Notes under the pieces: model-generated
Told to the model about the DNA's origin: nothing
Database searches by the model: none
The model's input: only the letters and a program-made list of their open reading frames with translations
Made by a program: the position numbers and the translations under genes
Part shown: positions 1 to 64,000 of the stretch, piece by piece
How the letters are laid out: each line of letters opens with the position of its first letter
Numbering within the stretch: position 1 is the stretch's first letter
From: an uncultured Pirellulaceae bacterium
GTDB taxonomy: Bacteria; Planctomycetota; Planctomycetia; Pirellulales; Pirellulaceae
Assembly: GCA_964478065.1 (NCBI GenBank)
Contig: CAYZGP010000003.1
Location: 1,684-65,683, forward strand
Reading direction: 5' to 3'
Length of the DNA stretch: 64,000 nucleotides

Positions 1-1845
1 AATGCCAACGCTGTTGTCGGTGCGGCCATCGCGATTAGTATCGTTGTTTGCAAGACCGCTTTCGACGATGTCAAATACGCCGTCGTTGTCGCTGTCCAGA
101 TCAAGCCGATCAACATATTCGTCTCCGTCGGTGTTGACTTGGCCGAATCCGTCAATGTTTACGTAAGCACTGTTGACTCCATCGTTTTCTGCATAGGTCG
201 CTGCGTCATCATCGTTGGGCGCGATGTAGTCTGCGGTTGTTTGAGCTTCGATGTTGTCAGTGATGCCGTCATTGTCACTATCGAGATCCAGATGATCGGC
301 GATGCCATCGTTGTCACTGTCGGTTCCATTCTCGGCAGTCGTGATCGCATTAGTGAAGTTACTTTGGCGGAAACCAAATCCGAATCCAGCCGTGCTGGCC
401 GCATCGTTCAGTAGCTCGACCTGGAAACGGCTGGTATTCAGGAAGTTCAACTGGATGTCGTCATCAGGATTGTTGACGGTACCACGGAAGCGAACAAAGT
501 CGTCTTCGATCTCGGGAGTGAAACTGCCGCCATCTTCCAACGTATAAGAGTGCAGCGTGGAAAGGTTCGCACCAATTCCTTCGATGCGTTTGACGCTATC
601 GCCGCTTAGCAACGTGTCATCGACATCCCCGAGTCGGATGCTTGTCGTGTTTTCAACAGCCGTTCCATTGCCCGCTCGAATCAACTCAGCAATATCGCCC
701 AGATTGTTTGCTGCTGCAAAATCGGGATCGTCAGGGCTGAAGAATGCGAATTCGAGGCGCACACGTTCTTCGTCACCCAGACGCTCTCCAACACCGCGGA
801 ATTCGATCTTGGGCGATTCGCCCGGACGGGTTGTTTCGGCATTAATCTGAGCGCCGTCGGCAATATCGACGACCGTCACGGCAATCAGATCTTCCCCATC
901 GTTCATGCTGTAAACGACCACATCGCCGACTTCGAGATCGACTTCCCGGTCGTTGTCCGGGTCATCCCCATCCTCGACAACGATTTCACCATTGAAGGCG
1001 TTGGTTGTCGCAAATCCAAAGATCGCATCGGCTCTGAATTCTTTAAAATTCTGGTGGCTAAACTGGCCCGCACTGGCACCCAACCCTTCATCGGCATCCA
1101 GGATTCCATCGTTGTCATCGTCGAGATCGTCCTCGTCGTCCACGCCGTCACCGTCGGTGTCGGCCAAGGTTCCAAGATAAGACTCCGCGGCCAGTGATTG
1201 CGTCTCCACGACACCAACATTCAATTCCAAGTCCCAGTCACCCCCCAGCTCCGCCGCACCAGTCAAATCATCAGACGCCGCGACATCTGCACCGGTAATC
1301 GCGCTGATCGATTCGACAAACTGCTCGCCTTCTGCGTTACCCGCTAGGTCGCAACCGTAGAACAAGAGGTCGGCGTCTTCGGTAAGTGCGTCTGACCAAC
1401 TTGCCAACTGATCAACGTACTTGTTTAGGTTTTCGCTGTTCAGATTTGTGTTACCGAGAAAAACTTCTCCCTCATCACCATGCGAAATGATGTGAATCGA
1501 ATCGTACTTGACCGTTGATTCAGAGAGCAACTGTGTTATCTGTTCGACACCATCGGTGTTCCCATCAAGGATACGAACTTCAAAGTTCCCTTCTGGTTTT
1601 GCCTCAAGAATTTCGGCAAGTAATTGCTCGCTATTCTCAACACCAGCGTCAACGAAAATGAGCTCGCGTGGCCCACGCAATTCGGCTTGTTGCATGGGTT
1701 GAACATGCGCTGGAATTGGATCCGTTGCGTCGTTCTGAGGCAATATAAAGGTTGCATCCGGAACACCGTCGAAGAGAACTCGATCTTCAAGCGATTCAAA
1801 AAGCGAACGGAAAACGAAACCACTATCTTGATTTGGTAAGTGCAT
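1..1845 (-). CDS. Giant secreted/surface protein, 3'-partial: LEPRxLL-like N-terminal motif, DUF4347 domain, TSP3-like acidic Ca-binding repeats
   Basis: Not in the ORF track because it runs off the left edge. Manual translation from ATG 1845 gives [27 protein letters not shown]...[17 protein letters not shown]...[15 protein letters not shown] (DUF4347 hallmark IFVD...HIISHG). Later come [44 protein letters not shown] and [16 protein letters not shown]. The frame is open to position 1. Confidence 0.88.
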
Positions 1846-2392
1846 GCATCTGAGCCTGAAAAGAGATTTGAAAAGCGCAATGGTTGCGGGTGCGCATGTG
1901 TCGCTGGAGCGATAACGACTGAGATATCGAGATTCGTAGAGTGGTAGCTAGAGAGTGTTATCCCTACTGGCGAGACGTTGGTTGCCCATGCTGGAGTCAC
2001 AAAAAACCATGATCAACGACTGACCATTTTCAAACGTTCAATTGCTCCAAGCTTTTAGTTGACGAGAACAATGTTGGTTTACCGCAATCTGGCCTCAATG
2101 TGTCGGGCGAACCTTTTTCAAAATGAATAGATGTTGCTTGTTAGAAGAGCGCGAATCATCTGCCAAAACAAGCGAGTTCCGTTTTCCCCTTTTCCTAAAA
2201 GTTGTGGCGACACGACTTCTAAAGTGTGCTTGCCTTCGTCGCTTCGGTTGGCTGCTTATCGTCTGCCGTTGGATCGGTTTACCCTATTCCTGATGTTTTT
2301 TGGCTACGACTTGTTCGGATTGTGCCGAATACGACTGTGACTCATGTCGTCAAGCTGCCCAACCCGCAATTCATTCTTGTCCAAGAAAAGTA

Positions 2393-4234
2393 ATGTATTC
2401 ACAAATTTCCTCGAGTCGCTGTCGATCTCCGTTTGGATATCTGCTGCTATCCATGCTGACGCTATTGGTTTCAATGCAGACTTGTCTAGCACAACAAGCC
2501 GAATTTAAAAGCTTCGATGCAAACGCTATTTATAGGCAACTTGACGCAAATTCTTTTGCTTCACAACAAACCACGTTAATGCCGTCTTGGTGGGACAGCC
2601 ACGTCGCACGATCACTTCGTGATCAGCAACCAATTCCGACGGACGTTCACACGCTGCTGTTTTTGGCAGTACACAATTCCAATCAAATCAAGATTGCAAA
2701 ACGCGACCCTTTGATTCGTGAGACTGCCGTTCAGGAAGCCGATTCAAATTTTGATTGGGTGAGATATCTCAATACGGCTTGGAATGATACTAGCGAACCG
2801 ATTAGTAGTACGTTGACCGCTGGCGGCACAGCAACTCGGTTCAACGACAATATCTTTCAAGCCACAGGCGGTTTGCGGCGACTGACTCGCTATGGCGGCC
2901 AACTAGACATCAGCCAGCGATTCGGGTGGCAAGATAACAACTCAACATTCTTTGTTCCCGACAATCAAGCAACGGGACAGTTCACTGTTTCTTATACGCA
3001 TCCCTTGTTGCGGGGCAACGGATTTGCGTACAACAACAGCATCGTTTTCTTGGCCAAAATCGACACTGAAGTCGCGGAGCAGGAGTTCATGGCCGCTCTG
3101 CAAGACGAATTGCTCGAAGTGACACGCGGCTATTGGGCACTTTATCTGGAGCGAGCGGTACTGGCTCACCAGATGCGACTTTTTTTAAAAACGCAGCAGA
3201 TCTTTCAAACGCTTGAAGCCCGGCAAGCCGTCGATACTCAACGGACACAATTGATAACTGCTTCAAGTGCTCTGGAAAGCCGTCGAGCAGATCTGATTCG
3301 GGCACGTACTGCTGTGACCAACGCAGAAACGAGATTGCGAGGTATGATCAATGCTCCAGAACTGCAAAACTCGGATCAAGCCGAATTAATCCCATTCGAA
3401 ACTCCTTCTATAAGCCTCTACGAAACTGACTTGAATACAGAAATTCAGGCAGCGCTACAGAATCGCCCAGAAGCCAAAGCAGCAATCAAACAAGTAAAAG
3501 CTGGATCGACTCGGTTAGGAATTGCCCGACACGAATTGTTGCCAGCGCTAAACCTTGTTACGCAGGGATTCGCCAATGGACTTCGAGGGGATAGCGATTT
3601 TGGACAAGCCTTCACAGATCAGTTCTCCGTGGGCCGGCCAAGCTACTCCGTCGGATTGCAATATGAGTTTCCGGTTGGAAACCGACTCGCCAAAGCCCGC
3701 TTATGCCGGCGGCAACATGAACTTGCACAGTTGCAGGATGAATACGCTCGAGCATTACAAATCATAACAACTGAAGTAGATATCGCAGTTCGCGAGCTTC
3801 GCACTTCCTATCTGGAAATCAATGCCAAAAGCAGAGCTCTCGCGGCCGCAGAAGCCGAAGCCAACACGATTGAACAACGTTGGTTAAGAATGATAGACGG
3901 TAACGGAACGGGCGGGCTCAATCTCGAATCGTTGCTGCGATCGCAAGAACGAGTCACCGAAGCCGAACGCGAGTTTGTGACTTCGATTCTGACTTACAAC
4001 TTGGCAATGATCAATCTGAAACGGAGTAACGGCACGCTGCTCCAAACAGAAAACGTGCAGGTGTCTTCCAGTTGTGAAAACGGATGTAAGTCAATCGAAC
4101 TTGATAAAGCCGAACCAGCTGCCGAGCAACCAATCTATCAAGAGGTTGTCCCAAATAGTGCAAGCGGTGTGATTGTAGATGAAACCGTGATTCAAAGTGC
4201 ACCTCAAGGAGCGATTCCTTATTTTCGCCAATAA
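2393..4234 (+). CDS. TolC-family outer membrane channel, paralogue 1
   Basis: OEP-type helical repeats with a signal peptide (MYSQ...LLLSMLTLLVSMQTCLA/QQ). ATG 2393 is preferred over TTG 2300. Adjacent to MFP genes. Confidence 0.85.
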   Translation: MYSQISSSRCRSPFGYLLLSMLTLLVSMQTCLAQQAEFKSFDANAIYRQLDANSFASQQTTLMPSWWDSHVARSLRDQQPIPTDVHTLLFLAVHNSNQIKIAKRDPLIRETAVQEADSNFDWVRYLNTAWNDTSEPISSTLTAGGTATRFNDNIFQATGGLRRLTRYGGQLDISQRFGWQDNNSTFFVPDNQATGQFTVSYTHPLLRGNGFAYNNSIVFLAKIDTEVAEQEFMAALQDELLEVTRGYWALYLERAVLAHQMRLFLKTQQIFQTLEARQAVDTQRTQLITASSALESRRADLIRARTAVTNAETRLRGMINAPELQNSDQAELIPFETPSISLYETDLNTEIQAALQNRPEAKAAIKQVKAGSTRLGIARHELLPALNLVTQGFANGLRGDSDFGQAFTDQFSVGRPSYSVGLQYEFPVGNRLAKARLCRRQHELAQLQDEYARALQIITTEVDIAVRELRTSYLEINAKSRALAAAEAEANTIEQRWLRMIDGNGTGGLNLESLLRSQERVTEAEREFVTSILTYNLAMINLKRSNGTLLQTENVQVSSSCENGCKSIELDKAEPAAEQPIYQEVVPNSASGVIVDETVIQSAPQGAIPYFRQ

Positions 4235-4671
4235 ATCTCCAAGCGTTCAAACCGAATTCGCTTGATCGAATGGCTTGATCGAAATCGATTGACCAGAAAT
4301 CAATTGACCCGGAATTCAAACAATCGAATCAACTGGTACCAACGACTTTGGCTCACATATCTACAAGTAGCGACATGGCCGCCAAGCTACTCCTTTTGGG
4401 TTGCATGTTTTTCCCAGTGCTAGCACTCGTGTGCTTGAACCAGAAATAGAAGCCTCGCAAATACCCTATCTTTCTTGTTTTGTCGGAAATGAATTGGTTA
4501 GGAATTCGTGCGGCGCCGATGAATATTCATAAGCTGGGGCATTTCTAAAGCCCTTGCGACCCGAAAAAACATGGATCAGTGTGAGCCCAATGAGCAAATT
4601 CTCGCTTATGGAAAATCCCCAGCACGCCATTCAATCCTTTCCAGAGCTACTTCTCCCTTTACGAGACCGCA

Positions 4672-6600
4672 ATGTCTAATGCTGTTGCTGCCAACAGGAA
4701 TGCTGGGCCACAAAAGCGCGCCGCAACAACGCGCCGAAATAGCCGTTTAAAGCGTTCGTCTTTGAACGCTTGGCAACATCAAATTCGGAACTTCGAGAGC
4801 CTCGCGTCCAGGTTAACTGAGCAACAGATACGCGATCGAGCCCAGGAGATCCGAGAATCTTATGGCGAACACCAACGGGAGAAACATCTCTTTGAATTTG
4901 GTGGATTAATTGCGGAATCAGTTTTCCGAGCCAACGGTTTCCGCCTCTATGATGTTCAAATAAAAGCGATGGCCGCAGCGACGACCGGGGCCATTGTGGA
5001 AATGCAAACCGGTGAAGGCAAAACCATTGTCACCGGCGCAATCGCCGCAATTCAATCGCTGACCGCACCGTCGGTTCATGTTAGTACGACCAACACCTAT
5101 TTAGCGGGTCGAGATCTTGAAAGCCTGACCGGAACATTTGACCTGCTTGGCATCAGTTATGGTTTGCTTCCAGAGGAAAACGACGAAGCTGAATCGCGTC
5201 GTGTCTACACCAAGCAAATCGTTTATGGCCCAGGTTATCAATACGGGTTTGATTATCTTCGCGATCAAATGTATCTCCGCGACAATCGTCAGTCGAAGCT
5301 TGGTGTGGCGACCATCAACCGGATTCGAGGGCTTGATCCTTACAAGAAACTTATCCAACCACGAGATCATCATGTAGCGCTGATTGACGAAGCCGATAGT
5401 GTGATGATTGACGAAGCGATGACTCCGTTGGTCATCAGTTTGCCCACCAAGGAAACGGAAGATCCGACCCCTTATTTGATCGCCAAGAAAATCGCATCGA
5501 ACTTTACTGAAGGAATCGAATACACGATCACGTTTCCTTCAAAGAAAATTGATGTTACCGACAAAGCCAACCAGCTTGCTCATGATGAGATTGCCAACAA
5601 GCACGATTTGCATCTCGCCCGGCCATGGCGAGTTTACATCGTCAATGCTTTGCGAGCCGAAAAAGCGTTTTTACGGGATGTCGACTATGTTGTCGTAGGC
5701 GGCGAAGTCCAGATCGTTGACCAGTACACTGGCCGCATTCTTCCAGATCGAAGTTGGCAGGATGGACTTCACCAAGCCGTTGAAGCCAAAGAAAACGTTC
5801 CCATCCAACCCGGTCGTGAGTCGACCACTCAGGTTACGCGCCAACGTTACTTGCAAATGTACGATCAGCTTGCTGGTTTGACCGGAACAGCGGCTTCGGT
5901 GAGCAAGGAATTTCAATCGATTTATAATTGCGGCGTTGTCGAAATCCCGACCAATAAAAAGTGTCTTCGAAAGATTTTAAAAACACGATTTTTTGCAAGC
6001 CTTGAAGCCAAATTGGCTGCCATCACCGAGGACGTTTTAAAGCGGCATGCAACTGGCCAACCGATTCTGGTCGGTACAAAAACGATTCGCGAAAGCATCG
6101 AAGCCTACGATTGCCTGGTCGCAAAAGGACTGAGTCCAACGTTGCTTAACGGCGTACAGGATCAAGAAGAAGCCGATATCGTTGCTCAAGCCGGTGCCGC
6201 CGGTTCCATTACCATCGCGACCAACATGGCAGGACGAGGAACGGATATCAAAATCAGCCCTGCGTCGCTTGATGCAGGTGGTCTGCATGTCATTGGAATT
6301 AGCCCCAACAGTTCCAAACGAATCGATCGTCAGTTGGTTGGAAGAGCAGCACGACAAGGCCAACCTGGATCAGCACAGTTTTTTGCTGCCGCAATGGACC
6401 CAATTTTTGTTGATAACGAATCACCGCTTTGCAAACAACTTCGTCGGCGAGCCAACTCAAAAGGTGAAACGGGTGACTTTTCACGAGACCTTAGTGCACT
6501 CCAATCTCTAATTGAAGCTCGTAATTTCAAACAAAGACAAGACATGATCCTTCGCGATATTTGGATGGACTCAGTTCGCGAATCAATTGAAAAAGACTAA
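4672..6600 (+). CDS. secA: Secondary, C-terminally truncated SecA-family ATPase (SecA_DEAD + preprotein-binding + helicase C); not the housekeeping copy
   Basis: Motifs MQTGEGKT, IDEADSVMIDEA, VQIVDQYTGR...WQDGLHQAVEAKE, GLTGTA, GQPILVGT, IATNMAGRGTDI, GGLHVIG, RIDRQLVGRAARQGQPGSAQFF. Only 642 aa, ending just after IEARNFKQRQDM. Confidence 0.92.
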   Translation: MSNAVAANRNAGPQKRAATTRRNSRLKRSSLNAWQHQIRNFESLASRLTEQQIRDRAQEIRESYGEHQREKHLFEFGGLIAESVFRANGFRLYDVQIKAMAAATTGAIVEMQTGEGKTIVTGAIAAIQSLTAPSVHVSTTNTYLAGRDLESLTGTFDLLGISYGLLPEENDEAESRRVYTKQIVYGPGYQYGFDYLRDQMYLRDNRQSKLGVATINRIRGLDPYKKLIQPRDHHVALIDEADSVMIDEAMTPLVISLPTKETEDPTPYLIAKKIASNFTEGIEYTITFPSKKIDVTDKANQLAHDEIANKHDLHLARPWRVYIVNALRAEKAFLRDVDYVVVGGEVQIVDQYTGRILPDRSWQDGLHQAVEAKENVPIQPGRESTTQVTRQRYLQMYDQLAGLTGTAASVSKEFQSIYNCGVVEIPTNKKCLRKILKTRFFASLEAKLAAITEDVLKRHATGQPILVGTKTIRESIEAYDCLVAKGLSPTLLNGVQDQEEADIVAQAGAAGSITIATNMAGRGTDIKISPASLDAGGLHVIGISPNSSKRIDRQLVGRAARQGQPGSAQFFAAAMDPIFVDNESPLCKQLRRRANSKGETGDFSRDLSALQSLIEARNFKQRQDMILRDIWMDSVRESIEKD

Positions 6601-6701
6601 CAAGCTTTCAGGTGTAGTTGCAAAAACGAAATCCGATACGAACCCATTCCTCATTTCAACGTTGCACTTTTTATCCCCCAACCCAGAAACGGAAATTGAC
6701 A

Positions 6702-7610
6702 ATGAACCCCACTCAACCGCGAAATGTTTCGTTCGCCGTTCTGATGGTCATGACTTTTTTAAGTGCGACCGTTGTCAGTGCCACAAACTCTTTTGCACAG
6801 AATCTTCACAATGGTCGGATCACGAAGAGTTTTACCGAGCCGATAGAGAAAAGCATCGCCGCCAGTCCCGAAGTCGGCATCATCGCCGAGTCGTTTGTCA
6901 AAGAAGGCGATCGAGTTCGCGTGGGAGACCGATTGTGTGCAATCAACCACAACGTCCTCGCCGAGTCGTTGGTGATCGCGGTGGCTCGATCTGAGTCAAC
7001 GTCACGACTTGATGCCGCTACTTCCCAAATGGAGCTGGCTAAATCTCAACTTGATGCCATCGAGTCTCTGATCAAAGGCGGACATACGAACAAGTTCGAG
7101 GTCGAGCAAGCAGGTGCCGAGTATCAGAGAGCGTTTGCTGAATTCAGAGCTGCCCAAGACGAGTTGAAACTTGCGAAACTCGAAGTCAAACGAATTCAAG
7201 CTCAAATTAACGATCGCATCATCACCAGCCCAATCAACGGCTTTGTCACCGAGATCCACAAACAGCTTGGCGAAAACATCTCCAATAACGAACCGCAGTA
7301 CGCAACGGTTGTCCGGGTGGATGAATTGAAAGTTCGTTTCTATCTGGATTCAGCGACCTTGCGCTCGTCGAAAGTCGGTGACACAGTATTGGTAAAGGTT
7401 GGAAATTCAAAATTGCGAAAGCCAGCCGTTGTGACTTACGTTTCTCCAGTTATTGACCCAGACAGTGGACTCGGGGCACTGCACTGCAAAATTGATAATC
7501 GGGATTTGCAGATTCAAAGCGGAATTATTTGTTTTTGGAACGAAGACTCAAATTCCGAACCGACTTCTGCCGTCCAGGCATCACGAAAATCTCTACAGCT
7601 TAATCGTTGA
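6702..7610 (+). CDS. Efflux RND/HlyD periplasmic adaptor (MFP) with Sec signal peptide
   Basis: Lipoyl halves (AASPEVGIIAESFVKEGDRVRVGDRL; ITSPINGFVTEIHKQLGE), coiled-coil hairpin and beta-barrel VTYVSPVIDPDSG. ATG 6702 gives signal MNPTQPRNVSFAVLMVMTFLSATVVSA. Confidence 0.85.
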   Translation: MNPTQPRNVSFAVLMVMTFLSATVVSATNSFAQNLHNGRITKSFTEPIEKSIAASPEVGIIAESFVKEGDRVRVGDRLCAINHNVLAESLVIAVARSESTSRLDAATSQMELAKSQLDAIESLIKGGHTNKFEVEQAGAEYQRAFAEFRAAQDELKLAKLEVKRIQAQINDRIITSPINGFVTEIHKQLGENISNNEPQYATVVRVDELKVRFYLDSATLRSSKVGDTVLVKVGNSKLRKPAVVTYVSPVIDPDSGLGALHCKIDNRDLQIQSGIICFWNEDSNSEPTSAVQASRKSLQLNR

Positions 7611-7670
7611 ACCCATCCCCACGTCTTCTTATCGACATCGGCCTCACCCACAGGTCCAAGGTTAATTGCA

Positions 7671-9578
7671 ATGACTACTAGTGACAGCCAATCCCATCAG
7701 ACTACCAGTGTACCGGGCAAAGTCCCGTTGCATCGCAAGTATCGTCCGGCCGCTAAGCCTAAAGAAAAACCACAGAAGCTGGGACAAACCGTTGACCAGC
7801 AAGTCTTACAGGTCGTTTCTGGCAACTTCAGTGAAAACGTCGTCCGGACAAAATTTATTCAAATGGCGTTGGCATCGGCTTCTGCGATCGGAGCCTGTTA
7901 TGTTTGCAAAGACCAGCAGGATTTGTGGACTCCATCGGTTGCTGTACCAACCGCCGGCCGCGTTCCCGAGCGGCGCAGCTTTGCAGAAGAGTTTTCAGAA
8001 AAATGTGAACAGTTCACCAAGTCAACCAATGTTCAAACTGCAGTTCTGAATTCGCTGGGCGGGCTATATGGTTTGTTTGCGCCGATCCGGCCAAGGAATT
8101 CCGAACCAGAACTCTTGTTGATCGTCGTTAAGAATCAAAAAAATGCATTGTTGGCAGTTCAGGTCGTTCAAAAAATTGCTGCAGGCTTGCAGATTTGGCT
8201 CAATGGCCGTGATTCAGCCGACGCCGATTGGCAAGTCCAAGCCTTGGCGTCCATCGTCGAGATCGTTGCCAAAGTTGAAAACCAGGAAACGAACAAAGCC
8301 GCTGCAGAAGAGATTGCCAATGCGTTGGCCAATCGACTTGGGTGCAATAGCGCCGCCGTTGGCTTAAACGTCAAAGGGCGAATGAAATTGCAGGCGATTT
8401 CGGGCGTTGGCAAAATCGACCATGGCTCTGCCTCAAGCCGTGACTACCTTCAGACACTCGTCGAAAGTGTGACACGCAAGCAGCCCGGTGTCTTTCCAGC
8501 AACGAGCGAACATAACAATTTCCTGCTCCAAGCCCACAAGCAGCTTGGCTCAACCGTCCAGACCGAAGCCGTTTTCACTCAACCCCTGGTCACCGAAGAC
8601 GACGAAGTTCTGGGCTCGATTGTGCTGACCGGCCAACGTGGTTTGCTTTATTCAAGTCAATTCAAACGATTCAATGCCACCGCTGGACCGGCTTTGGCCA
8701 ATTCATTACGCGTCGTTAACAAGGTTAAGCAAACAACGCTGACCAAAACCAAATCGTATTTAAAACGAAAACTTTCACTGGCGAAACAACTGTTTATTCT
8801 CAGTGCGTTGATCGGATTTGCATTCTTGATGTGTCTTCCAATCACGTACCGAGTTCGTTGCAATTGTGTAACCGAGCCCGTGTCACGCCGTTTTGCGGTC
8901 GCTCCTTTCGATGGACAAATCACAGCAGGACACGTGGAATCTGGTGACTTGGTTACTGCCGGTCAGGTATTGGCTGAAATGGACGACCGGACGATTAACT
9001 GGGAGTTGTATGGGATCACGGCTGAGCGTCGGCAGTCTTTGATTACGCGCGACGTAGAACTTTATGATCGCAATGTGCCAAAGACGATGCTTGCTGAGCT
9101 CGAATACGATCGGTTGATTTCCGAGGAAGCGATTCTCGAATATCGACGAGACAACTTGAGTATCAAAAGCAAGATCGATGGAGTTGTGTTGAGCGGCTCA
9201 CTTGAACGTGCCGAAGCTGCTTCCGTCGAAACCGGCCAAGTCCTTTTCGAAATCGGCCCATTGAAACCAATGCGGGTAGAAGTTGCGATTCCAAGCACCG
9301 AAATTGCCCAGATCAAAGTCGGATTCGACGCGAAAATCTGGATCGATGGTCAAGAAGACGAACCGCTTGTCGGCAGCATCAAGCGAATTCATCCACGCAG
9401 TGAAACACGAGATGCCAAAAACGTTTTCATTGCGGAACTCGAATTCGACAACGAAGACGAACGGCTTCGTCCTGGCATGAAAGGCAGCGTGCGAATCGAT
9501 GGCGAAAAACGATCGCTTGGCTGGAGTATGTTTCACAAACCAATGAACTACGTTCGCTCGCGTTTGACGTGGTGGTAG
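7671..9578 (+). CDS. GAF-like domain(s) fused to HlyD-family MFP
   Basis: About 370-aa N-terminal region with GAF-like segments (ANALANRLGCNSAAVGL...; FTQPLVTEDDEVLGSIVL), one TM helix, then VAPFDGQI...VESGDLVTAGQVLAEMD, IKSKIDGVV and RLRPGMKGSVRI. Confidence 0.8.
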   Translation: MTTSDSQSHQTTSVPGKVPLHRKYRPAAKPKEKPQKLGQTVDQQVLQVVSGNFSENVVRTKFIQMALASASAIGACYVCKDQQDLWTPSVAVPTAGRVPERRSFAEEFSEKCEQFTKSTNVQTAVLNSLGGLYGLFAPIRPRNSEPELLLIVVKNQKNALLAVQVVQKIAAGLQIWLNGRDSADADWQVQALASIVEIVAKVENQETNKAAAEEIANALANRLGCNSAAVGLNVKGRMKLQAISGVGKIDHGSASSRDYLQTLVESVTRKQPGVFPATSEHNNFLLQAHKQLGSTVQTEAVFTQPLVTEDDEVLGSIVLTGQRGLLYSSQFKRFNATAGPALANSLRVVNKVKQTTLTKTKSYLKRKLSLAKQLFILSALIGFAFLMCLPITYRVRCNCVTEPVSRRFAVAPFDGQITAGHVESGDLVTAGQVLAEMDDRTINWELYGITAERRQSLITRDVELYDRNVPKTMLAELEYDRLISEEAILEYRRDNLSIKSKIDGVVLSGSLERAEAASVETGQVLFEIGPLKPMRVEVAIPSTEIAQIKVGFDAKIWIDGQEDEPLVGSIKRIHPRSETRDAKNVFIAELEFDNEDERLRPGMKGSVRIDGEKRSLGWSMFHKPMNYVRSRLTWW

Positions 9579-9764
9579 TGGAGCAATTTGGGATCCGGAA
9601 TTTGGAAACCCAAAATGGAATGCGTTAGAAACATGACGCTGCCGCCTGCCGGACGAGTTTCTGGTTGGACTGGACGAAACAACGACTAAAGGATTTGCGA
9701 ATAAAGAGTTGGTGTACTTGAGAAGATGATTGCTCACTTCGACTCCACGTTCGTTTTATAAAAA

Positions 9765-11948
9765 ATGCTAAACGAAAAAACATTTGAATTCAGCCAGGCT
9801 CGCCTTCGGCTCAAAGACAGTCTTCGGTTCACGATGCGTCAAAGTGGCGATGCGGTTGAATATTTGGTCGAAGACGAAGTCACGGGGCGATTCTTTCGTG
9901 TTGGGTTACCTCAGTATACGTTTCTGACGATGTTGGACGGTCGACGAACGGTAAGTACCGGACTGATGAAGACCGCGACGCTGTTGCGCGAACATGCCAT
10001 CGATGAAACCGAAGCTGCCAATCTTTGTAAATGGGCAATCGAATCGGGACTTGTCGAATCGGAAACTGGTAACTCAACGGCTCGGCGAATTGAGCAACAT
10101 GAGTTGCAGCAAAAACAAAAGATGATGTCGTATCTCAATCCTATGATGATGCGAATTCCGCTTTTCAATCCCGATCCAATCGTCACCACTCTCTCGCGAT
10201 TCATTGGTTTCGTCGTCAGCCCGATCGGCGCTGTTATCTGGTTGACGGTTTGCCTCTATGGATTTTTTCAGCTGGCAAACAACTGGGACGCGTTTTACAC
10301 GAACCGCGTCAACTCGTTCGGTGCGGCTGATTTCGCTTGGATCGCATTGACATGGATCGTGCTGAAATTGATTCACGAAATTGCCCACTCATTAGTTTGT
10401 AAACAGTTCGGCGGGCGCGTTCAGTCGTGCGGGATGTTATTCCTGTTGATGATTCCAATGCCCTATGTCGATGTGACCAGTTCATGGCGATTCGACAATA
10501 AATGGAAACGGATTTTGACGTCCGCTGCCGGAATGATGAGCGAAGTTTTTCTCGCAGCGATCGCGTGTTGGGTGTGGGCAACCAGCTCTCCGGGGCCACT
10601 TCAGTATCACGCCGGCAACGTCATCATCTCCGCGACGTTGCATACTTTGTTGTTCAATATCAACCCGTTGATGCGGTTCGATGGTTATTACATGTTGGCC
10701 GACTGGTTGGAGATTCCCAACCTCTCGACGCACGGAAGAAGCTGGCTCAAAGGCGTTTTCAAACGAGCTTATTTTGGCAACAAAGCCCAACCGCTTAAGG
10801 AAACAGGATTTCGCGGACTGGCCGTGAGAGCTTACGGTATCATGGCGATGATGTGGTTTTTTACCATCGCTATCGGCCTGTCGCTTGCCGCATCGAGTTT
10901 CATGGAGGGCTTTGGGTTGTTGGTCGCCGCGATCGGATTGGTACTGTGGGTCGGGGTTCCGTTATATAGTCTTTGCAAGTACACCGCCGTTGGCACCAAA
11001 ACAGAAAAACCCAATCGGCCATGGTTTGCTGGGGCAATGACACTCACGCTGCTGCTGGTAGCGGGATTTCTTTATTGTTGTCCGAGTCCTTCGGTCGTTT
11101 CCGCACCGGTTGTGATTGACTACGAACCGCTTTCGGTTGTCCGCGCCAATTCAACCGGATTTGCGAAGTCGATTCATGTGGTCGATGGACAAAGCGTCAA
11201 CCAAGGCGACCTGTTGGTTACTTTGGAAAATCCTGATATCGAACACGAGCTAAAATCTTTGATGATCGACATCAAGATCTCACAACTACGCTCCAATACT
11301 CTGTTTAGTCAGGGCGAAATTAGCCAAGTTCAATTGGAGCAAAAATCGCTTGATTCGATGTTGAAGCGAAAGTCCGAACTGGAAACGCGAATCGCAGAGC
11401 TTAAAATTTACGCTCCACAATCGGGTAACGTTTTGGCGCGTGATCTTGAATCGCTAACTGGAAGGCACTTTACTCCTGGTACTGAAATTCTCTCCATTGC
11501 AGAACCGGGTGCACTTCACGCGATTGCATTGACTCGCCAAACAGATATCGAGTGGGTGGCCGAAAACCCGGAAGCCGATATTGAGCTAGTGGTTTGGGGG
11601 CGGCACGAAAACGATTTGCTTGTCGGCAAGATCAAGCATATTAATCCTCGTGCCCGAGACGATTTACCTCACGAGGCATTCGCGGCTTCAGTTGGTGGCC
11701 CATTGGCTGTCGTAAGTCGGGGGCAAGTTGAAGAGCTAGAGGACCAAAAAGATGAAGGCGAGATGATGCTAACCCACCCCCGTGTTCCAGTCGAAATCGA
11801 ACTCAAAAAAGAAGATCGAGTGAGCTTGGTCGCAGGACAAACAGGGCAACTGATTGTCCGCTCGCGGAACCAAAACATGGGCAGCTACCTGGCTAATAAC
11901 CTGGTCCGGTTCGTTCGCGAAAACAATTTCCGAACGCACGGGCTATAA
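9765..11948 (+). CDS. PqqD/RRE-like domain + M50 (site-2) metalloprotease-like membrane domain + HlyD/lipoyl adaptor fusion
   Basis: HEIAH (HExxH) inside a TM segment and NINPLMRFDGYY (NPDG-like), several TM helices. C-terminal VRANSTGF...VVDGQSVNQGDLLVTLEN and IYAPQSGNV. N-terminal YLVEDEVTGRFFRVGLPQYTFLTMLDG wHTH-like segment. Confidence 0.85.
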   Translation: MLNEKTFEFSQARLRLKDSLRFTMRQSGDAVEYLVEDEVTGRFFRVGLPQYTFLTMLDGRRTVSTGLMKTATLLREHAIDETEAANLCKWAIESGLVESETGNSTARRIEQHELQQKQKMMSYLNPMMMRIPLFNPDPIVTTLSRFIGFVVSPIGAVIWLTVCLYGFFQLANNWDAFYTNRVNSFGAADFAWIALTWIVLKLIHEIAHSLVCKQFGGRVQSCGMLFLLMIPMPYVDVTSSWRFDNKWKRILTSAAGMMSEVFLAAIACWVWATSSPGPLQYHAGNVIISATLHTLLFNINPLMRFDGYYMLADWLEIPNLSTHGRSWLKGVFKRAYFGNKAQPLKETGFRGLAVRAYGIMAMMWFFTIAIGLSLAASSFMEGFGLLVAAIGLVLWVGVPLYSLCKYTAVGTKTEKPNRPWFAGAMTLTLLLVAGFLYCCPSPSVVSAPVVIDYEPLSVVRANSTGFAKSIHVVDGQSVNQGDLLVTLENPDIEHELKSLMIDIKISQLRSNTLFSQGEISQVQLEQKSLDSMLKRKSELETRIAELKIYAPQSGNVLARDLESLTGRHFTPGTEILSIAEPGALHAIALTRQTDIEWVAENPEADIELVVWGRHENDLLVGKIKHINPRARDDLPHEAFAASVGGPLAVVSRGQVEELEDQKDEGEMMLTHPRVPVEIELKKEDRVSLVAGQTGQLIVRSRNQNMGSYLANNLVRFVRENNFRTHGL

Positions 11949-12141
11949 CCGACGCGCCGACATCCATCATTCGAATCAACCCCGTTCTGGGGTATCCGAA
12001 GCAGGCAAGTTGCAAATTTACAATGTTGCTTGTCTCTTTCACCGCTCGGCATCTAATTTTGCTTCCAGCTACCAGTGTCGCAAGTGGAAGCTTTGAATGG
12101 CCGATTTCGGCTTTGCGTTCAGCGTGAGTTAACTTTTGCTG

Positions 12142-12407
12142 ATTGATTGGGTGTTGGCGAATCCAACGGTTGTGCGTCGCTTTTTGAAAGCCAATCGTTT
12201 GCGTTTGGAGCTTCACCAGCCCGCCGCCGCAGTGAGTGCTTTAGCAACGCCTCTATATTTTCACGACGTCATCAATCAGTGGCTTTGTGTCTTGTTCTTC
12301 GTTGGGTTCAGCGCATGTTAATTTGTGCCAATTGATTGGTGTTGGCGAATCCAACAGTTGTGCCGTAGCTTTTTGCAAGCCAATCGTTTGCGTTTGAAAC
12401 TCATCAG
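12142..12407. repeat. Two imperfect ~77-bp direct repeats (12142-12219 and 12331-12407) with conserved internal hairpins
   Basis: Copy 1 ATTGATTGGGTGTTGGCGAATCCAACGGTTGTGCGTCGCTTTTTGAAAGCCAATCGTTTGCGTTTGG. Copy 2 ATTGATTGG-TGTTGGCGAATCCAACAGTTGTGCCGTAGCTTTTTGCAAGCCAATCGTTTGCGTTTGA. Confidence 0.85.
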
Positions 12408-12697
12408 TTTTCGTACATGCTAACGCAGATGCAATTGTTCAGAGGGTGCGGGTATTGAGGGTCAAAGAGGAGATTACTCCTAATCGAAAATGATAGGTGG
12501 TTGAGTTTTTCGAATGTAGCGCTGATGTTGAATGCAGCTGTTCGAATGCCGTGATACATAGAGGAATTGGCAAATCTATCACAAGCAAATTGACGATTAG
12601 AATCCTACCTCAAAAGCTCCGGGGTTTAGCACTCGTCAAATTCAGATGCTTACTCTTCTCACCGAACTCAACAAACTTTTTCCCACCTTGGAATTTT

Positions 12698-14500
12698 ATG
12701 AAAATGCGAATTCTAATTGCCGCCATAGCAGCGCTCGGTTGTGTTTCCGCTTCTGTGGTCGCTCAGCAACCACAGTTCAAGCAATTTGATGCAGTTGATG
12801 TGTTTCGTCAGATGGATAGTAGTGTCCAGGAGCAACCTTTGGTCCCGTCTTGGTGGGACACCAACGTTGCTCAGTCGTTAAGAGATCAACCGCCAATTCA
12901 AGCAGACGTTCATACACTGCTTTATTTGGCGGTTCATCACTCCAATCAAATCAAGATTGCCAAACGCGATCCGCTGATTCGTGAAACGGCGATTCAGGAA
13001 GCTGACTCAAATTTCGATTGGGTTCGCTATCTCAATACAGCCTGGAACGATACGAGTGAACCGATCAGCAACACGTTGACAGCGGGCGGAACGGCGACTC
13101 GATTTGTTGATAACGTCTTTCAGGGTACTGGTGGAATTCGCCGGAACACTCGTAGTGGTGGTCAGCTTGATATTAGTCAGCGATTCGGCTGGCAGGACAA
13201 CAACTCAACGTTCTTCGTTCCAGACAATCAAGCGACCGGCCAATTCACTGTTTCTTATTCTCATCCTTTGCTTCGTGGCAACGGCGTGGCGTACAACACG
13301 AGTATCGTTTTTCTCGCACAAGTTGATTCCGAGGTTGCCCAACAGGAATTTCTGGCGACGTTGCAAGACGAGCTGTTGGAAGTCACTCGCAGCTACTGGA
13401 CTCTATACCTTGAGCGTGCTGTGTTGGCTCACAGAATGCGGTTGTTCTTGAAGACTCAGGAAATTTACGGCACGCTTAAGGCACGCCAAACGGTTGATAC
13501 CCAGGGGACGCAAGTGATCACGGCAGCAAGTGCCTTGGAAGGCCGTCGAGCTGACTTGATTCGTGCTAGAACGGCTGTGACCAATGCCGAAACTCGACTG
13601 CGTGGTATGATCAATGCCCCGGAACTACAAAATTCAGATCAGGCAGAGTTGATCCCGGTTGAAATGCCTTCAACGCAATTTTTTCGACCTGATTTACAAG
13701 CTGAAATTCAAACGGCGCTTCAAAATCGCCCGGAAGTCATGGCCGCGATCCGTCAAGTCAAAGCTGGATCGGTACGGTTGGGAGTCGCTCGACATGAATT
13801 GCTTCCTGCACTTAACCTCGTCACACAGCTTTATAGTAGTGGCCTGCGAGGTAACAGCAATTTTGGTGGTGCGTTTACTGATCAATTTTCTGTTGGAAGG
13901 CCAAGCTATTCTGTTGGGCTTCAGTACGAGATGCCAGTAGGAAATCGCCTTGCCAAAGCTCGACTTTGCCGCCGGCAACATGAACTTGCCCAGTTGCAAG
14001 ACGAGTACGCCCGTGCGTTGCAGATCGTTCAAACCGAAGTTGACATTGCAGTTCGAGAACTCAATACGGCGTATTTGGAAATTGGTGCTAAAAGCCGAGC
14101 TTTGGCAGCAGCCGAAGCAGAAGCTAACACAATCGAACAGCGCTGGTTGCGAATGGTTGATGGAAGCGGTACAAGCGGACTCAACCTCGAGTCGCTATTG
14201 CGTTCGCAAGAGCGAGTCACTGAAGCCGAACGTGAATACGTAACATCGCTTCTGACTTATAATCTTGCTATGATCAATCTCAAGCGAAGCAATGGAACTT
14301 TGCTTCAGACAGAAAACATTTCGGTATCCAATGATTGCGAGAATGGTTGCAACGGTATCCAGGTTGACAAACTTGGCCCGGCTGCGACAAACCAACCGGC
14401 CATGATCGGTCAGGATCAGTTGCCGGCCGAAGAAAGCATCATGGAAGTCAGTTCTCTTCCGCAAAATGATGAACTTGAAGCAAGCTACTTTCGCAGATAA
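12698..14500 (+). CDS. TolC-family outer membrane channel, paralogue 2
   Basis: Long stretches identical to paralogue 1. Signal peptide MKMRILIAAIAALGCVSASVVA/QQ from ATG 12698, preferred over GTG 12497. Confidence 0.87.
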   Translation: MKMRILIAAIAALGCVSASVVAQQPQFKQFDAVDVFRQMDSSVQEQPLVPSWWDTNVAQSLRDQPPIQADVHTLLYLAVHHSNQIKIAKRDPLIRETAIQEADSNFDWVRYLNTAWNDTSEPISNTLTAGGTATRFVDNVFQGTGGIRRNTRSGGQLDISQRFGWQDNNSTFFVPDNQATGQFTVSYSHPLLRGNGVAYNTSIVFLAQVDSEVAQQEFLATLQDELLEVTRSYWTLYLERAVLAHRMRLFLKTQEIYGTLKARQTVDTQGTQVITAASALEGRRADLIRARTAVTNAETRLRGMINAPELQNSDQAELIPVEMPSTQFFRPDLQAEIQTALQNRPEVMAAIRQVKAGSVRLGVARHELLPALNLVTQLYSSGLRGNSNFGGAFTDQFSVGRPSYSVGLQYEMPVGNRLAKARLCRRQHELAQLQDEYARALQIVQTEVDIAVRELNTAYLEIGAKSRALAAAEAEANTIEQRWLRMVDGSGTSGLNLESLLRSQERVTEAEREYVTSLLTYNLAMINLKRSNGTLLQTENISVSNDCENGCNGIQVDKLGPAATNQPAMIGQDQLPAEESIMEVSSLPQNDELEASYFRR

Positions 14501-14612
14501 CGTGGCATTTGTTAGGGCACGACACTTATTCCGTGAACAAGTCAAAAAAGTGTCAGTGATGAAGTGGTTGGCGTTTGTCTGCGCTTAAAAAAAGCATCCA
14601 GTCAAAAAGCGT

Positions 14613-15326
14613 TCAATTACTTTTCAAAAGCTCGTCAACGAACTTGGGCACAATTTCGGTTGCGGCTCCGTATTCACCACGATCAAACGCACTTCCGTTG
14701 TCGGCTTCTTCCAAGTTCAACGTCACAGTATCAGCACCGCATTGGTTGGCGACGCTTACGAAACCGGCGGCCGGATAAACGGCGCCGGACGTGCCAATTG
14801 AAATGAACAAATCACATTCCTGTAGTGTTGCTTGAATGCGCTCCATTTCAAACGGCATCTCTCCAAACCACACAATGTGTGGCCGCAGCGTACCGGTTTG
14901 CGAACAGCAATCGCAAACGTCTTCAACGCTCAAGTCTGTTCGCACTTCTGATGCGAGTTCACTGTAGATGCATCGTTTTTTCAACAACTCGCCATGGATA
15001 TGAATCAGGTTTTGACTTCCGGCGCGTTCATGAAGATCATCCACGTTCTGCGTTACCAGCAACAGATCGCCAGAAAATTCCTGCTCCAATCGCGCCAACG
15101 CTTTGTGGGCGGCATTTTCTTTGACCGAATCGGACAACAATTGCTGGCGGCGTTGGTTGTAAAATCTCAGAACTAATTCTGGATTGCGCGCGAATCCTTC
15201 CGGAGAAGCGACTTCTTGCACGTCGTGGTTTTCCCATAGCCCGTTGCTGTCGCGAAATGTTTTGATGCCAGATTCTGCCGAGATTCCTGCTCCGGTCAAA
15301 ATGACGATTCGTTTGTATTTGCTCAT
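14613..15326 (-). CDS. cobB: NAD-dependent protein deacylase (sirtuin class III, likely desuccinylase)
   Basis: GAGISAESGIKTFR, FYNQRR (YxxR acyl pocket), TQNVDDLHERAG, HGEL, RPHIVWFGE, GTSGAVYPAAG. Confidence 0.95.
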   Translation of the reverse strand: MSKYKRIVILTGAGISAESGIKTFRDSNGLWENHDVQEVASPEGFARNPELVLRFYNQRRQQLLSDSVKENAAHKALARLEQEFSGDLLLVTQNVDDLHERAGSQNLIHIHGELLKKRCIYSELASEVRTDLSVEDVCDCCSQTGTLRPHIVWFGEMPFEMERIQATLQECDLFISIGTSGAVYPAAGFVSVANQCGADTVTLNLEEADNGSAFDRGEYGAATEIVPKFVDELLKSN

Positions 15327-15430
15327 TGATCAGCTTTTAATCTTCAAGTTGGCGTTTGGGATGCCTAGAAGAGCACGCTCGCGCAGCGATGTTCGCGACT
15401 TTAAAAATATTTCTGGCCAGCGGTTGTGGT

Positions 15431-16249
15431 TTACATAGTCCATTGACCATCAAACAAAACGACGGCGTTGGCATTGATCAACAGCGTATTCTCCGCGACT
15501 ATTTTCAACTCCATTGAGCCAGTACGTTCGGACGATTGATGCGCATTCAATTTTGTCTTGTCCAATTTGTCGCCCCAATATTTTGCCAAAAAAGTATGGG
15601 TCACGCCGGTAACCGGATCTTCATTGCCTCCGCTCCATGGCCAGAAGAATCGAGAATGAAAATCGAAGTCTGCGCTTTTAGATTTCGCCGTAACCACAAC
15701 GCCTTGAATGCTGTCGTGTGATGCGAGTAGGGCGTCAAAGTCAGGTTCTAGCTGCTTCAACTCGACCGTATCTTCGATTTCCAGCAGCACAATTTGTGTT
15801 TCCTGATTGAAAGCGCAATGCAGCACAGTTTCAATTCTCAAGGCGTCAACAAGTTCATCGGGAACCGTGAAAGGCTCTACGTCGTAAAGTGGAAACTTCA
15901 TTTGAATCTTGCCATCGCGATTGAGCTTTGAAACCAAGTTCAGTTTTTCGATGGTATGGAAATGTATTGCTTCGTGTGTTGGGTTCAGGTCAAAAATTAC
16001 TTTGCTGGCCGCCAGCGTTGCATGTCCGCACAATGGAATTTCCATGATCGGTGAAAAGTAGCGAATGAAGTAGTTTGTGCCGCCGTCCCATCTTACAAAT
16101 GCAGTTTCAGAAAAGTTGAGCTCCTTGGCGATGGCTTGCATTCGCTCGTCTCGAATCTCGGACGACGTAAAAGGATCCAGCAAACAAACGCCAGCTGGGT
16201 TTCCTGCGAAAGGCTGGTCTGTAAATGAGTCGACAATAAAGGTTCTCAT
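15431..16249 (-). CDS. PhzF-family isomerase/epimerase
   Basis: VDSFTDQPFAGNPAGV, ELNFSETAF, IRYFSPIMEIPLCGHATLA, SRFFWPWSGGNEDPVTG. Confidence 0.93.
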   Translation of the reverse strand: MRTFIVDSFTDQPFAGNPAGVCLLDPFTSSEIRDERMQAIAKELNFSETAFVRWDGGTNYFIRYFSPIMEIPLCGHATLAASKVIFDLNPTHEAIHFHTIEKLNLVSKLNRDGKIQMKFPLYDVEPFTVPDELVDALRIETVLHCAFNQETQIVLLEIEDTVELKQLEPDFDALLASHDSIQGVVVTAKSKSADFDFHSRFFWPWSGGNEDPVTGVTHTFLAKYWGDKLDKTKLNAHQSSERTGSMELKIVAENTLLINANAVVLFDGQWTM

Positions 16250-16565
16250 GTTTTACTTTTACCAAAGCGTTACGGCACGTCCGTCACTTGAGTCTTTGCC
16301 AGTTCTATTCTGCCAAATGTGGGTTGAGCTGTTTGAGCAAAACAAGGTTCGCTCGCCTGAATTTTCTACTGTCCAACGACCCAAAGCAACAAGCCTACGA
16401 CTTGAGACTTGGCTGAAATTCGCTTCGGGACTCAGCGAAAGTTATCCAGACGATAAGCCAGGGAGCGGAGAAGCAAAGAGTAAAAACTAATGAAATCCCA
16501 ACGCTTTGCCGTTTTAAACAAATCTGTGAGTTATTTGACGGAAAAGCTATAAAAATCAAAAAGCC

Positions 16566-17558
16566 TTGCTAGAATGTCTCTACACATTCCTTTCACCAAA
16601 GCTTGTCACCGTGTCAGAATCTCCCCCAGGTATTTCCGTTTTAATGACGGCTTATAACGCGATGCCCTATTTGGAGAGCGCCGTTGATTCGATATTAAAA
16701 CAAACGTATTCGAATTTCGAGTTTGTGATCGTCAACGATGGATCAGTCGATGGTACACAAGAATACCTGAACTCAGTTCAAGACCCGCGCATTCGTGTCT
16801 TTCACGAAATAAATCGCGGTACCGCAGGTGCCTCGAATTTTGGATTGTCACATTGCAATGGGAAGTACGTAGCGCGAATGGACGCCGATGATGTCTCGAT
16901 GCCAACGCGGCTTGAAAAGCAGTTTGAGTTTATGGAGTCCAATCCAGAGGTGTCATTGGTGGGCACGCAAACTCAATTGCTTGGCGAAAAAGAGTTAGGG
17001 ATGAAGCCCGCAATGCCCTTGGAGCACGACGAGATTTTTGATGCTCTCAAGAAATTGAACCACGGGATTGCCCATGGTTCTTGCATGTATCGGAATCGAT
17101 TGATCCAACAGATGGGCGGTTACTGGGATACGCATCGAACGTTTGACGACTGGGACATGTTCTTGAAAATGGGCGAAGTCGGGCGGTTGGCAAATTTGCC
17201 GGAATTGCTGTATCAATACCGACTCCTGGCACAGGGGCTCGTTGGTTCAAGACTTGGCGAAATGAGACAGTATTATTGGTATGCGATTGAATGCTCAGAA
17301 CGCCGTACCCAAAACGCTCCACCGATTTCGTTTGAAGACTTTATCGCCAACTCAGGCCGACAGACCTGGTTGGGTAAGAAAATTGAAAGTCTCGAAGTAT
17401 ACGCACTCAATCAGTATCGCATTTCGGCGGCCGACCTCATCAATGGCCAAAAGCTACGTGGCTATTCGAGATTAATACTGGCGGCATTCTGTTCGCCCAC
17501 TCGGACGTTGAATCGAGTTCAGCGAACGTTGCTCAACTGGCGGCGAGTTAAAGCTTAG
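16566..17558 (+). CDS. Glycosyltransferase family 2
   Basis: ISVLMTAYNAMPYLESAVDSILKQTYSNFEFVIVNDGSVDGT and YVARMDADDVS. Alternative start GTG 16611. Confidence 0.92.
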   Translation: MLECLYTFLSPKLVTVSESPPGISVLMTAYNAMPYLESAVDSILKQTYSNFEFVIVNDGSVDGTQEYLNSVQDPRIRVFHEINRGTAGASNFGLSHCNGKYVARMDADDVSMPTRLEKQFEFMESNPEVSLVGTQTQLLGEKELGMKPAMPLEHDEIFDALKKLNHGIAHGSCMYRNRLIQQMGGYWDTHRTFDDWDMFLKMGEVGRLANLPELLYQYRLLAQGLVGSRLGEMRQYYWYAIECSERRTQNAPPISFEDFIANSGRQTWLGKKIESLEVYALNQYRISAADLINGQKLRGYSRLILAAFCSPTRTLNRVQRTLLNWRRVKA

Positions 17559-17721
17559 TGCCGTAAAGAAGTTGAATTCATAAACCAGGCTCTCAAATTG
17601 CGCGCCAATTTCTTTGATGTTGGCGGGAAAATCGCAATTCCTGAAACATCTTTCGATAATCAAGGTAAAATATCAGCGTCCCTGTAAAAACGGATGGCGT
17701 TCCAGAAGTTTCAGCCCCTGA

Positions 17722-19599
17722 TTGGAGATAATAAGCGTGCGAAATTTGGCAATCAACCGAGCGATGGTTTTGGTGTTAAGCCTTTTCCTTTTCTCAAGTA
17801 CCGGCTGGGCCCAGCAGGACAAAAGCAAAGACAAAGAAACCAAGTCTTCGAGAAAAACTTCGGCGAGTAAAAAGCAATCTGGAAAGAAATCAGACGATAA
17901 AGAGTCAAAGCCCAAACCCACCAACGTCCATCATCTTGCTTTGTCTGGAACGTATGTCGATTTCATTGGCGGGTCGAGTCTGGATGTCCAAGCATTGCTT
18001 CTTGGTGGAGGTGCAAAACGAAAATCGTTTTATCGGCTTTGTGAACATCTTGAAAAACTTGGCGAAAACAAAGACTACAAGCACATCGTTTTCGATCTTT
18101 CGGCCAACGTCAGTTTCAACGCTGCCCAACTGGACGAGTTGACTCGGCGTTTGGAAAAACTAAATGACAAAGGCAAGAAGACATACGCGTGGCTCGAAAA
18201 TGCTACGGGTGCCCATGTGGCGATCGCGGCGACTTGTGATGAAGTCATCATGGCTGACTTTGGCGGCATCGATTTGCCATCGACTTCGATGTCTTCCATG
18301 TTCTTCAAAGACGCCATGGATTTGCTGGGCGTCAAAGCGTCAGTCGTTCGGGCGGGCGATTTCAAGGGCGCAGTTGAGCCTTACCTCAATTCGAAAATGA
18401 GCACGCATTTGCGTGAGCACTACGTCAAGATGTTGACTTCGATCAACGATGCAGGCGTTTCACGAATTGCCAAAGGCCGCGGTTTAAAAAGCCAGGAAGT
18501 TCGTGAGATCCAAAGCCAGCGAATGTTGCTTCCACGTGAGGCAGTCAAAGCCGGACTCGTCGATACACTTGCTCCTTACGGCTCAATGAAAGAGACGATC
18601 AACAAAATGATCGGTGGCGAAACAAAATGGAAAACACCAAAAACGACAAAGAAATCAGTTACGATTTTTGACTTGTTCAGCCCAGGTAACGCGCGTGATT
18701 ACGTCAAAGATAATTCGATCGCGGTGTTGCATTTGAGCGGCGCGATCACAGATGGTAAGTCTGGCAGTACGGGTATCGTTTCCGGACCGTCCGTCAAAGC
18801 GATTGAAAAACTCATTAAAAACGAACGCATCAAAGCTGTTGTTGTAAGGGTCAATTCACCCGGCGGAAGTGCTACCGCTAGTGAGGCAGTACGTCAGGCA
18901 CTTGTCAAACTAACCAAAGAAAAACCAGTTGTCGTTTCGATGGGTTCAATGGCGGCCTCGGGCGGCTATTGGATCAGTTGCATCGACGCACCTGTCTATG
19001 CAGAGCGCGGAACGATCACCGGTTCAATCGGTGTTTTCTCAATGAAGATGGGAACGGGACAACTGATGCGACGCGTCGGAATTCACGAAGAGTCAATCAC
19101 GCTTGACGATTCTGCGGGGTTGTTCGAAATGTCGCGAACTTGGAGCGAAGGCGACGTCGAGTTGATGCAGGGCTCAATTGACTCCGTTTACGACCGGTTT
19201 TTGAAATTGGTCAGTAAAGCACGTGGCATTTCGGTTGATAAAGTAAAACCTATGGCAGGCGGCCGAGTTTGGTCCGGTACCCAAGCCAAGCGATTGCAGT
19301 TGGTGGATGAGATTGGTGGCTTGGATGATTGTTTGAAGCTTGCGGCCAAACGGGCGAAGCTCGATGACTACCACTTGATCCATCGCCCACAAGTTTCCTC
19401 TGGAATTGACTTGAGCGAACTAATGGGCGGTGGCGATGACGAAATTTTTAGCGATATGTTTTCGTCTACCGCCTTGAAATTGCTTTCGCGAACAGTAGGT
19501 GCTGATACGTCGAAGCATATCTTGCGTGACTCATTGCACAATGCCGGTTCACGTCCTACCGTCTGGTTGCTCAATGATGCGGCGATTCGCATTCGTTAA
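17722..19599 (+). CDS. sppA: Signal peptide peptidase SppA (long, tandem S49)
   Basis: Two S49 domains. Motifs RAGDFKGAVEP, VVRVNSPGGSATASE, KPVVVSMGSMAASGGYWIS, TITGSIGVF, GGRVWSG. Confidence 0.92.
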   Translation: MEIISVRNLAINRAMVLVLSLFLFSSTGWAQQDKSKDKETKSSRKTSASKKQSGKKSDDKESKPKPTNVHHLALSGTYVDFIGGSSLDVQALLLGGGAKRKSFYRLCEHLEKLGENKDYKHIVFDLSANVSFNAAQLDELTRRLEKLNDKGKKTYAWLENATGAHVAIAATCDEVIMADFGGIDLPSTSMSSMFFKDAMDLLGVKASVVRAGDFKGAVEPYLNSKMSTHLREHYVKMLTSINDAGVSRIAKGRGLKSQEVREIQSQRMLLPREAVKAGLVDTLAPYGSMKETINKMIGGETKWKTPKTTKKSVTIFDLFSPGNARDYVKDNSIAVLHLSGAITDGKSGSTGIVSGPSVKAIEKLIKNERIKAVVVRVNSPGGSATASEAVRQALVKLTKEKPVVVSMGSMAASGGYWISCIDAPVYAERGTITGSIGVFSMKMGTGQLMRRVGIHEESITLDDSAGLFEMSRTWSEGDVELMQGSIDSVYDRFLKLVSKARGISVDKVKPMAGGRVWSGTQAKRLQLVDEIGGLDDCLKLAAKRAKLDDYHLIHRPQVSSGIDLSELMGGGDDEIFSDMFSSTALKLLSRTVGADTSKHILRDSLHNAGSRPTVWLLNDAAIRIR

Positions 19600-19629
19600 T
19601 TTGACCTCAATTGAGGCGACGAAGAAAAG

Positions 19630-19665
19630 AAAACTGGATAGACTAGATGTCTATCCAGTTTTTTT
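19630..19665 (+). terminator. Rho-independent terminator after sppA
   Basis: Perfect 14-bp stem AAAACTGGATAGAC / GTCTATCCAGTTTT with loop TAGAT, followed by a T-tract. Confidence 0.88.
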
Positions 19666-19692
19666 ATTGTCACTACTCAGATCGAGAACAGC

Positions 19693-20682
19693 GTGAAAGC
19701 TTTAGTTTGGCCATTTTGGAATGCGGATCAACGACGGTTGAGAGCCGGCTGGCGCGTGGTTTTTCAATTTGTCGTGGCTGTCATTTGCTTTATCGCAACC
19801 GCGATGATTGTTGGGAGTATCTATCAAGGCGAAACGCAAAATCCATTTTTCATGATGGGTGGTGCGGTCGTTCAAAATTGCATCTTTACCGGAGTTATAA
19901 TTTTGGCGTGTATTTTTCTTGATCGGCGACGCGTCAAAGATATCGGCCTGAATATAAATGCCCGCTGGTGGTTAGACTTGTTGGGTGGGTTGGCGATGGG
20001 CGCAATCTTGATGGGAATCATCTTCGTTATTCAATACCAACTCGGAATGATCACGTTAAAAGAATCGGCTCTTAGTTGGAGTCAGATTCTTCCCTACCAA
20101 ATCGGCTGGCTGGTCGCGATGACTTTCGTTGGAGCGGGCGAAGAGATTCTTTCACGCGGTTACCAGCTAAAGAATCTCACTGAAGGTTTTCAGCGATTGG
20201 GATTTCTAAATGGTTTTATCCTTGCCGCGATAATTACTTCAAGCATATTTGGCATTCTGCACGCCAGTAATGACAACGCAACAGTCATTGCAGTTGCGGG
20301 CATTATAATGGCTGGCGTTATGTTTTGCGTGGGACGAATTTGCACGGGAAGTCTCGCCGCACCCATTGGGATGCATATCACTTGGAATTATTTTCAAGGC
20401 GCCGTGTTTGGTTTTCCCGTCAGCGGTCATCGAATGCAAGGCAGTTTGATTTCGATTGACAAAACCGTGGATTCACCTTGGACGGGTGGTGAGTTTGGGC
20501 CTGAGAATAGTTTCATGGGCCTGATCGCAATGATCGTTTCGATAATCATCTTTATTTACTGGCCCAAGAAAAAAACGAACTTTAAAGAAAACATTCTTGA
20601 GATGGTTCGATTTCGTGATCGCCGTGGAAAATCAAGAACTCCAACGGACCAGGTGGAAACACCTGGAATTTTGGGCGGATAA
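19693..20682 (+). CDS. CPBP (Abi/CAAX) intramembrane glutamic endopeptidase
   Basis: GEEILSRGY (EExxxR), FGILH, LAAPIGMHITWN, multiple TM helices. Confidence 0.92.
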   Translation: MKALVWPFWNADQRRLRAGWRVVFQFVVAVICFIATAMIVGSIYQGETQNPFFMMGGAVVQNCIFTGVIILACIFLDRRRVKDIGLNINARWWLDLLGGLAMGAILMGIIFVIQYQLGMITLKESALSWSQILPYQIGWLVAMTFVGAGEEILSRGYQLKNLTEGFQRLGFLNGFILAAIITSSIFGILHASNDNATVIAVAGIIMAGVMFCVGRICTGSLAAPIGMHITWNYFQGAVFGFPVSGHRMQGSLISIDKTVDSPWTGGEFGPENSFMGLIAMIVSIIIFIYWPKKKTNFKENILEMVRFRDRRGKSRTPTDQVETPGILGG

Positions 20683-20806
20683 ACCTTCGCTCTTGGTTTG
20701 GCGAATCAGGCTTGCGGAAATGTTCGTACCGTGTTTTCGCTAACCGTTTTTCAACCGTTTCGCTTAAACGTTTGCACCCGGTAGACTGATCCGCCGTTGA
20801 ATGGCG

Positions 20807-22180
20807 TTATAGGTTGCTGACAGTTCCGTCAGAATCGCCAAATTTGTCAATCGACTTCACGCCCATTTTTTCGGCCAGCGAAACGTGAAGATTAGTCAAC
20901 GGGATACCTTTGTGGTCAACAAAGCGACCTGCGTTCAATTCGCCGCCGCCGTTTCCAGCGAGAATGATTGGCAAATCATCATGTGTGTGCCGGTTTCCAT
21001 CGGCATTTCCACTTCCGTATAAAACCATTGAATTGTGTAAGACAGAATTCCCATCAACATCCTTGATCGAGTCGAGCCGTTTCAAGAATTTGGAAAACTG
21101 TTCGACATACCAACGATCAATGAGTTCAATTTTCTTGATTCGTTCCTGTTTGTTTTGGTGGTGAGAAAGTTCATGGTGGCCTTCAGATACGCCAATAAAA
21201 TCAAACGAACGATTGTCGCCATCGTGACCCAGCATCAAAGAAGCCACACGCGTTGAGTCGGTTTGAAATGCGATTGCCGTTAGCTCGTACATCAAATTCA
21301 CATACTCGACGTGAGACCGTGGAATGCCGACCGGTGTTTCCATTTTGGGATCTTTTGGATCGCCAAACGATTCAGATCTTTCAATCCGGGTTTCCAACTC
21401 GCGAACACCCGTCAAGTATTCGTCCAGTTTACGTTTATCCGAACGCTGCAATCTTTTTTGCATTGATTTTGCATCGGCCAACACAAAATCCAAAATGCTC
21501 TTTTGCGACGCCATTCGATTTCTGAAATTCTTGACGCGTTCGGTCGGTTCACCGGCTCCAAATAACCTTTCAAAAACCAAGCGAGGATTATTCTCAGTTG
21601 CCATCGGTGTCGATTCTGATTGCCACGAGATGTTGTACTGATAGGCACATGAATAACCAGAGTCGCAATTGCTGGATTGGCGAACGGGATCCGAAGCCAA
21701 CTCAAGCGAAGGAAAACGCGTGAGGTGGCCGATCTCGCTGGCGATGACTTGGTCGATTGATTTTCCAGCGCGAATGTCGGTGGCACTTTTCTTAAGCCGG
21801 ACTCCAGTGAGAAACGTCCCATTGCCCCGCGCGTGGTCCCCTGCCCCGTCGTCGCGCCCTTCGGCGCTTTTGTTGTCCAGTCCTTTTAAGACTTGAATGT
21901 TTTGCTTTGAATCCTGTAGCGATTTCAATGTTGGGCTTAATTCAAAATCCTTGCCATCTTTGGAAGGCCACCATGCTTTGGGAATCGCACCGTTGGGGAA
22001 AAACAGGAACGCCGTCCGCAGCGGTGCACCGGTCGCAGTCGTCGCAAATGCCTTGGTTGCGTTTGATGTCGCGGCCGATGTGATTGTCGAAGCCGGCAAC
22101 AGAGATTCCATCGCAGGCAACGCAACGCATGCGCCAATTCCACGAAGGAATGTTCGTCGTGAAGGAGTGAATTTATTCAT
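20807..22180 (-). CDS. DUF1552 family protein
   Basis: SRRTFLRGIG twin-Arg-like start, GAGDHARG, SIDQVIA, TRFPSLEL, YSCAYQYNISW, HHELSHH, HTHDDLPIILAG. Confidence 0.88.
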   Translation of the reverse strand: MNKFTPSRRTFLRGIGACVALPAMESLLPASTITSAATSNATKAFATTATGAPLRTAFLFFPNGAIPKAWWPSKDGKDFELSPTLKSLQDSKQNIQVLKGLDNKSAEGRDDGAGDHARGNGTFLTGVRLKKSATDIRAGKSIDQVIASEIGHLTRFPSLELASDPVRQSSNCDSGYSCAYQYNISWQSESTPMATENNPRLVFERLFGAGEPTERVKNFRNRMASQKSILDFVLADAKSMQKRLQRSDKRKLDEYLTGVRELETRIERSESFGDPKDPKMETPVGIPRSHVEYVNLMYELTAIAFQTDSTRVASLMLGHDGDNRSFDFIGVSEGHHELSHHQNKQERIKKIELIDRWYVEQFSKFLKRLDSIKDVDGNSVLHNSMVLYGSGNADGNRHTHDDLPIILAGNGGGELNAGRFVDHKGIPLTNLHVSLAEKMGVKSIDKFGDSDGTVSNL

Positions 22181-22232
22181 GCTTGATTTCCAACATCAAA
22201 ACTGATGCTTGCTGTTTCCTTTTCAACCGATC

Positions 22233-24860
22233 CTATTTGTCTTTGTCTTGGTCGATTGCTTCCACTAAATTTGGTTTGGCTGTTCGTTGAAAAGCGGCAG
22301 ACTTAACAATCCCGCCGAGCAACTCATTCGCTTTTCCGTCATTTGATTCCAGTTTAATAACGATATCGTCAACAGTGGGTATGTCTTCGTACTCCAAAGC
22401 ACGTCCCAACGCATAAGTTAACATTTTCTCAGTCAAACAACGATAAAAATCAGTTTTTCGCTTGGTTGCGAGGATCTTTTTCAGCTCGGTTACGTTCTTA
22501 AACGGCTCGCCCGTTATCAAAACGCCTTTGGATTCGATCCGTTGACCGTATTCATCGGTGCGAAATCGACCCATCGCATTAAAATTTTCCAAAGCCAACC
22601 CCAGCGGGTCCATTCGGTTGTGACACGAACTGCAATTGGGATCCTTACGATGTATCTCAAGTGATTCGCGCAAGCTCAATTTTTTGTCCGATGATTCTTC
22701 GACTTCTTCAAGTGCAGGAATATCCGGTGGTGGAGCCGATGTCGGAGTACCCAATAAATTTTCCAGGACAAACAGCCCGCGTTTTACTGGCGACGTCCGA
22801 TTGGGATTGGATGTCACCACCAACATCGTTCCTTGCGTAAGCACGCCGCCGCGAACACTGTCGTCGGGCAGTTCGTATCGCCGCATCTGACGTCCCTTCA
22901 CTCCTGCGATGCCGTAAAATTTCGCGAGTGACTGATTCAAAAAAGTGTAGTTGCTGTCCACTAACTCCAGCAGGCTGCGATTGCCTTTGATGATATGCTC
23001 AACCGTCATTTCAGTTTCGCGTCGCATTGCCCGACGAACATCGTTGTCGAGCTTGATTTTGGGTTGACGGAAAATTTTTTTAATAAGCGGTCGGGCCTCT
23101 TCAACCTCTTTCTCTTCTTCATCCGTGCGATCAGAGCCTTTGCGAAAAAGTTCGATAAACCGGTCTCGTATTTTGTCCGCCTCTGGATCGGGTGGTGCAT
23201 CACGCCATGCAACTGCTCGCGAGTCGATTGGTACTGACTCGACTGAGCGAGCTTGTAACCATTGGCCTGCAAAATTCTCGACAAAATTCCCGAATCGTTC
23301 GTCGGCCATCATTCGAGCGAGTTGTCCATCGAGGTTTTTTCGCAGTTCCCCTCGATCAGCAAGCCCGATCAATTCTTCGTCTGGCATCGATGACCAAAGA
23401 AAATATGAAAGACGTGAGGCCAACGAATATTCATCGATCAACGGAAATTTGGAATCGTCACCGGGCAGCGTAAATTCTTCGCGAAAAACAAACTGGGGTG
23501 AGGCAAGGATCGCCGTCATACCTTTGGAAATACCAGATTCAAACGTTTCACCGTCTTGGTTGTAGGTGTACTCGGCGAGATCGGCAAGTCGCGTGAGCGT
23601 TGTTTCCTGGACCGGGCGTCGATAGGCTCGCTTGGCAAAATCACCCAGTAACTCTTTCGCGTACTCGCGTTTCGCTTTCGGTTCGTTGGGAGTATCGCGT
23701 GGGAAAAAACGATCGTATCCGTCCGGTTTAACACGGTGCTCGTTGGCCATTGGTCCTCTAACGATGACAGAAGACAGAACTAGTCGGAGCCTGCGAAGCT
23801 GTTCTTTTTTTGTGGTTGGCTTAATGGAAACTTCAAGCGTATGTTTGCCAGGTTTAAGTTTACGATCGAAAACATATCGAAAGCCTTTACCATTTTGACG
23901 GACGAATTTTCGTTTTAGCAATTCCTCTCCATCAAAGACAAATCGAAATTCGCATTCATTCAAGTCGAACACAAGATCGACATAGTCTTCCGAGGCACTG
24001 AGATTGAGATTGAGTTGATAGTCGCCTGCGATGGAGGTTTCAAATTCGGCCTTGGCAGTAGCTGCTTTGTAGTAAGAAAGCTCCAAATGGCCTCGGCTGT
24101 TGACGTTGCCTGCGTTGGCTGGGTCCTGCTTGAATGATTGTCCAGGAATTTTTTTCTCTGGAAAAATTTGCGAAGTCGTCGGGACAACCGAGCCCACAAT
24201 GTCATTGGCCGCGTTAAAGTATTTTTCCAGCAGCAAAGGCGAGATCGACAGTACATCGCCGATGTTATCAAACCCGTGACCCGTGTCGTCAGCTGGAAAT
24301 TTCATTGTCGTGTTGTAGTCCACATCCAACAGCGCACGAATTGTGTTGCGATATTCGATGCGATTGAGCCGGCGAATGGTCAGTGAGCCGGGGTTGAGGT
24401 TTTCCGGGTCCAAGCCAAGTGGTTGGCGGATAATCCATGATTGAAGCTGTTTCGATTGTTCGTCGCTGGGTTGAAGCTCGTCAATTGGCGGCATCAAATC
24501 CGCGCGGACTTGCTTAAGAACTCGATGCCACGTTTTTTGTAGAAGCTCTTTGTCTTTTGATTCAAATAGATCATCAAACGAAACGCCGCCTTCATCCGCT
24601 CCGTCAGCATGACAGTCAAAGCAATGATCGGCCAAAATCGGTTTGATCTTTTTGACGAAATCATCAGCTTCGTAGATCGCCGTCTCATCCGCTTTGCAAT
24701 ATTGGGTGCCAATCGTGCCGATGAAATTTGTCGCTAAAAAAAATGCGACAAAATAAACACCCGCTGAAGTCCAGGGCTGAGAGAAAAGCGTTAGTTTGAA
24801 AGCGACGAGCATCTGAATCCTCAATGAGAATCGTCTCTTGGATATTGTTGAGCGAACCAA
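22233..24860 (-). CDS. DUF1592/DUF1588/DUF1585/DUF1587/DUF1595 protein with c-type heme motifs
   Basis: CFDCH and CSSCH. RRLNRIEYRNTIRALL, FPADDTGHGFDNIG, LASRLSYFLWSSMPD, SPVKRG, LTYALGR. Confidence 0.9.
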   Translation of the reverse strand: MVRSTISKRRFSLRIQMLVAFKLTLFSQPWTSAGVYFVAFFLATNFIGTIGTQYCKADETAIYEADDFVKKIKPILADHCFDCHADGADEGGVSFDDLFESKDKELLQKTWHRVLKQVRADLMPPIDELQPSDEQSKQLQSWIIRQPLGLDPENLNPGSLTIRRLNRIEYRNTIRALLDVDYNTTMKFPADDTGHGFDNIGDVLSISPLLLEKYFNAANDIVGSVVPTTSQIFPEKKIPGQSFKQDPANAGNVNSRGHLELSYYKAATAKAEFETSIAGDYQLNLNLSASEDYVDLVFDLNECEFRFVFDGEELLKRKFVRQNGKGFRYVFDRKLKPGKHTLEVSIKPTTKKEQLRRLRLVLSSVIVRGPMANEHRVKPDGYDRFFPRDTPNEPKAKREYAKELLGDFAKRAYRRPVQETTLTRLADLAEYTYNQDGETFESGISKGMTAILASPQFVFREEFTLPGDDSKFPLIDEYSLASRLSYFLWSSMPDEELIGLADRGELRKNLDGQLARMMADERFGNFVENFAGQWLQARSVESVPIDSRAVAWRDAPPDPEADKIRDRFIELFRKGSDRTDEEEKEVEEARPLIKKIFRQPKIKLDNDVRRAMRRETEMTVEHIIKGNRSLLELVDSNYTFLNQSLAKFYGIAGVKGRQMRRYELPDDSVRGGVLTQGTMLVVTSNPNRTSPVKRGLFVLENLLGTPTSAPPPDIPALEEVEESSDKKLSLRESLEIHRKDPNCSSCHNRMDPLGLALENFNAMGRFRTDEYGQRIESKGVLITGEPFKNVTELKKILATKRKTDFYRCLTEKMLTYALGRALEYEDIPTVDDIVIKLESNDGKANELLGGIVKSAAFQRTAKPNLVEAIDQDKDK

Positions 24861-25080
24861 ACCGTTGGCCCCAAATCTATTTTAACACGGTGGCAAATTC
24901 GTATTGCAAATAGGTTAGAGGATAGCCGAACGAGTGAATCGGCACATCTTTGATTGTCCTGCTAACCAATCGTACATTCGCTAACATTGGTGTTTGCAGA
25001 GGCGTCAGTTGAACGTTTGTTGTAATATGTTTTGTTCAAGGAAGGTTAAATATCGTCTATTTTACAGCTAACAAAAACAC

Positions 25081-25512
25081 ATGCCCAACGATTTCTTACC
25101 CGAGTTTCCTGTCAAAATCACACAACCCGTTCAATGGGGAGAGCAAGACGGATTCGGTCACATTAATAACATGCACTTCATCCGCTGGTTTGAATCTTCT
25201 CGAATCGCCTACTTGATGAAGTGCGACGTCCCGATGACGACCGAAGGCGTTGGTCCGATTCTCGCTGCCGTCAGTTGCAACTATCGAAAACAAATCAAGT
25301 ATCCGGATACCGTTATTGTTGGCGCAAGAATCACGAAGATTGGTCGTAGTAGCATGACGATCGAACATGCTCTTTGGAGTACTAGCCAAAATGAATTGGC
25401 TGCCGAGGGCGATTCAACGGTCGTAATGTTTGACTACCAGCAGCAAAAGTCATCGCCGGTTTCAGATTCGATTCGTCAAAAAATCGAAACGATCGAGGGC
25501 CGCAAGTTTTAG
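25081..25512 (+). CDS. Acyl-CoA thioesterase (4HBT/YbgC hot-dog family)
   Basis: VQWGEQDGFGHINN...RWFESSR, YRKQIKYPD, RITKIGRSS. Confidence 0.9.
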   Translation: MPNDFLPEFPVKITQPVQWGEQDGFGHINNMHFIRWFESSRIAYLMKCDVPMTTEGVGPILAAVSCNYRKQIKYPDTVIVGARITKIGRSSMTIEHALWSTSQNELAAEGDSTVVMFDYQQQKSSPVSDSIRQKIETIEGRKF

Positions 25513-25727
25513 TCAACGCACCAAAATAGATTGGCTTGTTCAATGAGGGAATTTGTACGATTTACAAAACGACCCACCGAGTGGGCCAATCATGATTGCG
25601 ATCGGCACCTGCTGGTCTGAAAAATTGGCCAACTCGCTTTCGAATCGAGAACGCAGTCCGGTGAAGATCAGCACCAATCTTTTTCCAAGCAATCAGCTAT
25701 GCCCATAAACGAATTTCATACGTAGAA

Positions 25728-25743
25728 TGGCATATAATTTGCT
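25728..25743 (+). promoter_or_regulatory. Putative sigma-54 (-24/-12) promoter of the moxR-bat operon
   Basis: TGGCATATAATTTGCT against consensus TGGCACG-N4-TTGCW, exact GG-N10-GC spacing, about 145 bp upstream of the moxR ATG. Confidence 0.6.
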
Positions 25744-25887
25744 AAAGTTTGAGGAAATCACAATCTGCGAATTCAGCCGCGTTTATAGATAGCAAACGCA
25801 TGAAATTTTGGCAGATTTCTGCTGGGAAAACTGCCCGGACAGCGACTAATTAAAAGTCAAAAAAACACACATCAGGAACTTAGTGGT

Positions 25888-26886
25888 ATGCCCGCGACCA
25901 ACGATCAGATCAACCAACTTACCGAACGAATTCAAGCCAAGGCCCAACCGTTTCATCGTATCGTCGAGCAAGTCAATCAAGTCTTGGTTGGCCAGGAAAA
26001 ATTGGTCCACCGAATGTTGATCGGTTTGCTTACAGGCGGACATCTCTTGATCGAAGGCGTTCCCGGTTTGGCGAAAACGACAGCGGTGGCAAGTTTGGCC
26101 AGTGCGATCGCCACCGGATTCCAGCGTTTGCAGTTCACTCCAGACCTGCTGCCCGCAGACTTGATCGGAACGCTTGTCTATCGCCCTCAAGACCAAACGT
26201 TCGTTGTCCAAAAGGGGCCGATTTTTTCGAACTTGATTTTGGCTGATGAGATCAACCGTGCGCCCGCCAAAGTCCAAAGTGCCTTGCTCGAAGCGATGCA
26301 GGAGAAACAAGTCACAATCGGATCGGAGACGTTCGAGTTGGACAAACCGTTCCTTGTGATGGCGACACAAAATCCGGTCGAGCAAGAGGGGACTTATTCG
26401 CTTCCCGAAGCCCAGACCGATCGTTTTATGCTCAAGGTCATTGTTGAATATCCCAACCGCGAAGAAGAGCTGCAAATTCTGCGACGAATGAGCAAGACCA
26501 ATACGAAAGTTGAGATTGAAGCGGTAACTTCTCCCGCAGAAATCATGGAAGCGAGAAAATTGGTCGACGCAATCTACGTTGACGAAAAAGTCGAAAACTA
26601 CGTCGTCGATTTGGTTATGGCCACACGTAATCCAGAAGCCTATGGCCTGTCGCTCAAGGACTTAATTCAATTCGGCGGTTCACCAAGGGCAACGATCAAC
26701 CTGATGTTGGCCGCGCGGGCCAACGCTTTTTTGAGTGGGCGTGGATACGTGATGCCTCAAGACGTAAAAGACATCGCGCTGGACGTGTTACGCCACCGAG
26801 TCATGATCACCTACGAAGCCGAAGCAGAAGACCGAACAAGCGAAGCGATCGTAACCCAAATTCTAAACCACGTCGCAGTCCCTTAA
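25888..26886 (+). CDS. moxR: MoxR-family AAA+ ATPase
   Basis: GHLLIEGVPGLAKT, RLQFTPDLLPAD, ILADEINRAPAKVQSALLEAMQE, ATQNPVEQEGTYSLPEAQTDRF. Confidence 0.96.
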   Translation: MPATNDQINQLTERIQAKAQPFHRIVEQVNQVLVGQEKLVHRMLIGLLTGGHLLIEGVPGLAKTTAVASLASAIATGFQRLQFTPDLLPADLIGTLVYRPQDQTFVVQKGPIFSNLILADEINRAPAKVQSALLEAMQEKQVTIGSETFELDKPFLVMATQNPVEQEGTYSLPEAQTDRFMLKVIVEYPNREEELQILRRMSKTNTKVEIEAVTSPAEIMEARKLVDAIYVDEKVENYVVDLVMATRNPEAYGLSLKDLIQFGGSPRATINLMLAARANAFLSGRGYVMPQDVKDIALDVLRHRVMITYEAEAEDRTSEAIVTQILNHVAVP

Positions 26887-26948
26887 TCGACCAGAAATCC
26901 AAGTTCAAGAAATTGTAAATTCGAAATTGAAGGCCAAGTAAAAATTAA

Positions 26949-27824
26949 ATGCTTCCCCGCGACGTCATTCGAAAAATCCGAAGAATCCAAATTCGCACCT
27001 CGCACCAAGTTGACGAGTTGCTTGCCGGTACATGGCATTCGGCTTTCAAAGGCCGCGGAATCGAATTCGAAGAAGTCCGCCCTTACCAAGTCGGTGACGA
27101 CGTTCGCGCGATCGATTGGAACGTTACCGCCAGAAGCGACCAGCCATACATCAAATTGTTTCGCGAAGAGCGGGAGCTATCGGTGTTGTTGCTTGTCGAT
27201 CTTAGCGGCTCACAAAATTTTGGCACGCAAGAACAAACCAAGCGTGAGATGGTCACGGAATTGGGCGCGATTCTCGCGATGTCGGCGATCAAAAATAACG
27301 ATCGAGTCGGATTGACGCTGTTTACTGATGAGATCGAAAAGAACATTCCGCCTAGTAAAGGTTCGCGGCATGTTCTGCGGTTGATTCGCGAAATGCTTTA
27401 CTGCCAACCCGTTTCCAGTGGAACCAATCTGCGTGCTGCGCTCGAACATTTGGGGCGGACGTCGAAGAGAAAAAGTGTGGTGTTCTTAATCAGCGATTTT
27501 CAAGACGACAATTTCGAGTCGACCCTGAAGGTGGCGTGTCGAAAGCACGATGTGATTCCCGTCGTGATTTCAGATCCTCGAGAAGGCCACATGCCCAACG
27601 TGGGGCTGGTTCGATTACGTGACGGCGAAACTGGCGAAACGGTTGTGCTTGATACGGCCAGTCGAAAAAACCGAGCTCTGTTTAAGCGGCTGTTTGAGCA
27701 ACAAGTTTCAGCTCGCGACGCAATGTTCAGGAGGTTGAAGCTTGAGCCGATCCATTTGGAAACTGGCTGTGACTTGGTCGAACCGCTCAGGCGTTATTTT
27801 CATCGGCGGGAGAATCGACGATGA
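26949..27824 (+). CDS. DUF58 family protein
   Basis: FKGRGIEFEEVRPYQVGDDVRAIDWNVTAR, LVDLSGSQNFG, FLISDF. Confidence 0.95.
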   Translation: MLPRDVIRKIRRIQIRTSHQVDELLAGTWHSAFKGRGIEFEEVRPYQVGDDVRAIDWNVTARSDQPYIKLFREERELSVLLLVDLSGSQNFGTQEQTKREMVTELGAILAMSAIKNNDRVGLTLFTDEIEKNIPPSKGSRHVLRLIREMLYCQPVSSGTNLRAALEHLGRTSKRKSVVFLISDFQDDNFESTLKVACRKHDVIPVVISDPREGHMPNVGLVRLRDGETGETVVLDTASRKNRALFKRLFEQQVSARDAMFRRLKLEPIHLETGCDLVEPLRRYFHRRENRR

Positions 27825-28822
27825 ACTATTCCAATAAGTTGGTGACGATTTGCTTAATTGTGTTGGCTGCATTTCCAACGGGTGCTGTTGCAGTTGCCAC
27901 GCAGGATTCGCAAGTCAAAGTTGAAGCCACCGTATCGCTCGACTCCGTCCAAGTCGCCCAACCGTTTCAGTTGCAGCTCAAATGTACCGCGCCGACAGGT
28001 GCACGGTTGAGCTTTCCTCCAGAGACAGCCCAAATCGGTGAATTCGATGTCGTCAATGTGCGTGATGACTTTGACGTGCCCAGCACAGAGTCCGACGGAT
28101 TGAGAACTTGGACGCGAAAGATGATTTTGGAGTGTATTGTTACTGGTGAGCAAGCCATTCCTTCAATGGAGATTCAAGTCGCTTTGGATTCGCTTGATTC
28201 AAATTGGAAACAATTCAAAACTGATCCGATTAATATCAACGTTCTCAGTGTGCTCGAAGATCGACCTGATCCGACAAATTTTCGCGATCTAAAACCGCTT
28301 GTTGATTTGGAAGTTGCGGGCGAAAAATCATCGGCTTGGATTTGGTGGTCGGCTGGAGGTGCGGGAGTACTATCGTTGCTCGCGGCAGGTGCGTTTTTTG
28401 TAACGCGAGCTCGGAAACGGCTGACTCCGTTGGAATGGGCGATGGGTGAATTGCAAAAAATTGAATCCGATTCACGTGTGCAAAATCATGACGACCAGGA
28501 GCTTGTGACTGATCGAGTTGCGTCGGTGGTTCGCGATTATTTGGAAATGAAACTTGACGTCTCCGCTCCGACCCAAACCACAGCAGAGCTGATGCAAGCG
28601 ATTCGCGGAAATGGTTTACTTGGAACGGAAACCCAGACGCAGCTCGGACGGCTATTCGCACTTTCGGATCAAGCAAAATACGCGGGTTTGGATTTGACGG
28701 AAAAACAAATCAACGTCGCGATCCAGGAAGCCCGTGAGCTCGTAGAACAGATTGCGATTGATCAACGTTCGCAAATTCTCACTGATGAATATTTCACTGA
28801 TAGTCATGTCTCAGATGTTTGA
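27821..28822 (+). CDS. Bat-operon membrane protein (DUF4381/BatA-associated type)
   Basis: Signal peptide, Ig-like region, one TM helix (WIWWSAGGAGVLSLLAAGAFFV), TPLEWAMGEL, C-terminal DQAKYAG. Overlaps the DUF58 stop. Confidence 0.7.
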   Translation: MNYSNKLVTICLIVLAAFPTGAVAVATQDSQVKVEATVSLDSVQVAQPFQLQLKCTAPTGARLSFPPETAQIGEFDVVNVRDDFDVPSTESDGLRTWTRKMILECIVTGEQAIPSMEIQVALDSLDSNWKQFKTDPININVLSVLEDRPDPTNFRDLKPLVDLEVAGEKSSAWIWWSAGGAGVLSLLAAGAFFVTRARKRLTPLEWAMGELQKIESDSRVQNHDDQELVTDRVASVVRDYLEMKLDVSAPTQTTAELMQAIRGNGLLGTETQTQLGRLFALSDQAKYAGLDLTEKQINVAIQEARELVEQIAIDQRSQILTDEYFTDSHVSDV

Positions 28823-28841
28823 TTGGATTTAGTAAAAACAG

Positions 28842-29909
28842 ATGTTTCATTCGCCTTGGTATTTTCTCTTGCTGCTTTTGCTGCCGCTGGTCGTGTGGCG
28901 ATTGTTCGCCAAACGGCGCAAGCCCGCGATTGGGTTTAGCTCCGTCGCGCTTGCTCGGAAAATATCACCCACCCTGCGACAGCGAATGGCTTGGCTGCCG
29001 TCGGTTTTGACGATTGGCTCGATCGTGTTTTTGATATTCGGGTTGGCACGTCCTCGTGAAGGCCGTGAGCAAACGGTTGCCGATAGCGAAGGGATCGCGA
29101 TTGAAATGGTGGTCGACCGCAGTGGCAGTATGCGAGCCATGGACTTTAAGATCGATGGCGAAAATGTTGACCGGTTAACCGCGATCAAAAGCGTAGCCGG
29201 GAAATTTGTTGCTGGTGGTGATGGGCTGGACGGACGTTTTAGTGACTTGGTCGGGTTGATCACGTTTGCCAGGTATGCAGATGGTCAAACGCCCCCGACG
29301 CTCGACCATTCATTTTTGGTCAGCAAACTCAACGAAACCCAGATCGTTGAATACCGAAGTGAAGATGGCACGGCAATTGGAGATTCAATTGCTTTGGCGG
29401 TTGAGAAACTTAATGCGTTAGATGACCGCCAAGACGAAAAAGTGAAAAGCAAGATCATCATTCTGTTGACCGATGGTGAAAACACGGTGGGTGAGCTGGA
29501 GCCGACGCAGGCTTCCGAAATCGCACAGACGATGGGGATCAAGGTTTATACGATTGGAGTCGGGACTCAAGGACGTGCGCCGGTCCCGATGACCGATTCG
29601 TTTTCCGGACGGACCCGAATCCAGATGATACCTGTCAATATCGACGAAGTCACTTTGCAAAAAGTCGCCGATATGACGGGCGGCAAGTATTTTCGCGCGA
29701 CCGACACGGACTCGCTTGAAAAGATCTACGAAGAGATTGATCAGTTGGAGAAAACCAAAGTCGAAGCGAAACATTTTGTGGACTACCGAGAGTTGGCTGT
29801 GCAGCCATTCAAAGCCGGATTGCTCACCGTGCCACCGATGATTTTAATCGCTTTTGTATTGCTGTTTGTACGAGTCGTGTTGCAGCAAACTTGGTTGCGG
29901 GAAATGTAG
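28842..29909 (+). CDS. batA: VWA domain protein BatA
   Basis: N-terminal BatA TM helix, GLARPR, MIDAS VDRSGSM, GTAIGDSIA, ILLTDGEN, VYTIGVG, GGKYFRA. Confidence 0.88.
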   Translation: MFHSPWYFLLLLLLPLVVWRLFAKRRKPAIGFSSVALARKISPTLRQRMAWLPSVLTIGSIVFLIFGLARPREGREQTVADSEGIAIEMVVDRSGSMRAMDFKIDGENVDRLTAIKSVAGKFVAGGDGLDGRFSDLVGLITFARYADGQTPPTLDHSFLVSKLNETQIVEYRSEDGTAIGDSIALAVEKLNALDDRQDEKVKSKIIILLTDGENTVGELEPTQASEIAQTMGIKVYTIGVGTQGRAPVPMTDSFSGRTRIQMIPVNIDEVTLQKVADMTGGKYFRATDTDSLEKIYEEIDQLEKTKVEAKHFVDYRELAVQPFKAGLLTVPPMILIAFVLLFVRVVLQQTWLREM

Positions 29910-29965
29910 GTTGAGGTCGGTAAGCTGTCCAGTTTTCTACTTTCAGTTTTGGTATTTTGTCGTAG

Positions 29966-31081
29966 TTGTTAACCGTTATTTTTAAAATGCAAATTGGCGA
30001 TTGGAATTATCTTTACCTTTTCGTAGCCGTCGCAATCGCAGTTGCGGTGTTGGTTTATGGAATCGTTGTGCGCCAGATTGCCGCCCAAAAATTTGCGGCG
30101 GCCAAAGTTCGCCAGCAACTGATCCCAAATCAGACCGGAAGAAAGATCCTGTCTGGATTTTTGGTGCTTTCGAGTTTGGCACTGATGGCGATCGCGATGT
30201 TGGATATTCGTTGGGGCAAAACTTGGCAAGAGGTTCCGCAAAAAGGAATTGAAGTCATGTTCGCGCTGGATATTTCACGCAGCATGCTGGCCGAAGACAC
30301 TTCGCCCAATCGTTTGTCCCGCGCGAAACAGCAAATCAGCGACTTGGTCGACGAGATGATGGGGGATCGCGTGGGGCTGGTTGTTTTTGCTGGCGAAACA
30401 AGGCAGTCTGTTCCGCTGACGACACACTACGACGACTTCAAGCAAATTCTGGAGACTGTTGGGCCGCACACGGTTCGGCGCGGTGGTTCGAAATTGGGCG
30501 ATGCCCTGACCGCAGCTTCCGAGGGATTTATCAGCAAAACCAATGACCATAAAGCGATCGTGATTTTTACAGACGGTGAAGACCAGGAAAGTAGGCCCGT
30601 TGAAGTCGCTCAGACGCTTCACAAAGAAACTGGAGTTCGAATTTTTACCGTCGGTCTAGGCGATTTCGATAAAGGATCCCTTATTCCCGACGACGCATCA
30701 AAAGCCGGCGGATATCTCAAGCATGAGGGTGAGCAGGTCTGGTCGAAAATGAATGGCGAGATTTTGTCTCAGATCGCAACCGAAACCAACGGCGCATATA
30801 TTCCGGCGGGTACAAAACGTGTCAACATGTCCGCCGTCTATCACAACTACATCGCCAATGTAGAACAGACTGAATTTGAAACCGCCAAGATCAATACTCA
30901 CATCGCCCGGTTTCAATGGTTCGCGCTTCCCGCACTTGTATTGCTGTTGCTCGAAGTCTGGTTGGCGACACGATTCAAACGAGAATCGCACTTGAAGCAA
31001 AACAATGAAGCGGGAAATAATGAAGCAGGAAACAATGAGATTTCTGGCTCAATTCCGACCACCAAACAAAGGGCAGCTTAA
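29966..31081 (+). CDS. batB: VWA domain protein BatB
   Basis: ALDISRSMLAEDTSPNRLSRAK, DRVGLVVFAG, PLTTHY, IFTDGEDQE, FQWF. Confidence 0.88.
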   Translation: MLTVIFKMQIGDWNYLYLFVAVAIAVAVLVYGIVVRQIAAQKFAAAKVRQQLIPNQTGRKILSGFLVLSSLALMAIAMLDIRWGKTWQEVPQKGIEVMFALDISRSMLAEDTSPNRLSRAKQQISDLVDEMMGDRVGLVVFAGETRQSVPLTTHYDDFKQILETVGPHTVRRGGSKLGDALTAASEGFISKTNDHKAIVIFTDGEDQESRPVEVAQTLHKETGVRIFTVGLGDFDKGSLIPDDASKAGGYLKHEGEQVWSKMNGEILSQIATETNGAYIPAGTKRVNMSAVYHNYIANVEQTEFETAKINTHIARFQWFALPALVLLLLEVWLATRFKRESHLKQNNEAGNNEAGNNEISGSIPTTKQRAA

Positions 31082-32289
31082 TGAAAACGATTAACGCAAA
31101 AGTGCCAACAGTTTGTTTCGTGATGTTTGTTGTTGCGATTCAAATGAGCGGCCCACCGTTTGTGTCGGTTGCAAATTCGCAATCAACAAATCCTGATACC
31201 AAAACGGCAGCCGTTGATCCAGCCGCCGAAATCAACGCGGCCAATCAGCTTGTACGAGACGGTAAATTCACGGACGCAATTGATGCTTACTCGGCAATCG
31301 AAGCGCCCGAAACGAGCGACCAATTGGATTACAACTTGGCGATTGCGCACTACCGTAACGGTGACTTTGACGCTGCGGCGACGCTGTTTTCAAAAGTCGC
31401 GGGTGCCGCCGATTCGTTGGCCAACAAAAGCCAATACAACTTGGGTAATTGTCACTATGCCAAATCGCTCAAGCGTATCCAGCCAACTCAGCAGCAGGCA
31501 CAACAAGAGCTTAAACCGGCGGTCAAAGAAGCCGCGATTTCAGATCTCCGTTCCGCCATTTTGGCTTATCGCGGGTCGTTGCGTGGCAATCCTGACAATG
31601 CCGATGCCCGTGCGAATATTGAATTGGCAGTCGAACTGATTAAGAAACTTGAGGAAGAAACTCCGCCAGAGGACGAGAAAGAGGACGAGAAAGAAGAACA
31701 AGAGAAAAAGGATCAGGAGAATCAACAGAACGAGGATCAGAAGCAAGACGAACAACAACAAGACGAACAACAAGAAAATAAAGAAGGCCAGGGAAAAGAC
31801 GATCAAAAAGGCGAGCCTGACAAAGAGCAAAAGCAGGACGGCGACGACGAAAAAGCTGAGAACAAAGACGACAACGAGCAAGAAAAGAACGACGAAAAAA
31901 ATAAGCCAGGCGAGAATCAAGACGAGCAAAAGCCCAACCAGGAAAATGGGAAAGACGGCAAGGAAGACGACCAACAGCAACAACAAAATTCCAGCAACGA
32001 TGAACCTGGCAAAGAAGAACCTGGCAAAGAGCAGCAAGGCAAAGAGGAGCAAGAAAAAGAAGGCAAGAAACCACCTGCTGGCGAGCTGACTTCAGAAAAT
32101 CAGCAAGATCAAAAGGAAACAGACGCTGCGGAGGCGGTTGCACAAGAAGGCGAAGAGAAAATGAAACTGATGACCAATCAGGAAGCTTTAAAAATGCTTC
32201 AGGCTGTTCGAGACCGAGATATGCTTCGTCGTTTTCAACTTCAACAACGCGAACGGTCCCGACGGATTCCTGTCGACAAAGATTGGTAG
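31081..32289 (+). CDS. batC: TPR protein BatC with long acidic Q/E/K/D linker
   Basis: YNLAIAHYRNGDF, YNLGNCHY, DARANIEL, low-complexity linker, C-terminal EALKMLQAV...PVDKDW. Confidence 0.85.
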   Translation: MKTINAKVPTVCFVMFVVAIQMSGPPFVSVANSQSTNPDTKTAAVDPAAEINAANQLVRDGKFTDAIDAYSAIEAPETSDQLDYNLAIAHYRNGDFDAAATLFSKVAGAADSLANKSQYNLGNCHYAKSLKRIQPTQQQAQQELKPAVKEAAISDLRSAILAYRGSLRGNPDNADARANIELAVELIKKLEEETPPEDEKEDEKEEQEKKDQENQQNEDQKQDEQQQDEQQENKEGQGKDDQKGEPDKEQKQDGDDEKAENKDDNEQEKNDEKNKPGENQDEQKPNQENGKDGKEDDQQQQQNSSNDEPGKEEPGKEQQGKEEQEKEGKKPPAGELTSENQQDQKETDAAEAVAQEGEEKMKLMTNQEALKMLQAVRDRDMLRRFQLQQRERSRRIPVDKDW

Positions 32290-32315
32290 CGTAAGCAAGT
32301 TCCAAAGCAAGAAAA

Positions 32316-35093
32316 ATGACACCGAAATATTACATCACGAAATTCTTGTTCGTTGCCGTCTTTGCGATCGTTGCGTCGGTCGGCACCGATGCGTCCGCGC
32401 AAAAAGTCGACGTACGCATTTCCTCGCGCGAGGCCTACGTTGGATCGCCGTTGTCTCTGGAGATCACCATTCGTAACGCCAAGAAATACGAAACGCCGAT
32501 CATCCCGGCCATCGATGGATGCGATGTCAAATCAGGTGGCACACCCTCTCGCAGTTCGCAACTTACGATCTTCAACGGGCGTAGAAGCGAAAGCCAAAGC
32601 GTCACGATGAGATACTTTATTACACCCAGAAAAGAAGGAACGTTTGAGATTTCCGAGTTTTCAATTGTTGTCGATGGCAAAAAGAATGTCGTCGCACCAA
32701 TCGAATTCATCGCCAAAAAAAGCGAAACGGGCGACCTGCTATTCGTCGAAATCGAAGGCGGAAAAGAGAAAGTCTACGTTGGTGAAGAACTGGATCAGAC
32801 TTTGAAAATCTGGATCAAACCTTTTGTTGATCGCAAGAACAAGATCACACTATCAGAAGGCAATATGTGGCAGATGATATCGGAACAGACGTCGTGGGGA
32901 AGTTTCGCCGAGTCGCTTAAGGAGATGGCGCAACTCAATCGTCGTCCCTCTGGAAAAGAAGTCTTGCGAGTTGATGAGAAAGGCAGAAGGCGATCTTATT
33001 ACCTGTATGAATTCGAAGCCAAAACGTATCCAACTCGACCAGGGAGTATTTCTGCTGACGACGTTCAGATCGTTGTGGATTACCCGGAATCAATCGGGCG
33101 CTCCCGCGATCCGTTTGATAATTTATTTTCCAGATCAGCATTTGCCCGTCGGCTTGCCGTGACCTCGTCGCGACCCATTGTTGCCGAAGCAATGGTTGAC
33201 TCGACAGAAGTATTGCCGATCCCAACGCTCGGCCGACCAAGCGATTATCGCGGTGCGGTGGGCGAATATAAGCTTGCTGTGGTCGCGGCAAAGAAAACAG
33301 CCAGTGCTGGAGATCCGATTTCTTTGACCATTGGAATCCGCGGCGATGGCCCAATGGAATTGGTTCAGGCACCGCCGCTTTCTGAGTTGCCCGCACTCAC
33401 CAAGGACTTCAAAGTCTCAGATAAACCATTGGCAGGTTTGGTCCAAGACTCAACCAAAGCCTTCACTGCCAGCGTCCGACCGAGACGCGCCGGGATCAAG
33501 GAAATTCCTGCTATTCCATTCAGCTTTTTCGATCCCAAATCCGAATCGTTCAAAACGATTTACAGTGACCCGATTTCAATCGAAGTGACAGAGTCGGAAA
33601 CGTTGGCACTGGATTCGATTGTCGGAAAATCTAGAGGAGACAAAGGTGAATCGGACAGCAAACAAGTTGAGCTTGCCGCCGATGGTCCCGATTTCGCAAA
33701 TCATACTTCCGTGTCTGCCTTGAATTCGCAAACACGCCGAGGGAGAATTGGATGGGTTCCTCTGGTCGTGATACCGCCTTTGGTGTGGCTGGCGTCACTG
33801 ATTTTCACACGACGTGGCTCCGTTTTGGCCGGACTTCCAAATTTCAAATCGGCCAAAACACGATGCCGCGGCGCGATCGATGGGGCTTCCACGTATGACG
33901 AATTGGTGGCGGCACTAACACGGTTTGTCTCAGAGAGTCTTAAGGAACGTTGCCCAACGCCGCTGGCTGCGATCGGTGTTTTACGAACGACCGGATTGCC
34001 TACAACGGCCAATGAGCTGGAGTTGTTTTTCTCCAATTGCGAACGGGGAGACTTCAAATTTAGCGGGCGGAGTTTCGAAGAAATTCAACGAGAAGCAAAG
34101 TTTTTTACAACGAAAATTGAAACGGAACTTGAATCTTCAGGGAAAGTGTCAGGGCGAAAATTGAAGAGTCTTTCTCGCAAATCAAAATCATCTGTTACTC
34201 GACTAATCGGAAGAATCGTTGGCATGATTCTGTTTGTGTTGTCCATTCAACTGGGGCAGTCAAGCTTTGGCGATGATGCAAAAAATGAAAACGAAAGCTC
34301 GGCAGTTAGTTTGGTGACGCTTTCTGAATCCCAGCGCCAATCAGTTTTCGCGGAAGCAAACGAGCTGTATCTCGCAGCGCAAGAAAGTGCCAAAACAGAT
34401 TCGGCTGAAGCGACCGAAGGGTTTGCGAACGCTTCCGCCAAGTACCAAATGCTTGTCGATTCGGGTGTTGCCAATCGAAAGCTGTTTATCAATTTGGGAA
34501 ATGCTTATCTTCAATCCGGGAAGCTTGGCCACGCGATTGCGAATTACCAGCGTGCGAAATCATTGGATCCGTTTGATCAACAAGTCGAATTGAACTTGCG
34601 TTTCGCATTTTCAAAAGTCAAAGGACTCGATGAGGCGAAGGAGCCTGCTGTTGTTCAAGGCCGTTGGGGGATGATCGTTAAAAATATTCAAATGGTCAAC
34701 GATTGGCTGATCGGTACGGTTGGACGAGCGGCGATTTTTTGGACTTTGGGCCTCGTCTCGGTCCTGTTTTGGGGGCTTCTGATTGTCAAGAATTTTGGAT
34801 GGCGAATTCCGGTTTGGAGTTTGGCTTGGTTGCCGTTGTTGCTCCTCGCCGTAACGTTGACATCAGTTTTGTTGGATGAAACCGAAACGGTAGCGAACAG
34901 GCTTGGGATCGTTGTTGCAGATCAATTGGTTCTGCGAGCCGGGAACGGCGAACATTTTGAAACCGTCTCAACAGTCGATTCGGCTGAAGGCCACTCTGTA
35001 AAAGTAATCAGCCGTCGGGCAGATTGGATTCAAATTGAAACAACCAAGGGCAAAGTTGGCTGGGTTTCTGCAAAACGAATTGTAGAAGTTTAG
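32316..35093 (+). CDS. batD: BatD fused to a BatE-like TPR-TM-SH3 module
   Basis: BatD repeats (YVGEELDQTLKI; GAVGEYKL...GDPISLTIGIRGDG; PAIPFSFFDP). Then TPR (LFINLGNAYLQSGKLGHAIANYQRAKSLDP), two TM helices and an SH3-like end (VISRRADWIQIETTKGKVGWV). Confidence 0.85.
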   Translation: MTPKYYITKFLFVAVFAIVASVGTDASAQKVDVRISSREAYVGSPLSLEITIRNAKKYETPIIPAIDGCDVKSGGTPSRSSQLTIFNGRRSESQSVTMRYFITPRKEGTFEISEFSIVVDGKKNVVAPIEFIAKKSETGDLLFVEIEGGKEKVYVGEELDQTLKIWIKPFVDRKNKITLSEGNMWQMISEQTSWGSFAESLKEMAQLNRRPSGKEVLRVDEKGRRRSYYLYEFEAKTYPTRPGSISADDVQIVVDYPESIGRSRDPFDNLFSRSAFARRLAVTSSRPIVAEAMVDSTEVLPIPTLGRPSDYRGAVGEYKLAVVAAKKTASAGDPISLTIGIRGDGPMELVQAPPLSELPALTKDFKVSDKPLAGLVQDSTKAFTASVRPRRAGIKEIPAIPFSFFDPKSESFKTIYSDPISIEVTESETLALDSIVGKSRGDKGESDSKQVELAADGPDFANHTSVSALNSQTRRGRIGWVPLVVIPPLVWLASLIFTRRGSVLAGLPNFKSAKTRCRGAIDGASTYDELVAALTRFVSESLKERCPTPLAAIGVLRTTGLPTTANELELFFSNCERGDFKFSGRSFEEIQREAKFFTTKIETELESSGKVSGRKLKSLSRKSKSSVTRLIGRIVGMILFVLSIQLGQSSFGDDAKNENESSAVSLVTLSESQRQSVFAEANELYLAAQESAKTDSAEATEGFANASAKYQMLVDSGVANRKLFINLGNAYLQSGKLGHAIANYQRAKSLDPFDQQVELNLRFAFSKVKGLDEAKEPAVVQGRWGMIVKNIQMVNDWLIGTVGRAAIFWTLGLVSVLFWGLLIVKNFGWRIPVWSLAWLPLLLLAVTLTSVLLDETETVANRLGIVVADQLVLRAGNGEHFETVSTVDSAEGHSVKVISRRADWIQIETTKGKVGWVSAKRIVEV

Positions 35094-35133
35094 GTGTTGA
35101 GTTTGGAGATCAAGTCCAGCGAAACAACGGGCA

Positions 35134-36126
35134 TTATTTGTGAATCGCTTCAGAGAGCTTTTCAATTTTTTCGAAGTCAACAACGCCCGCCATGAATTTT
35201 TTCAAATCGCCTTCCACGAATGAGTCTTTTTTCGCCGCGTAGACTGCAACTTGAATTTTGCCGACGAGAAAAGTCAGGTTGGTTTTTGAGGAGGAAATAA
35301 TCGGGTATTTCTCCTGGAACATTTCCCGCTTTTGGTTTCCGTAGTTGTATGCATTGGCAATAACCAACGAAATGTTGACGCTTCGTTTATCGTCATCCAA
35401 ATATCCCATTGCTACTTGGCAATGAGAGTATTGGCCATTGATGTGCTTCAGTTTCAAATTGGAAAAATCGCCACTCCCCTGCTCTCTCATGATCAAACGA
35501 AAGTGCTCGCCGAAAGGTTTGTTTTCGCCACGATAAGTCATCTGAATTTCTGAAATTTGTTCAGATACCGGTTTGTAAAGTCCCTTTCGGGTTTCTTCAA
35601 GTTCCGCAACTTTCTCTTTTGAGTTGGCGATCGCTTTTTCTTTTCCGTCTGGGTTCATGTCGGTCAGTGCGTCTTCAATTCTGTTGATCTGAGCCAGTCT
35701 TTTGTTCAGCCGCTCTCGTTCTCTTCGGATCATTGCGAGCGTTTTGTCGTCGGCTTTTTCCAGCGACGAGATGATGTTTCGCTCGGTTGACATTTTGGAA
35801 TACAACGCTTGGGATGCTTTCTGGTGTTCGTCGTTTAGTGGTTTGATTTCCGTACGGTACACATTTGCGCTTTCTTTGACGGCTTCCAAAAGTGCGTCTT
35901 CGGGAGACTGTTCAGCCACTTCATCGGCTTCCGCTTTTTGTGCGTCTTGCGCTCCGGTTGTTTGGCCGCTCAGGCGATTACATGGGAGAAAAAAAGCAAC
36001 CCCAAGAATTACGACGGTTGGCCAAACGCAACGCTGTACAAAAGTAGTCATGGACTCACCGGAAAATAAGAGCTTGTCAAAATGCGATTTGATAAAAGCG
36101 AGTTTGTCGCTTTTGGTTGCTACCAA
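35134..36126 (-). CDS. Hypothetical exported coiled-coil protein
   Basis: 330-aa ORF with signal-like segment (VWPTVVILGVAFFLPC), a long charged helical region and a C-terminal globular part. No family recognised. Confidence 0.65.
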   Translation of the reverse strand: MVATKSDKLAFIKSHFDKLLFSGESMTTFVQRCVWPTVVILGVAFFLPCNRLSGQTTGAQDAQKAEADEVAEQSPEDALLEAVKESANVYRTEIKPLNDEHQKASQALYSKMSTERNIISSLEKADDKTLAMIRRERERLNKRLAQINRIEDALTDMNPDGKEKAIANSKEKVAELEETRKGLYKPVSEQISEIQMTYRGENKPFGEHFRLIMREQGSGDFSNLKLKHINGQYSHCQVAMGYLDDDKRSVNISLVIANAYNYGNQKREMFQEKYPIISSSKTNLTFLVGKIQVAVYAAKKDSFVEGDLKKFMAGVVDFEKIEKLSEAIHK

Positions 36127-36189
36127 GCGTACTCTGCCTGTCCAAACAATTCAATTCGCGTGTGATTCTCATGGATTTGCGTTGTCGGT

Positions 36190-37380
36190 TTATTGCTTTT
36201 TTGGTGCGACAAAGGCAGGGATCTCACCATCGCCAGTTGGCTCGCCTTTTATTAGCCAGCTCAAATTGAATTTTGCCATTTGCGAGCCGCGTTTACCATT
36301 GTTTGGCGGGCCACCTTCGAAATGCAAATAAATTGCGCCTTCGCTGGGCGTATTAGGACGACCCGCGTTAAGCGAAGAGTATGCGCTTGGGCCATCGTAA
36401 ACCAAACGCTTAACTGGCCAGGATTTTCCGCCATCAAAACTGGCCCAAACAGTTGCTCGTTCTCGTTTTGCTTTTTCCGTATCGATGTTGCTAAAGATCA
36501 AAATGTCTTTGCCTTCAATTGGAAGACGTACTAGTCCACCCATGCAGCCATAGGACCGATGTTGGTGACCGTCGGGTAGGATGTCGATGATCTTAAAATT
36601 CTTCCAAGTCTGTCCGCCATCGTCACTGATCGCGCTGCGGCGGCGCGTGTTTTTTGGACGTTCTTGCCAATGCACTCGCGAATTGTAATAGAGCGTGCCA
36701 TCGGAAAGTTCGGCAATCGTCGCTTCGCCTGTTCCATTTTCAGGAAACGGGTCGCTGGTGTGCCATGTTGCGCCGTGATCGTCGCTGAAGATCGCATTGG
36801 TGTAATGGTTCGGCCATTCGGATTTGTCATTTTTCTCGCCGTAGTATCGCGACGCACGAATCAATCTTCCCGCATGTTTTCCATGCCGAAGCGTAATTCC
36901 ATGTTCGTTCATGTGCATCGAAGGAACGTGGCCTTTGTGGTCTGCGTTGATGGTCGTTTTGAAAAGTTCCCAGTTTTTCCCGTCGTCCTGGCTGCGAAAA
37001 ACTTGTAGCGGCGCAGGTGGATGGCCGTCTTCTGCAAAAACAAAAATATCGCCGTTGGCTTCGTTGACGATCGTGCCACCGCCATGAATGCCCGCGTCTG
37101 CAATCTTGATTGGATCGCCCCAGGTCTTGCCGCCGTCTTCACTTCGACACGCGTGGATGCTGCTGCTACCCCATGTGGCGAGCACGGTTCCGTTTAAGGT
37201 GACGACGACATTGGGAAAACGTTGGTCTTTGAATAGCGCTTGGATCTCACATTCGGGCTCGCCCAAAAACGAATCAACCGGCCCTTCAAGATTTGAATCG
37301 GGTTTGTCAGTCTGCGCCAGTCCTGCGATCGGCGTTAGAATCATCCAGAACGAAAAAGTAAATATCGTCGCGAGTTTCAC
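36190..37380 (-). CDS. Sialidase-family (BNR/Asp-box) beta-propeller
   Basis: Five Asp-boxes: SEDGGKTW, SQDDGKNW, SDDHGATW, SDDGGQTW, SFDGGKSW. SAYS near the C-terminus. GTG 37380 gives a signal peptide (track start 37455). Confidence 0.88.
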   Translation of the reverse strand: MKLATIFTFSFWMILTPIAGLAQTDKPDSNLEGPVDSFLGEPECEIQALFKDQRFPNVVVTLNGTVLATWGSSSIHACRSEDGGKTWGDPIKIADAGIHGGGTIVNEANGDIFVFAEDGHPPAPLQVFRSQDDGKNWELFKTTINADHKGHVPSMHMNEHGITLRHGKHAGRLIRASRYYGEKNDKSEWPNHYTNAIFSDDHGATWHTSDPFPENGTGEATIAELSDGTLYYNSRVHWQERPKNTRRRSAISDDGGQTWKNFKIIDILPDGHQHRSYGCMGGLVRLPIEGKDILIFSNIDTEKAKRERATVWASFDGGKSWPVKRLVYDGPSAYSSLNAGRPNTPSEGAIYLHFEGGPPNNGKRGSQMAKFNLSWLIKGEPTGDGEIPAFVAPKKQ

Positions 37381-37503
37381 GTTATGATCCTTACTGGGAG
37401 TGTTGGAATCATCATGGTACACAGATTTAGGTGCATCGCGTTCCCCAGCAAACAAAAGTTGTGATACAGTGGGGCTGGAAAGATCACTTTTAAAGGACGT
37501 TTT

Positions 37504-39192
37504 ATGTTCAGACTTTTTCGATTCTCATTGGCCGCAATTTTTGTCGCCATTCTGGCAACGCCGTTTGTTCAACCGACTTTGGGCCAAAAAGCCAAGGACG
37601 ATCGCACCGTAGACGATCCTGCGAGTCTGGCGAAATATGTTTCGGTAAAACTTGAATCTGACCTCAGCCACCTTAGCGACAATCAACGGAAAATGATTCC
37701 TTTGCTGATCGAAGCCGCACAGGAAATGGACAAAGCGTTTTGGCGACAGGCTTATGGGAATCCCGAAAAAATTGCGTATCCCAATGGGCTTTCCGAGTCG
37801 ACTTTAACCGCGTTGAAAAACCATGTTCGGGTCAATTATGGGCCTTGGGACCGACTGCAGGAGAATCGAAAATTTCTATCCACTGCTAAAGACAAAGCAC
37901 CCGGCGCTCAATTTTATCCGAGCGACATGACCAAAGAAATGTTTGAGAGTCAGGTTGAAGGCAATCCGGATTTGAAGAGCCTTTATACGATCGTTCGTTG
38001 GGAAGAAGACAAGAAAAAATTGCGAACGATCCCGTATAACGAATTTTTCAAGCAGGAGTTTGGAACGGCTGCAGAAAAACTTCGAGCTGCCGCTGAGCTT
38101 GCTGAAGACGCTGGGTTCAAAGCTTATTTGACTGCTCGCGCCGACGCATTGATGAGCAATGAATATCAAGCGAGCGATTTTGCCTGGATGGAAATGAAAA
38201 CCAACAAGCTCGACATTGTGATTGGCCCGATCGAAAATTACGAAGACCAACTGTACGGCTACAAAACAGCTTGCGAAGCCTATGTTTTGGTCAAAGACTT
38301 GAGTTGGAGCGAGCGTTTGCAAAAGTATGCGGCGATGTTGCCAGAGTTACAGGTCGGTTTGCCGGTTGATGAAAAATACAAACAGGAAAAACCAGGAACC
38401 AACTCGGATTTGAATGCTTACGATGTCGTTTACTATGCGGGCGATTGCAATTCGGGATCTAAAACGATTGCGATCAATCTTCCTAATGATGAAGAAGTTC
38501 AGTTGAAAAAAGGCTCGCGTCGGTTGCAGTTAAAGAACTCAATGCGTGCCAAGTTTGACCAAATCCTTGTGCCCATTGCGGATCTGCTAATCGTTCCCGA
38601 GCAACGAAAGCACATTACGTTCAACGCTTTCTTTTCAAACACGATGTTCCATGAAGTTGCCCATGGTTTAGGGATCAAAACGACGATTACTGGTAACGGC
38701 CGAGTTCGAGACGCACTACGCGAAGTTTCTGGAGCCCTTGAAGAAGGAAAAGCAGATGTGCTCGGATTGTATATGGTGACTAAGTTGCTTGAAAAAGGCG
38801 ACATCAGTGAAGGGACTTTGGAGGACTTTTACATCACATTCATGGCTGGAATTTTTCGAAGCGTACGATTTGGGGCAAGCAGCGCTCACGGTAAAGCGAA
38901 CATGATTCGGTTTAATTTCTTTGAAGATCTCGGCGCTTTTACCCGCGAAGAATCCGGACGGTACCGCGTCAATATGGACAAAATGAAAATTGCTGTTGAG
39001 GCTTTGTCGAGAGAGATTTTGACGCTCCAAGGGAACGGTGATTACGAAGCCGCCAAAAAGTTTGCCGAGGACAAGGGGTTTGTGGGCGAAGTTTTGAAAG
39101 CCGATCTCGGTCGTGTTAACCAACGTGGTATTCCAACGGATATTGTGTTTGAGCAAGGCGTTGAAGTGCTGGGGCTTTCAAGTTCGAAGTGA
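37504..39192 (+). CDS. Zn-dependent peptidase M49 (DPP III-like)
   Basis: HEVAHGLG plus LEEGKADV, IGPIENYED, KTIAINLPND, signal peptide. Confidence 0.88.
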   Translation: MFRLFRFSLAAIFVAILATPFVQPTLGQKAKDDRTVDDPASLAKYVSVKLESDLSHLSDNQRKMIPLLIEAAQEMDKAFWRQAYGNPEKIAYPNGLSESTLTALKNHVRVNYGPWDRLQENRKFLSTAKDKAPGAQFYPSDMTKEMFESQVEGNPDLKSLYTIVRWEEDKKKLRTIPYNEFFKQEFGTAAEKLRAAAELAEDAGFKAYLTARADALMSNEYQASDFAWMEMKTNKLDIVIGPIENYEDQLYGYKTACEAYVLVKDLSWSERLQKYAAMLPELQVGLPVDEKYKQEKPGTNSDLNAYDVVYYAGDCNSGSKTIAINLPNDEEVQLKKGSRRLQLKNSMRAKFDQILVPIADLLIVPEQRKHITFNAFFSNTMFHEVAHGLGIKTTITGNGRVRDALREVSGALEEGKADVLGLYMVTKLLEKGDISEGTLEDFYITFMAGIFRSVRFGASSAHGKANMIRFNFFEDLGAFTREESGRYRVNMDKMKIAVEALSREILTLQGNGDYEAAKKFAEDKGFVGEVLKADLGRVNQRGIPTDIVFEQGVEVLGLSSSK

Positions 39193-39208
39193 TTTGAACG
39201 CAATGGAA

Positions 39209-39285
39209 ACCGACGCATAAGTGCATGTGCGTCGGTAAGCGCACAACGCGTCGGGTTCCCACACTCCCTCGCTTACGCTGCGGAT
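39209..39285. repeat. REP-like palindromic cluster after the M49 gene
   Basis: Hairpin ACCGACGCA-N10-TGCGTCGGT (39209-39236), ACGCGTCGGGTT (39246-39257) and CCCTCGCTTACGCTGCGGAT (39266-39285). A related motif lies at 55064. Confidence 0.5.
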
Positions 39286-39359
39286 CTGTTAAAGTTCGCG
39301 CGTGTTTGTTACGACCAGTTGCTTTGTGCTTTTTCCGTATCCCTTTTTCGAAAAAACTG

Positions 39360-40769
39360 ATGGCATCTTTGATGTGGTTTCGCCGTGACTTACGCGTTCT
39401 TGACAACACGGCGTTGCATAATGCAAGTCAATTCAAGGAAGGCGTGGTTGGCTTGTTTATCATTACGCCTGAGCAGTGGTTGGAGCATGGCGATGCTGAT
39501 TGCAAAATCAAGTTTTGGCTGGAGAATCTTAACGAACTTTCTGAGCGACTCGCTAAATTCAACATTCCGTTGATTATTGAGACGTGTGATTCGTTCGCGG
39601 AAGTTCCTGATGTAATTGTTAAAGTGGCCAAAAGGTTCGGCTGTACTGATTTGTTTTTCAATCGGGAATACGAAGTCAACGAGAACCGACGTGATACCGA
39701 GGTCTCGAATGCTTGTGAGTCTGTTGGTATCAGCGTGCAAAGGTTTCACGACCGTGTCGTTGTGCCGCCGCGAAAGATCAAGACAAAGGACGGGCGTTTT
39801 TATTCCGTTTTTACTCCCTATCGAAAAGTTTGGGACAAAGAGGTTGCCAACTATTGTGAACCGCTGGGCAAGCCAAAAAAACAACCGGTGAACGAAATCA
39901 AATCGTCTAAGGTTCCGACGAAATTGCCTGGATTCGATTTCTCAAGAGCGATCGGCAACTGGCCAGCGGGCGAAACAGAAGCAGCCAATCGCTTAAAGAA
40001 ATTCGCAAAACGGATTTCAAACTACAACGTCGCTCGAGATGTTCCCTCGGTCGAAGGTACGAGTTGGCTTTCGCCTTATCTGGTTGCCGGAGTGATTTCA
40101 CCTCGACAGTGTTTGTCGGTTGCGATGGAGGCTCAGGCAGATTGTGATGATGACGATGGAGCGAAAGTTTGGGTTAGCGAATTGACTTGGCGAGATTTTT
40201 ACGCGGCTGTAATGGTTGGATTCCCACGAGTCTCAATGCACCAACCTTTCAAACCAAAAACGAATGCGATCAAGTGGAGAAAGAGCGAGTCTGATTTGAA
40301 CGCCTGGAAAATTGGCCAAACAGGTTATCCGATCGTAGACGCAGGGATGCGGCAATTAAACCAGATCGGCTGGATGCACAATCGTCTTCGGATGGTGACC
40401 GCGATGTTCTTGACCAAGCACTTGCTCATCGATTGGCGGCAGGGAGAAGCGTACTTCATGCAGAAATTGATCGACGGAGATTTGGCTGCCAACAATGGAG
40501 GTTGGCAATGGTCGGCTTCGACGGGAACGGATGCGGTGCCGTACTTTCGCATTTTTAATCCATTCAGTCAAAGCAAACGGTTTGATCCAGAAGGTGACTT
40601 TATCAAACGAATGTGTCCAGAGCTGAAAAAGGTTCCTGCAAAGTCGCTTCACGATCCTGCGAAACTCACTGCGGCAATAAAAGACCAAGGCGCTGACTAT
40701 CCTGCGTTCATCGTAGACCACAAATTAGCCCGAGAGCGAACGCTGGCAGAATTTAAACGAATTGGCTAA
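39360..40769 (+). CDS. phrB: Deoxyribodipyrimidine photolyase (class I CPD)
   Basis: LMWFRRDLRVLDN, TSWLSPYL, ELTWRDFY, GQTGYPIVDAGMRQL, WMHNRLRM, DGDLAANNGGWQW, YFRIFNP. ATG 39360 preferred over 39225. Confidence 0.96.
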   Translation: MASLMWFRRDLRVLDNTALHNASQFKEGVVGLFIITPEQWLEHGDADCKIKFWLENLNELSERLAKFNIPLIIETCDSFAEVPDVIVKVAKRFGCTDLFFNREYEVNENRRDTEVSNACESVGISVQRFHDRVVVPPRKIKTKDGRFYSVFTPYRKVWDKEVANYCEPLGKPKKQPVNEIKSSKVPTKLPGFDFSRAIGNWPAGETEAANRLKKFAKRISNYNVARDVPSVEGTSWLSPYLVAGVISPRQCLSVAMEAQADCDDDDGAKVWVSELTWRDFYAAVMVGFPRVSMHQPFKPKTNAIKWRKSESDLNAWKIGQTGYPIVDAGMRQLNQIGWMHNRLRMVTAMFLTKHLLIDWRQGEAYFMQKLIDGDLAANNGGWQWSASTGTDAVPYFRIFNPFSQSKRFDPEGDFIKRMCPELKKVPAKSLHDPAKLTAAIKDQGADYPAFIVDHKLARERTLAEFKRIG

Positions 40770-40922
40770 CTCGGCAGGCTCGCTAACTTGCCACCAGCGC
40801 ATAAAAAAAGCACCAATCCCAGAACAGGAACGTGCTTTTGGGCCGATGATCGGCGTGTTTGAACTGTGGGAGTTCAATGAAGGACTAAATAAGCAGGGCT
40901 ACTAAGTTAATTCGATTAGTTG

Positions 40923-41501
40923 TTACTTGGTGATTTGGTGTGCATAAGCTCGAAGCTTTTTTTGAATGCGACTACGGAATTGCCAGCGGCTGGTATCGGT
41001 AAACGCTTTTTCTTCTGTTGAATCAGAGCCAGGATGTTCACAGGCCAATTCGTAGGCCAAGTAGTCTTTTTCGCCGGGAGTCAAAAGCGTGGCAAAATCC
41101 TCAATCTCCATTGATTGATGCCACTGTGACTGATGTTGTTGATCGACATCCCGCGAAACCAATTCTTCCCGTCGTTTTCTACGTCGTTCTGAACGAAAAA
41201 AGTTAAGCGTTTCGAACTTCGCAATTCCAGTCAGGAAAGCGATCAACCGACAGCCGCGGTTGGGGTCGAAACGGTCTAAGAGACGGCCTTGGTTATCTAC
41301 GATCGAGAACCAAACACGAGCCGCGATTTCGTCAACGAGTTCTGCACCAATGTGGGTGCCAAATGTCAACGCGCGAATTGTCATAAGTAAACGGTCGTGG
41401 TGAAGTTGGTAAATCTTTTCCCATGACTCTGGGTCGCCTTCCAAACATCCGTCGACAAGCAGCCTGTCTTCTAAAAGTTCATTGGATAATATCATGCTCA
41501 A
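40923..41501 (-). CDS. Short ECF-like sigma-70 factor
   Basis: Region-2-like LVDGCLEGDPESWEKIYQLH...VDEIAARVW...LDRFDPNRGCRLIAFLTGIA...NFFRSERRRKRRE. Weak region 4 (LLTPGEK...QFRSRIQKKLR). Confidence 0.65.
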   Translation of the reverse strand: MSMILSNELLEDRLLVDGCLEGDPESWEKIYQLHHDRLLMTIRALTFGTHIGAELVDEIAARVWFSIVDNQGRLLDRFDPNRGCRLIAFLTGIAKFETLNFFRSERRRKRREELVSRDVDQQHQSQWHQSMEIEDFATLLTPGEKDYLAYELACEHPGSDSTEEKAFTDTSRWQFRSRIQKKLRAYAHQITK

Positions 41502-41872
41502 TTACCTGTGGAAAATGGTTCAAAAAATGGAGTTGAAGAAAATAAAATGACCAAGTGTGAGAGCGTCTATCGTCATTCTAACAAAAGCAATTTTTCATCG
41601 TTAGAAAATCATTCGAAGTCGTCGCTTTTTTCATTCCCCAAAATTCAATTAGGGATGAACATGAAGTCGAGGCGACACATTCTTGAGATCGTGAAAAAAT
41701 TGATTTTGAAAAACTGAAAATCTTCTCGGCTAATGTGTAAGACACCAAGAGGAAAAAAATTGGTTTAAAAATTTTCAATTTTTAGTCAAGTTCATAACTC
41801 ACAATTTTTCGCGAATTGCAATTCTTGCAACAAGCTTCCCCTTGATACGTATAGCGTAAAGGTGAACCTAAG

Positions 41873-41899
41873 AAACTCCTTGTTTTGCAGGAGTTTTTT
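41873..41899. terminator. Possible bidirectional terminator
   Basis: AAACTCCT-tgttttgc-AGGAGTTT plus T-tract, 70 bp downstream of the minus-strand gene ending at 41969. Confidence 0.5.
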
Positions 41900-41968
41900 G
41901 CAGCAAGGTGACTTGCTGGCAAACCCCAAGGAGTGGGGAAGAATCCGGGAATGACGCAGACAAGGTTT

Positions 41969-42910
41969 CTATACAAAGTAATTCATTTGCTGTGTTGTGG
42001 TTGTCAAAGGTGGAGCAGCTTCACTTATAGCTCCGGCTGGACTTGTCCATTCTTGGATTAGTCCAAAGAAGTCCCTGAGGTTTGGCGAATCTAAATTCGA
42101 TTCCCAACTGGTGGAGTAGCAGGGACGGTTGTGATGTGTGGGGCGCCATTCTTCTTTTCGGGCTGCACCATTATCGGAAACGAAAAGTACTCGGTCATAT
42201 TTGCCTTTTGCTCGCGCCAGAATTTCTTCGGCAAATTCATTCATGCGAAGATAGGCCTGTTCAAGCAGGTCTTCTCTTTGTGTATCGTGATACACAAGGT
42301 ACAAATGCTGTGAGGAGTCGATAAATTGAAATTGTCCCATTAAAAGCCGGTATGGATTATGATCCATGGCTTCGAACAGCCTTTTCGAGCGCCAAGCGAA
42401 GTTTTTCTCAAGTAAATCCAAGGCGCCTTCTACGCCAAGCTCAGGATAAATCCGTGGGTCGAGAATATTTCGGGAAAGTGCCCAAGATGGCTCGGGATTA
42501 TAGGCAGGTATATATACCGCTTTGCTATTGGGAATGGTGTCAAACAAACACGGACATTTCAGGTCGGCTTTTAAGAAATTCCGCTCTGTTGTCTTGGTGA
42601 AGCCGCACGCTTCGTAAAATGCCATACGTTTTGCACGCAATAGACGCGTTCGCCGCAAGATTTTTTCTTCGATCCATTGGACGCGTTTGTTTTGGTAGGC
42701 CCTGGTTCGTTTGCGTCGATCATGGACTCCGTTTTCTTTCCATGTTTTTCCGGTAATTAGTTGAGCCGTTATTTGGGTAGCGACATCGCGTTGGTTGTGC
42801 AAACCGTCAACGATGACCTTTCCCCACTGCTTTTGTTTTAAAGCCGGGCAATCGAATCGTTCGAGGTATTTGTGGTCGAGTCCGCCAAAAATGATAGTTA
42901 ATAAGTTCAT
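41969..42910 (-). CDS. Alkaline phosphatase/nucleotide pyrophosphatase superfamily protein, divergent
   Basis: IIFGGLD...LITG...GVH, FIDSSQH, AYLRMNE, LFVSDNG, THH: an AP-superfamily core with altered metal ligands. Confidence 0.6.
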   Translation of the reverse strand: MNLLTIIFGGLDHKYLERFDCPALKQKQWGKVIVDGLHNQRDVATQITAQLITGKTWKENGVHDRRKRTRAYQNKRVQWIEEKILRRTRLLRAKRMAFYEACGFTKTTERNFLKADLKCPCLFDTIPNSKAVYIPAYNPEPSWALSRNILDPRIYPELGVEGALDLLEKNFAWRSKRLFEAMDHNPYRLLMGQFQFIDSSQHLYLVYHDTQREDLLEQAYLRMNEFAEEILARAKGKYDRVLFVSDNGAARKEEWRPTHHNRPCYSTSWESNLDSPNLRDFFGLIQEWTSPAGAISEAAPPLTTTTQQMNYFV

Positions 42911-43364
42911 AGGTTTGGCTTTGTTTCTGATGAGGAGCTGTTGGAATTTAGGACGGACTTATTTGGAAGCAGTCCTCTAAGTTTTGCCGCTGTGCGATCT
43001 GAACTGACGCGCAGACGGTTTTTTGCCCGCTAGAAATTTAAGGCAGGGAAGTCTATTACGCTGGATCTATAGCGTTCTTTGATGTGCTTTATGCATGAAG
43101 CTACAGGCGGCTGGGCAGTTTTATGATCTGACACATTGCCAGCGCGTTTTGAATTAACGCGCTGCTGTTTAATTTCTTCGGTTTGCAGCAGTTTTTTGCA
43201 AGCTGTCAGTTGTGAGGTCGCGTTGGATGATAAACGCACTGGCCCCGTTCTCATCAAGCGATTTTATGAGCGGGCCAGCCTACCAGTTATTCATTTGATT
43301 CCATGTTATTCCCGTCCATTGCTTCGTTGCAACACGACTTCCAAAAACAACCTGAGGCTACCCA

Positions 43365-46300
43365 ATGCCCCGATCAAAAAATTCACCATCTAAACGACTA
43401 CGGAACAATTTAAAAAGCAACAATCGTCCTGGTTTCTCGCGCAAAGACGCGCACTCGCAAAGCCTACGATTTGAACGACTTGAACCAAGGCATTTTTTAA
43501 CAGGCGTCGGCAATCCTGTTTTTCACCTAGAAGTCGACTTCGGGATCCACCTTGAAGATGGCGTGGTCGCCGAGTGGCATGACAGTCAATCGGGAAATGA
43601 TCATGAATTGGTAGCCAACGGAACACGGCGTCCTGCCTTTGGTACGGTACAAACGCCATCGGGACTTGATGCGATCCGATTTGATGGCGTTAACGACCGT
43701 TTGATTCAAACGATCGATAGTGGATTTATTGATCTGCCAGACGGGAACAGTGATCGGACAATTTTTGTTGTAGCTCAATTTCACGGAGCCAGTTGGGACG
43801 CCGGTATTGGTTTCGGCGCCGGAGCGCCCAACGAAACGTTTGGAGTTGCAGTTGAGCGCGAGGGGAGTGCAACCGAAGGGCAGTTTTTGGTGCAAGGATG
43901 GGGAGGTGGAAATGATTTTATCTCTGACGAGTCGGGATTTACCGATGCAGGTGGTGGGCAATCAACGGGCTGGGTGATTTTGGCAGTCACGCACGACGCC
44001 GATAACGCAGGTGATTCGACTCAATTTTACAGGACTACCTCAATCGATGCGGGACAAGAGATTTTGTCTTTCGACCATGACTACAACACCAACCTTTCTA
44101 ACGGTGGATTGTTGAATGGCAATTCGGCTTCCAGGTTTGTCATCGGCGAGGAGATCAGTGAACTCGGTTTTACGGAAATAGATGTTGCCGCGATTTTGGT
44201 TTATGACGAAGCGCTTGACGCTGTAGATCGCGGCGGCGTCGAAGAATATTTGCAACAAAAATATCTTGTTGGTGACATCCAAAATCAATTGGTCGCCGGT
44301 GGTTTAGATCAACCGACGAGTCTGGAAGTTCTTCCTGATGGCCGTATTTTGGTGTTGGAAAAAGAAGGCGATATTAGGATTGTTGATCCAACTCAGGATG
44401 TTCCAACGGCCGAACCCTATCTGTCCATCACCAATGTTAATTCCGAAAGGGAACGCGGGCTGACGGATATTGCCTTGGATCCTGATTTCGAAAACAACAA
44501 CTATTTTTACGTTTACTATCACACCGACGGTGCCGACGGTGATATACCACGCGCTCGGTTGTCTCGATTTACGAACTTGGGAGACAATGCAACGCTGGCG
44601 AGTGAAGTCGTTCTTTGGCAAGACCTTGACAATTCAAATCTCAGTCCCAATCACTGGGGTGGTGGATTGGATTTTGGGCCAGATGGGAAACTTTACTTGA
44701 CGATCGGCGACAAGTTTTTAGATCCTACGGACGCACAAGATCCACAAAGCTATGGTGGCAAAATTCTTCGTCTCAATACTGATGGAAGTGTTCCGGCGGA
44801 CAATCCGTTTGTTGGGGACGACCCTGATGGTTTTCTTGATGAGATTTGGGCGTATGGTTTGCGGAATCCATTCCGTGCCAATTGGGATATTCCAACAGGC
44901 CGATTTTTTATCGGTGATGTCGGCGGCAATGTTCAGGAAACCGCTTTCGAGGAAATCAATCTCGGAGTCGCTGGAGCGAATTATGGTTGGCCAGGTGAAG
45001 AAGGCTTCAATACCAACGCAGAGTTTACCGATCCAATTTTTGCATATGACCATTCTGAGCCTACTCCCAATGGCGGTGCGGTCGCTGGCGGTATCGTTTA
45101 TCGAGGTGAATTGTTCTCTGAGCAATTTGAAGGAGCGTATTTCTTTGGCGATTTTGTACAGGGGTGGATTCGCTATTTGAGGTTTGACGAAAACGGCGGC
45201 GTAATTGACGCGGATCCTTCGACGCCGCAGTTGGACGCATTTGAACTTAGCGACGAGCCGATTGCTCCCGTGGCGATTGAAGTTGGCTCGAGCGGCGAGT
45301 TATTGTACCTCGACTTTTTTACCGGCGAATTGCGCCAATTTGTTTCTGGAAATTTGGCTCCAGAAATCGTTGAAGCTTCTTCTGATATCGACCAGGGGTT
45401 GGCGCCGTTGGTTGTCAATTTTACAGGGCTGGCCGAGGATCCTGAGGGAGACGATATCCAATATGTTTGGGATTTTGGTGATGGGAATCAAGCATTTGGA
45501 GCGAACGTTTCGCACACCTACGCAGCCAATGGATTTTACGAAGCGACACTTCGCGCCTCCGACGGATTTCAAACAACCGTCTCCGAGCCTGTAGCAATCA
45601 CCGTTGGCGAAGCACCAGCAGTGACGATTGTGACTCCATACGAAGGGCAGTTTTTTATCGCTGGCGAAACAATTTCGCTGTCTGGTTTGGCAACGGATGA
45701 TGGGGAGTTAACCGAAGAAAGCTACAGTTGGACGATTCGGTTCCTTCATAACGATCACACTCATCCGGTGCTTGATGGCGCTACAGGTTCAAATATCACT
45801 TTCGAGATTGATAGGAGGGGACATGATTTCTCTGACGAAACTGGATTCGAAATTGAATTAGTCGTTACCGATTCAGATGGCATCTCAACGACAGAAACCG
45901 TCGCCATATTCCCAGACAAAGTCGACGTGACATTCGACACAACCTTCCCCGGAGATTTGACTTTTACGTTGGATGGTGTCCCGCGTGAAGGTTCGTTCAT
46001 CCACGACACTTTGATCAATTTCGAACACACGATCAGTGTTCCTGTATTTGCCAATTACAACGGCGACGAGTATGAGTTTGTCGCATGGTCCGATGGATCA
46101 ACGGATTCAAGTTATGTATTCGACGTGCCTGACAGCGATATAACCCTAACAGCGATCTATCAAAACAACGGGAGTTCCACATCTCTGCCGACTGACGACC
46201 TTGTTTTACGTTTGGATGCACAGAACGGCGTGACGGTTGATGGCACCGGAACGGTGACTGCCTGGACAGATCAATCGGGGTTTGCGAATTCATTGGCTGC

Positions 46301-49300
46301 GACGGGTGATCCCACGTTGATTGAAAACGAACTCAATGGCCATGACGTGATCCGTTTCGATGGTACAGGTGATTCACTCCGAGCATTGACACTGAATTCA
46401 TTCCCTGAAGGCAACGAGAATCGCAGCCTGTTTGTGGTGGCTCGTTATGACGGTGTCGGATATGGCGGCGTGTCATATGGCGATAACAGCCTGAATGAAA
46501 CGTTCGGTGCGATCGTTGACCCCAGTGGAAACTTGACGGCTCAAGGTTGGGGAAGTTCAAACGATTTCAGAACAGATGTAGCAGCCACAGGAGAGGGATG
46601 GCTGATTCAAGAATTGATTTTGACCAATGGCGTGCTGACTCATTTCAGAGATGCTGTTTTGATTGATACGCAAAACCATGTCTTCTCCACGGACGTGGAC
46701 AACGGAAATGGCTTTATTATTGGAGCCGAGATTGATAGCAATCCGTTTATCGATATGGACGTTGCGGAAGTTTTGGTTTACGACCGTGCCCTTTCTCCGA
46801 CTGATCGACAGCAGGTAGAAAACTATTTGTTGGAAAAGTATTTCAGCAACAGTAATTCGGCTCCGACAGCCAACGACGATGCTTTTACGGTCGATGAAAG
46901 CTCTGTCAATAATGTAATTGACGTCAAAGCCGATAATGGCAATGGTGCCGATGTAGATCCCGATGGCGATCCGATTTCGATTGTTGCAGTGGGTACTCCG
47001 TCTCTCGGAGGATCGGTGACTATCAACAACAATGGCACTGCGGTCGATACGACGGACGATTTTCTCCAGTACACTCCTTCGCCGGGCGTTGTTGGAACTG
47101 AGACGTTTACTTATACGATCAGTGACGGGGTGTTAACTTCTGAAGCCACGGTGACAGTGACAATCGATGCGGCCGATGCTAATAATTCGGCACCGGTTAA
47201 CACTTTGCCAGGCACGATCGTTGTTGAGGCGCCCAACGCTGTGGTGGTTTCTGGAGTCAGTATCGCTGACTCAGACGCGGGTGGAGAGTCGGTAACAAGT
47301 CAATTGGTGGTTGGAACCGGCACGTTGGAAGTTACGCTTGTCGGTGATGCGACGATTTCTTCTGGATCCAACCTGTCCAATGATTTTACGTTGCTGGGAA
47401 CGGTAGCAGATATCAACGCGACGTTGGCAAGTCTGGAATACACTCCGCAGGTTGGCTTCCTTGGAACGGATCAGTTGACGATTACGACTGACGATTTAGG
47501 AAATACGGGTGAAGGCGGGCCTTTACAAGATACTGACTCTGTTTCAATTCTTGTTGTACCAGGACTGCCGTCTGCAGATTTAGTCGTTCGATTGGATGCC
47601 CAGACCGGTGTTAGCGAAAACGAAAACGGTGTGATTGGTTTGGCTGACCAATCAGGATTTGGAAATGATCTTTCTGGAACAGGTGATCCACAGCGCGTTG
47701 TGGGTGGTCTGAATGGCTTGGACTATATCGAGTTTGATGGATCAGGAGATTCGTTGATTCGAGCGACGGGACTTAACAACTTACCAGAAGGCAATGAAGA
47801 CCGAAGCTTGTTTGTCGTGGTGAGATATGACGGTGTTGGGTTTGGGGGTGTTGCCTATGGTGACAATAGCTTTAATGAAACGTTTGGTGCGATCGTCAAT
47901 CCCAACGGATTTTTGACTGCTCAAGGTTGGGGCACTGCAAATGATTTCCATACAACGACAGCGGGAACGTCTGAGGGTTGGCTGATTCAGGAGATTGTGC
48001 TGACGGCGGGAACGTTGGAACACTTCAGAGATGGCGTGTTGATTGACTCTCAAACACACACATTCAACACCGACGTGGCCAATGGTAATGGCTTTGTGAT
48101 TGGAGCCGAGATCGACAGCAATCCGTTTGTCGATCTGGACGTTGCGGAAGTGTTGCTCTACGACCGAGCGTTAGATAGTACCGATCGCCAAGCCGTTGAG
48201 TCTTATTTGTTGGGCAAGTACTTCGGGGTCTTTAACACCGCGCCGATAGCCAACGACGATGCTTTTACGGTCGATGAAAGCTCTGTCAATAATGTAATTG
48301 ACGTCAAAGCCGATAATGGCAATGGTGCCGATGTAGATCCCGATGGCGATCCGATTTCGATTGTTGCAGTGGGTACTCCGTCTCTCGGAGGATCGGTGAC
48401 TATCAACAACAATGGCACTGCGGTCGATACGACGGACGATTTTCTCCAGTACACTCCTTCGCCGGGCGTTGTTGGAACTGAGACGTTTACTTATACGATC
48501 AGTGACGGGGTGTTAACTTCTGAAGCCACGGTGACAGTGACAATCGATGCGGCCGATGCTAATAATTCGGCACCGGTTAACACTTTGCCAGGCACGATCG
48601 TTGTTGAGGCGCCCAACGCTGTGGTGGTTTCTGGAGTCAGTATCGCTGACTCAGACGCGGGTGGAGAGTCGGTAACAAGTCAATTGGTGGTTGGAACCGG
48701 CACGTTGGAAGTTACGCTTGTCGGTGATGCGACGATTTCTTCTGGATCCAACCTGTCCAATGATTTTACGTTGCTGGGAACGGTAGCAGATATCAACGCG
48801 ACGTTGGCAAGTCTGGAATACACTCCGCAGGTTGGCTTCCTTGGAACGGATCAGTTGACGATTACGACTGACGATTTAGGAAATACGGGTGAAGGCGGGC
48901 CTTTACAAGATACTGACTCTGTTTCAATTCTTGTTGTACCAGGACTGCCGTCTGCAGATTTAGTCGTTCGATTGGATGCCCAGACCGGTGTTAGCGAAAA
49001 CGAAAACGGTGTGATTGGTTTGGCTGACCAATCAGGATTTGGAAATGATCTTTCTGGAACAGGTGATCCACAGCGCGTTGTGGGTGGTCTGAATGGCTTG
49101 GACTATATCGAGTTTGATGGATCAGGAGATTCGTTGATTCGAGCGACGGGACTTAACAACTTACCAGAAGGCAATGAAGACCGAAGCTTGTTTGTCGTGG
49201 TGAGATATGACGGTGTTGGGTTTGGGGGTGTTGCCTATGGTGACAATAGCTTTAATGAAACGTTTGGTGCGATCGTCAATCCCAACGGATTTTTGACTGC

Positions 49301-50285
49301 TCAAGGTTGGGGCACTGCAAATGATTTCCATACAACGACAGCGGGAACGTCTGAGGGTTGGCTGATTCAGGAGATTGTGCTGACGGCGGGAACGTTGGAA
49401 CACTTCAGAGATGGCGTGTTGATTGACTCTCAAACACACACATTCAACACCGACGTGGCCAATGGTAATGGCTTTGTGATTGGAGCCGAGATCGACAGCA
49501 ATCCGTTTGTCGATCTGGACGTTGCGGAAGTGTTGCTCTACGACCGAGCGTTAGATAGTACCGATCGCCAAGCCGTTGAGTCTTATTTGTTGGGCAAGTA
49601 CTTCGGGGTCTTTAACACCGCGCCGGTAGCTAATGACGATGCTGCACTGGTTGTTGAGAACTCAACTAATGTTGTGATCGACGTTAAAGCCGACAACGGC
49701 AATGGCGTGGATACGGATCCAGAAGGCGATCCACTTTCGATTGTCGGCGTAAGCGTGCCGGACGAAGGTGGCACGGTTGTAATCAATGATAACGGAACGC
49801 CAGTTGATACGACCGATGATTTTGTCGAGTACACACCTGCCAGCGATTTTACAGGCGTGGAAACATTTACTTATGTGATTAGCGATGGAACGTTTGTTGA
49901 TTCAGCTACGGTTACGATTGATGTGATTGCGAGTGGGGGCTTAGAATTCAATGCCGGCAACGAACAGCCGGAAAGTGACAATTTAGATAGCAGGAATTCA
50001 CGTGCAGTTAACTGGGTCATTCCTTTCGAATTTGAAAATGTGAGTAGCGATACTCAATCGGGAATACAGAAAGCTGACGTAGGGATTGACCCTACTCAAG
50101 ACGCTTGGCGTGAATCCGACACCGCCACGCTGACTTTGAATGACTCGATAAATGCCGCGTCAATTGAGTTGGATGATCGTTTTGAAATCTATAACAAGTC
50201 GAAGGCCGAAAGGGATGGATTGCTTGATACGCTTTTTGAGGATACCCAATGGGACTTTGAAGAAGAAACTCAAAAATTGGTTTAG
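43365..50285 (+). CDS. Giant (2306 aa) extracellular protein: LEPRxLL motif, LamG-like domains, PQQ-dependent sugar dehydrogenase (GSDH) propeller, PKD, cadherin/Ig-like repeats
   Basis: RFERLEPRHFLT. GSDH motifs ERGLTDIALDPDF, NHWGGGLDFGPDGKLY, IWAYGLRNPF, EEINL...GANYGWP. PKD YVWDFGDG. Four LRLDA...W.DQSG.GN...FDG units. AP.ANDD...YTP...ETFTYTISDG repeats. Confidence 0.9.
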   Translation: MPRSKNSPSKRLRNNLKSNNRPGFSRKDAHSQSLRFERLEPRHFLTGVGNPVFHLEVDFGIHLEDGVVAEWHDSQSGNDHELVANGTRRPAFGTVQTPSGLDAIRFDGVNDRLIQTIDSGFIDLPDGNSDRTIFVVAQFHGASWDAGIGFGAGAPNETFGVAVEREGSATEGQFLVQGWGGGNDFISDESGFTDAGGGQSTGWVILAVTHDADNAGDSTQFYRTTSIDAGQEILSFDHDYNTNLSNGGLLNGNSASRFVIGEEISELGFTEIDVAAILVYDEALDAVDRGGVEEYLQQKYLVGDIQNQLVAGGLDQPTSLEVLPDGRILVLEKEGDIRIVDPTQDVPTAEPYLSITNVNSERERGLTDIALDPDFENNNYFYVYYHTDGADGDIPRARLSRFTNLGDNATLASEVVLWQDLDNSNLSPNHWGGGLDFGPDGKLYLTIGDKFLDPTDAQDPQSYGGKILRLNTDGSVPADNPFVGDDPDGFLDEIWAYGLRNPFRANWDIPTGRFFIGDVGGNVQETAFEEINLGVAGANYGWPGEEGFNTNAEFTDPIFAYDHSEPTPNGGAVAGGIVYRGELFSEQFEGAYFFGDFVQGWIRYLRFDENGGVIDADPSTPQLDAFELSDEPIAPVAIEVGSSGELLYLDFFTGELRQFVSGNLAPEIVEASSDIDQGLAPLVVNFTGLAEDPEGDDIQYVWDFGDGNQAFGANVSHTYAANGFYEATLRASDGFQTTVSEPVAITVGEAPAVTIVTPYEGQFFIAGETISLSGLATDDGELTEESYSWTIRFLHNDHTHPVLDGATGSNITFEIDRRGHDFSDETGFEIELVVTDSDGISTTETVAIFPDKVDVTFDTTFPGDLTFTLDGVPREGSFIHDTLINFEHTISVPVFANYNGDEYEFVAWSDGSTDSSYVFDVPDSDITLTAIYQNNGSSTSLPTDDLVLRLDAQNGVTVDGTGTVTAWTDQSGFANSLAATGDPTLIENELNGHDVIRFDGTGDSLRALTLNSFPEGNENRSLFVVARYDGVGYGGVSYGDNSLNETFGAIVDPSGNLTAQGWGSSNDFRTDVAATGEGWLIQELILTNGVLTHFRDAVLIDTQNHVFSTDVDNGNGFIIGAEIDSNPFIDMDVAEVLVYDRALSPTDRQQVENYLLEKYFSNSNSAPTANDDAFTVDESSVNNVIDVKADNGNGADVDPDGDPISIVAVGTPSLGGSVTINNNGTAVDTTDDFLQYTPSPGVVGTETFTYTISDGVLTSEATVTVTIDAADANNSAPVNTLPGTIVVEAPNAVVVSGVSIADSDAGGESVTSQLVVGTGTLEVTLVGDATISSGSNLSNDFTLLGTVADINATLASLEYTPQVGFLGTDQLTITTDDLGNTGEGGPLQDTDSVSILVVPGLPSADLVVRLDAQTGVSENENGVIGLADQSGFGNDLSGTGDPQRVVGGLNGLDYIEFDGSGDSLIRATGLNNLPEGNEDRSLFVVVRYDGVGFGGVAYGDNSFNETFGAIVNPNGFLTAQGWGTANDFHTTTAGTSEGWLIQEIVLTAGTLEHFRDGVLIDSQTHTFNTDVANGNGFVIGAEIDSNPFVDLDVAEVLLYDRALDSTDRQAVESYLLGKYFGVFNTAPIANDDAFTVDESSVNNVIDVKADNGNGADVDPDGDPISIVAVGTPSLGGSVTINNNGTAVDTTDDFLQYTPSPGVVGTETFTYTISDGVLTSEATVTVTIDAADANNSAPVNTLPGTIVVEAPNAVVVSGVSIADSDAGGESVTSQLVVGTGTLEVTLVGDATISSGSNLSNDFTLLGTVADINATLASLEYTPQVGFLGTDQLTITTDDLGNTGEGGPLQDTDSVSILVVPGLPSADLVVRLDAQTGVSENENGVIGLADQSGFGNDLSGTGDPQRVVGGLNGLDYIEFDGSGDSLIRATGLNNLPEGNEDRSLFVVVRYDGVGFGGVAYGDNSFNETFGAIVNPNGFLTAQGWGTANDFHTTTAGTSEGWLIQEIVLTAGTLEHFRDGVLIDSQTHTFNTDVANGNGFVIGAEIDSNPFVDLDVAEVLLYDRALDSTDRQAVESYLLGKYFGVFNTAPVANDDAALVVENSTNVVIDVKADNGNGVDTDPEGDPLSIVGVSVPDEGGTVVINDNGTPVDTTDDFVEYTPASDFTGVETFTYVISDGTFVDSATVTIDVIASGGLEFNAGNEQPESDNLDSRNSRAVNWVIPFEFENVSSDTQSGIQKADVGIDPTQDAWRESDTATLTLNDSINAASIELDDRFEIYNKSKAERDGLLDTLFEDTQWDFEEETQKLV
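46868..49625 (+). repeat. Apparently exact tandem duplication, unit 1380 bp (460 aa)
   Basis: 46868-48245 matches 48248-49625 in a line-by-line comparison with no difference seen. Shadow ORFs recur at +1380 (46823/48203/49583; 47781/49161). Confidence 0.95.
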
Positions 50286-50462
50286 GACTTGAATGAATCT
50301 CAATTTATTGAAATCGAGCAAAACCATTTTCAATGAAATCAATATTGCAAGTTGAGTTGGTGATTCCCTTTCGGTTGAACAGTGATATAAAGCTCTTAGG
50401 AGATCTTGATAAACAACTTTGCTTCCCACCTAATTGCAGGTCTTCTTTTCTATCCTCTTGAT

Positions 50463-50666
50463 ATGAGTAGCGCTATGGCACACAAAATTGCCAAATTGAT
50501 CCTTGAGCATGCCGATTCAATTGCGAATCGTACGACGGCTATTCAAAAGGCACTTGATATCGGTATGCCGTTAAGGGAAATTGAAAATTATCTTGATTGG
50601 TTGGATAGTATCCGCCAACCAGACATGTCAGAACCTGAGAAAGTGTCCAGTAAGAATCCAAATTAG
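50463..50666 (+). CDS. Small hypothetical protein (about 67 aa)
   Basis: MSSAMAHKIAKLILEH...AIQKALDIGMPLREIENYLDWLD. Helical, and resembles a small planctomycete family (recognition from memory). Confidence 0.6.
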   Translation: MSSAMAHKIAKLILEHADSIANRTTAIQKALDIGMPLREIENYLDWLDSIRQPDMSEPEKVSSKNPN

Positions 50667-51111
50667 CTTGGTTTCCATGAAAAATTAACTCAGTTGGTTT
50701 TTGCGAATTTTGTTTGAGCTTCGCCTTAGTTTTTCGCGAACCGCAGTTTTTTGAGAGTGTTTTTTGGTTATTTAAACCAGCACTCGTTCTTTGAGTACTA
50801 CATCACAAGTCGTTGCTCCTGCCTTGGTTGCGTTGTTGAACAACCAACTGTTGGACCGGAGCCTTCCCTATTTGCCGACTAAGAATCGCTCACAGCTAAT
50901 GCGCTGGGGGTCCGCGGACAATAGCTATTGGTGGGTCGGCTGGAGCGAATCCCAAGCAACGGTGCCAGTCTTGTGCATAAACGGATTTTGTCAGTCGAAG
51001 TTTAGCTGTTGATTTTAGGTTCCGAATCCCACCAACACTTGAATTTCCACTAAGGGTGATAGGGCTGAGCGGTCGCACTGCCTAGTTGATGTGTTTTTGA
51101 GAGGGGCCTAA

Positions 51112-52689
51112 ATGAACCAAATCGTAAGGCGAGCGAGGGTTCTTGAATCATCGGTGGGTGATCAACCGAACAAAGTGCAGTTGGATCGGGCGGACACGCA
51201 CCAAGTTGAATTCGATCGATCAGAATCGAATCGACGTGTTGCTGTCCAAAATATTGCGGGCCAAAGTGTAGATCGAAAATATTGGACTGAATCAACATTG
51301 CAGCTTGAAATCGCCGGTCCGGATGGCAAATTGGTGGTGGATTTGAATCAGCCATTCGTCAGAATCGGAAGTCATCCTGGTTCTGATGTTTGGCTTTCCC
51401 TGCCAGGTGTTGAGCGAAAACACTTGTACCTGCAAGTGATGAATGACCAAATCATAGGGCTCGATTTTGCAGCGACAGGGAAACACGGACGCCTGACAAA
51501 TAAGAATGGTCGCCCGATTAAGTGTGGCCCGTATTTGATTACGCCCTACGTTAAGCGAGTTCTGGCAGCGTCGGTTGAACGATCTTCTGGTCACGCAGAG
51601 TGTACTTCATCATCTTCGGCAAAAAATGAAACCAAAAAACGCAAGGAACATTCGAGTTCATCGCGTGGCAAATGCTCGCAAAACAATTCTCACATGACCA
51701 TCCCGTCTTTTCATGCCAAGATCAATCTAAAAGGCAAAGATGAGTTTTGCTATCCGTTTCCGAGTCAGTTGTTCTCTGTTGGTCGAAATTCGGCCAACAA
51801 AGTCGCTGTCAGGAGTCGTCATATTTCCCCATTTCACTGTGTGATCTTTTGCGACTTAAAAGATGTGTGGGTGATCGACTTGCTGGCCAACAATCAATCG
51901 CGGTGCAACGGAAAAGGGGTGGTTTGTGAGCGTATTCCTTCAGATGGCGTGCTTGATTTTGGTTCGGTCACAATGGAGTTCAGAAAAACCGAGCTTGATT
52001 CAGCCAAATGTGATTCAACCGAACTTGATTCAGCCTCGCAGCCATCAGCTGGTTTTGAACCCACGATCAGTGACGTGCATTGTGAAGAAGAATTGATGGA
52101 GGAGGCACTTCAAGACAGTACTTTACTGCATAATGAAAAAAACATCGCGCGAGTTGCTGACCCGAGAATTGTTGGTGCGTTGTTTAAAATTCTCGAGGCA
52201 CACATGGACGAAGTGCGTCGCGCCAAAGCGAAATTAGTAATCGATCAGAATCGCTTGTATCGAGAACGGGATGCCTTTGAAAAGCAATTGGCGTCCTGGA
52301 CCGATCTTCGCAAGCAACAAGCAAAAGTTCTTGAGATGATCCGCAACGATCATGATTTGCTGCGAGCTCGATTGGTCGCCAGTGAAGCAAGGCAAGAATC
52401 ACTTGCGTCGAACCATGTGAATCACCAAGTGGCCGAGCAAGCGCATTCTGAGCAGATGCATTCTGAGCAGACTCAAAACATGCATCAGGTAGCAAACCAG
52501 CCCAAACCGGATCAAGCTTCTATTCCAGCCGAACCGGCATCAATTCAGGCTGAATCAACAAAAACCAAAAATACCAAACCGGCCAAGGCAAGCGGTTGGT
52601 GCATTTGGAAACGTATTCCTCAAGCGGGCAATGCGGATGAGCGACAATTGGATGTGCTCCACAACATTGTTCGATTGGGGCGGGGTTAA
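51112..52689 (+). CDS. Tandem FHA-domain protein with C-terminal coiled coil
   Basis: FVRIGSHPGSDVWL...VERKHLYLQV and FSVGRNSANKVAVRSRHISPFHCVIF...VIDLLANNQSRCNG. Coiled coil at about aa 365-430. Confidence 0.8.
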   Translation: MNQIVRRARVLESSVGDQPNKVQLDRADTHQVEFDRSESNRRVAVQNIAGQSVDRKYWTESTLQLEIAGPDGKLVVDLNQPFVRIGSHPGSDVWLSLPGVERKHLYLQVMNDQIIGLDFAATGKHGRLTNKNGRPIKCGPYLITPYVKRVLAASVERSSGHAECTSSSSAKNETKKRKEHSSSSRGKCSQNNSHMTIPSFHAKINLKGKDEFCYPFPSQLFSVGRNSANKVAVRSRHISPFHCVIFCDLKDVWVIDLLANNQSRCNGKGVVCERIPSDGVLDFGSVTMEFRKTELDSAKCDSTELDSASQPSAGFEPTISDVHCEEELMEEALQDSTLLHNEKNIARVADPRIVGALFKILEAHMDEVRRAKAKLVIDQNRLYRERDAFEKQLASWTDLRKQQAKVLEMIRNDHDLLRARLVASEARQESLASNHVNHQVAEQAHSEQMHSEQTQNMHQVANQPKPDQASIPAEPASIQAESTKTKNTKPAKASGWCIWKRIPQAGNADERQLDVLHNIVRLGRG

Positions 52690-52887
52690 AAAAGTGGTGC
52701 CAACGGTCGGTGTCAGTCACATCGACGATCGGTCAACGCACCACTGGCCACTTAATTCGGGCACGCGCTGGCTGGCTATAGCCATTGTGTTTCAAGTTGG
52801 CTTGGTGATTCAATCTTCTGGCGATCCGAACTAGAATAGTAGTTTGTGGCCAGCCAATGATCCAAGTTTAACTCCGAGAGTAACAAC

Positions 52888-55050
52888 ATGACTAAGCGAT
52901 TTGACTTTCTTTGTTTGCCATTCGCAGTTCCACTATTTGCAGTTACAGCAATCTTTTTGACCGGCACCTGCGCAGTCGGGTTTTGCCAGGAAACTGATTC
53001 GGTTGTCAAGAAATCAAAAGACGAGAATTCAGCAGAAGAGAAGCCGGCAATCGATGACGCGCACTTTAGTCCGCTGGATGTCTTTGAATTGGAAATCGTA
53101 CGCGATACACAAATCTCCCCTGATGGTCGTCGGATTGCTTACGTCCGTCAGTATTTTGACATCATGACGGATCAAAGTCGCGCTGGAATTTGGATGGTTG
53201 AACCAGATGACAATGCATCAGGCGGCGAAGCAAATTTGCCTCTGCTCACGGGCTCGTCAATGTATATGTCACCTACCTGGTCTCCTGATGGCAAGCGGCT
53301 TGCTTATGTCACCAACGCCGATGGTTCGTCGCAAATTCACTGCTACTGGATCGATTCAAAGAGATCGGCTTCGTTGACACGACTGACGGAGTCGCCGTCC
53401 AGCATGAGTTGGTCACACGATGGGAAGTGGATTGCGTTTTTGATGCGCGTGCCAAAAAAGAAAAAGCCGTTTGCCAAGATGCCTTCTAAACCAGAAGGAG
53501 CCAAGTGGGCCGATTCCGCTGAAGTCATCACCAAACTTCGTTATCGAACCGACGGCGGCGGCTATGTCCGAGAAGGTCACGCGCAACTGTTCATCGTGAG
53601 CGCAGCGGGTGGCACTCCAAGACAAATTACCTCTGGACCGTTTAATCATGGCGGTCCGATCAGTTGGTCGCCTGAAAATGATCGGTTAATCTTTTCGGCA
53701 AACCGTCACGAAGATGCGGACTTCCAACCGTCCAATAGTGAAATCTATTCTGTCGATATCGCGGAGCGAAAAGTCACCGCGATGACCGATCGCAACGGAC
53801 CTGATTCTGGCCCGGTGCTTTCTCATGATGGAAAAACGATTGCTTACACTGGCTATGATGATCAACTTTTGGGCTTTCAGGCAAGCAAGATTTACATGAT
53901 GGATGCCGATGGCAGTAATAGTCGCGAAGTGGTTGGTGATCTGGATCGAAGCATCGGCGGATTGCAGTGGAGCCAAAATCCGAAAGGCGTTTTCTTTCAG
54001 TACGATGATTTTGGAAAGACGAAAATTGGCTTTACCGATTTAGAGGGGAAGGTTACCAAAGATGTTGCGACCGATTTGGTTGGTAGCGGCATTGGACGAC
54101 CTTACGGGGGCGGTTCCTTTACGGTTAGCAAGAACGGGACCATTGCCTATACGAGTGGTTCGACGCAGCGGCCACCGGATCTTTCCAGAACAAGCCTTGG
54201 CAGCAAGCCGGAAAGGATCACCGAAGTTAACGAGGATCTTTTCGCGTTCAAGACACTGGGCAAAGTCGAAGAGATCAGATTCAAGTCTTCGCATGACAAA
54301 ATCGACTTGCAAGGTTGGATCATTTACCCGCCGGACTTTGACAAAGACAAAAAGTATCCATTGCTGCTGGAGATTCATGGCGGGCCGTTTGCCAATTATG
54401 GAAGTCGCTTTTCTGCGGAGTGTCAGCTCTTTGCGGCCGCAGGGAATGTTGTCCTGTACATGAACCCGCGTGGAAGTACGAGTTATGGAGCTGAGTTTGC
54501 GAACCTGATCCACCATAACTACCCAAGCAATGATTACGACGATTTGATGTCGGGTGTGGACGAAGTCATCAAGAAAGGGTTTATCGACGAGGAGCGATTG
54601 TTTGTGACTGGCGGAAGTGGTGGCGGAGTCTTGACGGCTTGGATCGTCGGTTCGACCGATCGTTTCCGCGCAGCGGTTGTGGCCAAACCGGTTATCAACT
54701 GGTACAGCTTTGCGTTGACTGCCGATATGTACAACGTGTTTTACAAGTACTGGTTTCCAGGTTTTCCATGGGATCACCAGGAAGAGTACATGAAGCGATC
54801 ACCGATTTCGCTGGTTGGAAATGTCACAACGCCAACGATGTTGTTGACTGGGACAGATGACTATCGAACGCCGATGTCCGAAACAGAACAGTATTATCAA
54901 GCGCTGAAGTTGCGAAAAGTTGACACGGCGCTGGTTCGAATTCCCGGTGCCGGGCACGGAATCGCTTCCAGACCAAGCCGATTGATTTCGAAGGTCGTGC
55001 ATATTTTGAAGTGGTTTGAGATGCACGACAAATCGGATAAAGATGAGTGA
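52888..55050 (+). CDS. S9 family peptidase (acylaminoacyl/prolyl oligopeptidase) with PD40 propeller
   Basis: SPDGRRIAY and WSPDGKRLAY repeats, LLEIHGGP, NPRGSTSYG, catalytic GGSGGG / DYR / GAGHG. Confidence 0.95.
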   Translation: MTKRFDFLCLPFAVPLFAVTAIFLTGTCAVGFCQETDSVVKKSKDENSAEEKPAIDDAHFSPLDVFELEIVRDTQISPDGRRIAYVRQYFDIMTDQSRAGIWMVEPDDNASGGEANLPLLTGSSMYMSPTWSPDGKRLAYVTNADGSSQIHCYWIDSKRSASLTRLTESPSSMSWSHDGKWIAFLMRVPKKKKPFAKMPSKPEGAKWADSAEVITKLRYRTDGGGYVREGHAQLFIVSAAGGTPRQITSGPFNHGGPISWSPENDRLIFSANRHEDADFQPSNSEIYSVDIAERKVTAMTDRNGPDSGPVLSHDGKTIAYTGYDDQLLGFQASKIYMMDADGSNSREVVGDLDRSIGGLQWSQNPKGVFFQYDDFGKTKIGFTDLEGKVTKDVATDLVGSGIGRPYGGGSFTVSKNGTIAYTSGSTQRPPDLSRTSLGSKPERITEVNEDLFAFKTLGKVEEIRFKSSHDKIDLQGWIIYPPDFDKDKKYPLLLEIHGGPFANYGSRFSAECQLFAAAGNVVLYMNPRGSTSYGAEFANLIHHNYPSNDYDDLMSGVDEVIKKGFIDEERLFVTGGSGGGVLTAWIVGSTDRFRAAVVAKPVINWYSFALTADMYNVFYKYWFPGFPWDHQEEYMKRSPISLVGNVTTPTMLLTGTDDYRTPMSETEQYYQALKLRKVDTALVRIPGAGHGIASRPSRLISKVVHILKWFEMHDKSDKDE

Positions 55051-55063
55051 CGCTTGTGCGGAA

Positions 55064-55081
55064 TCGCTCGCGCGTCGGGCT
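55064..55081. repeat. REP-like half element after the S9 gene
   Basis: TCGCTCGCGCGTCGGGCT, similar to the motifs at 39246-39285. Confidence 0.35.
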
Positions 55082-55151
55082 TGTATTCTCATTTAATCAA
55101 CGCAACCTAGCGCTAACTGACCAACTTAGATCTAACTGAGCGACTTAAGGC

Positions 55152-55191
55152 AAAAAAATGACTGGCCGATGAAGAAGATCATCGGCCAGTC
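55152..55191 (-). terminator. Rho-independent terminator of the PEP-CTERM gene
   Basis: 13-bp perfect stem GACTGGCCGATGA / TCATCGGCCAGTC with an A7 tract on the left, which is a U-tract on the minus strand. Confidence 0.85.
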
Positions 55192-55276
55192 TCAGAGGAA
55201 ATCGAGTTGAAAGTCGAAGTCAATTCAACTTGATGGTTTACTTTGTGATGTCTGTTTGTTTACGACATACTTTGGT

Positions 55277-56029
55277 TTAGCGAATCACATTTGACTTGCG
55301 GCGTCGCTTGGGAAGCAGCATTCCCATAGCCAATACCGACCAAACCGCCAATGCGCCAGGTTCGGGAACTTGAGACAGTCTAGCGCTAAACGCTGTTACG
55401 TCTCCAGCGTCGTCATGCTCGATCAGAACGCCAAGTGCCAATGAGAACGAATCGTCACCTGCAACAATGTTGTCAGCGGATTCGTTAAAACTAAAAGCTC
55501 CGTCGGATGCGTAAGGGGCCTCATACTCTAACGCAACGCCTGGGGCATATACGTATTCACTATCAAAACTGCCTTCTTGATTGTCCGCATCAACAAAAGA
55601 CGCAAAGCTGACAGCACCAGTAGTTGTCCCGCCAAACTGAGTGTTAAACGTCCAAGTATTGTCAACGAAATCGGTGTCGATCAACCATAATTCCAGCGTG
55701 CCTGGAGCGCCTGATACACTGACAGAATTTAGCTGAAGTGTGTTGTTACCAATAGTCGGCGAACTGAGTCCAGTTGTAACGTTGACAGCAAAAGAGCCGA
55801 CTGATCCGTTGAATTGAACCTGTCCGGCATCGCTTGAGGTGTCGCCAATCGTCGAGGTCCAGGAACCTGTATCCGAAACTGCTCCGGATGCCAAGTCGTC
55901 GAGAACAACAACATCTGCCCCCGGCGTACTGATGTCATTGAGAATCAGCAGTAAAGAGGCGGGGGATTCTTGAGCAAGCAAGACCGTAATGATCAAACTT
56001 ACTGATCCCAGTAATATCTTTCTTAACAT
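55277..56029 (-). CDS. PEP-CTERM sorting-domain protein
   Basis: Signal peptide and C-terminal VPEPGALAVWSVLAMGMLLPKRRRKS. Confidence 0.93.
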   Translation of the reverse strand: MLRKILLGSVSLIITVLLAQESPASLLLILNDISTPGADVVVLDDLASGAVSDTGSWTSTIGDTSSDAGQVQFNGSVGSFAVNVTTGLSSPTIGNNTLQLNSVSVSGAPGTLELWLIDTDFVDNTWTFNTQFGGTTTGAVSFASFVDADNQEGSFDSEYVYAPGVALEYEAPYASDGAFSFNESADNIVAGDDSFSLALGVLIEHDDAGDVTAFSARLSQVPEPGALAVWSVLAMGMLLPKRRRKSNVIR

Positions 56030-56083
56030 TCTATTTTAAACCTGTTTAGTAATTTGTTTTAAAGTCTTCAAAATCGGGTCGCG

Positions 56084-56656
56084 TTAAATATCCAAGGGGA
56101 CTTTTAGCAATTCGAAGACCGGTGCATCCGGAAGCCAATTCCAATTTCTAAGCCGCAGCTCAGAGCTCAGATGAACCGGAAGCATTGACCGGGCGATTCT
56201 CGTGGTTGCACTTGAGGTTGAGTCTGGATTCTTTTTGGTCAGTCCAGACATGCTTGACCCATGGGTCAGAAGTTCGAAATTGTTCTTTTGCGTGCTACGA
56301 GGCTGACTTGGTTTTTTCGAAAAGAAATCTGAGCGGGCAACTTCGTTATGTTTAGCTTGGCCAAACCCATCACTCGATCTTTCCGGGTGCGACTGGATTA
56401 GAGTCGGATCGAACTCGGGCACCATGATACTTGCACTGCTGTGGTTTGGCGCAGCAAGTGATACTGCCGCCATGATCAATGCCAGCGCGATGGAAGGCCA
56501 GGCGCTTTTCCAGCCCTTTTGATCTGTATTCTGCGAGATGTAGTGGTTCAACTGCACGAAAAACGAGCTTTTAGTATGGAAATTCGGGTGTGTTATCGGT
56601 TTAGCGGGCTGTACGAGAGACCCGCGACTTAAAGCTTTGTCCGCAAAGCACTTCAA
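56084..56656 (-). CDS. Hypothetical protein upstream of the PEP-CTERM gene (start uncertain)
   Basis: Signal-like segment (WPSIALALIMAAVSLAAPNHSSA/SI), Ser-rich disordered middle, C-terminal WLPDAPVFELLKVPLDI. Stop lies 54 nt before the PEP-CTERM start. Confidence 0.55.
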   Translation of the reverse strand: MKCFADKALSRGSLVQPAKPITHPNFHTKSSFFVQLNHYISQNTDQKGWKSAWPSIALALIMAAVSLAAPNHSSASIMVPEFDPTLIQSHPERSSDGFGQAKHNEVARSDFFSKKPSQPRSTQKNNFELLTHGSSMSGLTKKNPDSTSSATTRIARSMLPVHLSSELRLRNWNWLPDAPVFELLKVPLDI

Positions 56657-56908
56657 ACTTACATATTTTTTCCAATGTGATTTTGGACGGTCTGGGGAAA
56701 AACTAAGTCGGGATTTTTGGGGAATGGCCGTCAGGATTTTGCTGACGGCGAATGATCCGAAGCAGACAAACGAACCTCAAGATTTGTGTCTGCAATTGAG
56801 ACGGCGCGATACGAATCAATTCCTCCCGCATCGCAAAAGAGACGTTCGCCATCGTGGCGTGTTGCACTTTTCGTTTTTCAGCATTAACCCATTCGTTCAG
56901 GTTTTAAA

Positions 56909-57991
56909 TTGACTTCCAAGGCAACCAACAAAGCTAGGATAGCCAAGCACAAAATGGCAGGGCGCAAGCGCCCGAAGTCTAGGCCTATTAAATCCAAGTC
57001 CAGGTCAGGATCTTCGGTTTCTGAAATCGTCAGTGAGTCGGCTGGCAAGGCGATAGAAAAATCCCAAAAATCACTCAAGATTGGGCAGGTGCCTGGTGTT
57101 CTCAAGTGGGCTGTTCCCGGCTTGGCTGGGGCGACGTTTGTTTGGGCCTACTGGCCTGTGTTAGATAAACTGGTTGACCAGTGGTCCCGTATTGCAGATT
57201 ATTCTCACGGATTTCTTGTGATACCAATCGCGTTGGCGATGTTGTGGGTGCGGTCGTCGGATTGGTTTGATTCAAACCGTTCCGACGAAACTGCTGGTGG
57301 GTTTGCGGTTGTCTGTTTAGGCATGGCGTCAATTTTGATCGCCATGTCAATGCGGTTTGTTGCCGCCAAGTACTTTTTCTACGCGCTGGCTGGTTGGTCA
57401 ATTCCATTTTGGGTCGCGGGGTTTGTTCTCTTGTTTTACGGCAGGCAGGCTTTTGTTTGGGCGCTCCCGGCGATCGTATTTTTGTTCTTTATGGTTCCGC
57501 TGCCATACGCAGTTGAAACTGCCGTTGCTCGACCGCTTCAGATAGCCTCGGCTCAAATCAGTTGCTTTATTTTTCAGAGTTTGATGTTGCCGGCTGCATT
57601 GGAGGGCAACACGATTCTGTTGGGTGACTATACGTTAGAGGTCGCCCGCGCATGCTCGGGGTTGCGGATCACGTTGGGTGTTGCCGCATTGGCTTTCGCG
57701 TTCGCTGTGTTTTTTCAACGAACGTGGTTTAGCAATCTTCTGATGGGTATTGCGATCCTGCCGATTGCAATCCTGGCTAACTCGCTTCGCATTGTGATTA
57801 CGGGTTTGCTTTACCGTCTTGGTTATAGCGAATCGTTTATGTCGTTGGGCCATGATGGAGCTGGCTTGTTGATGTTGCCGATTGCAGCAGCCTTATTCCT
57901 CGGCTTGATTTGGTATCTCGATCGGCTTCTTCCGCAAGTCGAAGAGCTTGATTCCTCCAGCTTGATTCGGCGTCAAGTTCAAAGCGGCTAA
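56909..57991 (+). CDS. xrt: Exosortase/archaeosortase family protein
   Basis: YSHGFLVIP, MVPLP, VARACSGLR (catalytic Cys), LANSLRI (Arg), GHDGAG (His), about 8 TM helices. Confidence 0.93.
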   Translation: MTSKATNKARIAKHKMAGRKRPKSRPIKSKSRSGSSVSEIVSESAGKAIEKSQKSLKIGQVPGVLKWAVPGLAGATFVWAYWPVLDKLVDQWSRIADYSHGFLVIPIALAMLWVRSSDWFDSNRSDETAGGFAVVCLGMASILIAMSMRFVAAKYFFYALAGWSIPFWVAGFVLLFYGRQAFVWALPAIVFLFFMVPLPYAVETAVARPLQIASAQISCFIFQSLMLPAALEGNTILLGDYTLEVARACSGLRITLGVAALAFAFAVFFQRTWFSNLLMGIAILPIAILANSLRIVITGLLYRLGYSESFMSLGHDGAGLLMLPIAAALFLGLIWYLDRLLPQVEELDSSSLIRRQVQSG

Positions 57992-58062
57992 ATAAATTTC
58001 CGCGTTTGATGGTCGCAATCACCTCCACACACTTCCACCTCGTTCAATTGGATTGAAATTAG

Positions 58063-60240
58063 ATGAGTCAACAAAAGCCAAGTAGAAATAACTCAAGTCG
58101 ACGCAGGAGGCCCAGTAGTGCTTCTTCGCGCCGGCCTGATATGGCTGCCAACCAGCTTTCTATGGTTAAAACTGCATTCCGTAAGTGGGGTATGGTCTCC
58201 GCGTTTTTTGGAGTCTTGTTTGCCATTGGAGCTGGTTTTCTGGTGCTGAAATATTGGAATCCCGTCTACGAAGCACGGCAGTTCGTGCGGGTGATTCAGG
58301 ATCTCGAATACCTCAGTGTGCTTCCTGATATTCACAAAGAGCGAGTGAACCCCAAGAGCCAGTTGGCGCCAATCAAAAGCGAACTGCTTTTACGAGAAGT
58401 CCTGCTTGATTCAGATGTCAGCAGAACGACCAAAGCGACGACTTACGACCTGCGGATCAAAGAGCTCCAGTCGAAAATTCGATTCTCCCCTGCTGGTGGT
58501 GAGCTTTACTCGATTCAGTGTCGGGACGAAAACCCGAAAAACGCAGCGTTGGTTGCGCAGAAAGTGACGGAAGTGTTTATTGATAAATTCTTCGTCAACT
58601 ACCGCGCCGACCGAATCAAAGAGCTGACTGATAGCCTCGATCGCGAAATTAAAACCACGACCGAAAAAATCGAAGGTCTTGATGCTCGGATCGCGAGCTT
58701 GAAAAAGGAAGCAAGCTACTTGGTCGGGGATGCGGGCGGGTTAGTTTCTGATATTGATGGAGACTTGCTCGTCAATTTGAGAAAGGACCTTAAGGACGCG
58801 GAGTTGTTGCAAACACAACTGGAGATGGAAAAATCGGTTTTTGAAGCGACGGTCAATTCCGATGATCCAGATCAACTGAAAATTCTCCAGGAAGATGTTG
58901 ACCTTCTGGTTGATAATCATCCTGACGTGATTCGCGGTCGAGATTACTTGTTCAGCTTGGAAAATGAAGCGGCTTTGAATCAGGATCGGGCTCGTCCGAT
59001 TCGGGAGAAGGGGCAGTTTGCGATTGATCGGCAGCGCGATAACCTTGCTCGGACGGTCAAACGGGTTGGGGAAAAAGTGCGTTTTGATTTGGTGCGAAAG
59101 GCTCAGGCTAACGCCAAGGCGCAGCTTGCGCAAGTGAATATGAGGATCTTGCGAAATCAGCTTCGAATCGATTCGAGCAATGAAGACATCAAGGCTTTGA
59201 CGGGCGATCGTTTGGGCGTGCTGGAGCGGCAGTCTCGATACAACGATTTGAAAAACGAAAAGCAAAAGGCCGAATCGAGTTTGGCCAAGTGGGTGAATGC
59301 TCGTGAGAAGATTCGCTCAACTGAAATTTCTCCAATTCGTGTCGCGATTGCAGGCTCAAAGGAAGTCGTTGTTCCAACCGAGCCCCTGGAAGCCTATCCG
59401 TGGAAGCTGTTGGCGATGTCGACACTCGGTGCAATGCTGGTTCCGTTCGTTTTCCCGCTGCTGTGGGAATTTAAAATTGGACGCATTAGTGACTCTGGCC
59501 AGATTCAGCCGCAGGTTTCAGTCTCAATGCTCGGCGAAGTTGCAGATCTTCCCAAGCGTGTTCGTCGTCGCTCGCCTTCGAAGCAATTGATGCGACAAGT
59601 CCGATTGTACGAAGAAAGTGTCAATACGGTCTCGGCTGCTATGCGTTTTGGGCACGATGATGATCCGCGAGTGATCGCAATTTGCAGTGCGTGTAGCAAT
59701 GAAGGCAAAACCACACTTGCTTCGCAGTATGCGATGAGTATCGCTCGAACAAGCGATATGAAAACACTCTTAATCGATGGTGATCTTCGTTCGCCTAGTG
59801 TTCACCGGGTTTTTGATGCGGAGCTCGATGGAGGATTGGTCGACACGATCGGTAATCAAGTTGAACTTGATGAAGCGGTTGTCGAAAGCGGAATTGACAA
59901 CCTTGACGTGTTGGTTGCCGGTCGACTGCGAAGCAATCCAATGCGTTGCTTTGCTGGTGATCAGTGGAAGGAATTGCTTTCCCGTGCGTTGGATAAATAT
60001 TCCTACATCATCGTTGACACTCCGCCTTTGTTGGCGGCAGCGGAGACCGTCGCGATCGCAAAAGCATGTGACGTTGCCCTACTTTGTGTGATGCGGGATG
60101 TGTCACGCCAATCGTCTGTTCGGCAAGCTTTTGGTCGATTGTTGGCGGCCGATGTCAACGTCGCAGGTTACGTCTTTGGCGGCGTTCCGCAGAAATCGTA
60201 TGCGTACAAGTACGGCAGTTATGGGTACACGCTTAGTTAA
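58063..60240 (+). CDS. wzc: Polysaccharide co-polymerase / BY-kinase (Wzc-like)
   Basis: Two TM helices flanking a coiled coil. Walker A SACSNEGKTT, LIDGDLRSP, IIVDTPP, and C-terminal Tyr cluster SYAYKYGSYGY. Confidence 0.92.
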   Translation: MSQQKPSRNNSSRRRRPSSASSRRPDMAANQLSMVKTAFRKWGMVSAFFGVLFAIGAGFLVLKYWNPVYEARQFVRVIQDLEYLSVLPDIHKERVNPKSQLAPIKSELLLREVLLDSDVSRTTKATTYDLRIKELQSKIRFSPAGGELYSIQCRDENPKNAALVAQKVTEVFIDKFFVNYRADRIKELTDSLDREIKTTTEKIEGLDARIASLKKEASYLVGDAGGLVSDIDGDLLVNLRKDLKDAELLQTQLEMEKSVFEATVNSDDPDQLKILQEDVDLLVDNHPDVIRGRDYLFSLENEAALNQDRARPIREKGQFAIDRQRDNLARTVKRVGEKVRFDLVRKAQANAKAQLAQVNMRILRNQLRIDSSNEDIKALTGDRLGVLERQSRYNDLKNEKQKAESSLAKWVNAREKIRSTEISPIRVAIAGSKEVVVPTEPLEAYPWKLLAMSTLGAMLVPFVFPLLWEFKIGRISDSGQIQPQVSVSMLGEVADLPKRVRRRSPSKQLMRQVRLYEESVNTVSAAMRFGHDDDPRVIAICSACSNEGKTTLASQYAMSIARTSDMKTLLIDGDLRSPSVHRVFDAELDGGLVDTIGNQVELDEAVVESGIDNLDVLVAGRLRSNPMRCFAGDQWKELLSRALDKYSYIIVDTPPLLAAAETVAIAKACDVALLCVMRDVSRQSSVRQAFGRLLAADVNVAGYVFGGVPQKSYAYKYGSYGYTLS

Positions 60241-60333
60241 GCCCAAGTGATTTTTTGTTGTCTGTCGCGATTGCAATTCAATGTCTCGGTTTTCTAAATC
60301 CGAAGCGAATCCAAAGAAGCAAACTAAACCAAA

Positions 60334-63300
60334 GTGAAAACAGTGAAGCATAAAGAATCAAAATCCGGATTTGCTACTCAGGTCAGCCCCGTGGTAGCGA
60401 TTGCGTCGCTCGCGATTCTGGGCCTCGCGATACCTTTGGTTTATGCATGGCACTGGCGAGCCAAGACCGTTCTTTCGGATTCATTGTTGGAGACAGCGAG
60501 AGAGGCTATTGCCGCCCATGAAGAAAAAGTACTCGAAAGCCCGCTCAAGCCCGATTCGGACCCAATGTTGGGCGCAACAAAACAGCTTCGAAGCTTTCTG
60601 GCGCTGCATCCTGACGACGCTGAAGCACGGATTCTGTTGGCAACTGCGTTCGATAAATCTGCGACCGCATCATCCAATATCAACCGCAATATTCAGCTTC
60701 ACCTCGATGCGCTCGCAGTCGCTACTGAAGAACGGGCAGTGTTGCTCTTGCGAGTTGGGAATCTTCTTAATGAGGTCGGGCGATTCTCGGAGTCGCGTGA
60801 AGTCGGCGAAGAACTGATTCTCAAGCACGTTAATGAATCGGCCAACTCAGAAGTGAGAGCAGCGGCTTACCAGCAAATCGCTCAAGCGCTAGTGGGGCAG
60901 ATTGGCCAGGTTTCCGACGCGTCGTTGACCGTGGACTCCCAAGTGGGGGATCAGGTGGTTGGTGAGATCGTTGAAAAAGCGATTGAACTCAATCCGGACA
61001 ATGTGTATTTGCCGATTGAATTGGCCAATCTCTATCGCGTTTTAAATCGTCGTTCTCACTTGAGCCAGCAGCAGCGGGCCAAGTATGAATCGGCAACGCT
61101 CGTTGATCAAGAAGTCAACAAAATTGCGGATCAAATTGTCGCTGAGATGGTCTCACGAAATGCAAACAATCCAGAAGCGTATCTTACCAGTCATCTTTAC
61201 AAATCATTTTTTGAGGTCACCGGCGCGTTGTCTGACCTCCATCACTCGGCGGAACTTAACCCGCAAGATTCAAGGGTGAATTACCTGCTTGGTAAGTGGT
61301 ATTTCAAGGAGTCTCAAAAACCAGGCTCTGACAAGAACGGAAATTTAAATTTGGCCAAATCGCACTTCGAAAAAACGATCGCATCTAAAGGGAATCAGAA
61401 TGTAGATGCCTATTCGCAATTAGGAGTCGTGCTACAGTTGCTTGGCGATCAAGAAAAAGCGATTGAAGTCTGGCAGATAGGGTTGGAAAAAAGCGGTCGT
61501 CGGCATGTTCAAATTTTCCAACGCCTTGTCGCGGAGTTGGTTCGTTCAGATGACCAAGCCAAGCTCAAGCAGGCCGGCGAGTTGTTGACCGAAATGAAAT
61601 CTCTTAGCGCAGAATTGGCGCGGACTTCTGGCGTTAACCCAAAACTACTTCGCGAGTGGTCGGGGTCTTGTGAGTTTTTAACGGCTTTGATGCACTATCA
61701 GAAAAAAGAGTATGCCACTGCGATTGAATTGCTTGAGAGACTCAGTCGTGACCAAGGTGGCGAGCCTAGTCTGGTGACTGAAAGATCGAGGATAGTTCTT
61801 GCGGAAATCCTGGGCAAACTTGGGCGGCGAGGTGAGGCTGCAGCGCTATTGGAAGCCAACGATGAATTTGGCTTGGACAACGATAGCCTGGGAAAAATCG
61901 GGCAAGATTACTTAACGTCTGGCGATTTTAACAAAGCGATTTCTGTTTTTCGCCGAGCAGCACAAGCCGACAATTCAACCGGTGCCTGGCAACAGTTGGC
62001 AAAGGCGATCTACTTGCAGCAATCGACCCGCATTCCCGCCAACCGCCAATGGAAAGAATTTGATCTGGCGATTGCCAATGCAAAAACCGATGGTGAATTG
62101 GGTTGGCGAACTACGTTTTTGAAAACGCTTGGTGAAATCAAGCAATCGGAGAAACAGGACCTTGAGTCGCTTCGGTCGGAGATTGAAGTGCTGACTGCGT
62201 TGGTTGAATTTAGTCCCGACGTGCCGCGTCAATTGAGTTACCTCTATAACGAACGTGGAGAATACGAGCTTTCAGATCAATGGTGCGAGACCTACACCAA
62301 AATGGTCGAAAAAACCTCGGAGGGCAATGCATCGCTTTCATTAACTGATGTCGGCGCGGCAATTTTTCGTTCGGAACTATTGTGCAAGAGAAGCCAATTT
62401 CAAAGCGCTATTCAACTCATTCATGACAAAATTAAATCCAGTGCCGAGAATCCTTTGTTGGTCGAGTTGCTGATTGCGAGCACAAATATTCAGCTTTGGC
62501 AAGGAAACAACCAAGTTGCGCTGGAGGGGCTCAAGCAAATGGTGCATGACAATCCGGACAGCGGTCGCTTGCTGTTTTCCTTGGCAGATTTGGTGATGCG
62601 AACACGCACCTACACTGAGGTTCCGGCGCGTTGGGAGTCGAGCTTGGAAAAGTTTGAGTCGGACAACGGAAGGTACACAAAGTTATTCCAGGCAGCACGG
62701 ATACTTAAGCAGGCAAAGGCAACAAATTCAAATCCAGAAAAAATTCAATTGCTTGAGCGGGCTAATAAAATTCGAGCCGAAATCGGAAGCCTTTCTTCTG
62801 CTTGGTCGTTGCTCTCGGTGTTGGGCGGTGATATTTATTTTAACCTTCGCGAGGCGCGGGCTGCGGAGAATGCTGACGTTGGTTTGTTGGATGAGCTAAA
62901 AGAAAATGAGAAGTTGTTCTACGAGCAAGCCGCGAGATTGGGCGAGCGTGATACGCGAGTCTTGTTGCGGTTGGCGATGGCAGCAACCAACGGTGTCGAG
63001 GCGAAGCAGTGGACGGACTTGCTCGGAGCCAAAAACCAATCCGATGGCCTCGTCGGCGCGAGGCTTAAACTGGCTTTTCGGCAGTCAAATATGGAAGAGG
63101 CCAATAGGCTGGCTGGAGTAGCGACGGACCTCGATCCTGAAAATCCCAAGAACTGGATTCGGCGTGCACTTGTTCAGTGGAACGTTGGCGAGCGTGAAAA
63201 AGCTCAGCAGTCTGCTGCCAAGGCAGAAGGTCTATTGACGGAAGTCAAAGACTTGTCGACCTGGCAAGCGTTGTTTAATTTTCGCGTGAGTTCGGCGGCG

Positions 63301-64000
63301 ACGGCACCTGACGGCGCGACCAGCCAGATCAAATTGGCTCGCGGAATGATTGAGAAAATGACTTCGCTCGCGGCTCCTGGAAGCCGTTTGCTTGTTGAAG
63401 CAGAGCTTTTGGCGGCCGTACTTGATCCGGCCGCAACAGAGAAATTTCTTGAAGCAGAAAAGGCGTCGCCTCAGGACGAAAGCGTGCTTGTTCGCGTCGT
63501 GGAATATTTTTCAAACGTAGGTCCAGGCGAAGTTGATTCGCTCGATCAGGCGATTCGTGCGATGGACAAACTGATGAAGCTTAAACCCGACCACCAGCCG
63601 TATCGAAAAAAGTTGGCTAGTTTGCTTTCGCGGCGAGGTCTTGGCTCTGATTGGCAGCGACTTGGGACGATGTTCGCTTCACGATCGGATAAGAGCTCGT
63701 TGCATGACACCCGGACTTACGCAATTTTGCTGTTGCAAAAAAAGAATGTTACTAACTCTGAGCGGATTGAAAATTTAGGCGCCGCGCGTGACATGCTTCA
63801 AAAGCAATTGTCTGCGGAATCTGCTGACAGTCAGACTGCCGATTGGATGGTGCTTGGGCAAGTCAACTATCGTTGGTCGAAGATTCTGGATGACGAAGGT
63901 CAGAAAGATGAACGGCTTACCGAAGCCATAGAATGTTTCGAAAAAGTAGCCGCTGCGGGCGATGTCACGATTGCCCAACTCTTTGCGATCGGCACGTTTT
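60334..64000 (+). CDS. Large membrane-anchored TPR protein, 3'-partial (EPS/PEP-CTERM-associated, PrsT-like role inferred)
   Basis: Not in the ORF track because it runs off the right edge. The frame begins at GTG 60334 after an in-frame TAA: MKTVKHKESKSGFATQVSPVVAIASLAILGLAIPLVYAWHW...LALHPDDAEARILLA...AIELNPDN...ELNPQDSRVNYLLG. I translated 60334-61320 and the last line by hand without stops; the interval was not checked codon by codon. Confidence 0.85.
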   Translation, partial: MKTVKHKESKSGFATQVSPVVAIASLAILGLAIPLVYAWHWRAKTVLSDSLLETAREAIAAHEEKVLESPLKPDSDPMLGATKQLRSFLALHPDDAEARILLATAFDKSATASSNINRNIQLHLDALAVATEERAVLLLRVGNLLNEVGRFSESREVGEELILKHVNESANSEVRAAAYQQIAQALVGQIGQVSDASLTVDSQVGDQVVGEIVEKAIELNPDNVYLPIELANLYRVLNRRSHLSQQQRAKYESATLVDQEVNKIADQIVAEMVSRNANNPEAYLTSHLYKSFFEVTGALSDLHHSAELNPQDSRVNYLLGKWYFKESQKPGSDKNGNLNLAKSHFEKTIASKGNQNVDAYSQLGVVLQLLGDQEKAIEVWQIGLEKSGRRHVQIFQRLVAELVRSDDQAKLKQAGELLTEMKSLSAELARTSGVNPKLLREWSGSCEFLTALMHYQKKEYATAIELLERLSRDQGGEPSLVTERSRIVLAEILGKLGRRGEAAALLEANDEFGLDNDSLGKIGQDYLTSGDFNKAISVFRRAAQADNSTGAWQQLAKAIYLQQSTRIPANRQWKEFDLAIANAKTDGELGWRTTFLKTLGEIKQSEKQDLESLRSEIEVLTALVEFSPDVPRQLSYLYNERGEYELSDQWCETYTKMVEKTSEGNASLSLTDVGAAIFRSELLCKRSQFQSAIQLIHDKIKSSAENPLLVELLIASTNIQLWQGNNQVALEGLKQMVHDNPDSGRLLFSLADLVMRTRTYTEVPARWESSLEKFESDNGRYTKLFQAARILKQAKATNSNPEKIQLLERANKIRAEIGSLSSAWSLLSVLGGDIYFNLREARAAENADVGLLDELKENEKLFYEQAARLGERDTRVLLRLAMAATNGVEAKQWTDLLGAKNQSDGLVGARLKLAFRQSNMEEANRLAGVATDLDPENPKNWIRRALVQWNVGEREKAQQSAAKAEGLLTEVKDLSTWQALFNFRVSSAATAPDGATSQIKLARGMIEKMTSLAAPGSRLLVEAELLAAVLDPAATEKFLEAEKASPQDESVLVRVVEYFSNVGPGEVDSLDQAIRAMDKLMKLKPDHQPYRKKLASLLSRRGLGSDWQRLGTMFASRSDKSSLHDTRTYAILLLQKKNVTNSERIENLGAARDMLQKQLSAESADSQTADWMVLGQVNYRWSKILDDEGQKDERLTEAIECFEKVAAAGDVTIAQLFAIGTF

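Follow-up and report, generated by a model that had tools for sequence, protein, structure and literature searches.

Two giant proteins encoded in the window (the whole stretch of 64,000 nucleotides analysed here, from an uncultured Pirellulaceae bacterium) begin with 20–45 residues that we consider to be a leader of the LEPR-XLL class, designating large surface proteins as substrates of the secondary SecA_DEAD machine; the probability of this reading is put at about 0.7. The observations behind it are (i) a family of N-terminal motifs, (ii) linkage to machine genes in gene neighbourhoods, (iii) phyletic co-occurrence, (iv) covariation of leader subtype with the clade of an M50-adaptor protein, (v) an RRE-like fold in structure models, and (vi) an M50 active site that is intact as judged by its motifs. 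The two proteins, here called P0001 and P0002, have the following features:

1..1845, minus strand: P0001, giant acidic repeat protein of at least 1176 aa, running off the contig end
1756..1845, minus strand: leader of P0001 (aa 1-30), a LEPR-XLL-like tag of type A (DUF4347-type)
1183..1662, minus strand: DUF4347 domain of P0001 (aa 62-221; PF14252, 181.5 bits, E 1.3e-53)
43365..50285, plus strand: P0002, multidomain extracellular-type protein of 2306 aa with neither a Sec nor a Tat signal
43365..43505, plus strand: leader of P0002 (aa 1-47), a type B tag, borderline match

The region 1756-1845 corresponds exactly to aa 1-30 of P0001 in the translation of the minus-strand open reading frame 1845..1, which stays open up to base 1 of contig C3. 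The core motif of this leader extends from L19 to residue 29, starting 18 aa past the Met, and belongs to the subtype LE[DE]RxL[FY][DSN]AxP (type A). Orthologous N-termini in four relatives (L002, L003, L004, and L009) keep the Met 12-17 aa upstream of LEDR. Against the NF012209 model, aa 15-27 scored 15.3 bits (E 0.012), which is under the curated cut-off of 17. The leave-one-out score, with a close paralogue also left out, was 10.6 bits vs 7.5 bits for the best non-member, and HMMs built only from the leaders of other genomes recovered P0001 at 26.0 and 16.7 bits, ranking it fourth among 6121 ORFs.

Using an HMM seeded with 26 N-termini from the same genome (G000), 28 ORFs were retrieved at 10.3-28.7 bits, the next best ORF scoring 7.0 bits. 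All 28 matches were confined to the first ~100 aa of their open frames, with no internal match, the tag being located 11-78 aa past the Met (median 30). The leader consensus consists of an often-basic n-region followed by (Y/F/L)(E/Q)x-L-E-x-R-x-(L/M/V)-(L/F/Y)-(S/A/D)(A/G); it has no hydrophobic core, and no GG motif closes the leaders. Sec signals carry an h-region of about 8-15 hydrophobic residues behind a basic n-region, which was looked for as a 10-residue window with a mean Kyte-Doolittle value of at least 2.2 in the first 70 aa; this value was reached by one of the 28 tagged proteins vs 43% of all genes. The highest such means were 1.06 for P0001 and 1.17 for P0002, neither of which therefore has an h-region, and inspection of both for the Tat motif S/T-R-R-x-F-L-K revealed no RR-x-F-L. 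The tag family is of the LEPR-XLL kind (NF012209) and strictly N-terminal, and only three other ORFs of the genome, on contigs C36, C155, and C7, passed the NF012209 cut-off in a whole-genome search. The claim of the original prediction that both giants carry an N-terminal LE-x-R motif without a Sec h-region was borne out by the hydropathy values and by family scores above noise. Its connection of both N-termini with LEPRxLL/Planc_extracel motifs was not borne out at the level of curated models, as neither reaches the threshold of NF012209 or of PF07595 (Planc_extracel; no match for either at E<=10); with matches absent or below the cut-off, formal membership in these models cannot be claimed for P0001 or P0002.

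P0002 lies 31.5 kb away from the machine of the window and combines GSDH, PKD, LamG, Big_9, and cadherin-like domains. Its N-terminus reads MPRSKNSPSKRLRNNLKSNNRPGFSRKDAHSQSLRFERLEPRHFLTG, a basic n-region (11 K/R in 38 aa) being followed by the motif at aa 36-47, FERLEPRHFLTG (F36-E-R-L-E-P-R-H-F-L-T-G47), which starts 38 aa past the Met. The score of 22.1 bits with the own-genome HMM is circular because P0002 is a seed of that HMM; the leave-one-out score was 8.9 bits vs a noise ceiling of 7.5, a small margin. It is unlikely, for this protein only, that FERLEPRHFLTG resembles the tag by chance and that P0002 stands outside the tagged family. Such a coincidence would agree with the failure of both NF012209 (at E<=10) and PF07595 to match P0002, with scores of <1.8 and 5.2 bits, within noise, from HMMs built only from the leaders of other genomes, and with the absence of orthologues of its N-terminus among the 20 relatives searched. 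About 12 of the 22 strict-regex matches in the genome are moreover internal and hence due to chance, so that about 1-2 chance matches at N-termini are expected genome-wide. A genuine tag is argued for by the position of the motif, which follows a strongly basic stretch here as it does in the majority of type B leaders, by the extracellular-type domains of a protein lacking any other signal, and by the exclusively N-terminal location of all 28 above-noise matches.

The putative export machine is encoded divergently from P0001 by the following genes:

2300..4234, plus strand: TolC-like outer-membrane factor 1, divergent from P0001 (PF02321 OEP; weak TIGR01844)
4672..6600, plus strand: secondary SecA_DEAD protein of 642 aa (PF07517, PF01043, and PF21090)
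6618..7610, plus strand: short periplasmic adaptor (MFP; HlyD_3 and HlyD_D23)
7671..9578, plus strand: adaptor with a cytoplasmic N-region of ~370 aa (HlyD_3 and HlyD_D23 at aa 411-603)
9765..11948, plus strand: RRE-like/M50/adaptor fusion (PF02163 and HlyD; NF041824, 154 bits)
12497..14500, plus strand: TolC-like outer-membrane factor 2 (PF02321)

The secondary SecA_DEAD protein has motor and preprotein-binding domains, and its SecA_DEAD match stops near model position 612 of 789, which indicates that the C-terminal part of SecA is missing. It remained under the cut-off in all SecA and SecA2 NCBIfam models; the canonical SecA is encoded on contig C122 in a 1258-aa frame. The two TolC-like factors share 75-78% identity (tblastn). 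Among the genes from 2300 to 14500 no ABC transporter or C39 domain was detected with Pfam, SecY2 and RiPP modification enzymes are absent from the cluster, and the gap 4235-4671 holds no small DUF3467-like ORF. When the sequences of the M50 fusion and the long adaptor were compared with those in the PDB, only generic adaptors matched, and thus no solved relative of the machine is present in the PDB copy searched.

This gene set is that of the secondary SecA_DEAD locus described by Kamneva, Poudel and Ward (Kamneva et al., 2015; PLoS One, PMC4452313), which comprises a SecA_DEAD protein without wing and scaffold, Peptidase_M50/HlyD, HlyD, and GAF/HlyD proteins, with or without an OEP. The long adaptor (7671..9578) represents the GAF/HlyD class, differing from the definition of the locus in that its aa 1-370 gave no Pfam match, GAF included, at E<=10. 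The role of the locus was given as "completely unknown", and the paper names neither a cargo nor a signal nor an RRE-like domain, whereas the locus is here linked to LEPR-XLL-tagged proteins. The 2015 description of the machine is absent from the original prediction.

The M50 fusion protein combines in one chain an RRE-like domain (aa ~14-99), an M50 protease, and an adaptor (aa ~450-720). Site-2 proteases of the M50 family have HExxH within one transmembrane helix and a third-ligand motif N-x-x-P-x-x-x-x-D-G. The M50 active site is intact according to the motifs HEIAH (aa 204-208) and NPLMRFDG (aa 300-307); H204, E205, N298, N300, P301, D306, and G307 are shared by all 36 homologues compared, and H208 by nearly all of them. 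The protein scored 28.7 bits against PF02163 (cut-off 27.2) and 154.4 bits against NF041824, the daptide M50 leader protease (E 4.4e-45, positions 17-370 of 379), which is below the cut-off of 300 and makes it a relative of the daptide protease rather than a member. No Pfam model, PqqD included, matched aa 1-138 at E<=10. AF2 models of the fusion protein had pLDDT values of 85 and 88. In a Foldseek search with aa 1-110 the top six PDB matches were all lasso-peptide B1 RRE proteins solved in the leader-bound state, those to 5V1V, 5V1U (TbiB1), and 6JX3 having a probability of 1.00 and TM scores of 0.58-0.64 at modest E-values (1.7e-3 to 3e-2), and the M50 part matched the site-2 protease 3B4R. 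The models thus support an RRE-like fold for the N-domain, RREs being winged-helix domains of a three-stranded sheet and three helices, giving fold-level backing (AF2, Foldseek) to the 'RRE-like' call made for it previously, and leader binding by this domain is inferred from the fold.

The genome encodes nine M50-adaptor and six secondary SecA proteins. Six of the 28 tagged genes, on contigs C3, C15, C7, C54, C155, and C6, have an M50-adaptor or SecA-like gene at most 6 kb away vs 0.72 expected at random (P=5e-5). A further 21 of the 28 lie more than 10.5 kb from machine genes or on machine-free contigs; the machine-free contigs hold 19 tagged genes, several of these at contig ends. In other genomes a leader ORF was present within 10 kb of ~20 of 80 M50-adaptor loci and lacking at ~60, the motif rate being 0.10 per 1000 residues at N-termini and 0.007 internally. 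Ten more adjacent leader/M50-adaptor pairs were retrieved, including pairs in the Verrucomicrobiota (two in G232 and one in G233), the Acetobacteraceae (G225, 8660-aa frame), and the Desulfovibrionales (G231, 8440-aa frame), as well as one in G143, where OEP, adaptor, M50, SecA, and giant genes form a single array. Members of the Verrucomicrobiota, Desulfobacterota, and Alphaproteobacteria have tagged giants adjoining the machine.

The phyletic profile was determined in 200 genomes of the phylum, using Fisher tests that ignore relatedness. The M50-adaptor gene was present in 24 of 26 NF012209-positive genomes (OR 55, p=8.7e-14) and in 29 of 34 genomes positive by the union of two leader models (p=6e-15, relatedness likewise ignored); most of the five leader-positive genomes without a detected M50-adaptor had weak E-values. 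The leader-positive genomes represent 18 families, and both states occur within four of these (f13, f31, f55, and f81). A second SecA_DEAD gene was found in 42 of 55 M50-positive vs 7 of 145 M50-negative genomes (p=2e-24, again ignoring relatedness), and a leader match in 28 of 42 genomes having both the M50-adaptor and the second SecA gene vs one of 13 having the M50-adaptor alone. The tie between the LE-x-R motif and the SecA-like/M50 machine, as originally predicted, withstood the refuting condition given with the prediction, LEPR-XLL matches being almost confined to cluster-bearing genomes, and the profiling of leader against cluster proposed at the same time pointed the same way, leaders being more frequent where a second SecA_DEAD gene accompanies the M50-adaptor. 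No leader match was obtained in 26 of the 55 M50-adaptor-positive genomes, which implies either divergent leaders missed by the models or other cargo of the machine. Outside the phylum profile, NF012209 matches over the cut-off occurred in 11 of 15 cluster-bearing genomes reached via other classes and phyla and in none of 14 control model genomes.

A tree built from 94 M50-adaptor proteins divides at its root (SH-aLRT 99) into a clade with all 24 neighbours of type A leaders and a clade with seven of the eight neighbours of type B leaders. The subtype label changes twice on this tree vs 7.3 times in shuffles, and none of 500 shuffles was as low. The copy in the window falls into the clade paired with type A leaders; this, the type A leader and DUF4347 domain of P0001, and its divergent adjacency to the cluster would make P0001 the cognate cargo of the clade-I machine of the window. 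P0002 has the basic LEPRxLL subtype, which is paired with the other M50-adaptor clade, and is therefore more likely to be cargo of paralogous machines elsewhere, probably of one of six clade-II M50-adaptor machines on other contigs, to which the copy on C54 belongs. Consequently, the leader that both giants were said to have in common is shared as regards the LE-x-R motif but differs in subtype (type A in P0001, type B in P0002), and of the two proposed substrates of the machine in the window P0001 is retained by its subtype, whereas that of P0002 goes with the other clade.

In the proposed export mechanism, the machine would span the envelope and consist of a wingless SecA-like ATPase, the RRE-M50 protease-adaptor fusion, two further adaptors, and TolC-like ducts, with no ABC transporter. 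The RRE-like N-domain of the fusion would recognise the leader in the cytoplasm, the SecA-like motor would feed the unfolded chain into an inner-membrane/adaptor/TolC conduit, and the M50 active site would remove the leader in the manner of the C39 domain in bacteriocin-type T1SS; in this scheme we infer physical leader binding, cleavage and its site, the transport direction, and the part played by the motor. A more far-reaching extension, which we advance tentatively and hold to be possible rather than probable, is that LEPR-XLL leaders constitute an address code in which each RRE-M50-adaptor clade reads its own subtype (LE[DE]RxL[FY]DAxP vs basic-LEPRxLL[SA][AG]), the machines acting as orthogonal, ABC-independent, SecA-powered one-step channels with leader removal by intramembrane proteolysis during transport. 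If such a code exists, one cell with nine machines, six secondary SecA motors, and 28 tagged proteins runs several channels for its largest surface proteins, and a distinct secretion pathway extends across at least five phyla.

Two other readings concern the whole family. It is unlikely, the variants being taken jointly, that the tag signals maturation, retention or regulation of cargo exported by another route, with the RRE-M50 protein only trimming the N-terminus or anchoring it, in the way LapG acts on the retention module of LapA, or with leader cleavage serving as a signal as for site-2 proteases in regulated intramembrane proteolysis. The classical roles of M50 proteases are in signalling and processing, and many tagged genes are distant from machines, but the tagged proteins have no other recognisable export signal despite their extracellular-type domains, and the SecA-like motor has retained its preprotein-binding domain. 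No inner-membrane pore or ABC transporter has been recognised in the machine (PMC4452313), and the folded DUF4347 domain close behind the type A tag could be a retention module or act as a plug; nevertheless, the three adaptors and the TolC ducts belong to a conduit rather than to a signalling module.

We consider it very unlikely that the motif generally marks giant extracellular proteins that use another pathway, its association with the SecA-like/M50 machine being indirect through a common lifestyle, common mobile islands or large genome size. For most tagged genes no linkage to a machine is seen, the co-occurrence statistics ignore phylogeny, and horizontal transfer of the locus has been inferred (Kamneva et al., PMC4452313), so that giant genes and locus could travel together without interacting. 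An indirect association does not predict, however, that leader subtype follows the M50-adaptor clade within and across genomes; adjacency also recurs in several distant phyla with differing gene orders, presence and absence co-vary inside single families, and a domain of the machine has the fold of leader-peptide readers. The leader as an export tag of the secondary SecA_DEAD machine is preferred over either reading.

Known systems resemble this putative pathway in part. Bacteriocin/PCAT-type T1SS (e.g., CvaAB-TolC) export substrates with an N-terminal double-glycine leader that is cut by the C39 peptidase domain of the ABC exporter, and share with the proposed machine, in outline, a TolC duct, an HlyD-type adaptor, and a cleavable N-terminal leader whose peptidase is integrated into an inner-membrane protein. 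The window machine differs in having no ABC transporter, C39 domain or GG motif, an M50 protease fused to the adaptor, a SecA-like ATPase, and cargo of up to thousands of residues. In accessory Sec systems (SecA2/SecY2) giant serine-rich adhesins with special N-terminal signals are exported; here too a second SecA paralogue would serve a few surface proteins of very large size whose N-terminal region is unusual, but the SecA of the window is below the SecA2 model cut-offs, SecY2 is missing, the tag has no h-region, and the partners are of the adaptor/TolC type. RiPP systems provide the lasso-peptide B1 RREs (TbiB1 5V1V/5V1U and 6JX3), with the same strand-plus-three-helix fold as modelled for the N-domain of the M50 fusion, and the daptide leader protease (NF041824) as the nearest relative of its protease part, but the presumed substrates in the window are giant proteins instead of peptides, and a fused periplasmic adaptor is no RiPP feature. 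West-Roberts et al. (2023; bioRxiv 10.1101/2023.11.21.568195) described wingless SecA domains inside giant proteins of Omnitrophota and Actinobacteria. Like the SecA of the window these have SecA_DEAD and preprotein-binding domains without scaffold or wing, are tied to giants, and were proposed to aid export; they are, however, part of the giant itself, with no M50, HlyD or LEPR component reported, whereas the window encodes a separate 642-aa protein in a TolC/adaptor operon.

Full-text literature searches retrieved no description of a link between tag and machine, and neither a polymorphic-toxin paper nor a T1SS review mentions the system. In the literature searched the motif has no assigned export route, so the link would join two orphans, a long-catalogued motif on some of the largest bacterial proteins and a 2015 locus of 'unknown' role. 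It would provide an export route for adhesin-like giants that lack signal peptides, in Planctomycetota and Verrucomicrobiota as well as in several lineages of proteobacteria and Desulfobacterota, and the machine would contain the first RiPP-style leader reader and intramembrane metalloprotease serving protein secretion as well as the first SecA paralogue partnered with a TolC-type conduit. With a short tag, a reader domain of ~100 aa, and the locus reported in Methylobacterium extorquens AM1 as META1p2399-2402 (PMC4452313), the link is directly testable.

For P0001 a T6SS/Hcp route was also considered. A protein of >1176 aa is not known to fit the Hcp lumen as cargo, and the route was rejected on account of this size and of the weak DUF4347 match to 9QPE (chain G, a 201-aa DUF4347 protein, E 0.03), the only relative of the domain in the PDB. 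The 9QPE entry originates from a paper on the loading of T6SS effectors into Hcp rings, and the DUF4347 protein PA0256 of P. aeruginosa is listed in a separate paper as a putative Hcp-delivered effector.

The window proteins resemble those of NF012209 ('LEPR-8K') and PF07595 in their short N-terminal L-E-x-R-x-L-L on very large extracellular-type proteins without a classical signal peptide, and differ in their sub-threshold scores and in the two subtypes told apart here, each tied to an M50-adaptor clade. Among the genomes searched, the longest open frame with an NF012209 match had 28,751 aa. The same tag has reportedly been found on giant symbiosis proteins of Chlorobium chlorochromatii.

The LE-x-R (LEPR-XLL-like) leaders are most likely the address tag of the secondary SecA_DEAD machine, of which one copy adjoins the DUF4347 giant protein in the window. 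The segment at 1756-1845 corresponds exactly to the first 30 codons of this protein (minus-strand open reading frame ending at window position 1845), which comprises at least 1176 aa with an open frame running past the contig end and has its DUF4347 domain at aa 62-221 (181.5 bits). The second giant protein (43365-50285, 2306 aa) opens with a segment rich in basic residues (11 K/R within 38 aa), after which comes FERLEPRHFLTG at aa 36-47, and contains GSDH beta-propeller, PKD, LamG, Big_9 and cadherin-like domains. As originally predicted, a hydrophobic Sec h-region was absent from both N-termini, the highest 10-residue Kyte-Doolittle mean within the first 70 aa being 1.06 for the DUF4347 protein and 1.17 for the 2306-aa protein. 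The curated models make no formal claim on either protein: NF012209 (LEPR-XLL) scored 15.3 bits on the DUF4347 protein, below its cut-off of 17, and did not match the 2306-aa protein, and PF07595 matched neither.

The window belongs to a draft assembly of 6.19 Mb with planctomycete-like gene content, and the nearest relatives of its M50-adaptor proteins (an RRE-like domain, M50 protease and HlyD-type adaptor in one chain) are from Pirellulaceae. A strict regular expression applied to this genome already showed the motif piled up at N-termini. An HMM built from 26 N-termini retrieved 28 ORFs at 10.3-28.7 bits (next score 7.0), and all 28 leaders lay within the first ~100 aa of the open frame, with no internal occurrence. 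The motif follows the first Met by 11-78 aa (median 30), usually behind a strongly basic stretch, and a segment resembling an h-region was found in only 1 of the 28 proteins versus 43% of all genes.

Six genes divergent from that of the DUF4347 protein were identified at window positions 2300-14500, and no ABC, RND or MFS pump was found in this cluster.

Genes of the machine locus beside the DUF4347 protein (window coordinates, divergent from its gene)
2300-4234, TolC-like factor
4672-6600, SecA-like protein of 642 aa, matching SecA models only to about position 612 of 789
6618-7610, short adaptor
7671-9578, adaptor with a 370-aa N-region
9765-11948, M50 protease fused to adaptor
12497-14500, second TolC-like factor

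This cluster is the 'secondary SecA_DEAD' locus of Kamneva, Poudel and Ward (2015, PMC4452313), who proposed a secretion-related function, termed the biological role completely unknown and named neither cargo nor signal. Our literature search turned up neither a later paper about the locus nor one tying it to the tag. The LEPR-XLL motif and the locus were already known separately, and what is new relative to the literature searched is their connection, the pairing of two leader subtypes with two clades of machines, and the RRE-like reader.

The RRE-like domain and the M50 protease of the original prediction were both supported by structural comparison. In AF2 models of the M50-adaptor protein (aa 1-430: pLDDT 85, pTM 0.81; aa 1-110: pLDDT 88) strands followed by three helices precede the membrane domain, and the six best PDB matches of this N-domain were lasso-peptide B1 RRE proteins (TbiB1 5V1V/5V1U and 6JX3; probability 1.00, TM 0.58-0.64, E 1.7e-3 to 3e-2), structures that were crystallised with leader peptides. 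The membrane part matched the site-2 protease of M. jannaschii, the closest family of the protease part was the daptide leader protease (154 bits, under the equivalog cut-off), and the HExxH and NPxxxxDG motifs were invariant in 36 homologues.

The same genome encodes nine M50-adaptor genes (C3, which is the contig of the window, C6, C7 with two copies, C15, C33, C54, C83 and C155), with paralogues 24-35% identical to the window's copy, and seven SecA_DEAD genes, of which one is the canonical SecA (C122, 1258-aa frame) and six are secondary. Together with the 28 tagged proteins they form a family of parallel machines that is unusually large for one genome and also involves contig C45. Six tagged genes lie less than 6 kb from a machine gene (mean 0.72 under random placement, P=5e-5): those of the window's DUF4347 protein and two other DUF4347 proteins (C15, C7), a 788-aa protein directly upstream of a SecA-like gene (C54), a protein of at least 813 aa (C155) and a 1543-aa protein (C6). 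The majority of tagged genes are unlinked to any machine.

The phyletic profile, set beforehand as the test that could refute the link, covered 200 further genomes from the phylum with a completeness of 85% or more, of which 55 carry an M50-adaptor gene. This gene was present in 24 of the 26 genomes with NF012209 above cut-off (OR 55, one-sided Fisher p=8.7e-14, kinship ignored), which upholds the linkage of tag and machine, and in 29 of 34 when our own leader model was added (p=6e-15, kinship ignored), the five exceptions having mostly weak E-values. A second SecA_DEAD gene occurred in 42/55 genomes with an M50-adaptor gene versus 7/145 without, and leaders in 28 of the 42 genomes with both versus only 1 of the 13 with the M50-adaptor alone. 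Leader-positive genomes span 18 families, several of which include both states, and about half of the machine-bearing genomes yielded no tag with the leader models used. Among cluster-bearing genomes reached via other classes or phyla, NF012209 exceeded its cut-off in 11/15, and in 0/14 control model organisms.

A scan with one genome per species returned at least 588 M50-adaptor loci. Among the best 80, a SecA-like gene was present in 42 and a tagged ORF within 10 kb in about 20, and the motif rate was 0.10 per 1000 residues at N-termini versus 0.007 internally. Further neighbouring pairs of tagged giant and machine include two in one Verrucomicrobiales genome (3938-aa and 9770-aa open frames) and one in an Acetobacteraceae genome (8660-aa frame); a Desulfovibrionales MAG has a SapC-like gene between its 8440-aa giant and the machine; and in genome G143 OEP, adaptor, M50 fusion, SecA-like and giant genes all lie on one strand.

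If the machine recognises the tag, leader subtype and M50-adaptor clade are expected to covary. Type A leaders, LE[DE]RxL[FY][DSN]AxP, occur chiefly on DUF4347 proteins, and type B leaders, basic-LEPRxLL[SAD][AG], lack the proline. In a maximum-likelihood tree built from 94 M50-adaptor proteins, 24/24 type-A neighbours fell on one side of the deepest split (SH-aLRT 99), in clade I with the window's, C15 and C7 copies, and 7/8 type-B neighbours on the other, in clade II with the C54 and C6 copies. Leader type required two changes on the tree versus 7.3 in shuffles, none of 500 being as low. An indirect association of tag and machine fits poorly with this covariation and with the reader domain, and is very improbable. 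That the tag serves as a processing, retention or signalling signal instead of an export address is also improbable, if somewhat less so.

The original prediction of one leader shared by two substrates of the window's cluster was only partly right. On the address-tag reading the DUF4347 protein is the cognate cargo of the adjoining machine. Its membership in the tagged family is solid and that of the 2306-aa protein probable but borderline, because their scores differ: in leave-one-out HMMs they reached 10.6 and 8.9 bits (noise ceiling 7.5), and HMMs made solely from other genomes recovered the former at 26.0 and 16.7 bits, fourth among 6121 ORFs, and not the latter. A chance resemblance, affecting the 2306-aa protein only, is unlikely, though to be reckoned with. 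The two proteins have the core motif in common, and the 2306-aa protein, whose gene and the M50 gene of the window are 31.5 kb apart, carries the other subtype; if genuine, it is more probably served by one of six clade-II machines elsewhere (C54, C155, C6, C33, C83, second C7 copy).

We classed the system with address tag and machine as leader-dependent tripartite export, and beyond the association, covariation, fold and intact catalytic motifs shown above we infer leader binding, leader cleavage, transport direction and energy coupling as follows: the RRE-like domain would read the tag on the cytoplasmic side, the wingless SecA paralogue would drive the chain through an inner-membrane/adaptor/TolC conduit, and the M50 site would remove the leader. 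The proposed machine would be functionally analogous to double-glycine leaders with C39-ABC exporters, although the parts are unrelated.

Both giant proteins showed further features. In DUF4347 (window 1183-1662 and 15 homologues, loci L002-L042) H118, H122-G123, D159, Y163-G164-C165, D187 and W204 were invariant across the 16 sequences; among these residues, the H-G and G-C pairs resemble the His/Cys dyad of clan CD (caspase-like), which hints at possible self-processing. The sole PDB relative (9QPE chain G, E 0.03) was a DUF4347 protein of 201 aa, whose deposition accompanies a study of how T6SS effectors are loaded into Hcp. In the 2306-aa protein a ~460-aa module (LamG, Big_9/cadherin plus one more segment) occurs three times at window 46203-49600 with a period of exactly 1380 nt, and over 400 aa of the translation are present in two copies identical letter for letter, reflecting either tandem duplication in the very recent past or collapse/expansion in the assembly. 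Its C-terminus has no PEP-CTERM-like end, and therefore the exosortase (EpsH family) sorting system downstream, with a tyrosine-kinase-like AAA_31 protein and a large TPR protein (56909-57991 and 58063-63999), seems unrelated to it. A complete MoxR/DUF58/BatA-BatD-like aerotolerance-type operon between the two giants (25888-35093) has no relation to the tag and machine.

In several loci (L082 9119-9508; L083 10604-11011; L086 9771-10157; L087 11525-11917) the gene for the long adaptor has a conserved ~130-aa ORF (e.g., ...KKITVRPSQKKQTSAPVKLSFESTDVSYCSQFSV...) upstream of it, and no equivalent was found in the window gap at 4235-4671. An ORF of ~260 aa that, judged by eye, resembles SapC lies in or beside machine clusters of Pseudomaricurvus, Methylomonas and Desulfovibrionales (L050 4681-5448, L077 9759-10562, L090 13514-14293). 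In L050 and L090 it lies between a giant gene and the machine, an order resembling the sapC-giant-tolC-giant arrangement reported in Chlorobium chlorochromatii for its LEPRxLL giants (bioRxiv 10.64898/2026.03.19.712371).

Follow-up and report, generated by a model that had tools for sequence, protein, structure and literature searches.

The window analysed here, a stretch of 64,000 nucleotides from an uncultured Pirellulaceae bacterium, encodes a short SecA paralogue that keeps the motor and the preprotein-binding domain of SecA and ends within the first scaffold helix. Judged from its sequence, this protein is a real and conserved member of a SecA-like ATPase family and no artefact. We give a probability of about one half to the reading that it is the cytoplasmic ATPase of a type-I-like exporter that has no ABC transporter and would feed tagged giant proteins without the use of SecY. 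The short SecA belongs to the secondary SecA_DEAD family, and since its architecture, neighbourhood and proposed role were published in 2015 (Kamneva, Poudel & Ward, PLoS One 2015; PMC4452313), the comparative genomics is already known. The present analysis adds the exact end point in the scaffold helix, a structure model and the observation that the family has expanded to five copies within a single genome. It also adds the presence of the family in all sampled genomes of the order, a quantified co-occurrence with its partner genes, and a check of the link to a sequence tag, including the limits of this link.

Domain architecture and end point of the short SecA

The short SecA was analysed with Pfam profiles, which matched SecA_DEAD (PF07517) at residues 23-415, SecA_PP_bind at residues 268-371 and P-loop_SecA at residues 433-529 and in a second stretch. 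The profile of the wing and scaffold region, SecA_SW (PF07516), was not found in the protein by this search. The initial annotation had described a short SecA with an intact Walker A motif, DEAD motif, preprotein-binding region and helicase motifs, and the coordinates it gave were exact (Table 1). The ATPase motifs and the preprotein cross-linking domain (PPXD) of canonical SecA are thus present. In 39 homologues the Walker A and DEAD motifs, TGT, TNMAGRGTD (motif V) and GRxxRQG (motif VI) are invariant, and so are the PPXD signatures DYV (D338, Y339, V340) and GLHQAxEAKE.

Table 1. Features of the short SecA gene and its neighbourhood in the window
Feature	Position	Strand	Remarks
Start of giant DUF4347 protein, divergent, candidate cargo	1..1845	-	LEDRVLF tag at aa 19-25, nt 1771-1791
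TolC-like outer-membrane factor 1	2300..4234	+	Pfam OEP, E=4.8e-23
Short SecA paralogue, 642 aa	4672..6600	+	NBD1-PPXD-NBD2 and first scaffold helix
N-terminal tail, ~33 aa	4672..4770	+	sequence variable, basic, disordered in AlphaFold2 model
Walker A GEGKT, aa 114-118	5011..5025	+	invariant in 39 homologues
Walker B / DEAD, aa 239-242	5386..5397	+	D239, E240 and D242 invariant in 39 homologues
Preprotein cross-linking domain, aa 268-371	5473..5784	+	Pfam PF01043, E=1.3e-23
Second motor domain NBD2/IRA2	5968..6471	+	Pfam PF21090
Terminal helix, aa 604-641, retained part of scaffold helix	6481..6594	+	AlphaFold2 secondary structure
HlyD-type periplasmic adaptor with signal peptide	6618..7610	+	likely start ATG near nt 6699
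Adaptor with cytoplasmic N-terminal extension of ~370 aa	7671..9578	+	HlyD profile
Intramembrane M50-like HExxH protease-HlyD fusion, conserved partner of the short SecA	9765..11948	+	profile searches
TolC-like outer-membrane factor 2, paralogue of factor 1	12497..14500	+	Pfam

The C-terminal end was then compared with canonical SecA. The segment IEARNFKQRQDM corresponds to residues 614-625, and the stop follows residue 642, 17 residues further on, close to the distance of about 20 residues in the initial annotation. The short SecA sequence LRDIWMDSVRESIE aligns with LEYDEVMDEQRKRIY in the canonical SecA that this genome also encodes. Of the long scaffold helix about 38 residues are kept, including the counterpart of a conserved motif of the canonical protein, and the terminal helix stops just past the conserved motif D-x-W-M-D-x-V-R-x-x-I-E. 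Near the C-terminus, D629, W631, M632, D633, V635, R636 and I639 are invariant in the 39 homologues. The protein therefore stops before the wing domain and the two-helix finger, as had been proposed, but its end lies inside the scaffold helix and not where that helix begins. Three parts that the canonical copy on another contig possesses are missing: the wing domain, the helices of the two-helix finger/IRA1 and the C-terminal zinc tail. In a phmmer search against the PDB, residues 48-639 matched residues 36-610 of about 800 in Bacillus subtilis SecA, and with Thermotoga maritima SecA the alignment reached residue 654 of 871. The alignment to solved SecA structures stops inside the first scaffold helix. 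The predicted loss of the wing domain and the two-helix finger was thus confirmed by Pfam, by phmmer and by the structure model described below.

At the other end, the N-terminal tail was strongly basic in every one of the 39 homologues; its net charge, counted for about 30 residues, averaged +5.8. Such a tail would suit the binding of acidic lipids or of a partner protein.

An AlphaFold2 model was built from the 39 homologues and was confident, with a pLDDT of 84 and a pTM of 0.80. It shows a single final helix formed by residues 604-641, and residues 1-25 have a pLDDT below 50. The best superpositions were obtained with SecY-bound, substrate-engaged SecA (5EUL and 6ITC, TM 0.84, rmsd of about 3 Å), whereas the apo SecA structures gave TM values of about 0.67-0.70. 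The fold matches also included 5K9T, the E. coli fragment SecA-N68, and structures of mycobacterial SecA2. In apo SecA the PPXD rests against the wing domain. The likeness to the SecY-engaged state may be a by-product of the missing wing domain, and because this absence may by itself explain the fit, we give it little weight as evidence.

The short form is conserved and has a single origin

Seven SecA_DEAD genes were found in this metagenome-assembled genome: one canonical SecA of 1233 residues, one paralogue of 805 residues with a shrunken wing/scaffold region and five short forms of 625-657 residues. The genome has one SecY gene and no SecY2. The 31 genomes sampled from this order, which represent 13 genera, each contained one canonical SecA and one to six short copies. 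Of another 100 genomes drawn evenly from the phylum, 15 had short copies. All 28 short SecAs that were sampled grouped into a single clade of a maximum-likelihood tree (SH-aLRT 99), with the 805-residue paralogue as its sister and the canonical SecAs from these genomes outside it. The truncation is thus old and took place once. Short SecA fusions of 915-1307 residues in other genomes proved to be merely long open frames upstream, and two Omnitrophota matches were rejected as family members because they are giant proteins with internal SecA domains, one of which (L064, the other being L065) also has SecA_SW.

The family models of NCBIfam set the protein apart as well. The canonical models TIGR00963 and NF009538 gave 498 and 479 bits against cut-offs of 800 and 814, with their best stretches restricted to model positions 2-473 and 16-491, and the broad SecA model NF006630 was covered only at positions 9-612 of 789. 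The SecA2 models all scored below their cut-offs (TIGR03714, 372 of 930; TIGR04221, 375 of 725; TIGR04397, 446 of 1085; NF012136, 337 of 1100).

The short length and the fragmented assembly of 218 contigs might point to a gene cut short by decay, a frameshift or an assembly error, or to a split SecA with its C-domain encoded elsewhere. The genome was searched for SecA_SW in all six frames, and the profile was found only inside the canonical gene and the 805-residue paralogue (contigs C122 and C45). Therefore no frameshift restores a C-terminus; such a restoration had been named in the initial annotation as a possible refutation. Downstream of the short SecA, no wing/scaffold sequence was found in any frame, and the adaptor gene starts within 100 nt. 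This next frame had been read as a membrane fusion protein, and it does encode a HlyD-type adaptor with a signal peptide. The end point is common to all five short paralogues of the genome and to 28 sequences from several classes. The three domains recur, again with no SecA_SW, in the best 120 database clusters, most of which are about 600-690 residues long; some are shorter partial sequences. Against a 98%-identical orthologue, the dN/dS of the gene was 0.055. The six-frame search and the common end point rule out a frameshift or a split gene, and we regard the whole reading of a damaged or divided gene as extremely improbable.

The short SecA is linked to an M50-HlyD module without an ABC transporter

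The genes around the short SecA encode membrane fusion proteins and TolC-family factors, as in type I secretion. In Pfam searches HlyD_3 or HlyD_D23 was found in three operon proteins and OEP in two. An ABC domain was absent from all six operon proteins, so the energiser of type I secretion is not among them, and searches with Pfam and NCBIfam found neither an ABC domain nor another ATPase domain in the operon proteins other than SecA. The cytoplasmic extension of the second adaptor gave no Pfam match to a GAF domain. A scan of the operon for promoters and terminators gave nothing above the shuffled expectation, and the two long intergenic gaps contained no convincing small ORFs.

All five short SecAs of this genome adjoin an M50-HlyD fusion. 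The order TolC, SecA, adaptor, HlyD fusion and M50-HlyD is kept in 57 related loci, in which the identity of SecA falls to 40%. Other classes of the phylum have the HlyD fusion first, M50-HlyD next and the short SecA directly after it or overlapping with it. In nearly all lineages sampled the short SecA adjoins an M50-HlyD fusion, mostly together with another HlyD fusion, an adaptor and TolC genes. Sixteen of the sampled genomes have a short SecA, and of their short SecA genes, about 17 in total, 14 lie no more than about 2.5 kb from an M50-HlyD gene. M50-HlyD was present in all 16 of these genomes and in 7 of the 85 others (Fisher p=1.5e-13 for 101 genomes, with their relatedness ignored). 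The gene context strongly supports a coupling of the short SecA to machinery other than SecY, as the initial annotation had supposed.

The reverse association is looser. Of 23 sampled genomes that have M50-HlyD, seven had no short SecA, and in the present genome four M50-HlyD genes have no SecA in cis. One of these is part of a full operon of TolC, adaptor, HlyD fusion and M50-HlyD on another contig (C7). In six further genomes no ABC gene was found beside the SecA-less M50-HlyD modules. Therefore these modules would use another energy source, the canonical SecA, or a short SecA acting in trans. The short SecA is not universally required for the module, and this speaks against an obligatory SecA motor.

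Candidate cargo and the LE-x-R-x-L-L/F tag

The giant DUF4347 protein that is divergently encoded upstream of the operon was examined as a candidate cargo. No hydrophobic signal peptide was found in its N-terminus. Its tag is N-terminal, and its C-terminus lies beyond the contig. The genome (6.2 Mb) encodes about 22 credible proteins with an N-terminal LE-x-R-x-L-L/F tag, and tagged proteins flank four of its five short-SecA loci. Of the 57 related loci, 25-28 have a tagged giant protein in the flanks that were fetched, and tagged proteins also adjoin short SecAs of two other clades (L074 and L071). Ten of the 101 genomes gave matches above the cut-off to the NCBIfam model NF012209, and each of these ten has a short SecA (p=4e-10, relatedness ignored). 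From this neighbourhood, the giant tagged proteins are likely to be the cargo of a short-SecA exporter.

Short HMMs of the tag are insensitive, and a motif search found tagged genes that they had missed. PF07595 was rejected as a detector of the tag, since its matches were scattered and all but one of them fell below the cut-off. We had also considered that the tag tracks the short SecA and not M50-HlyD, as it was detected in 10 of 16 genomes with both and in 0 of 7 with M50-HlyD only (p=0.0075). In two genomes without a short SecA (G069 and G075) the motif search then revealed tagged genes next to M50-HlyD, which undid this distinction. The association of the tag with the M50 module is therefore no looser than that with SecA.

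Possible use of SecY

The initial annotation had stated that the protein cannot use SecY canonically, and had taken strong SecY binding as an argument against this. The E. coli fragment SecA-N68 is a constitutive ATPase that binds signal peptides and SecYEG, the latter with high affinity, but does not translocate (PMC5603524). Therefore it does not follow that the short SecA cannot bind SecY. A failure to use SecY for translocation is plausible by analogy to the same fragment. The suggestion of a deregulated ATPase likewise draws on the engineered SecA-N68, whose properties apply to the short SecA by analogy only. A foldase, which had also been suggested, received no support.

With these data we considered the short SecA as a SecA2-like accessory ATPase that acts on the single SecYEG, alone or together with the canonical SecA, with the M50-HlyD/TolC components acting afterwards. 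Export of the tagged proteins would then follow a two-step route in which these components take off the tag and bring the protein through the outer membrane. The binding properties of SecA-N68 agree with such a role, as do the resemblance of the model to SecY-engaged SecA and the mycobacterial SecA2 structures among its fold matches. M50-HlyD modules that lack a short SecA fit as well, since the canonical SecA may serve them. However, SecA-N68 cannot translocate, the tags lack a hydrophobic core of the kind that opens SecY, and the SecA2 models mentioned above stay far below their cut-offs. The short SecA gene is tightly linked to M50-HlyD, often overlapping with it, and shows no such linkage to sec genes. 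We consider an accessory role on SecYEG unlikely.

Proposed export mechanism

The preferred reading, an ABC-less exporter driven by the short SecA, can be put as follows. The short SecA is an old monophyletic paralogue in which the motor, the clamp and the first scaffold helix were kept and the wing domain was lost together with the two-helix finger/IRA1 and the C-terminal tail. The exporter would consist of the M50-protease/HlyD fusion, the HlyD fusion with a cytoplasmic domain, the plain adaptor and the TolC-like channels, and its cargo would be the neighbouring giant proteins that start with the LE-x-R-x-L-L/F tag in place of a signal peptide. The clamp of PPXD and NBD2 would grip the unfolded chain, and the short SecA would feed it with the N-terminus first into the M50-HlyD membrane assembly. 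There the tag would be clipped, and the chain would pass on through the adaptor/TolC tube, bypassing SecY. By comparison with a peptidase-containing ABC transporter, SecA would take the place of the nucleotide-binding domains and M50 that of the C39 peptidase. The invariant catalytic and clamp motifs, the low dN/dS, the linkage to M50-HlyD, the operon without an ABC gene and the single SecY are in line with this scheme.

This work shows the architecture and its conservation, that the family arose once, and that its genes are linked to those of the module and co-occur with them. From the sequences we infer the ATPase activity, the docking, the cargo, the direction of transport and the independence from SecY. 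The canonical push mechanism is unavailable without the two-helix finger. S2P/M50 proteases are not known to be protein-conducting channels. The retained scaffold-helix segment is presumably the one to which ribosome contacts of E. coli SecA have been mapped, and on this speculative ground transport by the short-SecA system might be co-translational.

The short SecA could instead be a cytoplasmic ATP-dependent holdase, unfoldase or targeting factor that prevents the giant tagged proteins from folding and presents their leader to the M50 protease, or a gate of M50. It has kept the polypeptide-binding PPXD and lost the finger that inserts into the channel, one short SecA often lies beside each cargo gene, and the module can exist without it, as would be expected of an accessory factor. 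This role would leave the module with the proton gradient as its only energy source. The full two-domain motor and the clamp are also under strong constraint, and in SecA these parts serve processive chain movement. A holdase or gate is in our view improbable, and we continue to favour the motor of the ABC-less exporter.

Taken further, a SecA-type motor that moves tagged giant proteins, with the N-terminus leading, through both membranes in a single step would be a distinct secretion class. We propose this tentatively, and hold it to be somewhat less probable than the motor function itself. If the proposed mechanism is right, SecA-type motors would not be bound to SecY, and bacteria would have combined a SecA fragment with an intramembrane protease and components of TolC type into a trans-envelope exporter for giant surface proteins. 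Such a secretion system would stand outside the numbered types and would offer a natural experiment on a SecA motor without the two-helix finger. The tag link supplies a concrete cargo that can be assayed.

Comparison with known systems

The closest known proteins are the secondary SecA_DEAD proteins, which have lost the wing/scaffold domain and form a clade separate from canonical SecA (PMC4452313). Their locus contains Peptidase_M50/HlyD, GAF/HlyD and HlyD genes and sometimes OEP, and the region equivalent to the extension of about 370 residues was termed a GAF domain by these authors. They proposed that the SecA_DEAD protein is the ATPase that replaces the ABC transporter in a type-I-like system, and they found the family also in Verrucomicrobia, Proteobacteria, Nitrospirae and Chlorobi (PMC4452313). 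Methylobacterium extorquens AM1 has a four-gene operon of this kind, META1p2399-2402, according to the same paper. The present short SecA likewise has no SecA_SW, lies in a locus with M50/HlyD and HlyD genes and falls in a separate clade. In the passages of that paper on these proteins, the likeness extends to SecA_DEAD with PPXD, the lost SecA_SW, the neighbours, the separate clade and the role, and no essential difference to the present gene appears. The same passages do not mention a link of the short SecA to tagged giant proteins. A literature search found no experimental follow-up to the secondary SecA_DEAD proteins and otherwise one unrelated citation of that work.

SecA-N68 (residues 1-609, 5K9T) has the same NBD1-PPXD-NBD2 arrangement without the wing domain, the IRA1/two-helix finger and the tail. 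It is a laboratory fragment without the whole scaffold domain, whereas the short SecA keeps about 38 residues of the scaffold helix and, unlike the fragment, has a basic N-terminal tail in place of the canonical N-terminus. The accessory SecA2 proteins of Gram-positives and mycobacteria are likewise second SecAs for a few substrates, and some have a reduced wing domain. However, SecA2 keeps the scaffold domain and the two-helix finger and works with SecYEG or SecY2, and the short SecA has no finger.

With type I systems and peptidase-containing ABC transporters the short-SecA module shares an adaptor with a TolC-type channel, a leader-cleaving protease in the inner-membrane part and a giant non-Sec cargo, in so far as the tagged neighbours are its cargo. 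Those systems have an ABC transporter, whereas the module has none and its putative ATPase is a SecA-type superfamily-2 motor. The protease of peptidase-containing ABC transporters is a C39 cysteine protease, and that of the module is an intramembrane M50-type zinc enzyme. Finally, the RTX cargo of type I secretion has a C-terminal signal, whereas the candidate cargo described here has an N-terminal tag.

M50-HlyD modules and tagged proteins apart from the short SecA

Four modules of the M50-HlyD protease-adaptor fusion in the source genome (G000) have no SecA gene in cis (table). One of the two on contig C7 is a complete operon with TolC, the adaptor, an HlyD fusion and M50-HlyD, and the site where the short SecA would be expected is a mere gap of 250 nt. 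In two genomes lacking the short SecA (loci L097 and L098), proteins with the LE-x-R-x-L tag (LEERIVLDAA and LEDRVLFEAA) adjoin M50-HlyD modules. Neither protein was detected by the NCBIfam tag model NF012209.

In G000, contigs C3, C15 and C155 all begin inside a giant LE-x-R-tagged gene with a short-SecA operon adjoining. Evidently, the assembly breaks within these repetitive genes, and the candidate cargo genes are therefore incomplete.

Coordinates of the features (contigs C are of G000; L numbers denote loci)
Feature	Coordinates	Remark
M50-HlyD module	G000:C7:85677-93242	no SecA gene in cis
M50-HlyD module	G000:C83:18031-26310	no SecA gene in cis
M50-HlyD module	G000:C6:24065-27387	no SecA gene in cis
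M50-HlyD module	G000:C7:6179-8434	no SecA gene in cis
LE-x-R-x-L-tagged proteins	L097:11819-13255; L098:1-3619	
Interrupted giant LE-x-R-tagged gene	window 1-1845	start of C3
805-aa SecA	G000:C45:880-3297	locus L002
Giant proteins with SecA domains	L064:6095-12859; L065:205-3048	Candidatus Omnitrophota MAGs
TolC-like genes	window 2300-4234; 12497-14500	
NBD1 insertion, ~20 residues	window 5293-5370	SKLGVATINRIRGLDPYKKLIQPRDHH; aa 208-233 of short SecA

Other SecA proteins

The genome of the short SecA also encodes a SecA of a third kind with 805 residues and the domains DEAD, PPXD and NBD2. Its SecA_SW match is split into two short separate stretches, and the protein therefore lacks the middle of the wing. 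In the tree it is the sister of the short-SecA clade. A frame of about this length was found in only 2 of 31 related genomes, and the neighbouring genes on C45 were uninformative.

In the two Omnitrophota giant proteins, the SecA domains are embedded and distant from the N-terminus. The L064 protein exceeds 2255 residues and has SecA_SW among its SecA domains; the approximately 1060 residues preceding these had no Pfam match.

The NBD1 insertion and the TolC-like genes

The insertion in NBD1 of the short SecA lies immediately N-terminal to the DEAD motif and is confined to the subgroup whose operon also includes genes for TolC and the adaptor (on C3 and C15). Two of its residues, G211 and Q229, do not vary, and I218 and G220 are almost invariant; the structure model has low confidence here (pLDDT 62-65). 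The two TolC-like genes flanking the window operon are close mutual paralogues (phmmer E ~1e-301), and the C15 operon holds a third relative.

Follow-up and report, generated by a model that had tools for sequence, protein, structure and literature searches.

The gene at positions 9765 to 11948 of the DNA that we analyzed (a stretch of 64,000 nucleotides, hereafter the window) encodes a single 727-residue membrane protein in which an N-terminal RRE domain, an M50 site-2 protease (S2P), and a C-terminal periplasmic adaptor are joined in one chain. Judging from its sequence and its neighborhood, this fusion probably recognizes the LE-x-R-x-L-L/F tag at the N-terminus of giant surface proteins and clips it off, as a component of a widespread export machine that contains no ABC transporter. 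Very large extracellular proteins bearing a tag of the LEPR-XLL type, which carry no recognizable Sec, Tat, or type I signal, occur in thousands of bacteria, including Planctomycetota, Verrucomicrobiota, and many Proteobacteria, and no export route for them is described in the literature that we searched. If the fusion does read and clip the tag, then (i) the purpose of the tag would be explained, (ii) a gene cluster reported in 2015 would gain a function, and (iii) the RRE module, hitherto tied to small natural-product peptides, would prove to have been recruited for protein secretion. The features of the locus are listed in Table 1.

Table 1. Features of the fusion gene and its neighbors, in order of position in the window
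Feature	Position (nt)	Strand	Basis
Large DUF4347 protein (5' part), candidate cargo	1..1845	-	Pfam DUF4347, E = 1e-53
LEDRVLF tag core, aa 19-25 of the DUF4347 protein	1771..1791	-	N-terminal sequence, in a 20-residue wider context
TolC-family outer-membrane channel 1	2300..4234	+	Pfam OEP, E = 5e-23
SecA-like ATPase, truncated (642 aa), with motor and preprotein-binding domains	4672..6600	+	Pfam SecA_DEAD, SecA_PP_bind, P-loop_SecA
Small third adaptor, 330 aa	6618..7610	+	Pfam/NCBIfam RND_mfp and HlyD; position conserved in related loci
Partner adaptor, ~370-aa cytoplasmic N-terminal region, one TM (aa ~374-392)	7671..9578	+	Pfam HlyD_3 and HlyD_D23, hydropathy
RRE / M50 site-2 protease / periplasmic adaptor fusion gene	9765..11948	+	Open ORF, 727 aa
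RRE (PqqD-like winged helix), aa ~18-97, predicted cytoplasmic	9816..10055	+	AF2, Foldseek, NF041824 coverage
Linker: long helix aa 105-123, LNP motif aa 124-126, short strand before TM1	10056..10220	+	AF2 secondary structure
M50/S2P membrane domain, aa ~153-438, seven predicted TM helices	10221..11078	+	Pfam PF02163, AF2 helices, hydropathy/positive-inside
HEIAH zinc-binding/catalytic motif (H204, E205, H208) in TM2	10374..10388	+	Read directly
NxxPxxxxDG (N298-I-N-P301-L-M-R-F-D306-G307), third zinc ligand Asp, end of TM4	10656..10685	+	Read directly
Periplasmic adaptor (membrane fusion protein), aa 445-727: lipoyl, alpha-hairpin, beta-barrel, C-terminal helix	11097..11945	+	Pfam, Foldseek, AF2
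TolC-family outer-membrane channel 2	12497..14500	+	Pfam OEP, E = 9e-22

The start codon of the fusion gene is supported by an N-terminus (MLNE.TFEF) that is conserved in 29 homologs. The protein has more than 1,560 homologs, mostly of 720 to 730 residues; further, its residues 1-440 are matched by 2,918 clusters (50% identity) at E ≤ 1e-30, and in most of the best 150 of these clusters the length is 700 to 780 residues. The pattern of domains and motifs is not a product of chance, since the catalytic residues are invariant (His208 in 83 of 84 relatives) down to 26% identity. Hydropathy and a positive-inside count, with K/R-rich inside loops, give a topology of N-in, seven TM helices, and C-out, in which the RRE is predicted to be cytoplasmic and the adaptor periplasmic. 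With such a topology, a leader could be recognized and cleaved on the cytoplasmic side and the adaptor could at the same time extend to TolC; the operon has a tolC gene on either side, in keeping with the handover to TolC envisaged in the initial annotation. The full-length AF2 model has a pTM of 0.34, and because of this neither the docking of the RRE nor its geometry relative to the active site can be read from it.

The N-terminal segment, previously noted as β3-α3-like on the sequence alone, is a predicted RRE, a fold whose absence had been named in advance as part of what would refute the note's proposal. AF2, given 60 diverse sequences, modeled residues 8-128 with a pLDDT of ~91 over residues 8-97 and in the order strand-strand-strand-helix-(short strand)-helix-helix, which is that of a β3-α3 winged helix-turn-helix. 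In Foldseek comparisons of this model with the PDB, the six best matches were leader-bound lasso-peptide RREs, namely those of TbiB1 (5v1v/5v1u) and B1 (6jx3), with a probability of 0.99-1.00 and target TM-scores of 0.64-0.68, although the best E-value was a modest 4e-3; the next matches were SuiB, LynD, and CteB, each an RRE-bearing RiPP enzyme. At the sequence level, a Pfam search with residues 1-125 at E ≤ 10 returned no match, to the PqqD model PF05402 or otherwise, and PDB sequence searches with the single protein, an N-terminal profile, and a full-length profile returned adaptor and lipoyl matches only, with neither an S2P nor an RRE among them. The two best genome-wide matches of the PqqD HMM fall on the equivalent region of paralogs (residues 33-97 of the fusion), at 21.9 and 19.1 bits, below the cut-off of 23.4. 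By analogy with the matched structures, we infer that the RRE domain of the fusion would bind a leader peptide. In the linker that joins it to the membrane domain, the LNP motif retains Asn125 in 71 and Pro126 in 63 of 84 sequences.

The M50 domain matches Peptidase_M50 (PF02163) only marginally (residues 195-366; 28.7 bits, cut-off 27.2), and this match is backed by NF041824, the model of the daptide RRE-S2P peptidase, which covers residues 32-405 of the fusion at E = 4e-45. Both catalytic motifs had been reported as intact, and direct reading places HEIAH (10374-10388) and NPLMRFDG (10662-10685) exactly where they were said to be. HEIAH lies inside a predicted helix (residues 188-214) that is followed by a β-hairpin (residues 222-235), and its His204 and Glu205 are present in all 84 relatives; NxxPxxxxDG is located where helix 278-299 ends, and its Asn298, Pro301, Asp306, and Gly307 are each found in 84 of 84. 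The conservation of the zinc ligands, the catalytic glutamate, and NxxPxxxxDG in essentially all of these sequences argues for retained catalysis, and the strictly conserved site is predicted to be proteolytically active and to lie near the cytoplasmic face. The substrate of a classical S2P is a membrane helix, whereas the N-terminal tag of the candidate cargo is not, which counts against the cleavage reading.

The C-terminal part was correctly recognized as a lipoyl/hairpin adaptor. It matches HlyD_D23 (residues 447-629; 42.3 bits, cut-off 30) and HlyD_3 (residues 547-630; 36.8 bits, cut-off 22.2), as well as Biotin_lipoyl_2 at a sub-threshold level (residues 468-488), and its fold matches EmrA, MexA, AcrA, and MacA in Foldseek (E-values of 4e-10 to 1e-7). 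With the α-hairpin placed by AF2 at residues 490-544 (nt 11232-11396), this part has the lipoyl domain, hairpin, and β-barrel after a membrane anchor that define a membrane fusion protein (MFP).

Conservation of the neighborhood points to a cassette with several components. Most of 80 related loci, drawn from Planctomycetota, Verrucomicrobiota, and one gammaproteobacterium (Arenicella), share the order DUF4347 / TolC / SecA-like / adaptor / long adaptor / fusion; likewise, in most of the 80 the gene immediately before the fusion gene is that of the long partner adaptor. Two other adaptors accompany the fusion gene almost always, and a truncated SecA-like ATPase and TolC often; the earlier suggestion that recognition, cleavage, and handover all take place in a single protein was therefore overstated. 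Against the SecA model of 787 positions, the SecA-like protein aligns up to about position 473-529, with one short further piece matching later on, and its TIGR00963 score is below the cut-off; the genome encodes five truncated SecA paralogs, of which this is one, and one canonical SecA. Among the nine fusion paralogs of the same genome, four have no SecA-like gene nearby, and orphan members of the family occur next to chemotaxis or TamB genes. No ABC or C39 domain was found in the fusion by Pfam or NCBIfam. ABC-like ORFs are likewise absent from the 15 kb to either side of each of the nine paralogs, and a single one was found in the 80 related loci, ~7 kb from the fusion gene. The cassette also contains no known protein-conducting channel, which counts against a role in export.

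The DUF4347 protein upstream comprises at least 1,176 residues on its contig and has no Sec-type hydrophobic signal. For the N-terminal segments of two large proteins, Pfam gave no match and NCBIfam only a sub-threshold one, of the DUF4347 protein to NF012209 (LEPR-XLL; 14.8 bits, cut-off 17). The DUF4347 protein carries an N-terminal tag with the consensus h-h-E-x-L-E-[DEP]-R-x-L-[FLMY]-[DS]-A-x-P, which is common to the large proteins neighboring homologous cassettes. A large tagged ORF is found within 10 kb of at least six of the nine own-genome paralogs; conversely, 7 of the 17 tagged ORFs of this genome lie within 10 kb of a paralog, a range that makes up 2.7% of the genome (P = 1.7e-7), and the other 10 are not near any cassette, so that the association is incomplete. 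Across 151 sampled Gammaproteobacteria, the co-occurrence has an odds ratio of 65 (P = 2e-11), the fusion being present in 14 of the 17 DUF4347-bearing genomes versus 9 of the remaining 134. These statistics are corrected neither for phylogenetic non-independence nor for the joint horizontal transfer of whole islands, and DUF4347 is absent from 9 of the 23 fusion-bearing genomes. Given the tag, the neighborhood, and the co-occurrence, giant LEPR-XLL/DUF4347 proteins are the likely substrates, and not RiPP-type peptides.

We hold it somewhat better than an even chance that the fusion is the subunit that receives the signal and cleaves the leader in a TolC-linked export machine without an ABC transporter. 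In such a machine, the RRE would capture the N-terminal tag as an added β-strand, as RREs do with RiPP leaders; the captured chain would be presented to the M50 active site and the tag removed, an event for which the daptide peptidase MpaP, an RRE-S2P that acts on a soluble leader-bearing peptide, may serve as a precedent. The fused adaptor and the two other adaptors would form a periplasmic duct to TolC, and the ATP-driven pushing of the chain, if an ATPase is used, would fall to the separate truncated SecA. A fuller proposal, which we advance tentatively and at slightly under even probability, is that the fusion may act as receptor, leader peptidase, and part-conduit of a distinct, unnamed Gram-negative secretion system, in which the LE-x-R-x-L-L/F tag would address giant surface proteins, the RRE would read it, the S2P would remove it, and a motor-only SecA paralog would drive the chain through a three-adaptor duct to TolC, with no ABC transporter involved.

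Neither pairing of parts within the fusion is new, since RRE-S2P is published as MpaP and M50-HlyD was published, along with its SecA-like operon, in 2015; an architecture built from unrelated parts, as it was initially portrayed, is therefore no novelty. MpaP, the RRE-dependent intramembrane leader peptidase of daptides (Ren et al. 2023, bioRxiv 10.1101/2023.03.08.531785), likewise has an N-terminal RRE fused to an M50 site-2 protease and is homologous over the stretch covered by NF041824, but it has ~380 residues and no periplasmic adaptor, whereas the fusion carries ~290 extra adaptor residues; moreover, the MpaP cluster consists of modification enzymes, short precursors, and ABC transporters, and ours of adaptors, TolC, a SecA-like ATPase, and giant proteins. 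YydH/LiaK (NF058609), an M50-type membrane protease that acts on a ribosomal peptide, shows weak homology over residues 163-319 (E = 1e-5; 25 bits, cut-off 225), with no RRE match in the alignment and no adaptor. With these RiPP peptidases as the nearest named families, and RRE domains being typical of RiPP pathways, the fusion could be imagined to serve RiPP or bacteriocin maturation and export, in which its RRE-M50 part would do what MpaP or YydH does, trimming a leader off a small modified peptide, and its adaptor would pass the peptide to TolC. A tandem pair of ~107-nt elements with short similar ORFs, at 12106-12401 just downstream of the fusion gene, could be taken in the same sense, but the element is unique to its own locus and absent from the related loci. 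The NF041824 score is only half of the equivalog cut-off (154.4 versus 300 bits), the operon has neither modification enzymes nor an ABC exporter, and no daptide-type enzymes were recognized by Pfam among the operon and flanking genes scanned. Short ORFs in three intergenic gaps included nothing convincing as a precursor, no conserved small precursor ORF was found, any small-ORF family being limited to at most 4 of the 80 related loci, and the conserved neighbor is instead a giant protein. A RiPP-type role is accordingly quite improbable. PCATs such as CvaB-CvaA-TolC also read and cut an N-terminal leader at the cytoplasmic face of an exporter whose cargo exits via an MFP-TolC duct, so that "PCAT-like" is a fair analogy of function; as a statement of membership it fails, because the fusion has no C39 cysteine peptidase, no ABC transmembrane/ATPase domains, in the protein or near the nine paralogs, and uses a zinc S2P, RRE recognition, a protease-fused adaptor, and a separate SecA-paralog ATPase, with no double-glycine leader involved. 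Type I secretion of giant adhesins (HlyBD-TolC; LapBCE-LapA) similarly sets an MFP and TolC beside very large, repeat-rich, Sec-less surface proteins, but it depends on an ABC transporter and, in most cases, on a signal at the C-terminus, whereas our cassette combines three adaptors with an N-terminal tag and an intramembrane protease and, of the ABC, MFP, and TolC trio, lacks the ABC member.

Other roles have to be weighed against tag recognition and cleavage. Classical S2Ps such as RseP and SpoIVFB work in signaling and membrane quality control, and the large cytoplasmic N-terminal region of the partner adaptor is possibly sensory; the M50 domain might by the same token carry out regulated intramembrane proteolysis, or clear jammed or mis-assembled parts (the partner adaptor, stalled cargo), with no part in removing an export leader. 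We consider this unlikely, as the conserved cassette contains no anti-sigma or ECF sigma factor, the presence of an RRE domain implies that a linear peptide tag is recognized, and the paralog count tracks tagged cargo genes. A mainly structural role, with the M50 helices as an inner-membrane pore or anchor and proteolysis secondary or absent, has been put in print for what is the same locus, the "Secondary SecA_DEAD" locus of Planctomycetes, Verrucomicrobia, and Proteobacteria (Kamneva, Poudel & Ward 2015, PLoS One, PMC4452313), which was described in silico with a truncated SecA, Peptidase_M50/HlyD, HlyD, GAF/HlyD, and OEP but no ABC transporter. Its biological role is called completely unknown in the passages of PMC4452313 that were consulted, where the M50 protein is suggested as a pore, and a term search of that text turned up neither an RRE nor a tagged giant cargo. 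Among the operons named there is META1p2399-2402 of Methylorubrum extorquens AM1. The absence of any other polytopic membrane protein from the cassette speaks for a pore, and the near-universal retention of the catalytic residues among the 84 sequences speaks against it. Moreover, we know of no monomeric seven-helix S2P fold that conducts polypeptides, and a structural role appears a little less probable still than a regulatory one. Finally, the public annotation of a Mariniblastus homolog as "efflux RND transporter periplasmic adaptor subunit" would make the fusion an ordinary efflux-pump adaptor, in keeping with its HlyD and RND_mfp domain matches. This annotation ignores the N-terminal 440 residues and is contradicted by the domain content; further, no RND, MFS, or ABC pump was found near the fusion gene, and none of the adaptor equivalog models scores anywhere near its cut-off, the value for TIGR01843 (type I secretion HlyD) being 31.9 bits against 208, which leaves such a role scarcely credible.

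Three minor observations concern the locus itself. Promoter and terminator scans of positions 1700-14700 gave nothing exceeding shuffle expectation. The tag variants (DUF4347-type LE[DE]RxLF versus LEPRQxL) are compatible with co-variation with paralog class, but since islands are inherited as wholes, we discounted this as independent evidence. The true start of TolC channel 2 is probably near 12698, where a signal peptide begins with MKMRIL.

The fusion gene runs through 727 codons without a stop, and its called start is right, because the N-terminus (MLNE.TFEFxQA.L) is kept among homologues at 57-84% identity. In computed order, its product carries a predicted RRE (RiPP recognition element, PqqD-like), an M50/site-2 protease (S2P) and a periplasmic adaptor, and it is best filed as a putative RRE-S2P leader peptidase that acquired the adaptor. 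The top NCBIfam model, NF041824 ('daptide biosynthesis intramembrane metalloprotease'; E = 4e-45, 154 bits, cut-off 300), aligns aa 32-405 with profile positions 17-370 of 379, and is followed by a weak match to YydH/LiaK. Both protease motifs lie where the initial annotation placed them, and the full site-2 motif reads N298-x-x-P301-x-x-x-x-D306-G307. Among 84 relatives (75 from other genomes, the window's copy and eight own-genome paralogues; identity down to 26%), H204, E205, N298, P301, D306 and G307 are invariant, and H208 occurs in 83. Because these zinc-site and motif residues are invariant or nearly so, the alignment speaks for a functioning metalloprotease and against a relic.

Features of the fusion gene, its surroundings and related loci (window coordinates unless a locus is named; aa, residues of the fusion)
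Feature	Coordinates	aa	Strand or placement	Source
Large DUF4347 protein	1-1845		divergent from operon	
tolC (first)	2300-4234		same strand as fusion	
Truncated SecA-like ATPase	4672-6600		same strand as fusion	
330-aa adaptor	6618-7610		same strand as fusion	
635-aa adaptor, ~370-aa cytoplasmic N-terminus	7671-9578		same strand as fusion	
Fusion gene	9765-11948	1-727	+	
HEIAH	10374-10388		+	read from sequence
NPLMRFDG	10662-10685		+	read from sequence
Peptidase_M50		195-366		Pfam, 28.7 bits (cut-off 27.2)
HlyD_D23		447-629		Pfam, 42.3 bits (cut-off 30)
HlyD_3		547-630		Pfam, 36.8 bits (cut-off 22.2)
Lipoyl match		468-488		Pfam, sub-threshold
RTHGL	11931-11945	723-727		
Tandem ~107-nt element	12106-12212; 12295-12401		downstream of fusion	
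Second tolC	12497-14500		downstream of fusion	
2,306-aa tagged protein	43365-50285			
Small ILPVHTR protein	L046 6151-6477; L057 7557-7808; L070 7616-7963; L075 7725-8093		upstream of long adaptor	
Orphan fusion relatives	L059, L080, ~10001-12130			
Second SecA-like gene	L008 13266-15323		downstream of fusion	

Sequence models alone miss the RRE: Pfam gave no match to this region at E≤10, nor did a PDB search with a 60-sequence profile of the N-terminal region. Three independent lines nevertheless support an RRE as the predicted N-terminal domain, by (i) the NF041824 alignment, which runs through this region; (ii) an AlphaFold2 model of aa 8-128 (input of 60 sequences, 23-83% identity), in which aa 8-97 reach a pLDDT of about 91 in the order strand-strand-strand-helix-(short strand)-helix-helix; and (iii) the Pfam PqqD model, whose two best matches in a six-frame translation of the whole genome are the N-terminal regions of two fusion paralogues (21.9 and 19.1 bits, cut-off 23.4), corresponding to aa 33-97 of the window's fusion. 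All six top matches from a Foldseek search of the PDB with the model are lasso-peptide RREs with bound leader (TbiB1, 5v1v/5v1u; B1, 6jx3), with probabilities of 0.99-1.00, target TM-scores of 0.64-0.68 and modest E-values (best 4e-3); the next meaningful ones, SuiB, LynD and CteB, are each RRE-bearing enzymes. The β3-α3-like segment of the initial annotation is accordingly borne out as a predicted RRE fold.

The full-length model (pLDDT 68, pTM 0.34) contains seven long hydrophobic helices within aa 153-438 and a β-hairpin (aa 222-235) after the HExxH helix. Hydropathy and Lys/Arg distribution fit an N-in, C-out topology, so that the RRE and the active site would face the cytoplasm and the C-terminal 290 residues the periplasm. 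This C-terminal part combines a lipoyl domain and a β-barrel with a hairpin (aa 490-544), whose two helices each span ~27 residues; its structural matches (EmrA, MexA, AcrA and MacA; E = 4e-10 to 1e-7) and the two HlyD profiles above cut-off uphold the lipoyl/hairpin adaptor proposed earlier. The terminal RTHGL has invariant R, H, G and L in 29 homologues (57-84% identity), with T in nearly all and S in a few; it is retained neither in the wider fusion family nor in the own-genome paralogues.

The fusion gene ends a same-strand row of tolC, SecA-like and two adaptor genes, after which the second tolC follows. The two closely similar TolC-family genes flank the operon; their longest frames both carry long N-terminal extensions, and CENGC and a C-terminal YFRQ/YFRR occur in each. 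This operon is the locus that Kamneva, Poudel & Ward 2015 (PMC4452313) described in silico as secondary SecA_DEAD, Peptidase_M50/HlyD, HlyD, GAF/HlyD and OEP, with no ABC transporter; these authors suggested that SecA is the ATPase and that M50 may form a pore, and they called the biological role completely unknown. With RRE-S2P fusions also in print from daptide clusters (Ren et al. 2023), the parts are not the unprecedented combination first supposed. Among open-access papers and preprints, we found none assigning an RRE to an M50-HlyD protein or connecting the cassette (fusion, two further adaptors and often a truncated SecA and TolC) with tagged cargo. West-Roberts et al. (2023) reported giant proteins with SecA motor domains lacking scaffold or wing, and a 2026 preprint giant Chlorochromatium proteins with LEPRxLL N-termini.

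When one genome per species was scanned with a pattern, at least 566 species proved to have a full-length relative, among them Planctomycetota (with Brocadiia), Verrucomicrobiota, Gammaproteobacteria, Saprospiraceae and Desulfobulbus. Searched on their own, residues 1-440 match 2,918 clusters (50% identity) with E≤1e-30. Of the best 150, most have lengths of 700-780 aa, and the fused form is therefore the rule. Among the best 80 loci, the order DUF4347/TolC/SecA-like/small adaptor/long adaptor/fusion recurs, also in the gammaproteobacterium Arenicella. The window's own genome (6.19 Mb, 218 contigs) encodes nine fusion paralogues (contigs C3, C6, C7 twice, C15, C33, C54, C83 and C155), most beside adaptors and five beside a truncated SecA. 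Its seven SecA-like genes are one canonical, one of about 845 aa and five truncated (about 630-670 aa); with nine fusions and five truncated SecAs, the cassette expansion is unusually large.

Large proteins bearing the tag, an N-terminal LE-x-R-x-L-L/F (LEPR-XLL-type) motif, are the candidate cargo. The window's DUF4347 protein carries the tag near its start (sub-threshold for the NCBIfam LEPR-XLL model, 14.8 bits, cut-off 17) and has no hydrophobic signal at its N-terminus; in equivalent neighbours of other genomes the tag lies 13-63 residues from the called start, with the consensus h-h-E-x-L-E-[D/E/P]-R-[V/I]-L-[F/L/M/Y]-[D/S]-A-x-P over 31 neighbours. In the own genome, 17 ORFs (≥200 aa) have the motif within residues 1-120, compared with four instances among the other 1.27 million residues, and seven of the 17 lie ≤10 kb from a fusion paralogue, a zone accounting for 2.7% of genome length (binomial P = 1.7e-7). 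Independently of this count, among 151 evenly drawn Gammaproteobacteria, in which both features are patchy, 14 have DUF4347 and fusion, three DUF4347 only, nine the fusion only and 125 neither (odds ratio 65, Fisher P = 2e-11, uncorrected for phylogeny and island transfer). The cassette may represent a secretion system in its own right, serving LEPR-XLL/DUF4347 giant proteins.

In such a system, the RRE would bind the tag, the M50 site would cut it off on the cytoplasmic side, the fused adaptor would team with the two others to reach TolC, and the SecA paralogue would provide energy. Leader recognition, cleavage and a TolC link in one chain, as initially proposed, was right in its logic; the supposed self-sufficiency gives way to a core subunit of a cassette with other adaptors and TolC. 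Of the main rivals, two concern the M50 part, which could be a regulatory or quality-control protease, or mainly structural. The third makes the cassette a RiPP exporter, akin to the PCAT (peptidase-containing ABC transporter) or RiPP substrates first envisaged; however, no ABC-like ORF lies within 15 kb of any of the nine paralogues, and the best 80 loci hold just one, about 7 kb from the fusion gene. A RiPP-type precursor is also unlikely, because no small-ORF family occurs in more than four of the 80 loci and the tandem ~107-nt element is unique to the window's locus, with no further copy in the own genome and no conservation in the 80 loci.

The two copies of this element, spaced 189 nt apart with 76-96% identity depending on the segment, sit in the 550-nt gap preceding the second tolC and are overlapped by short similar ORFs (M[LP]IDW...FL[KQ]ANRLRL). 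The 2,306-aa tagged protein has a basic N-terminus, after which comes the classic LEPR-XLL tag RFERLEPRHFLTG; being encoded 31 kb away from the cassette, it may be cargo served in trans. Orphan family members in L059 (Candidatus Venteria ishoeyi) and L080 (a Thiotrichales MAG) have no adaptor, SecA-like or TolC neighbours; that of L059 is preceded by chemotaxis and two-component genes and followed by a TamB-like gene, in a genome that encodes a DUF4347 protein elsewhere. In Verrucomicrobiota and Saprospiraceae loci, a conserved protein of about 85-120 aa (...ILPVHTR[IVM]A[ML]...), absent from the window, is encoded directly upstream of the long adaptor and may act as an accessory component or a chaperone. 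L008 has a second SecA-like gene directly downstream of the fusion gene, besides the upstream one.
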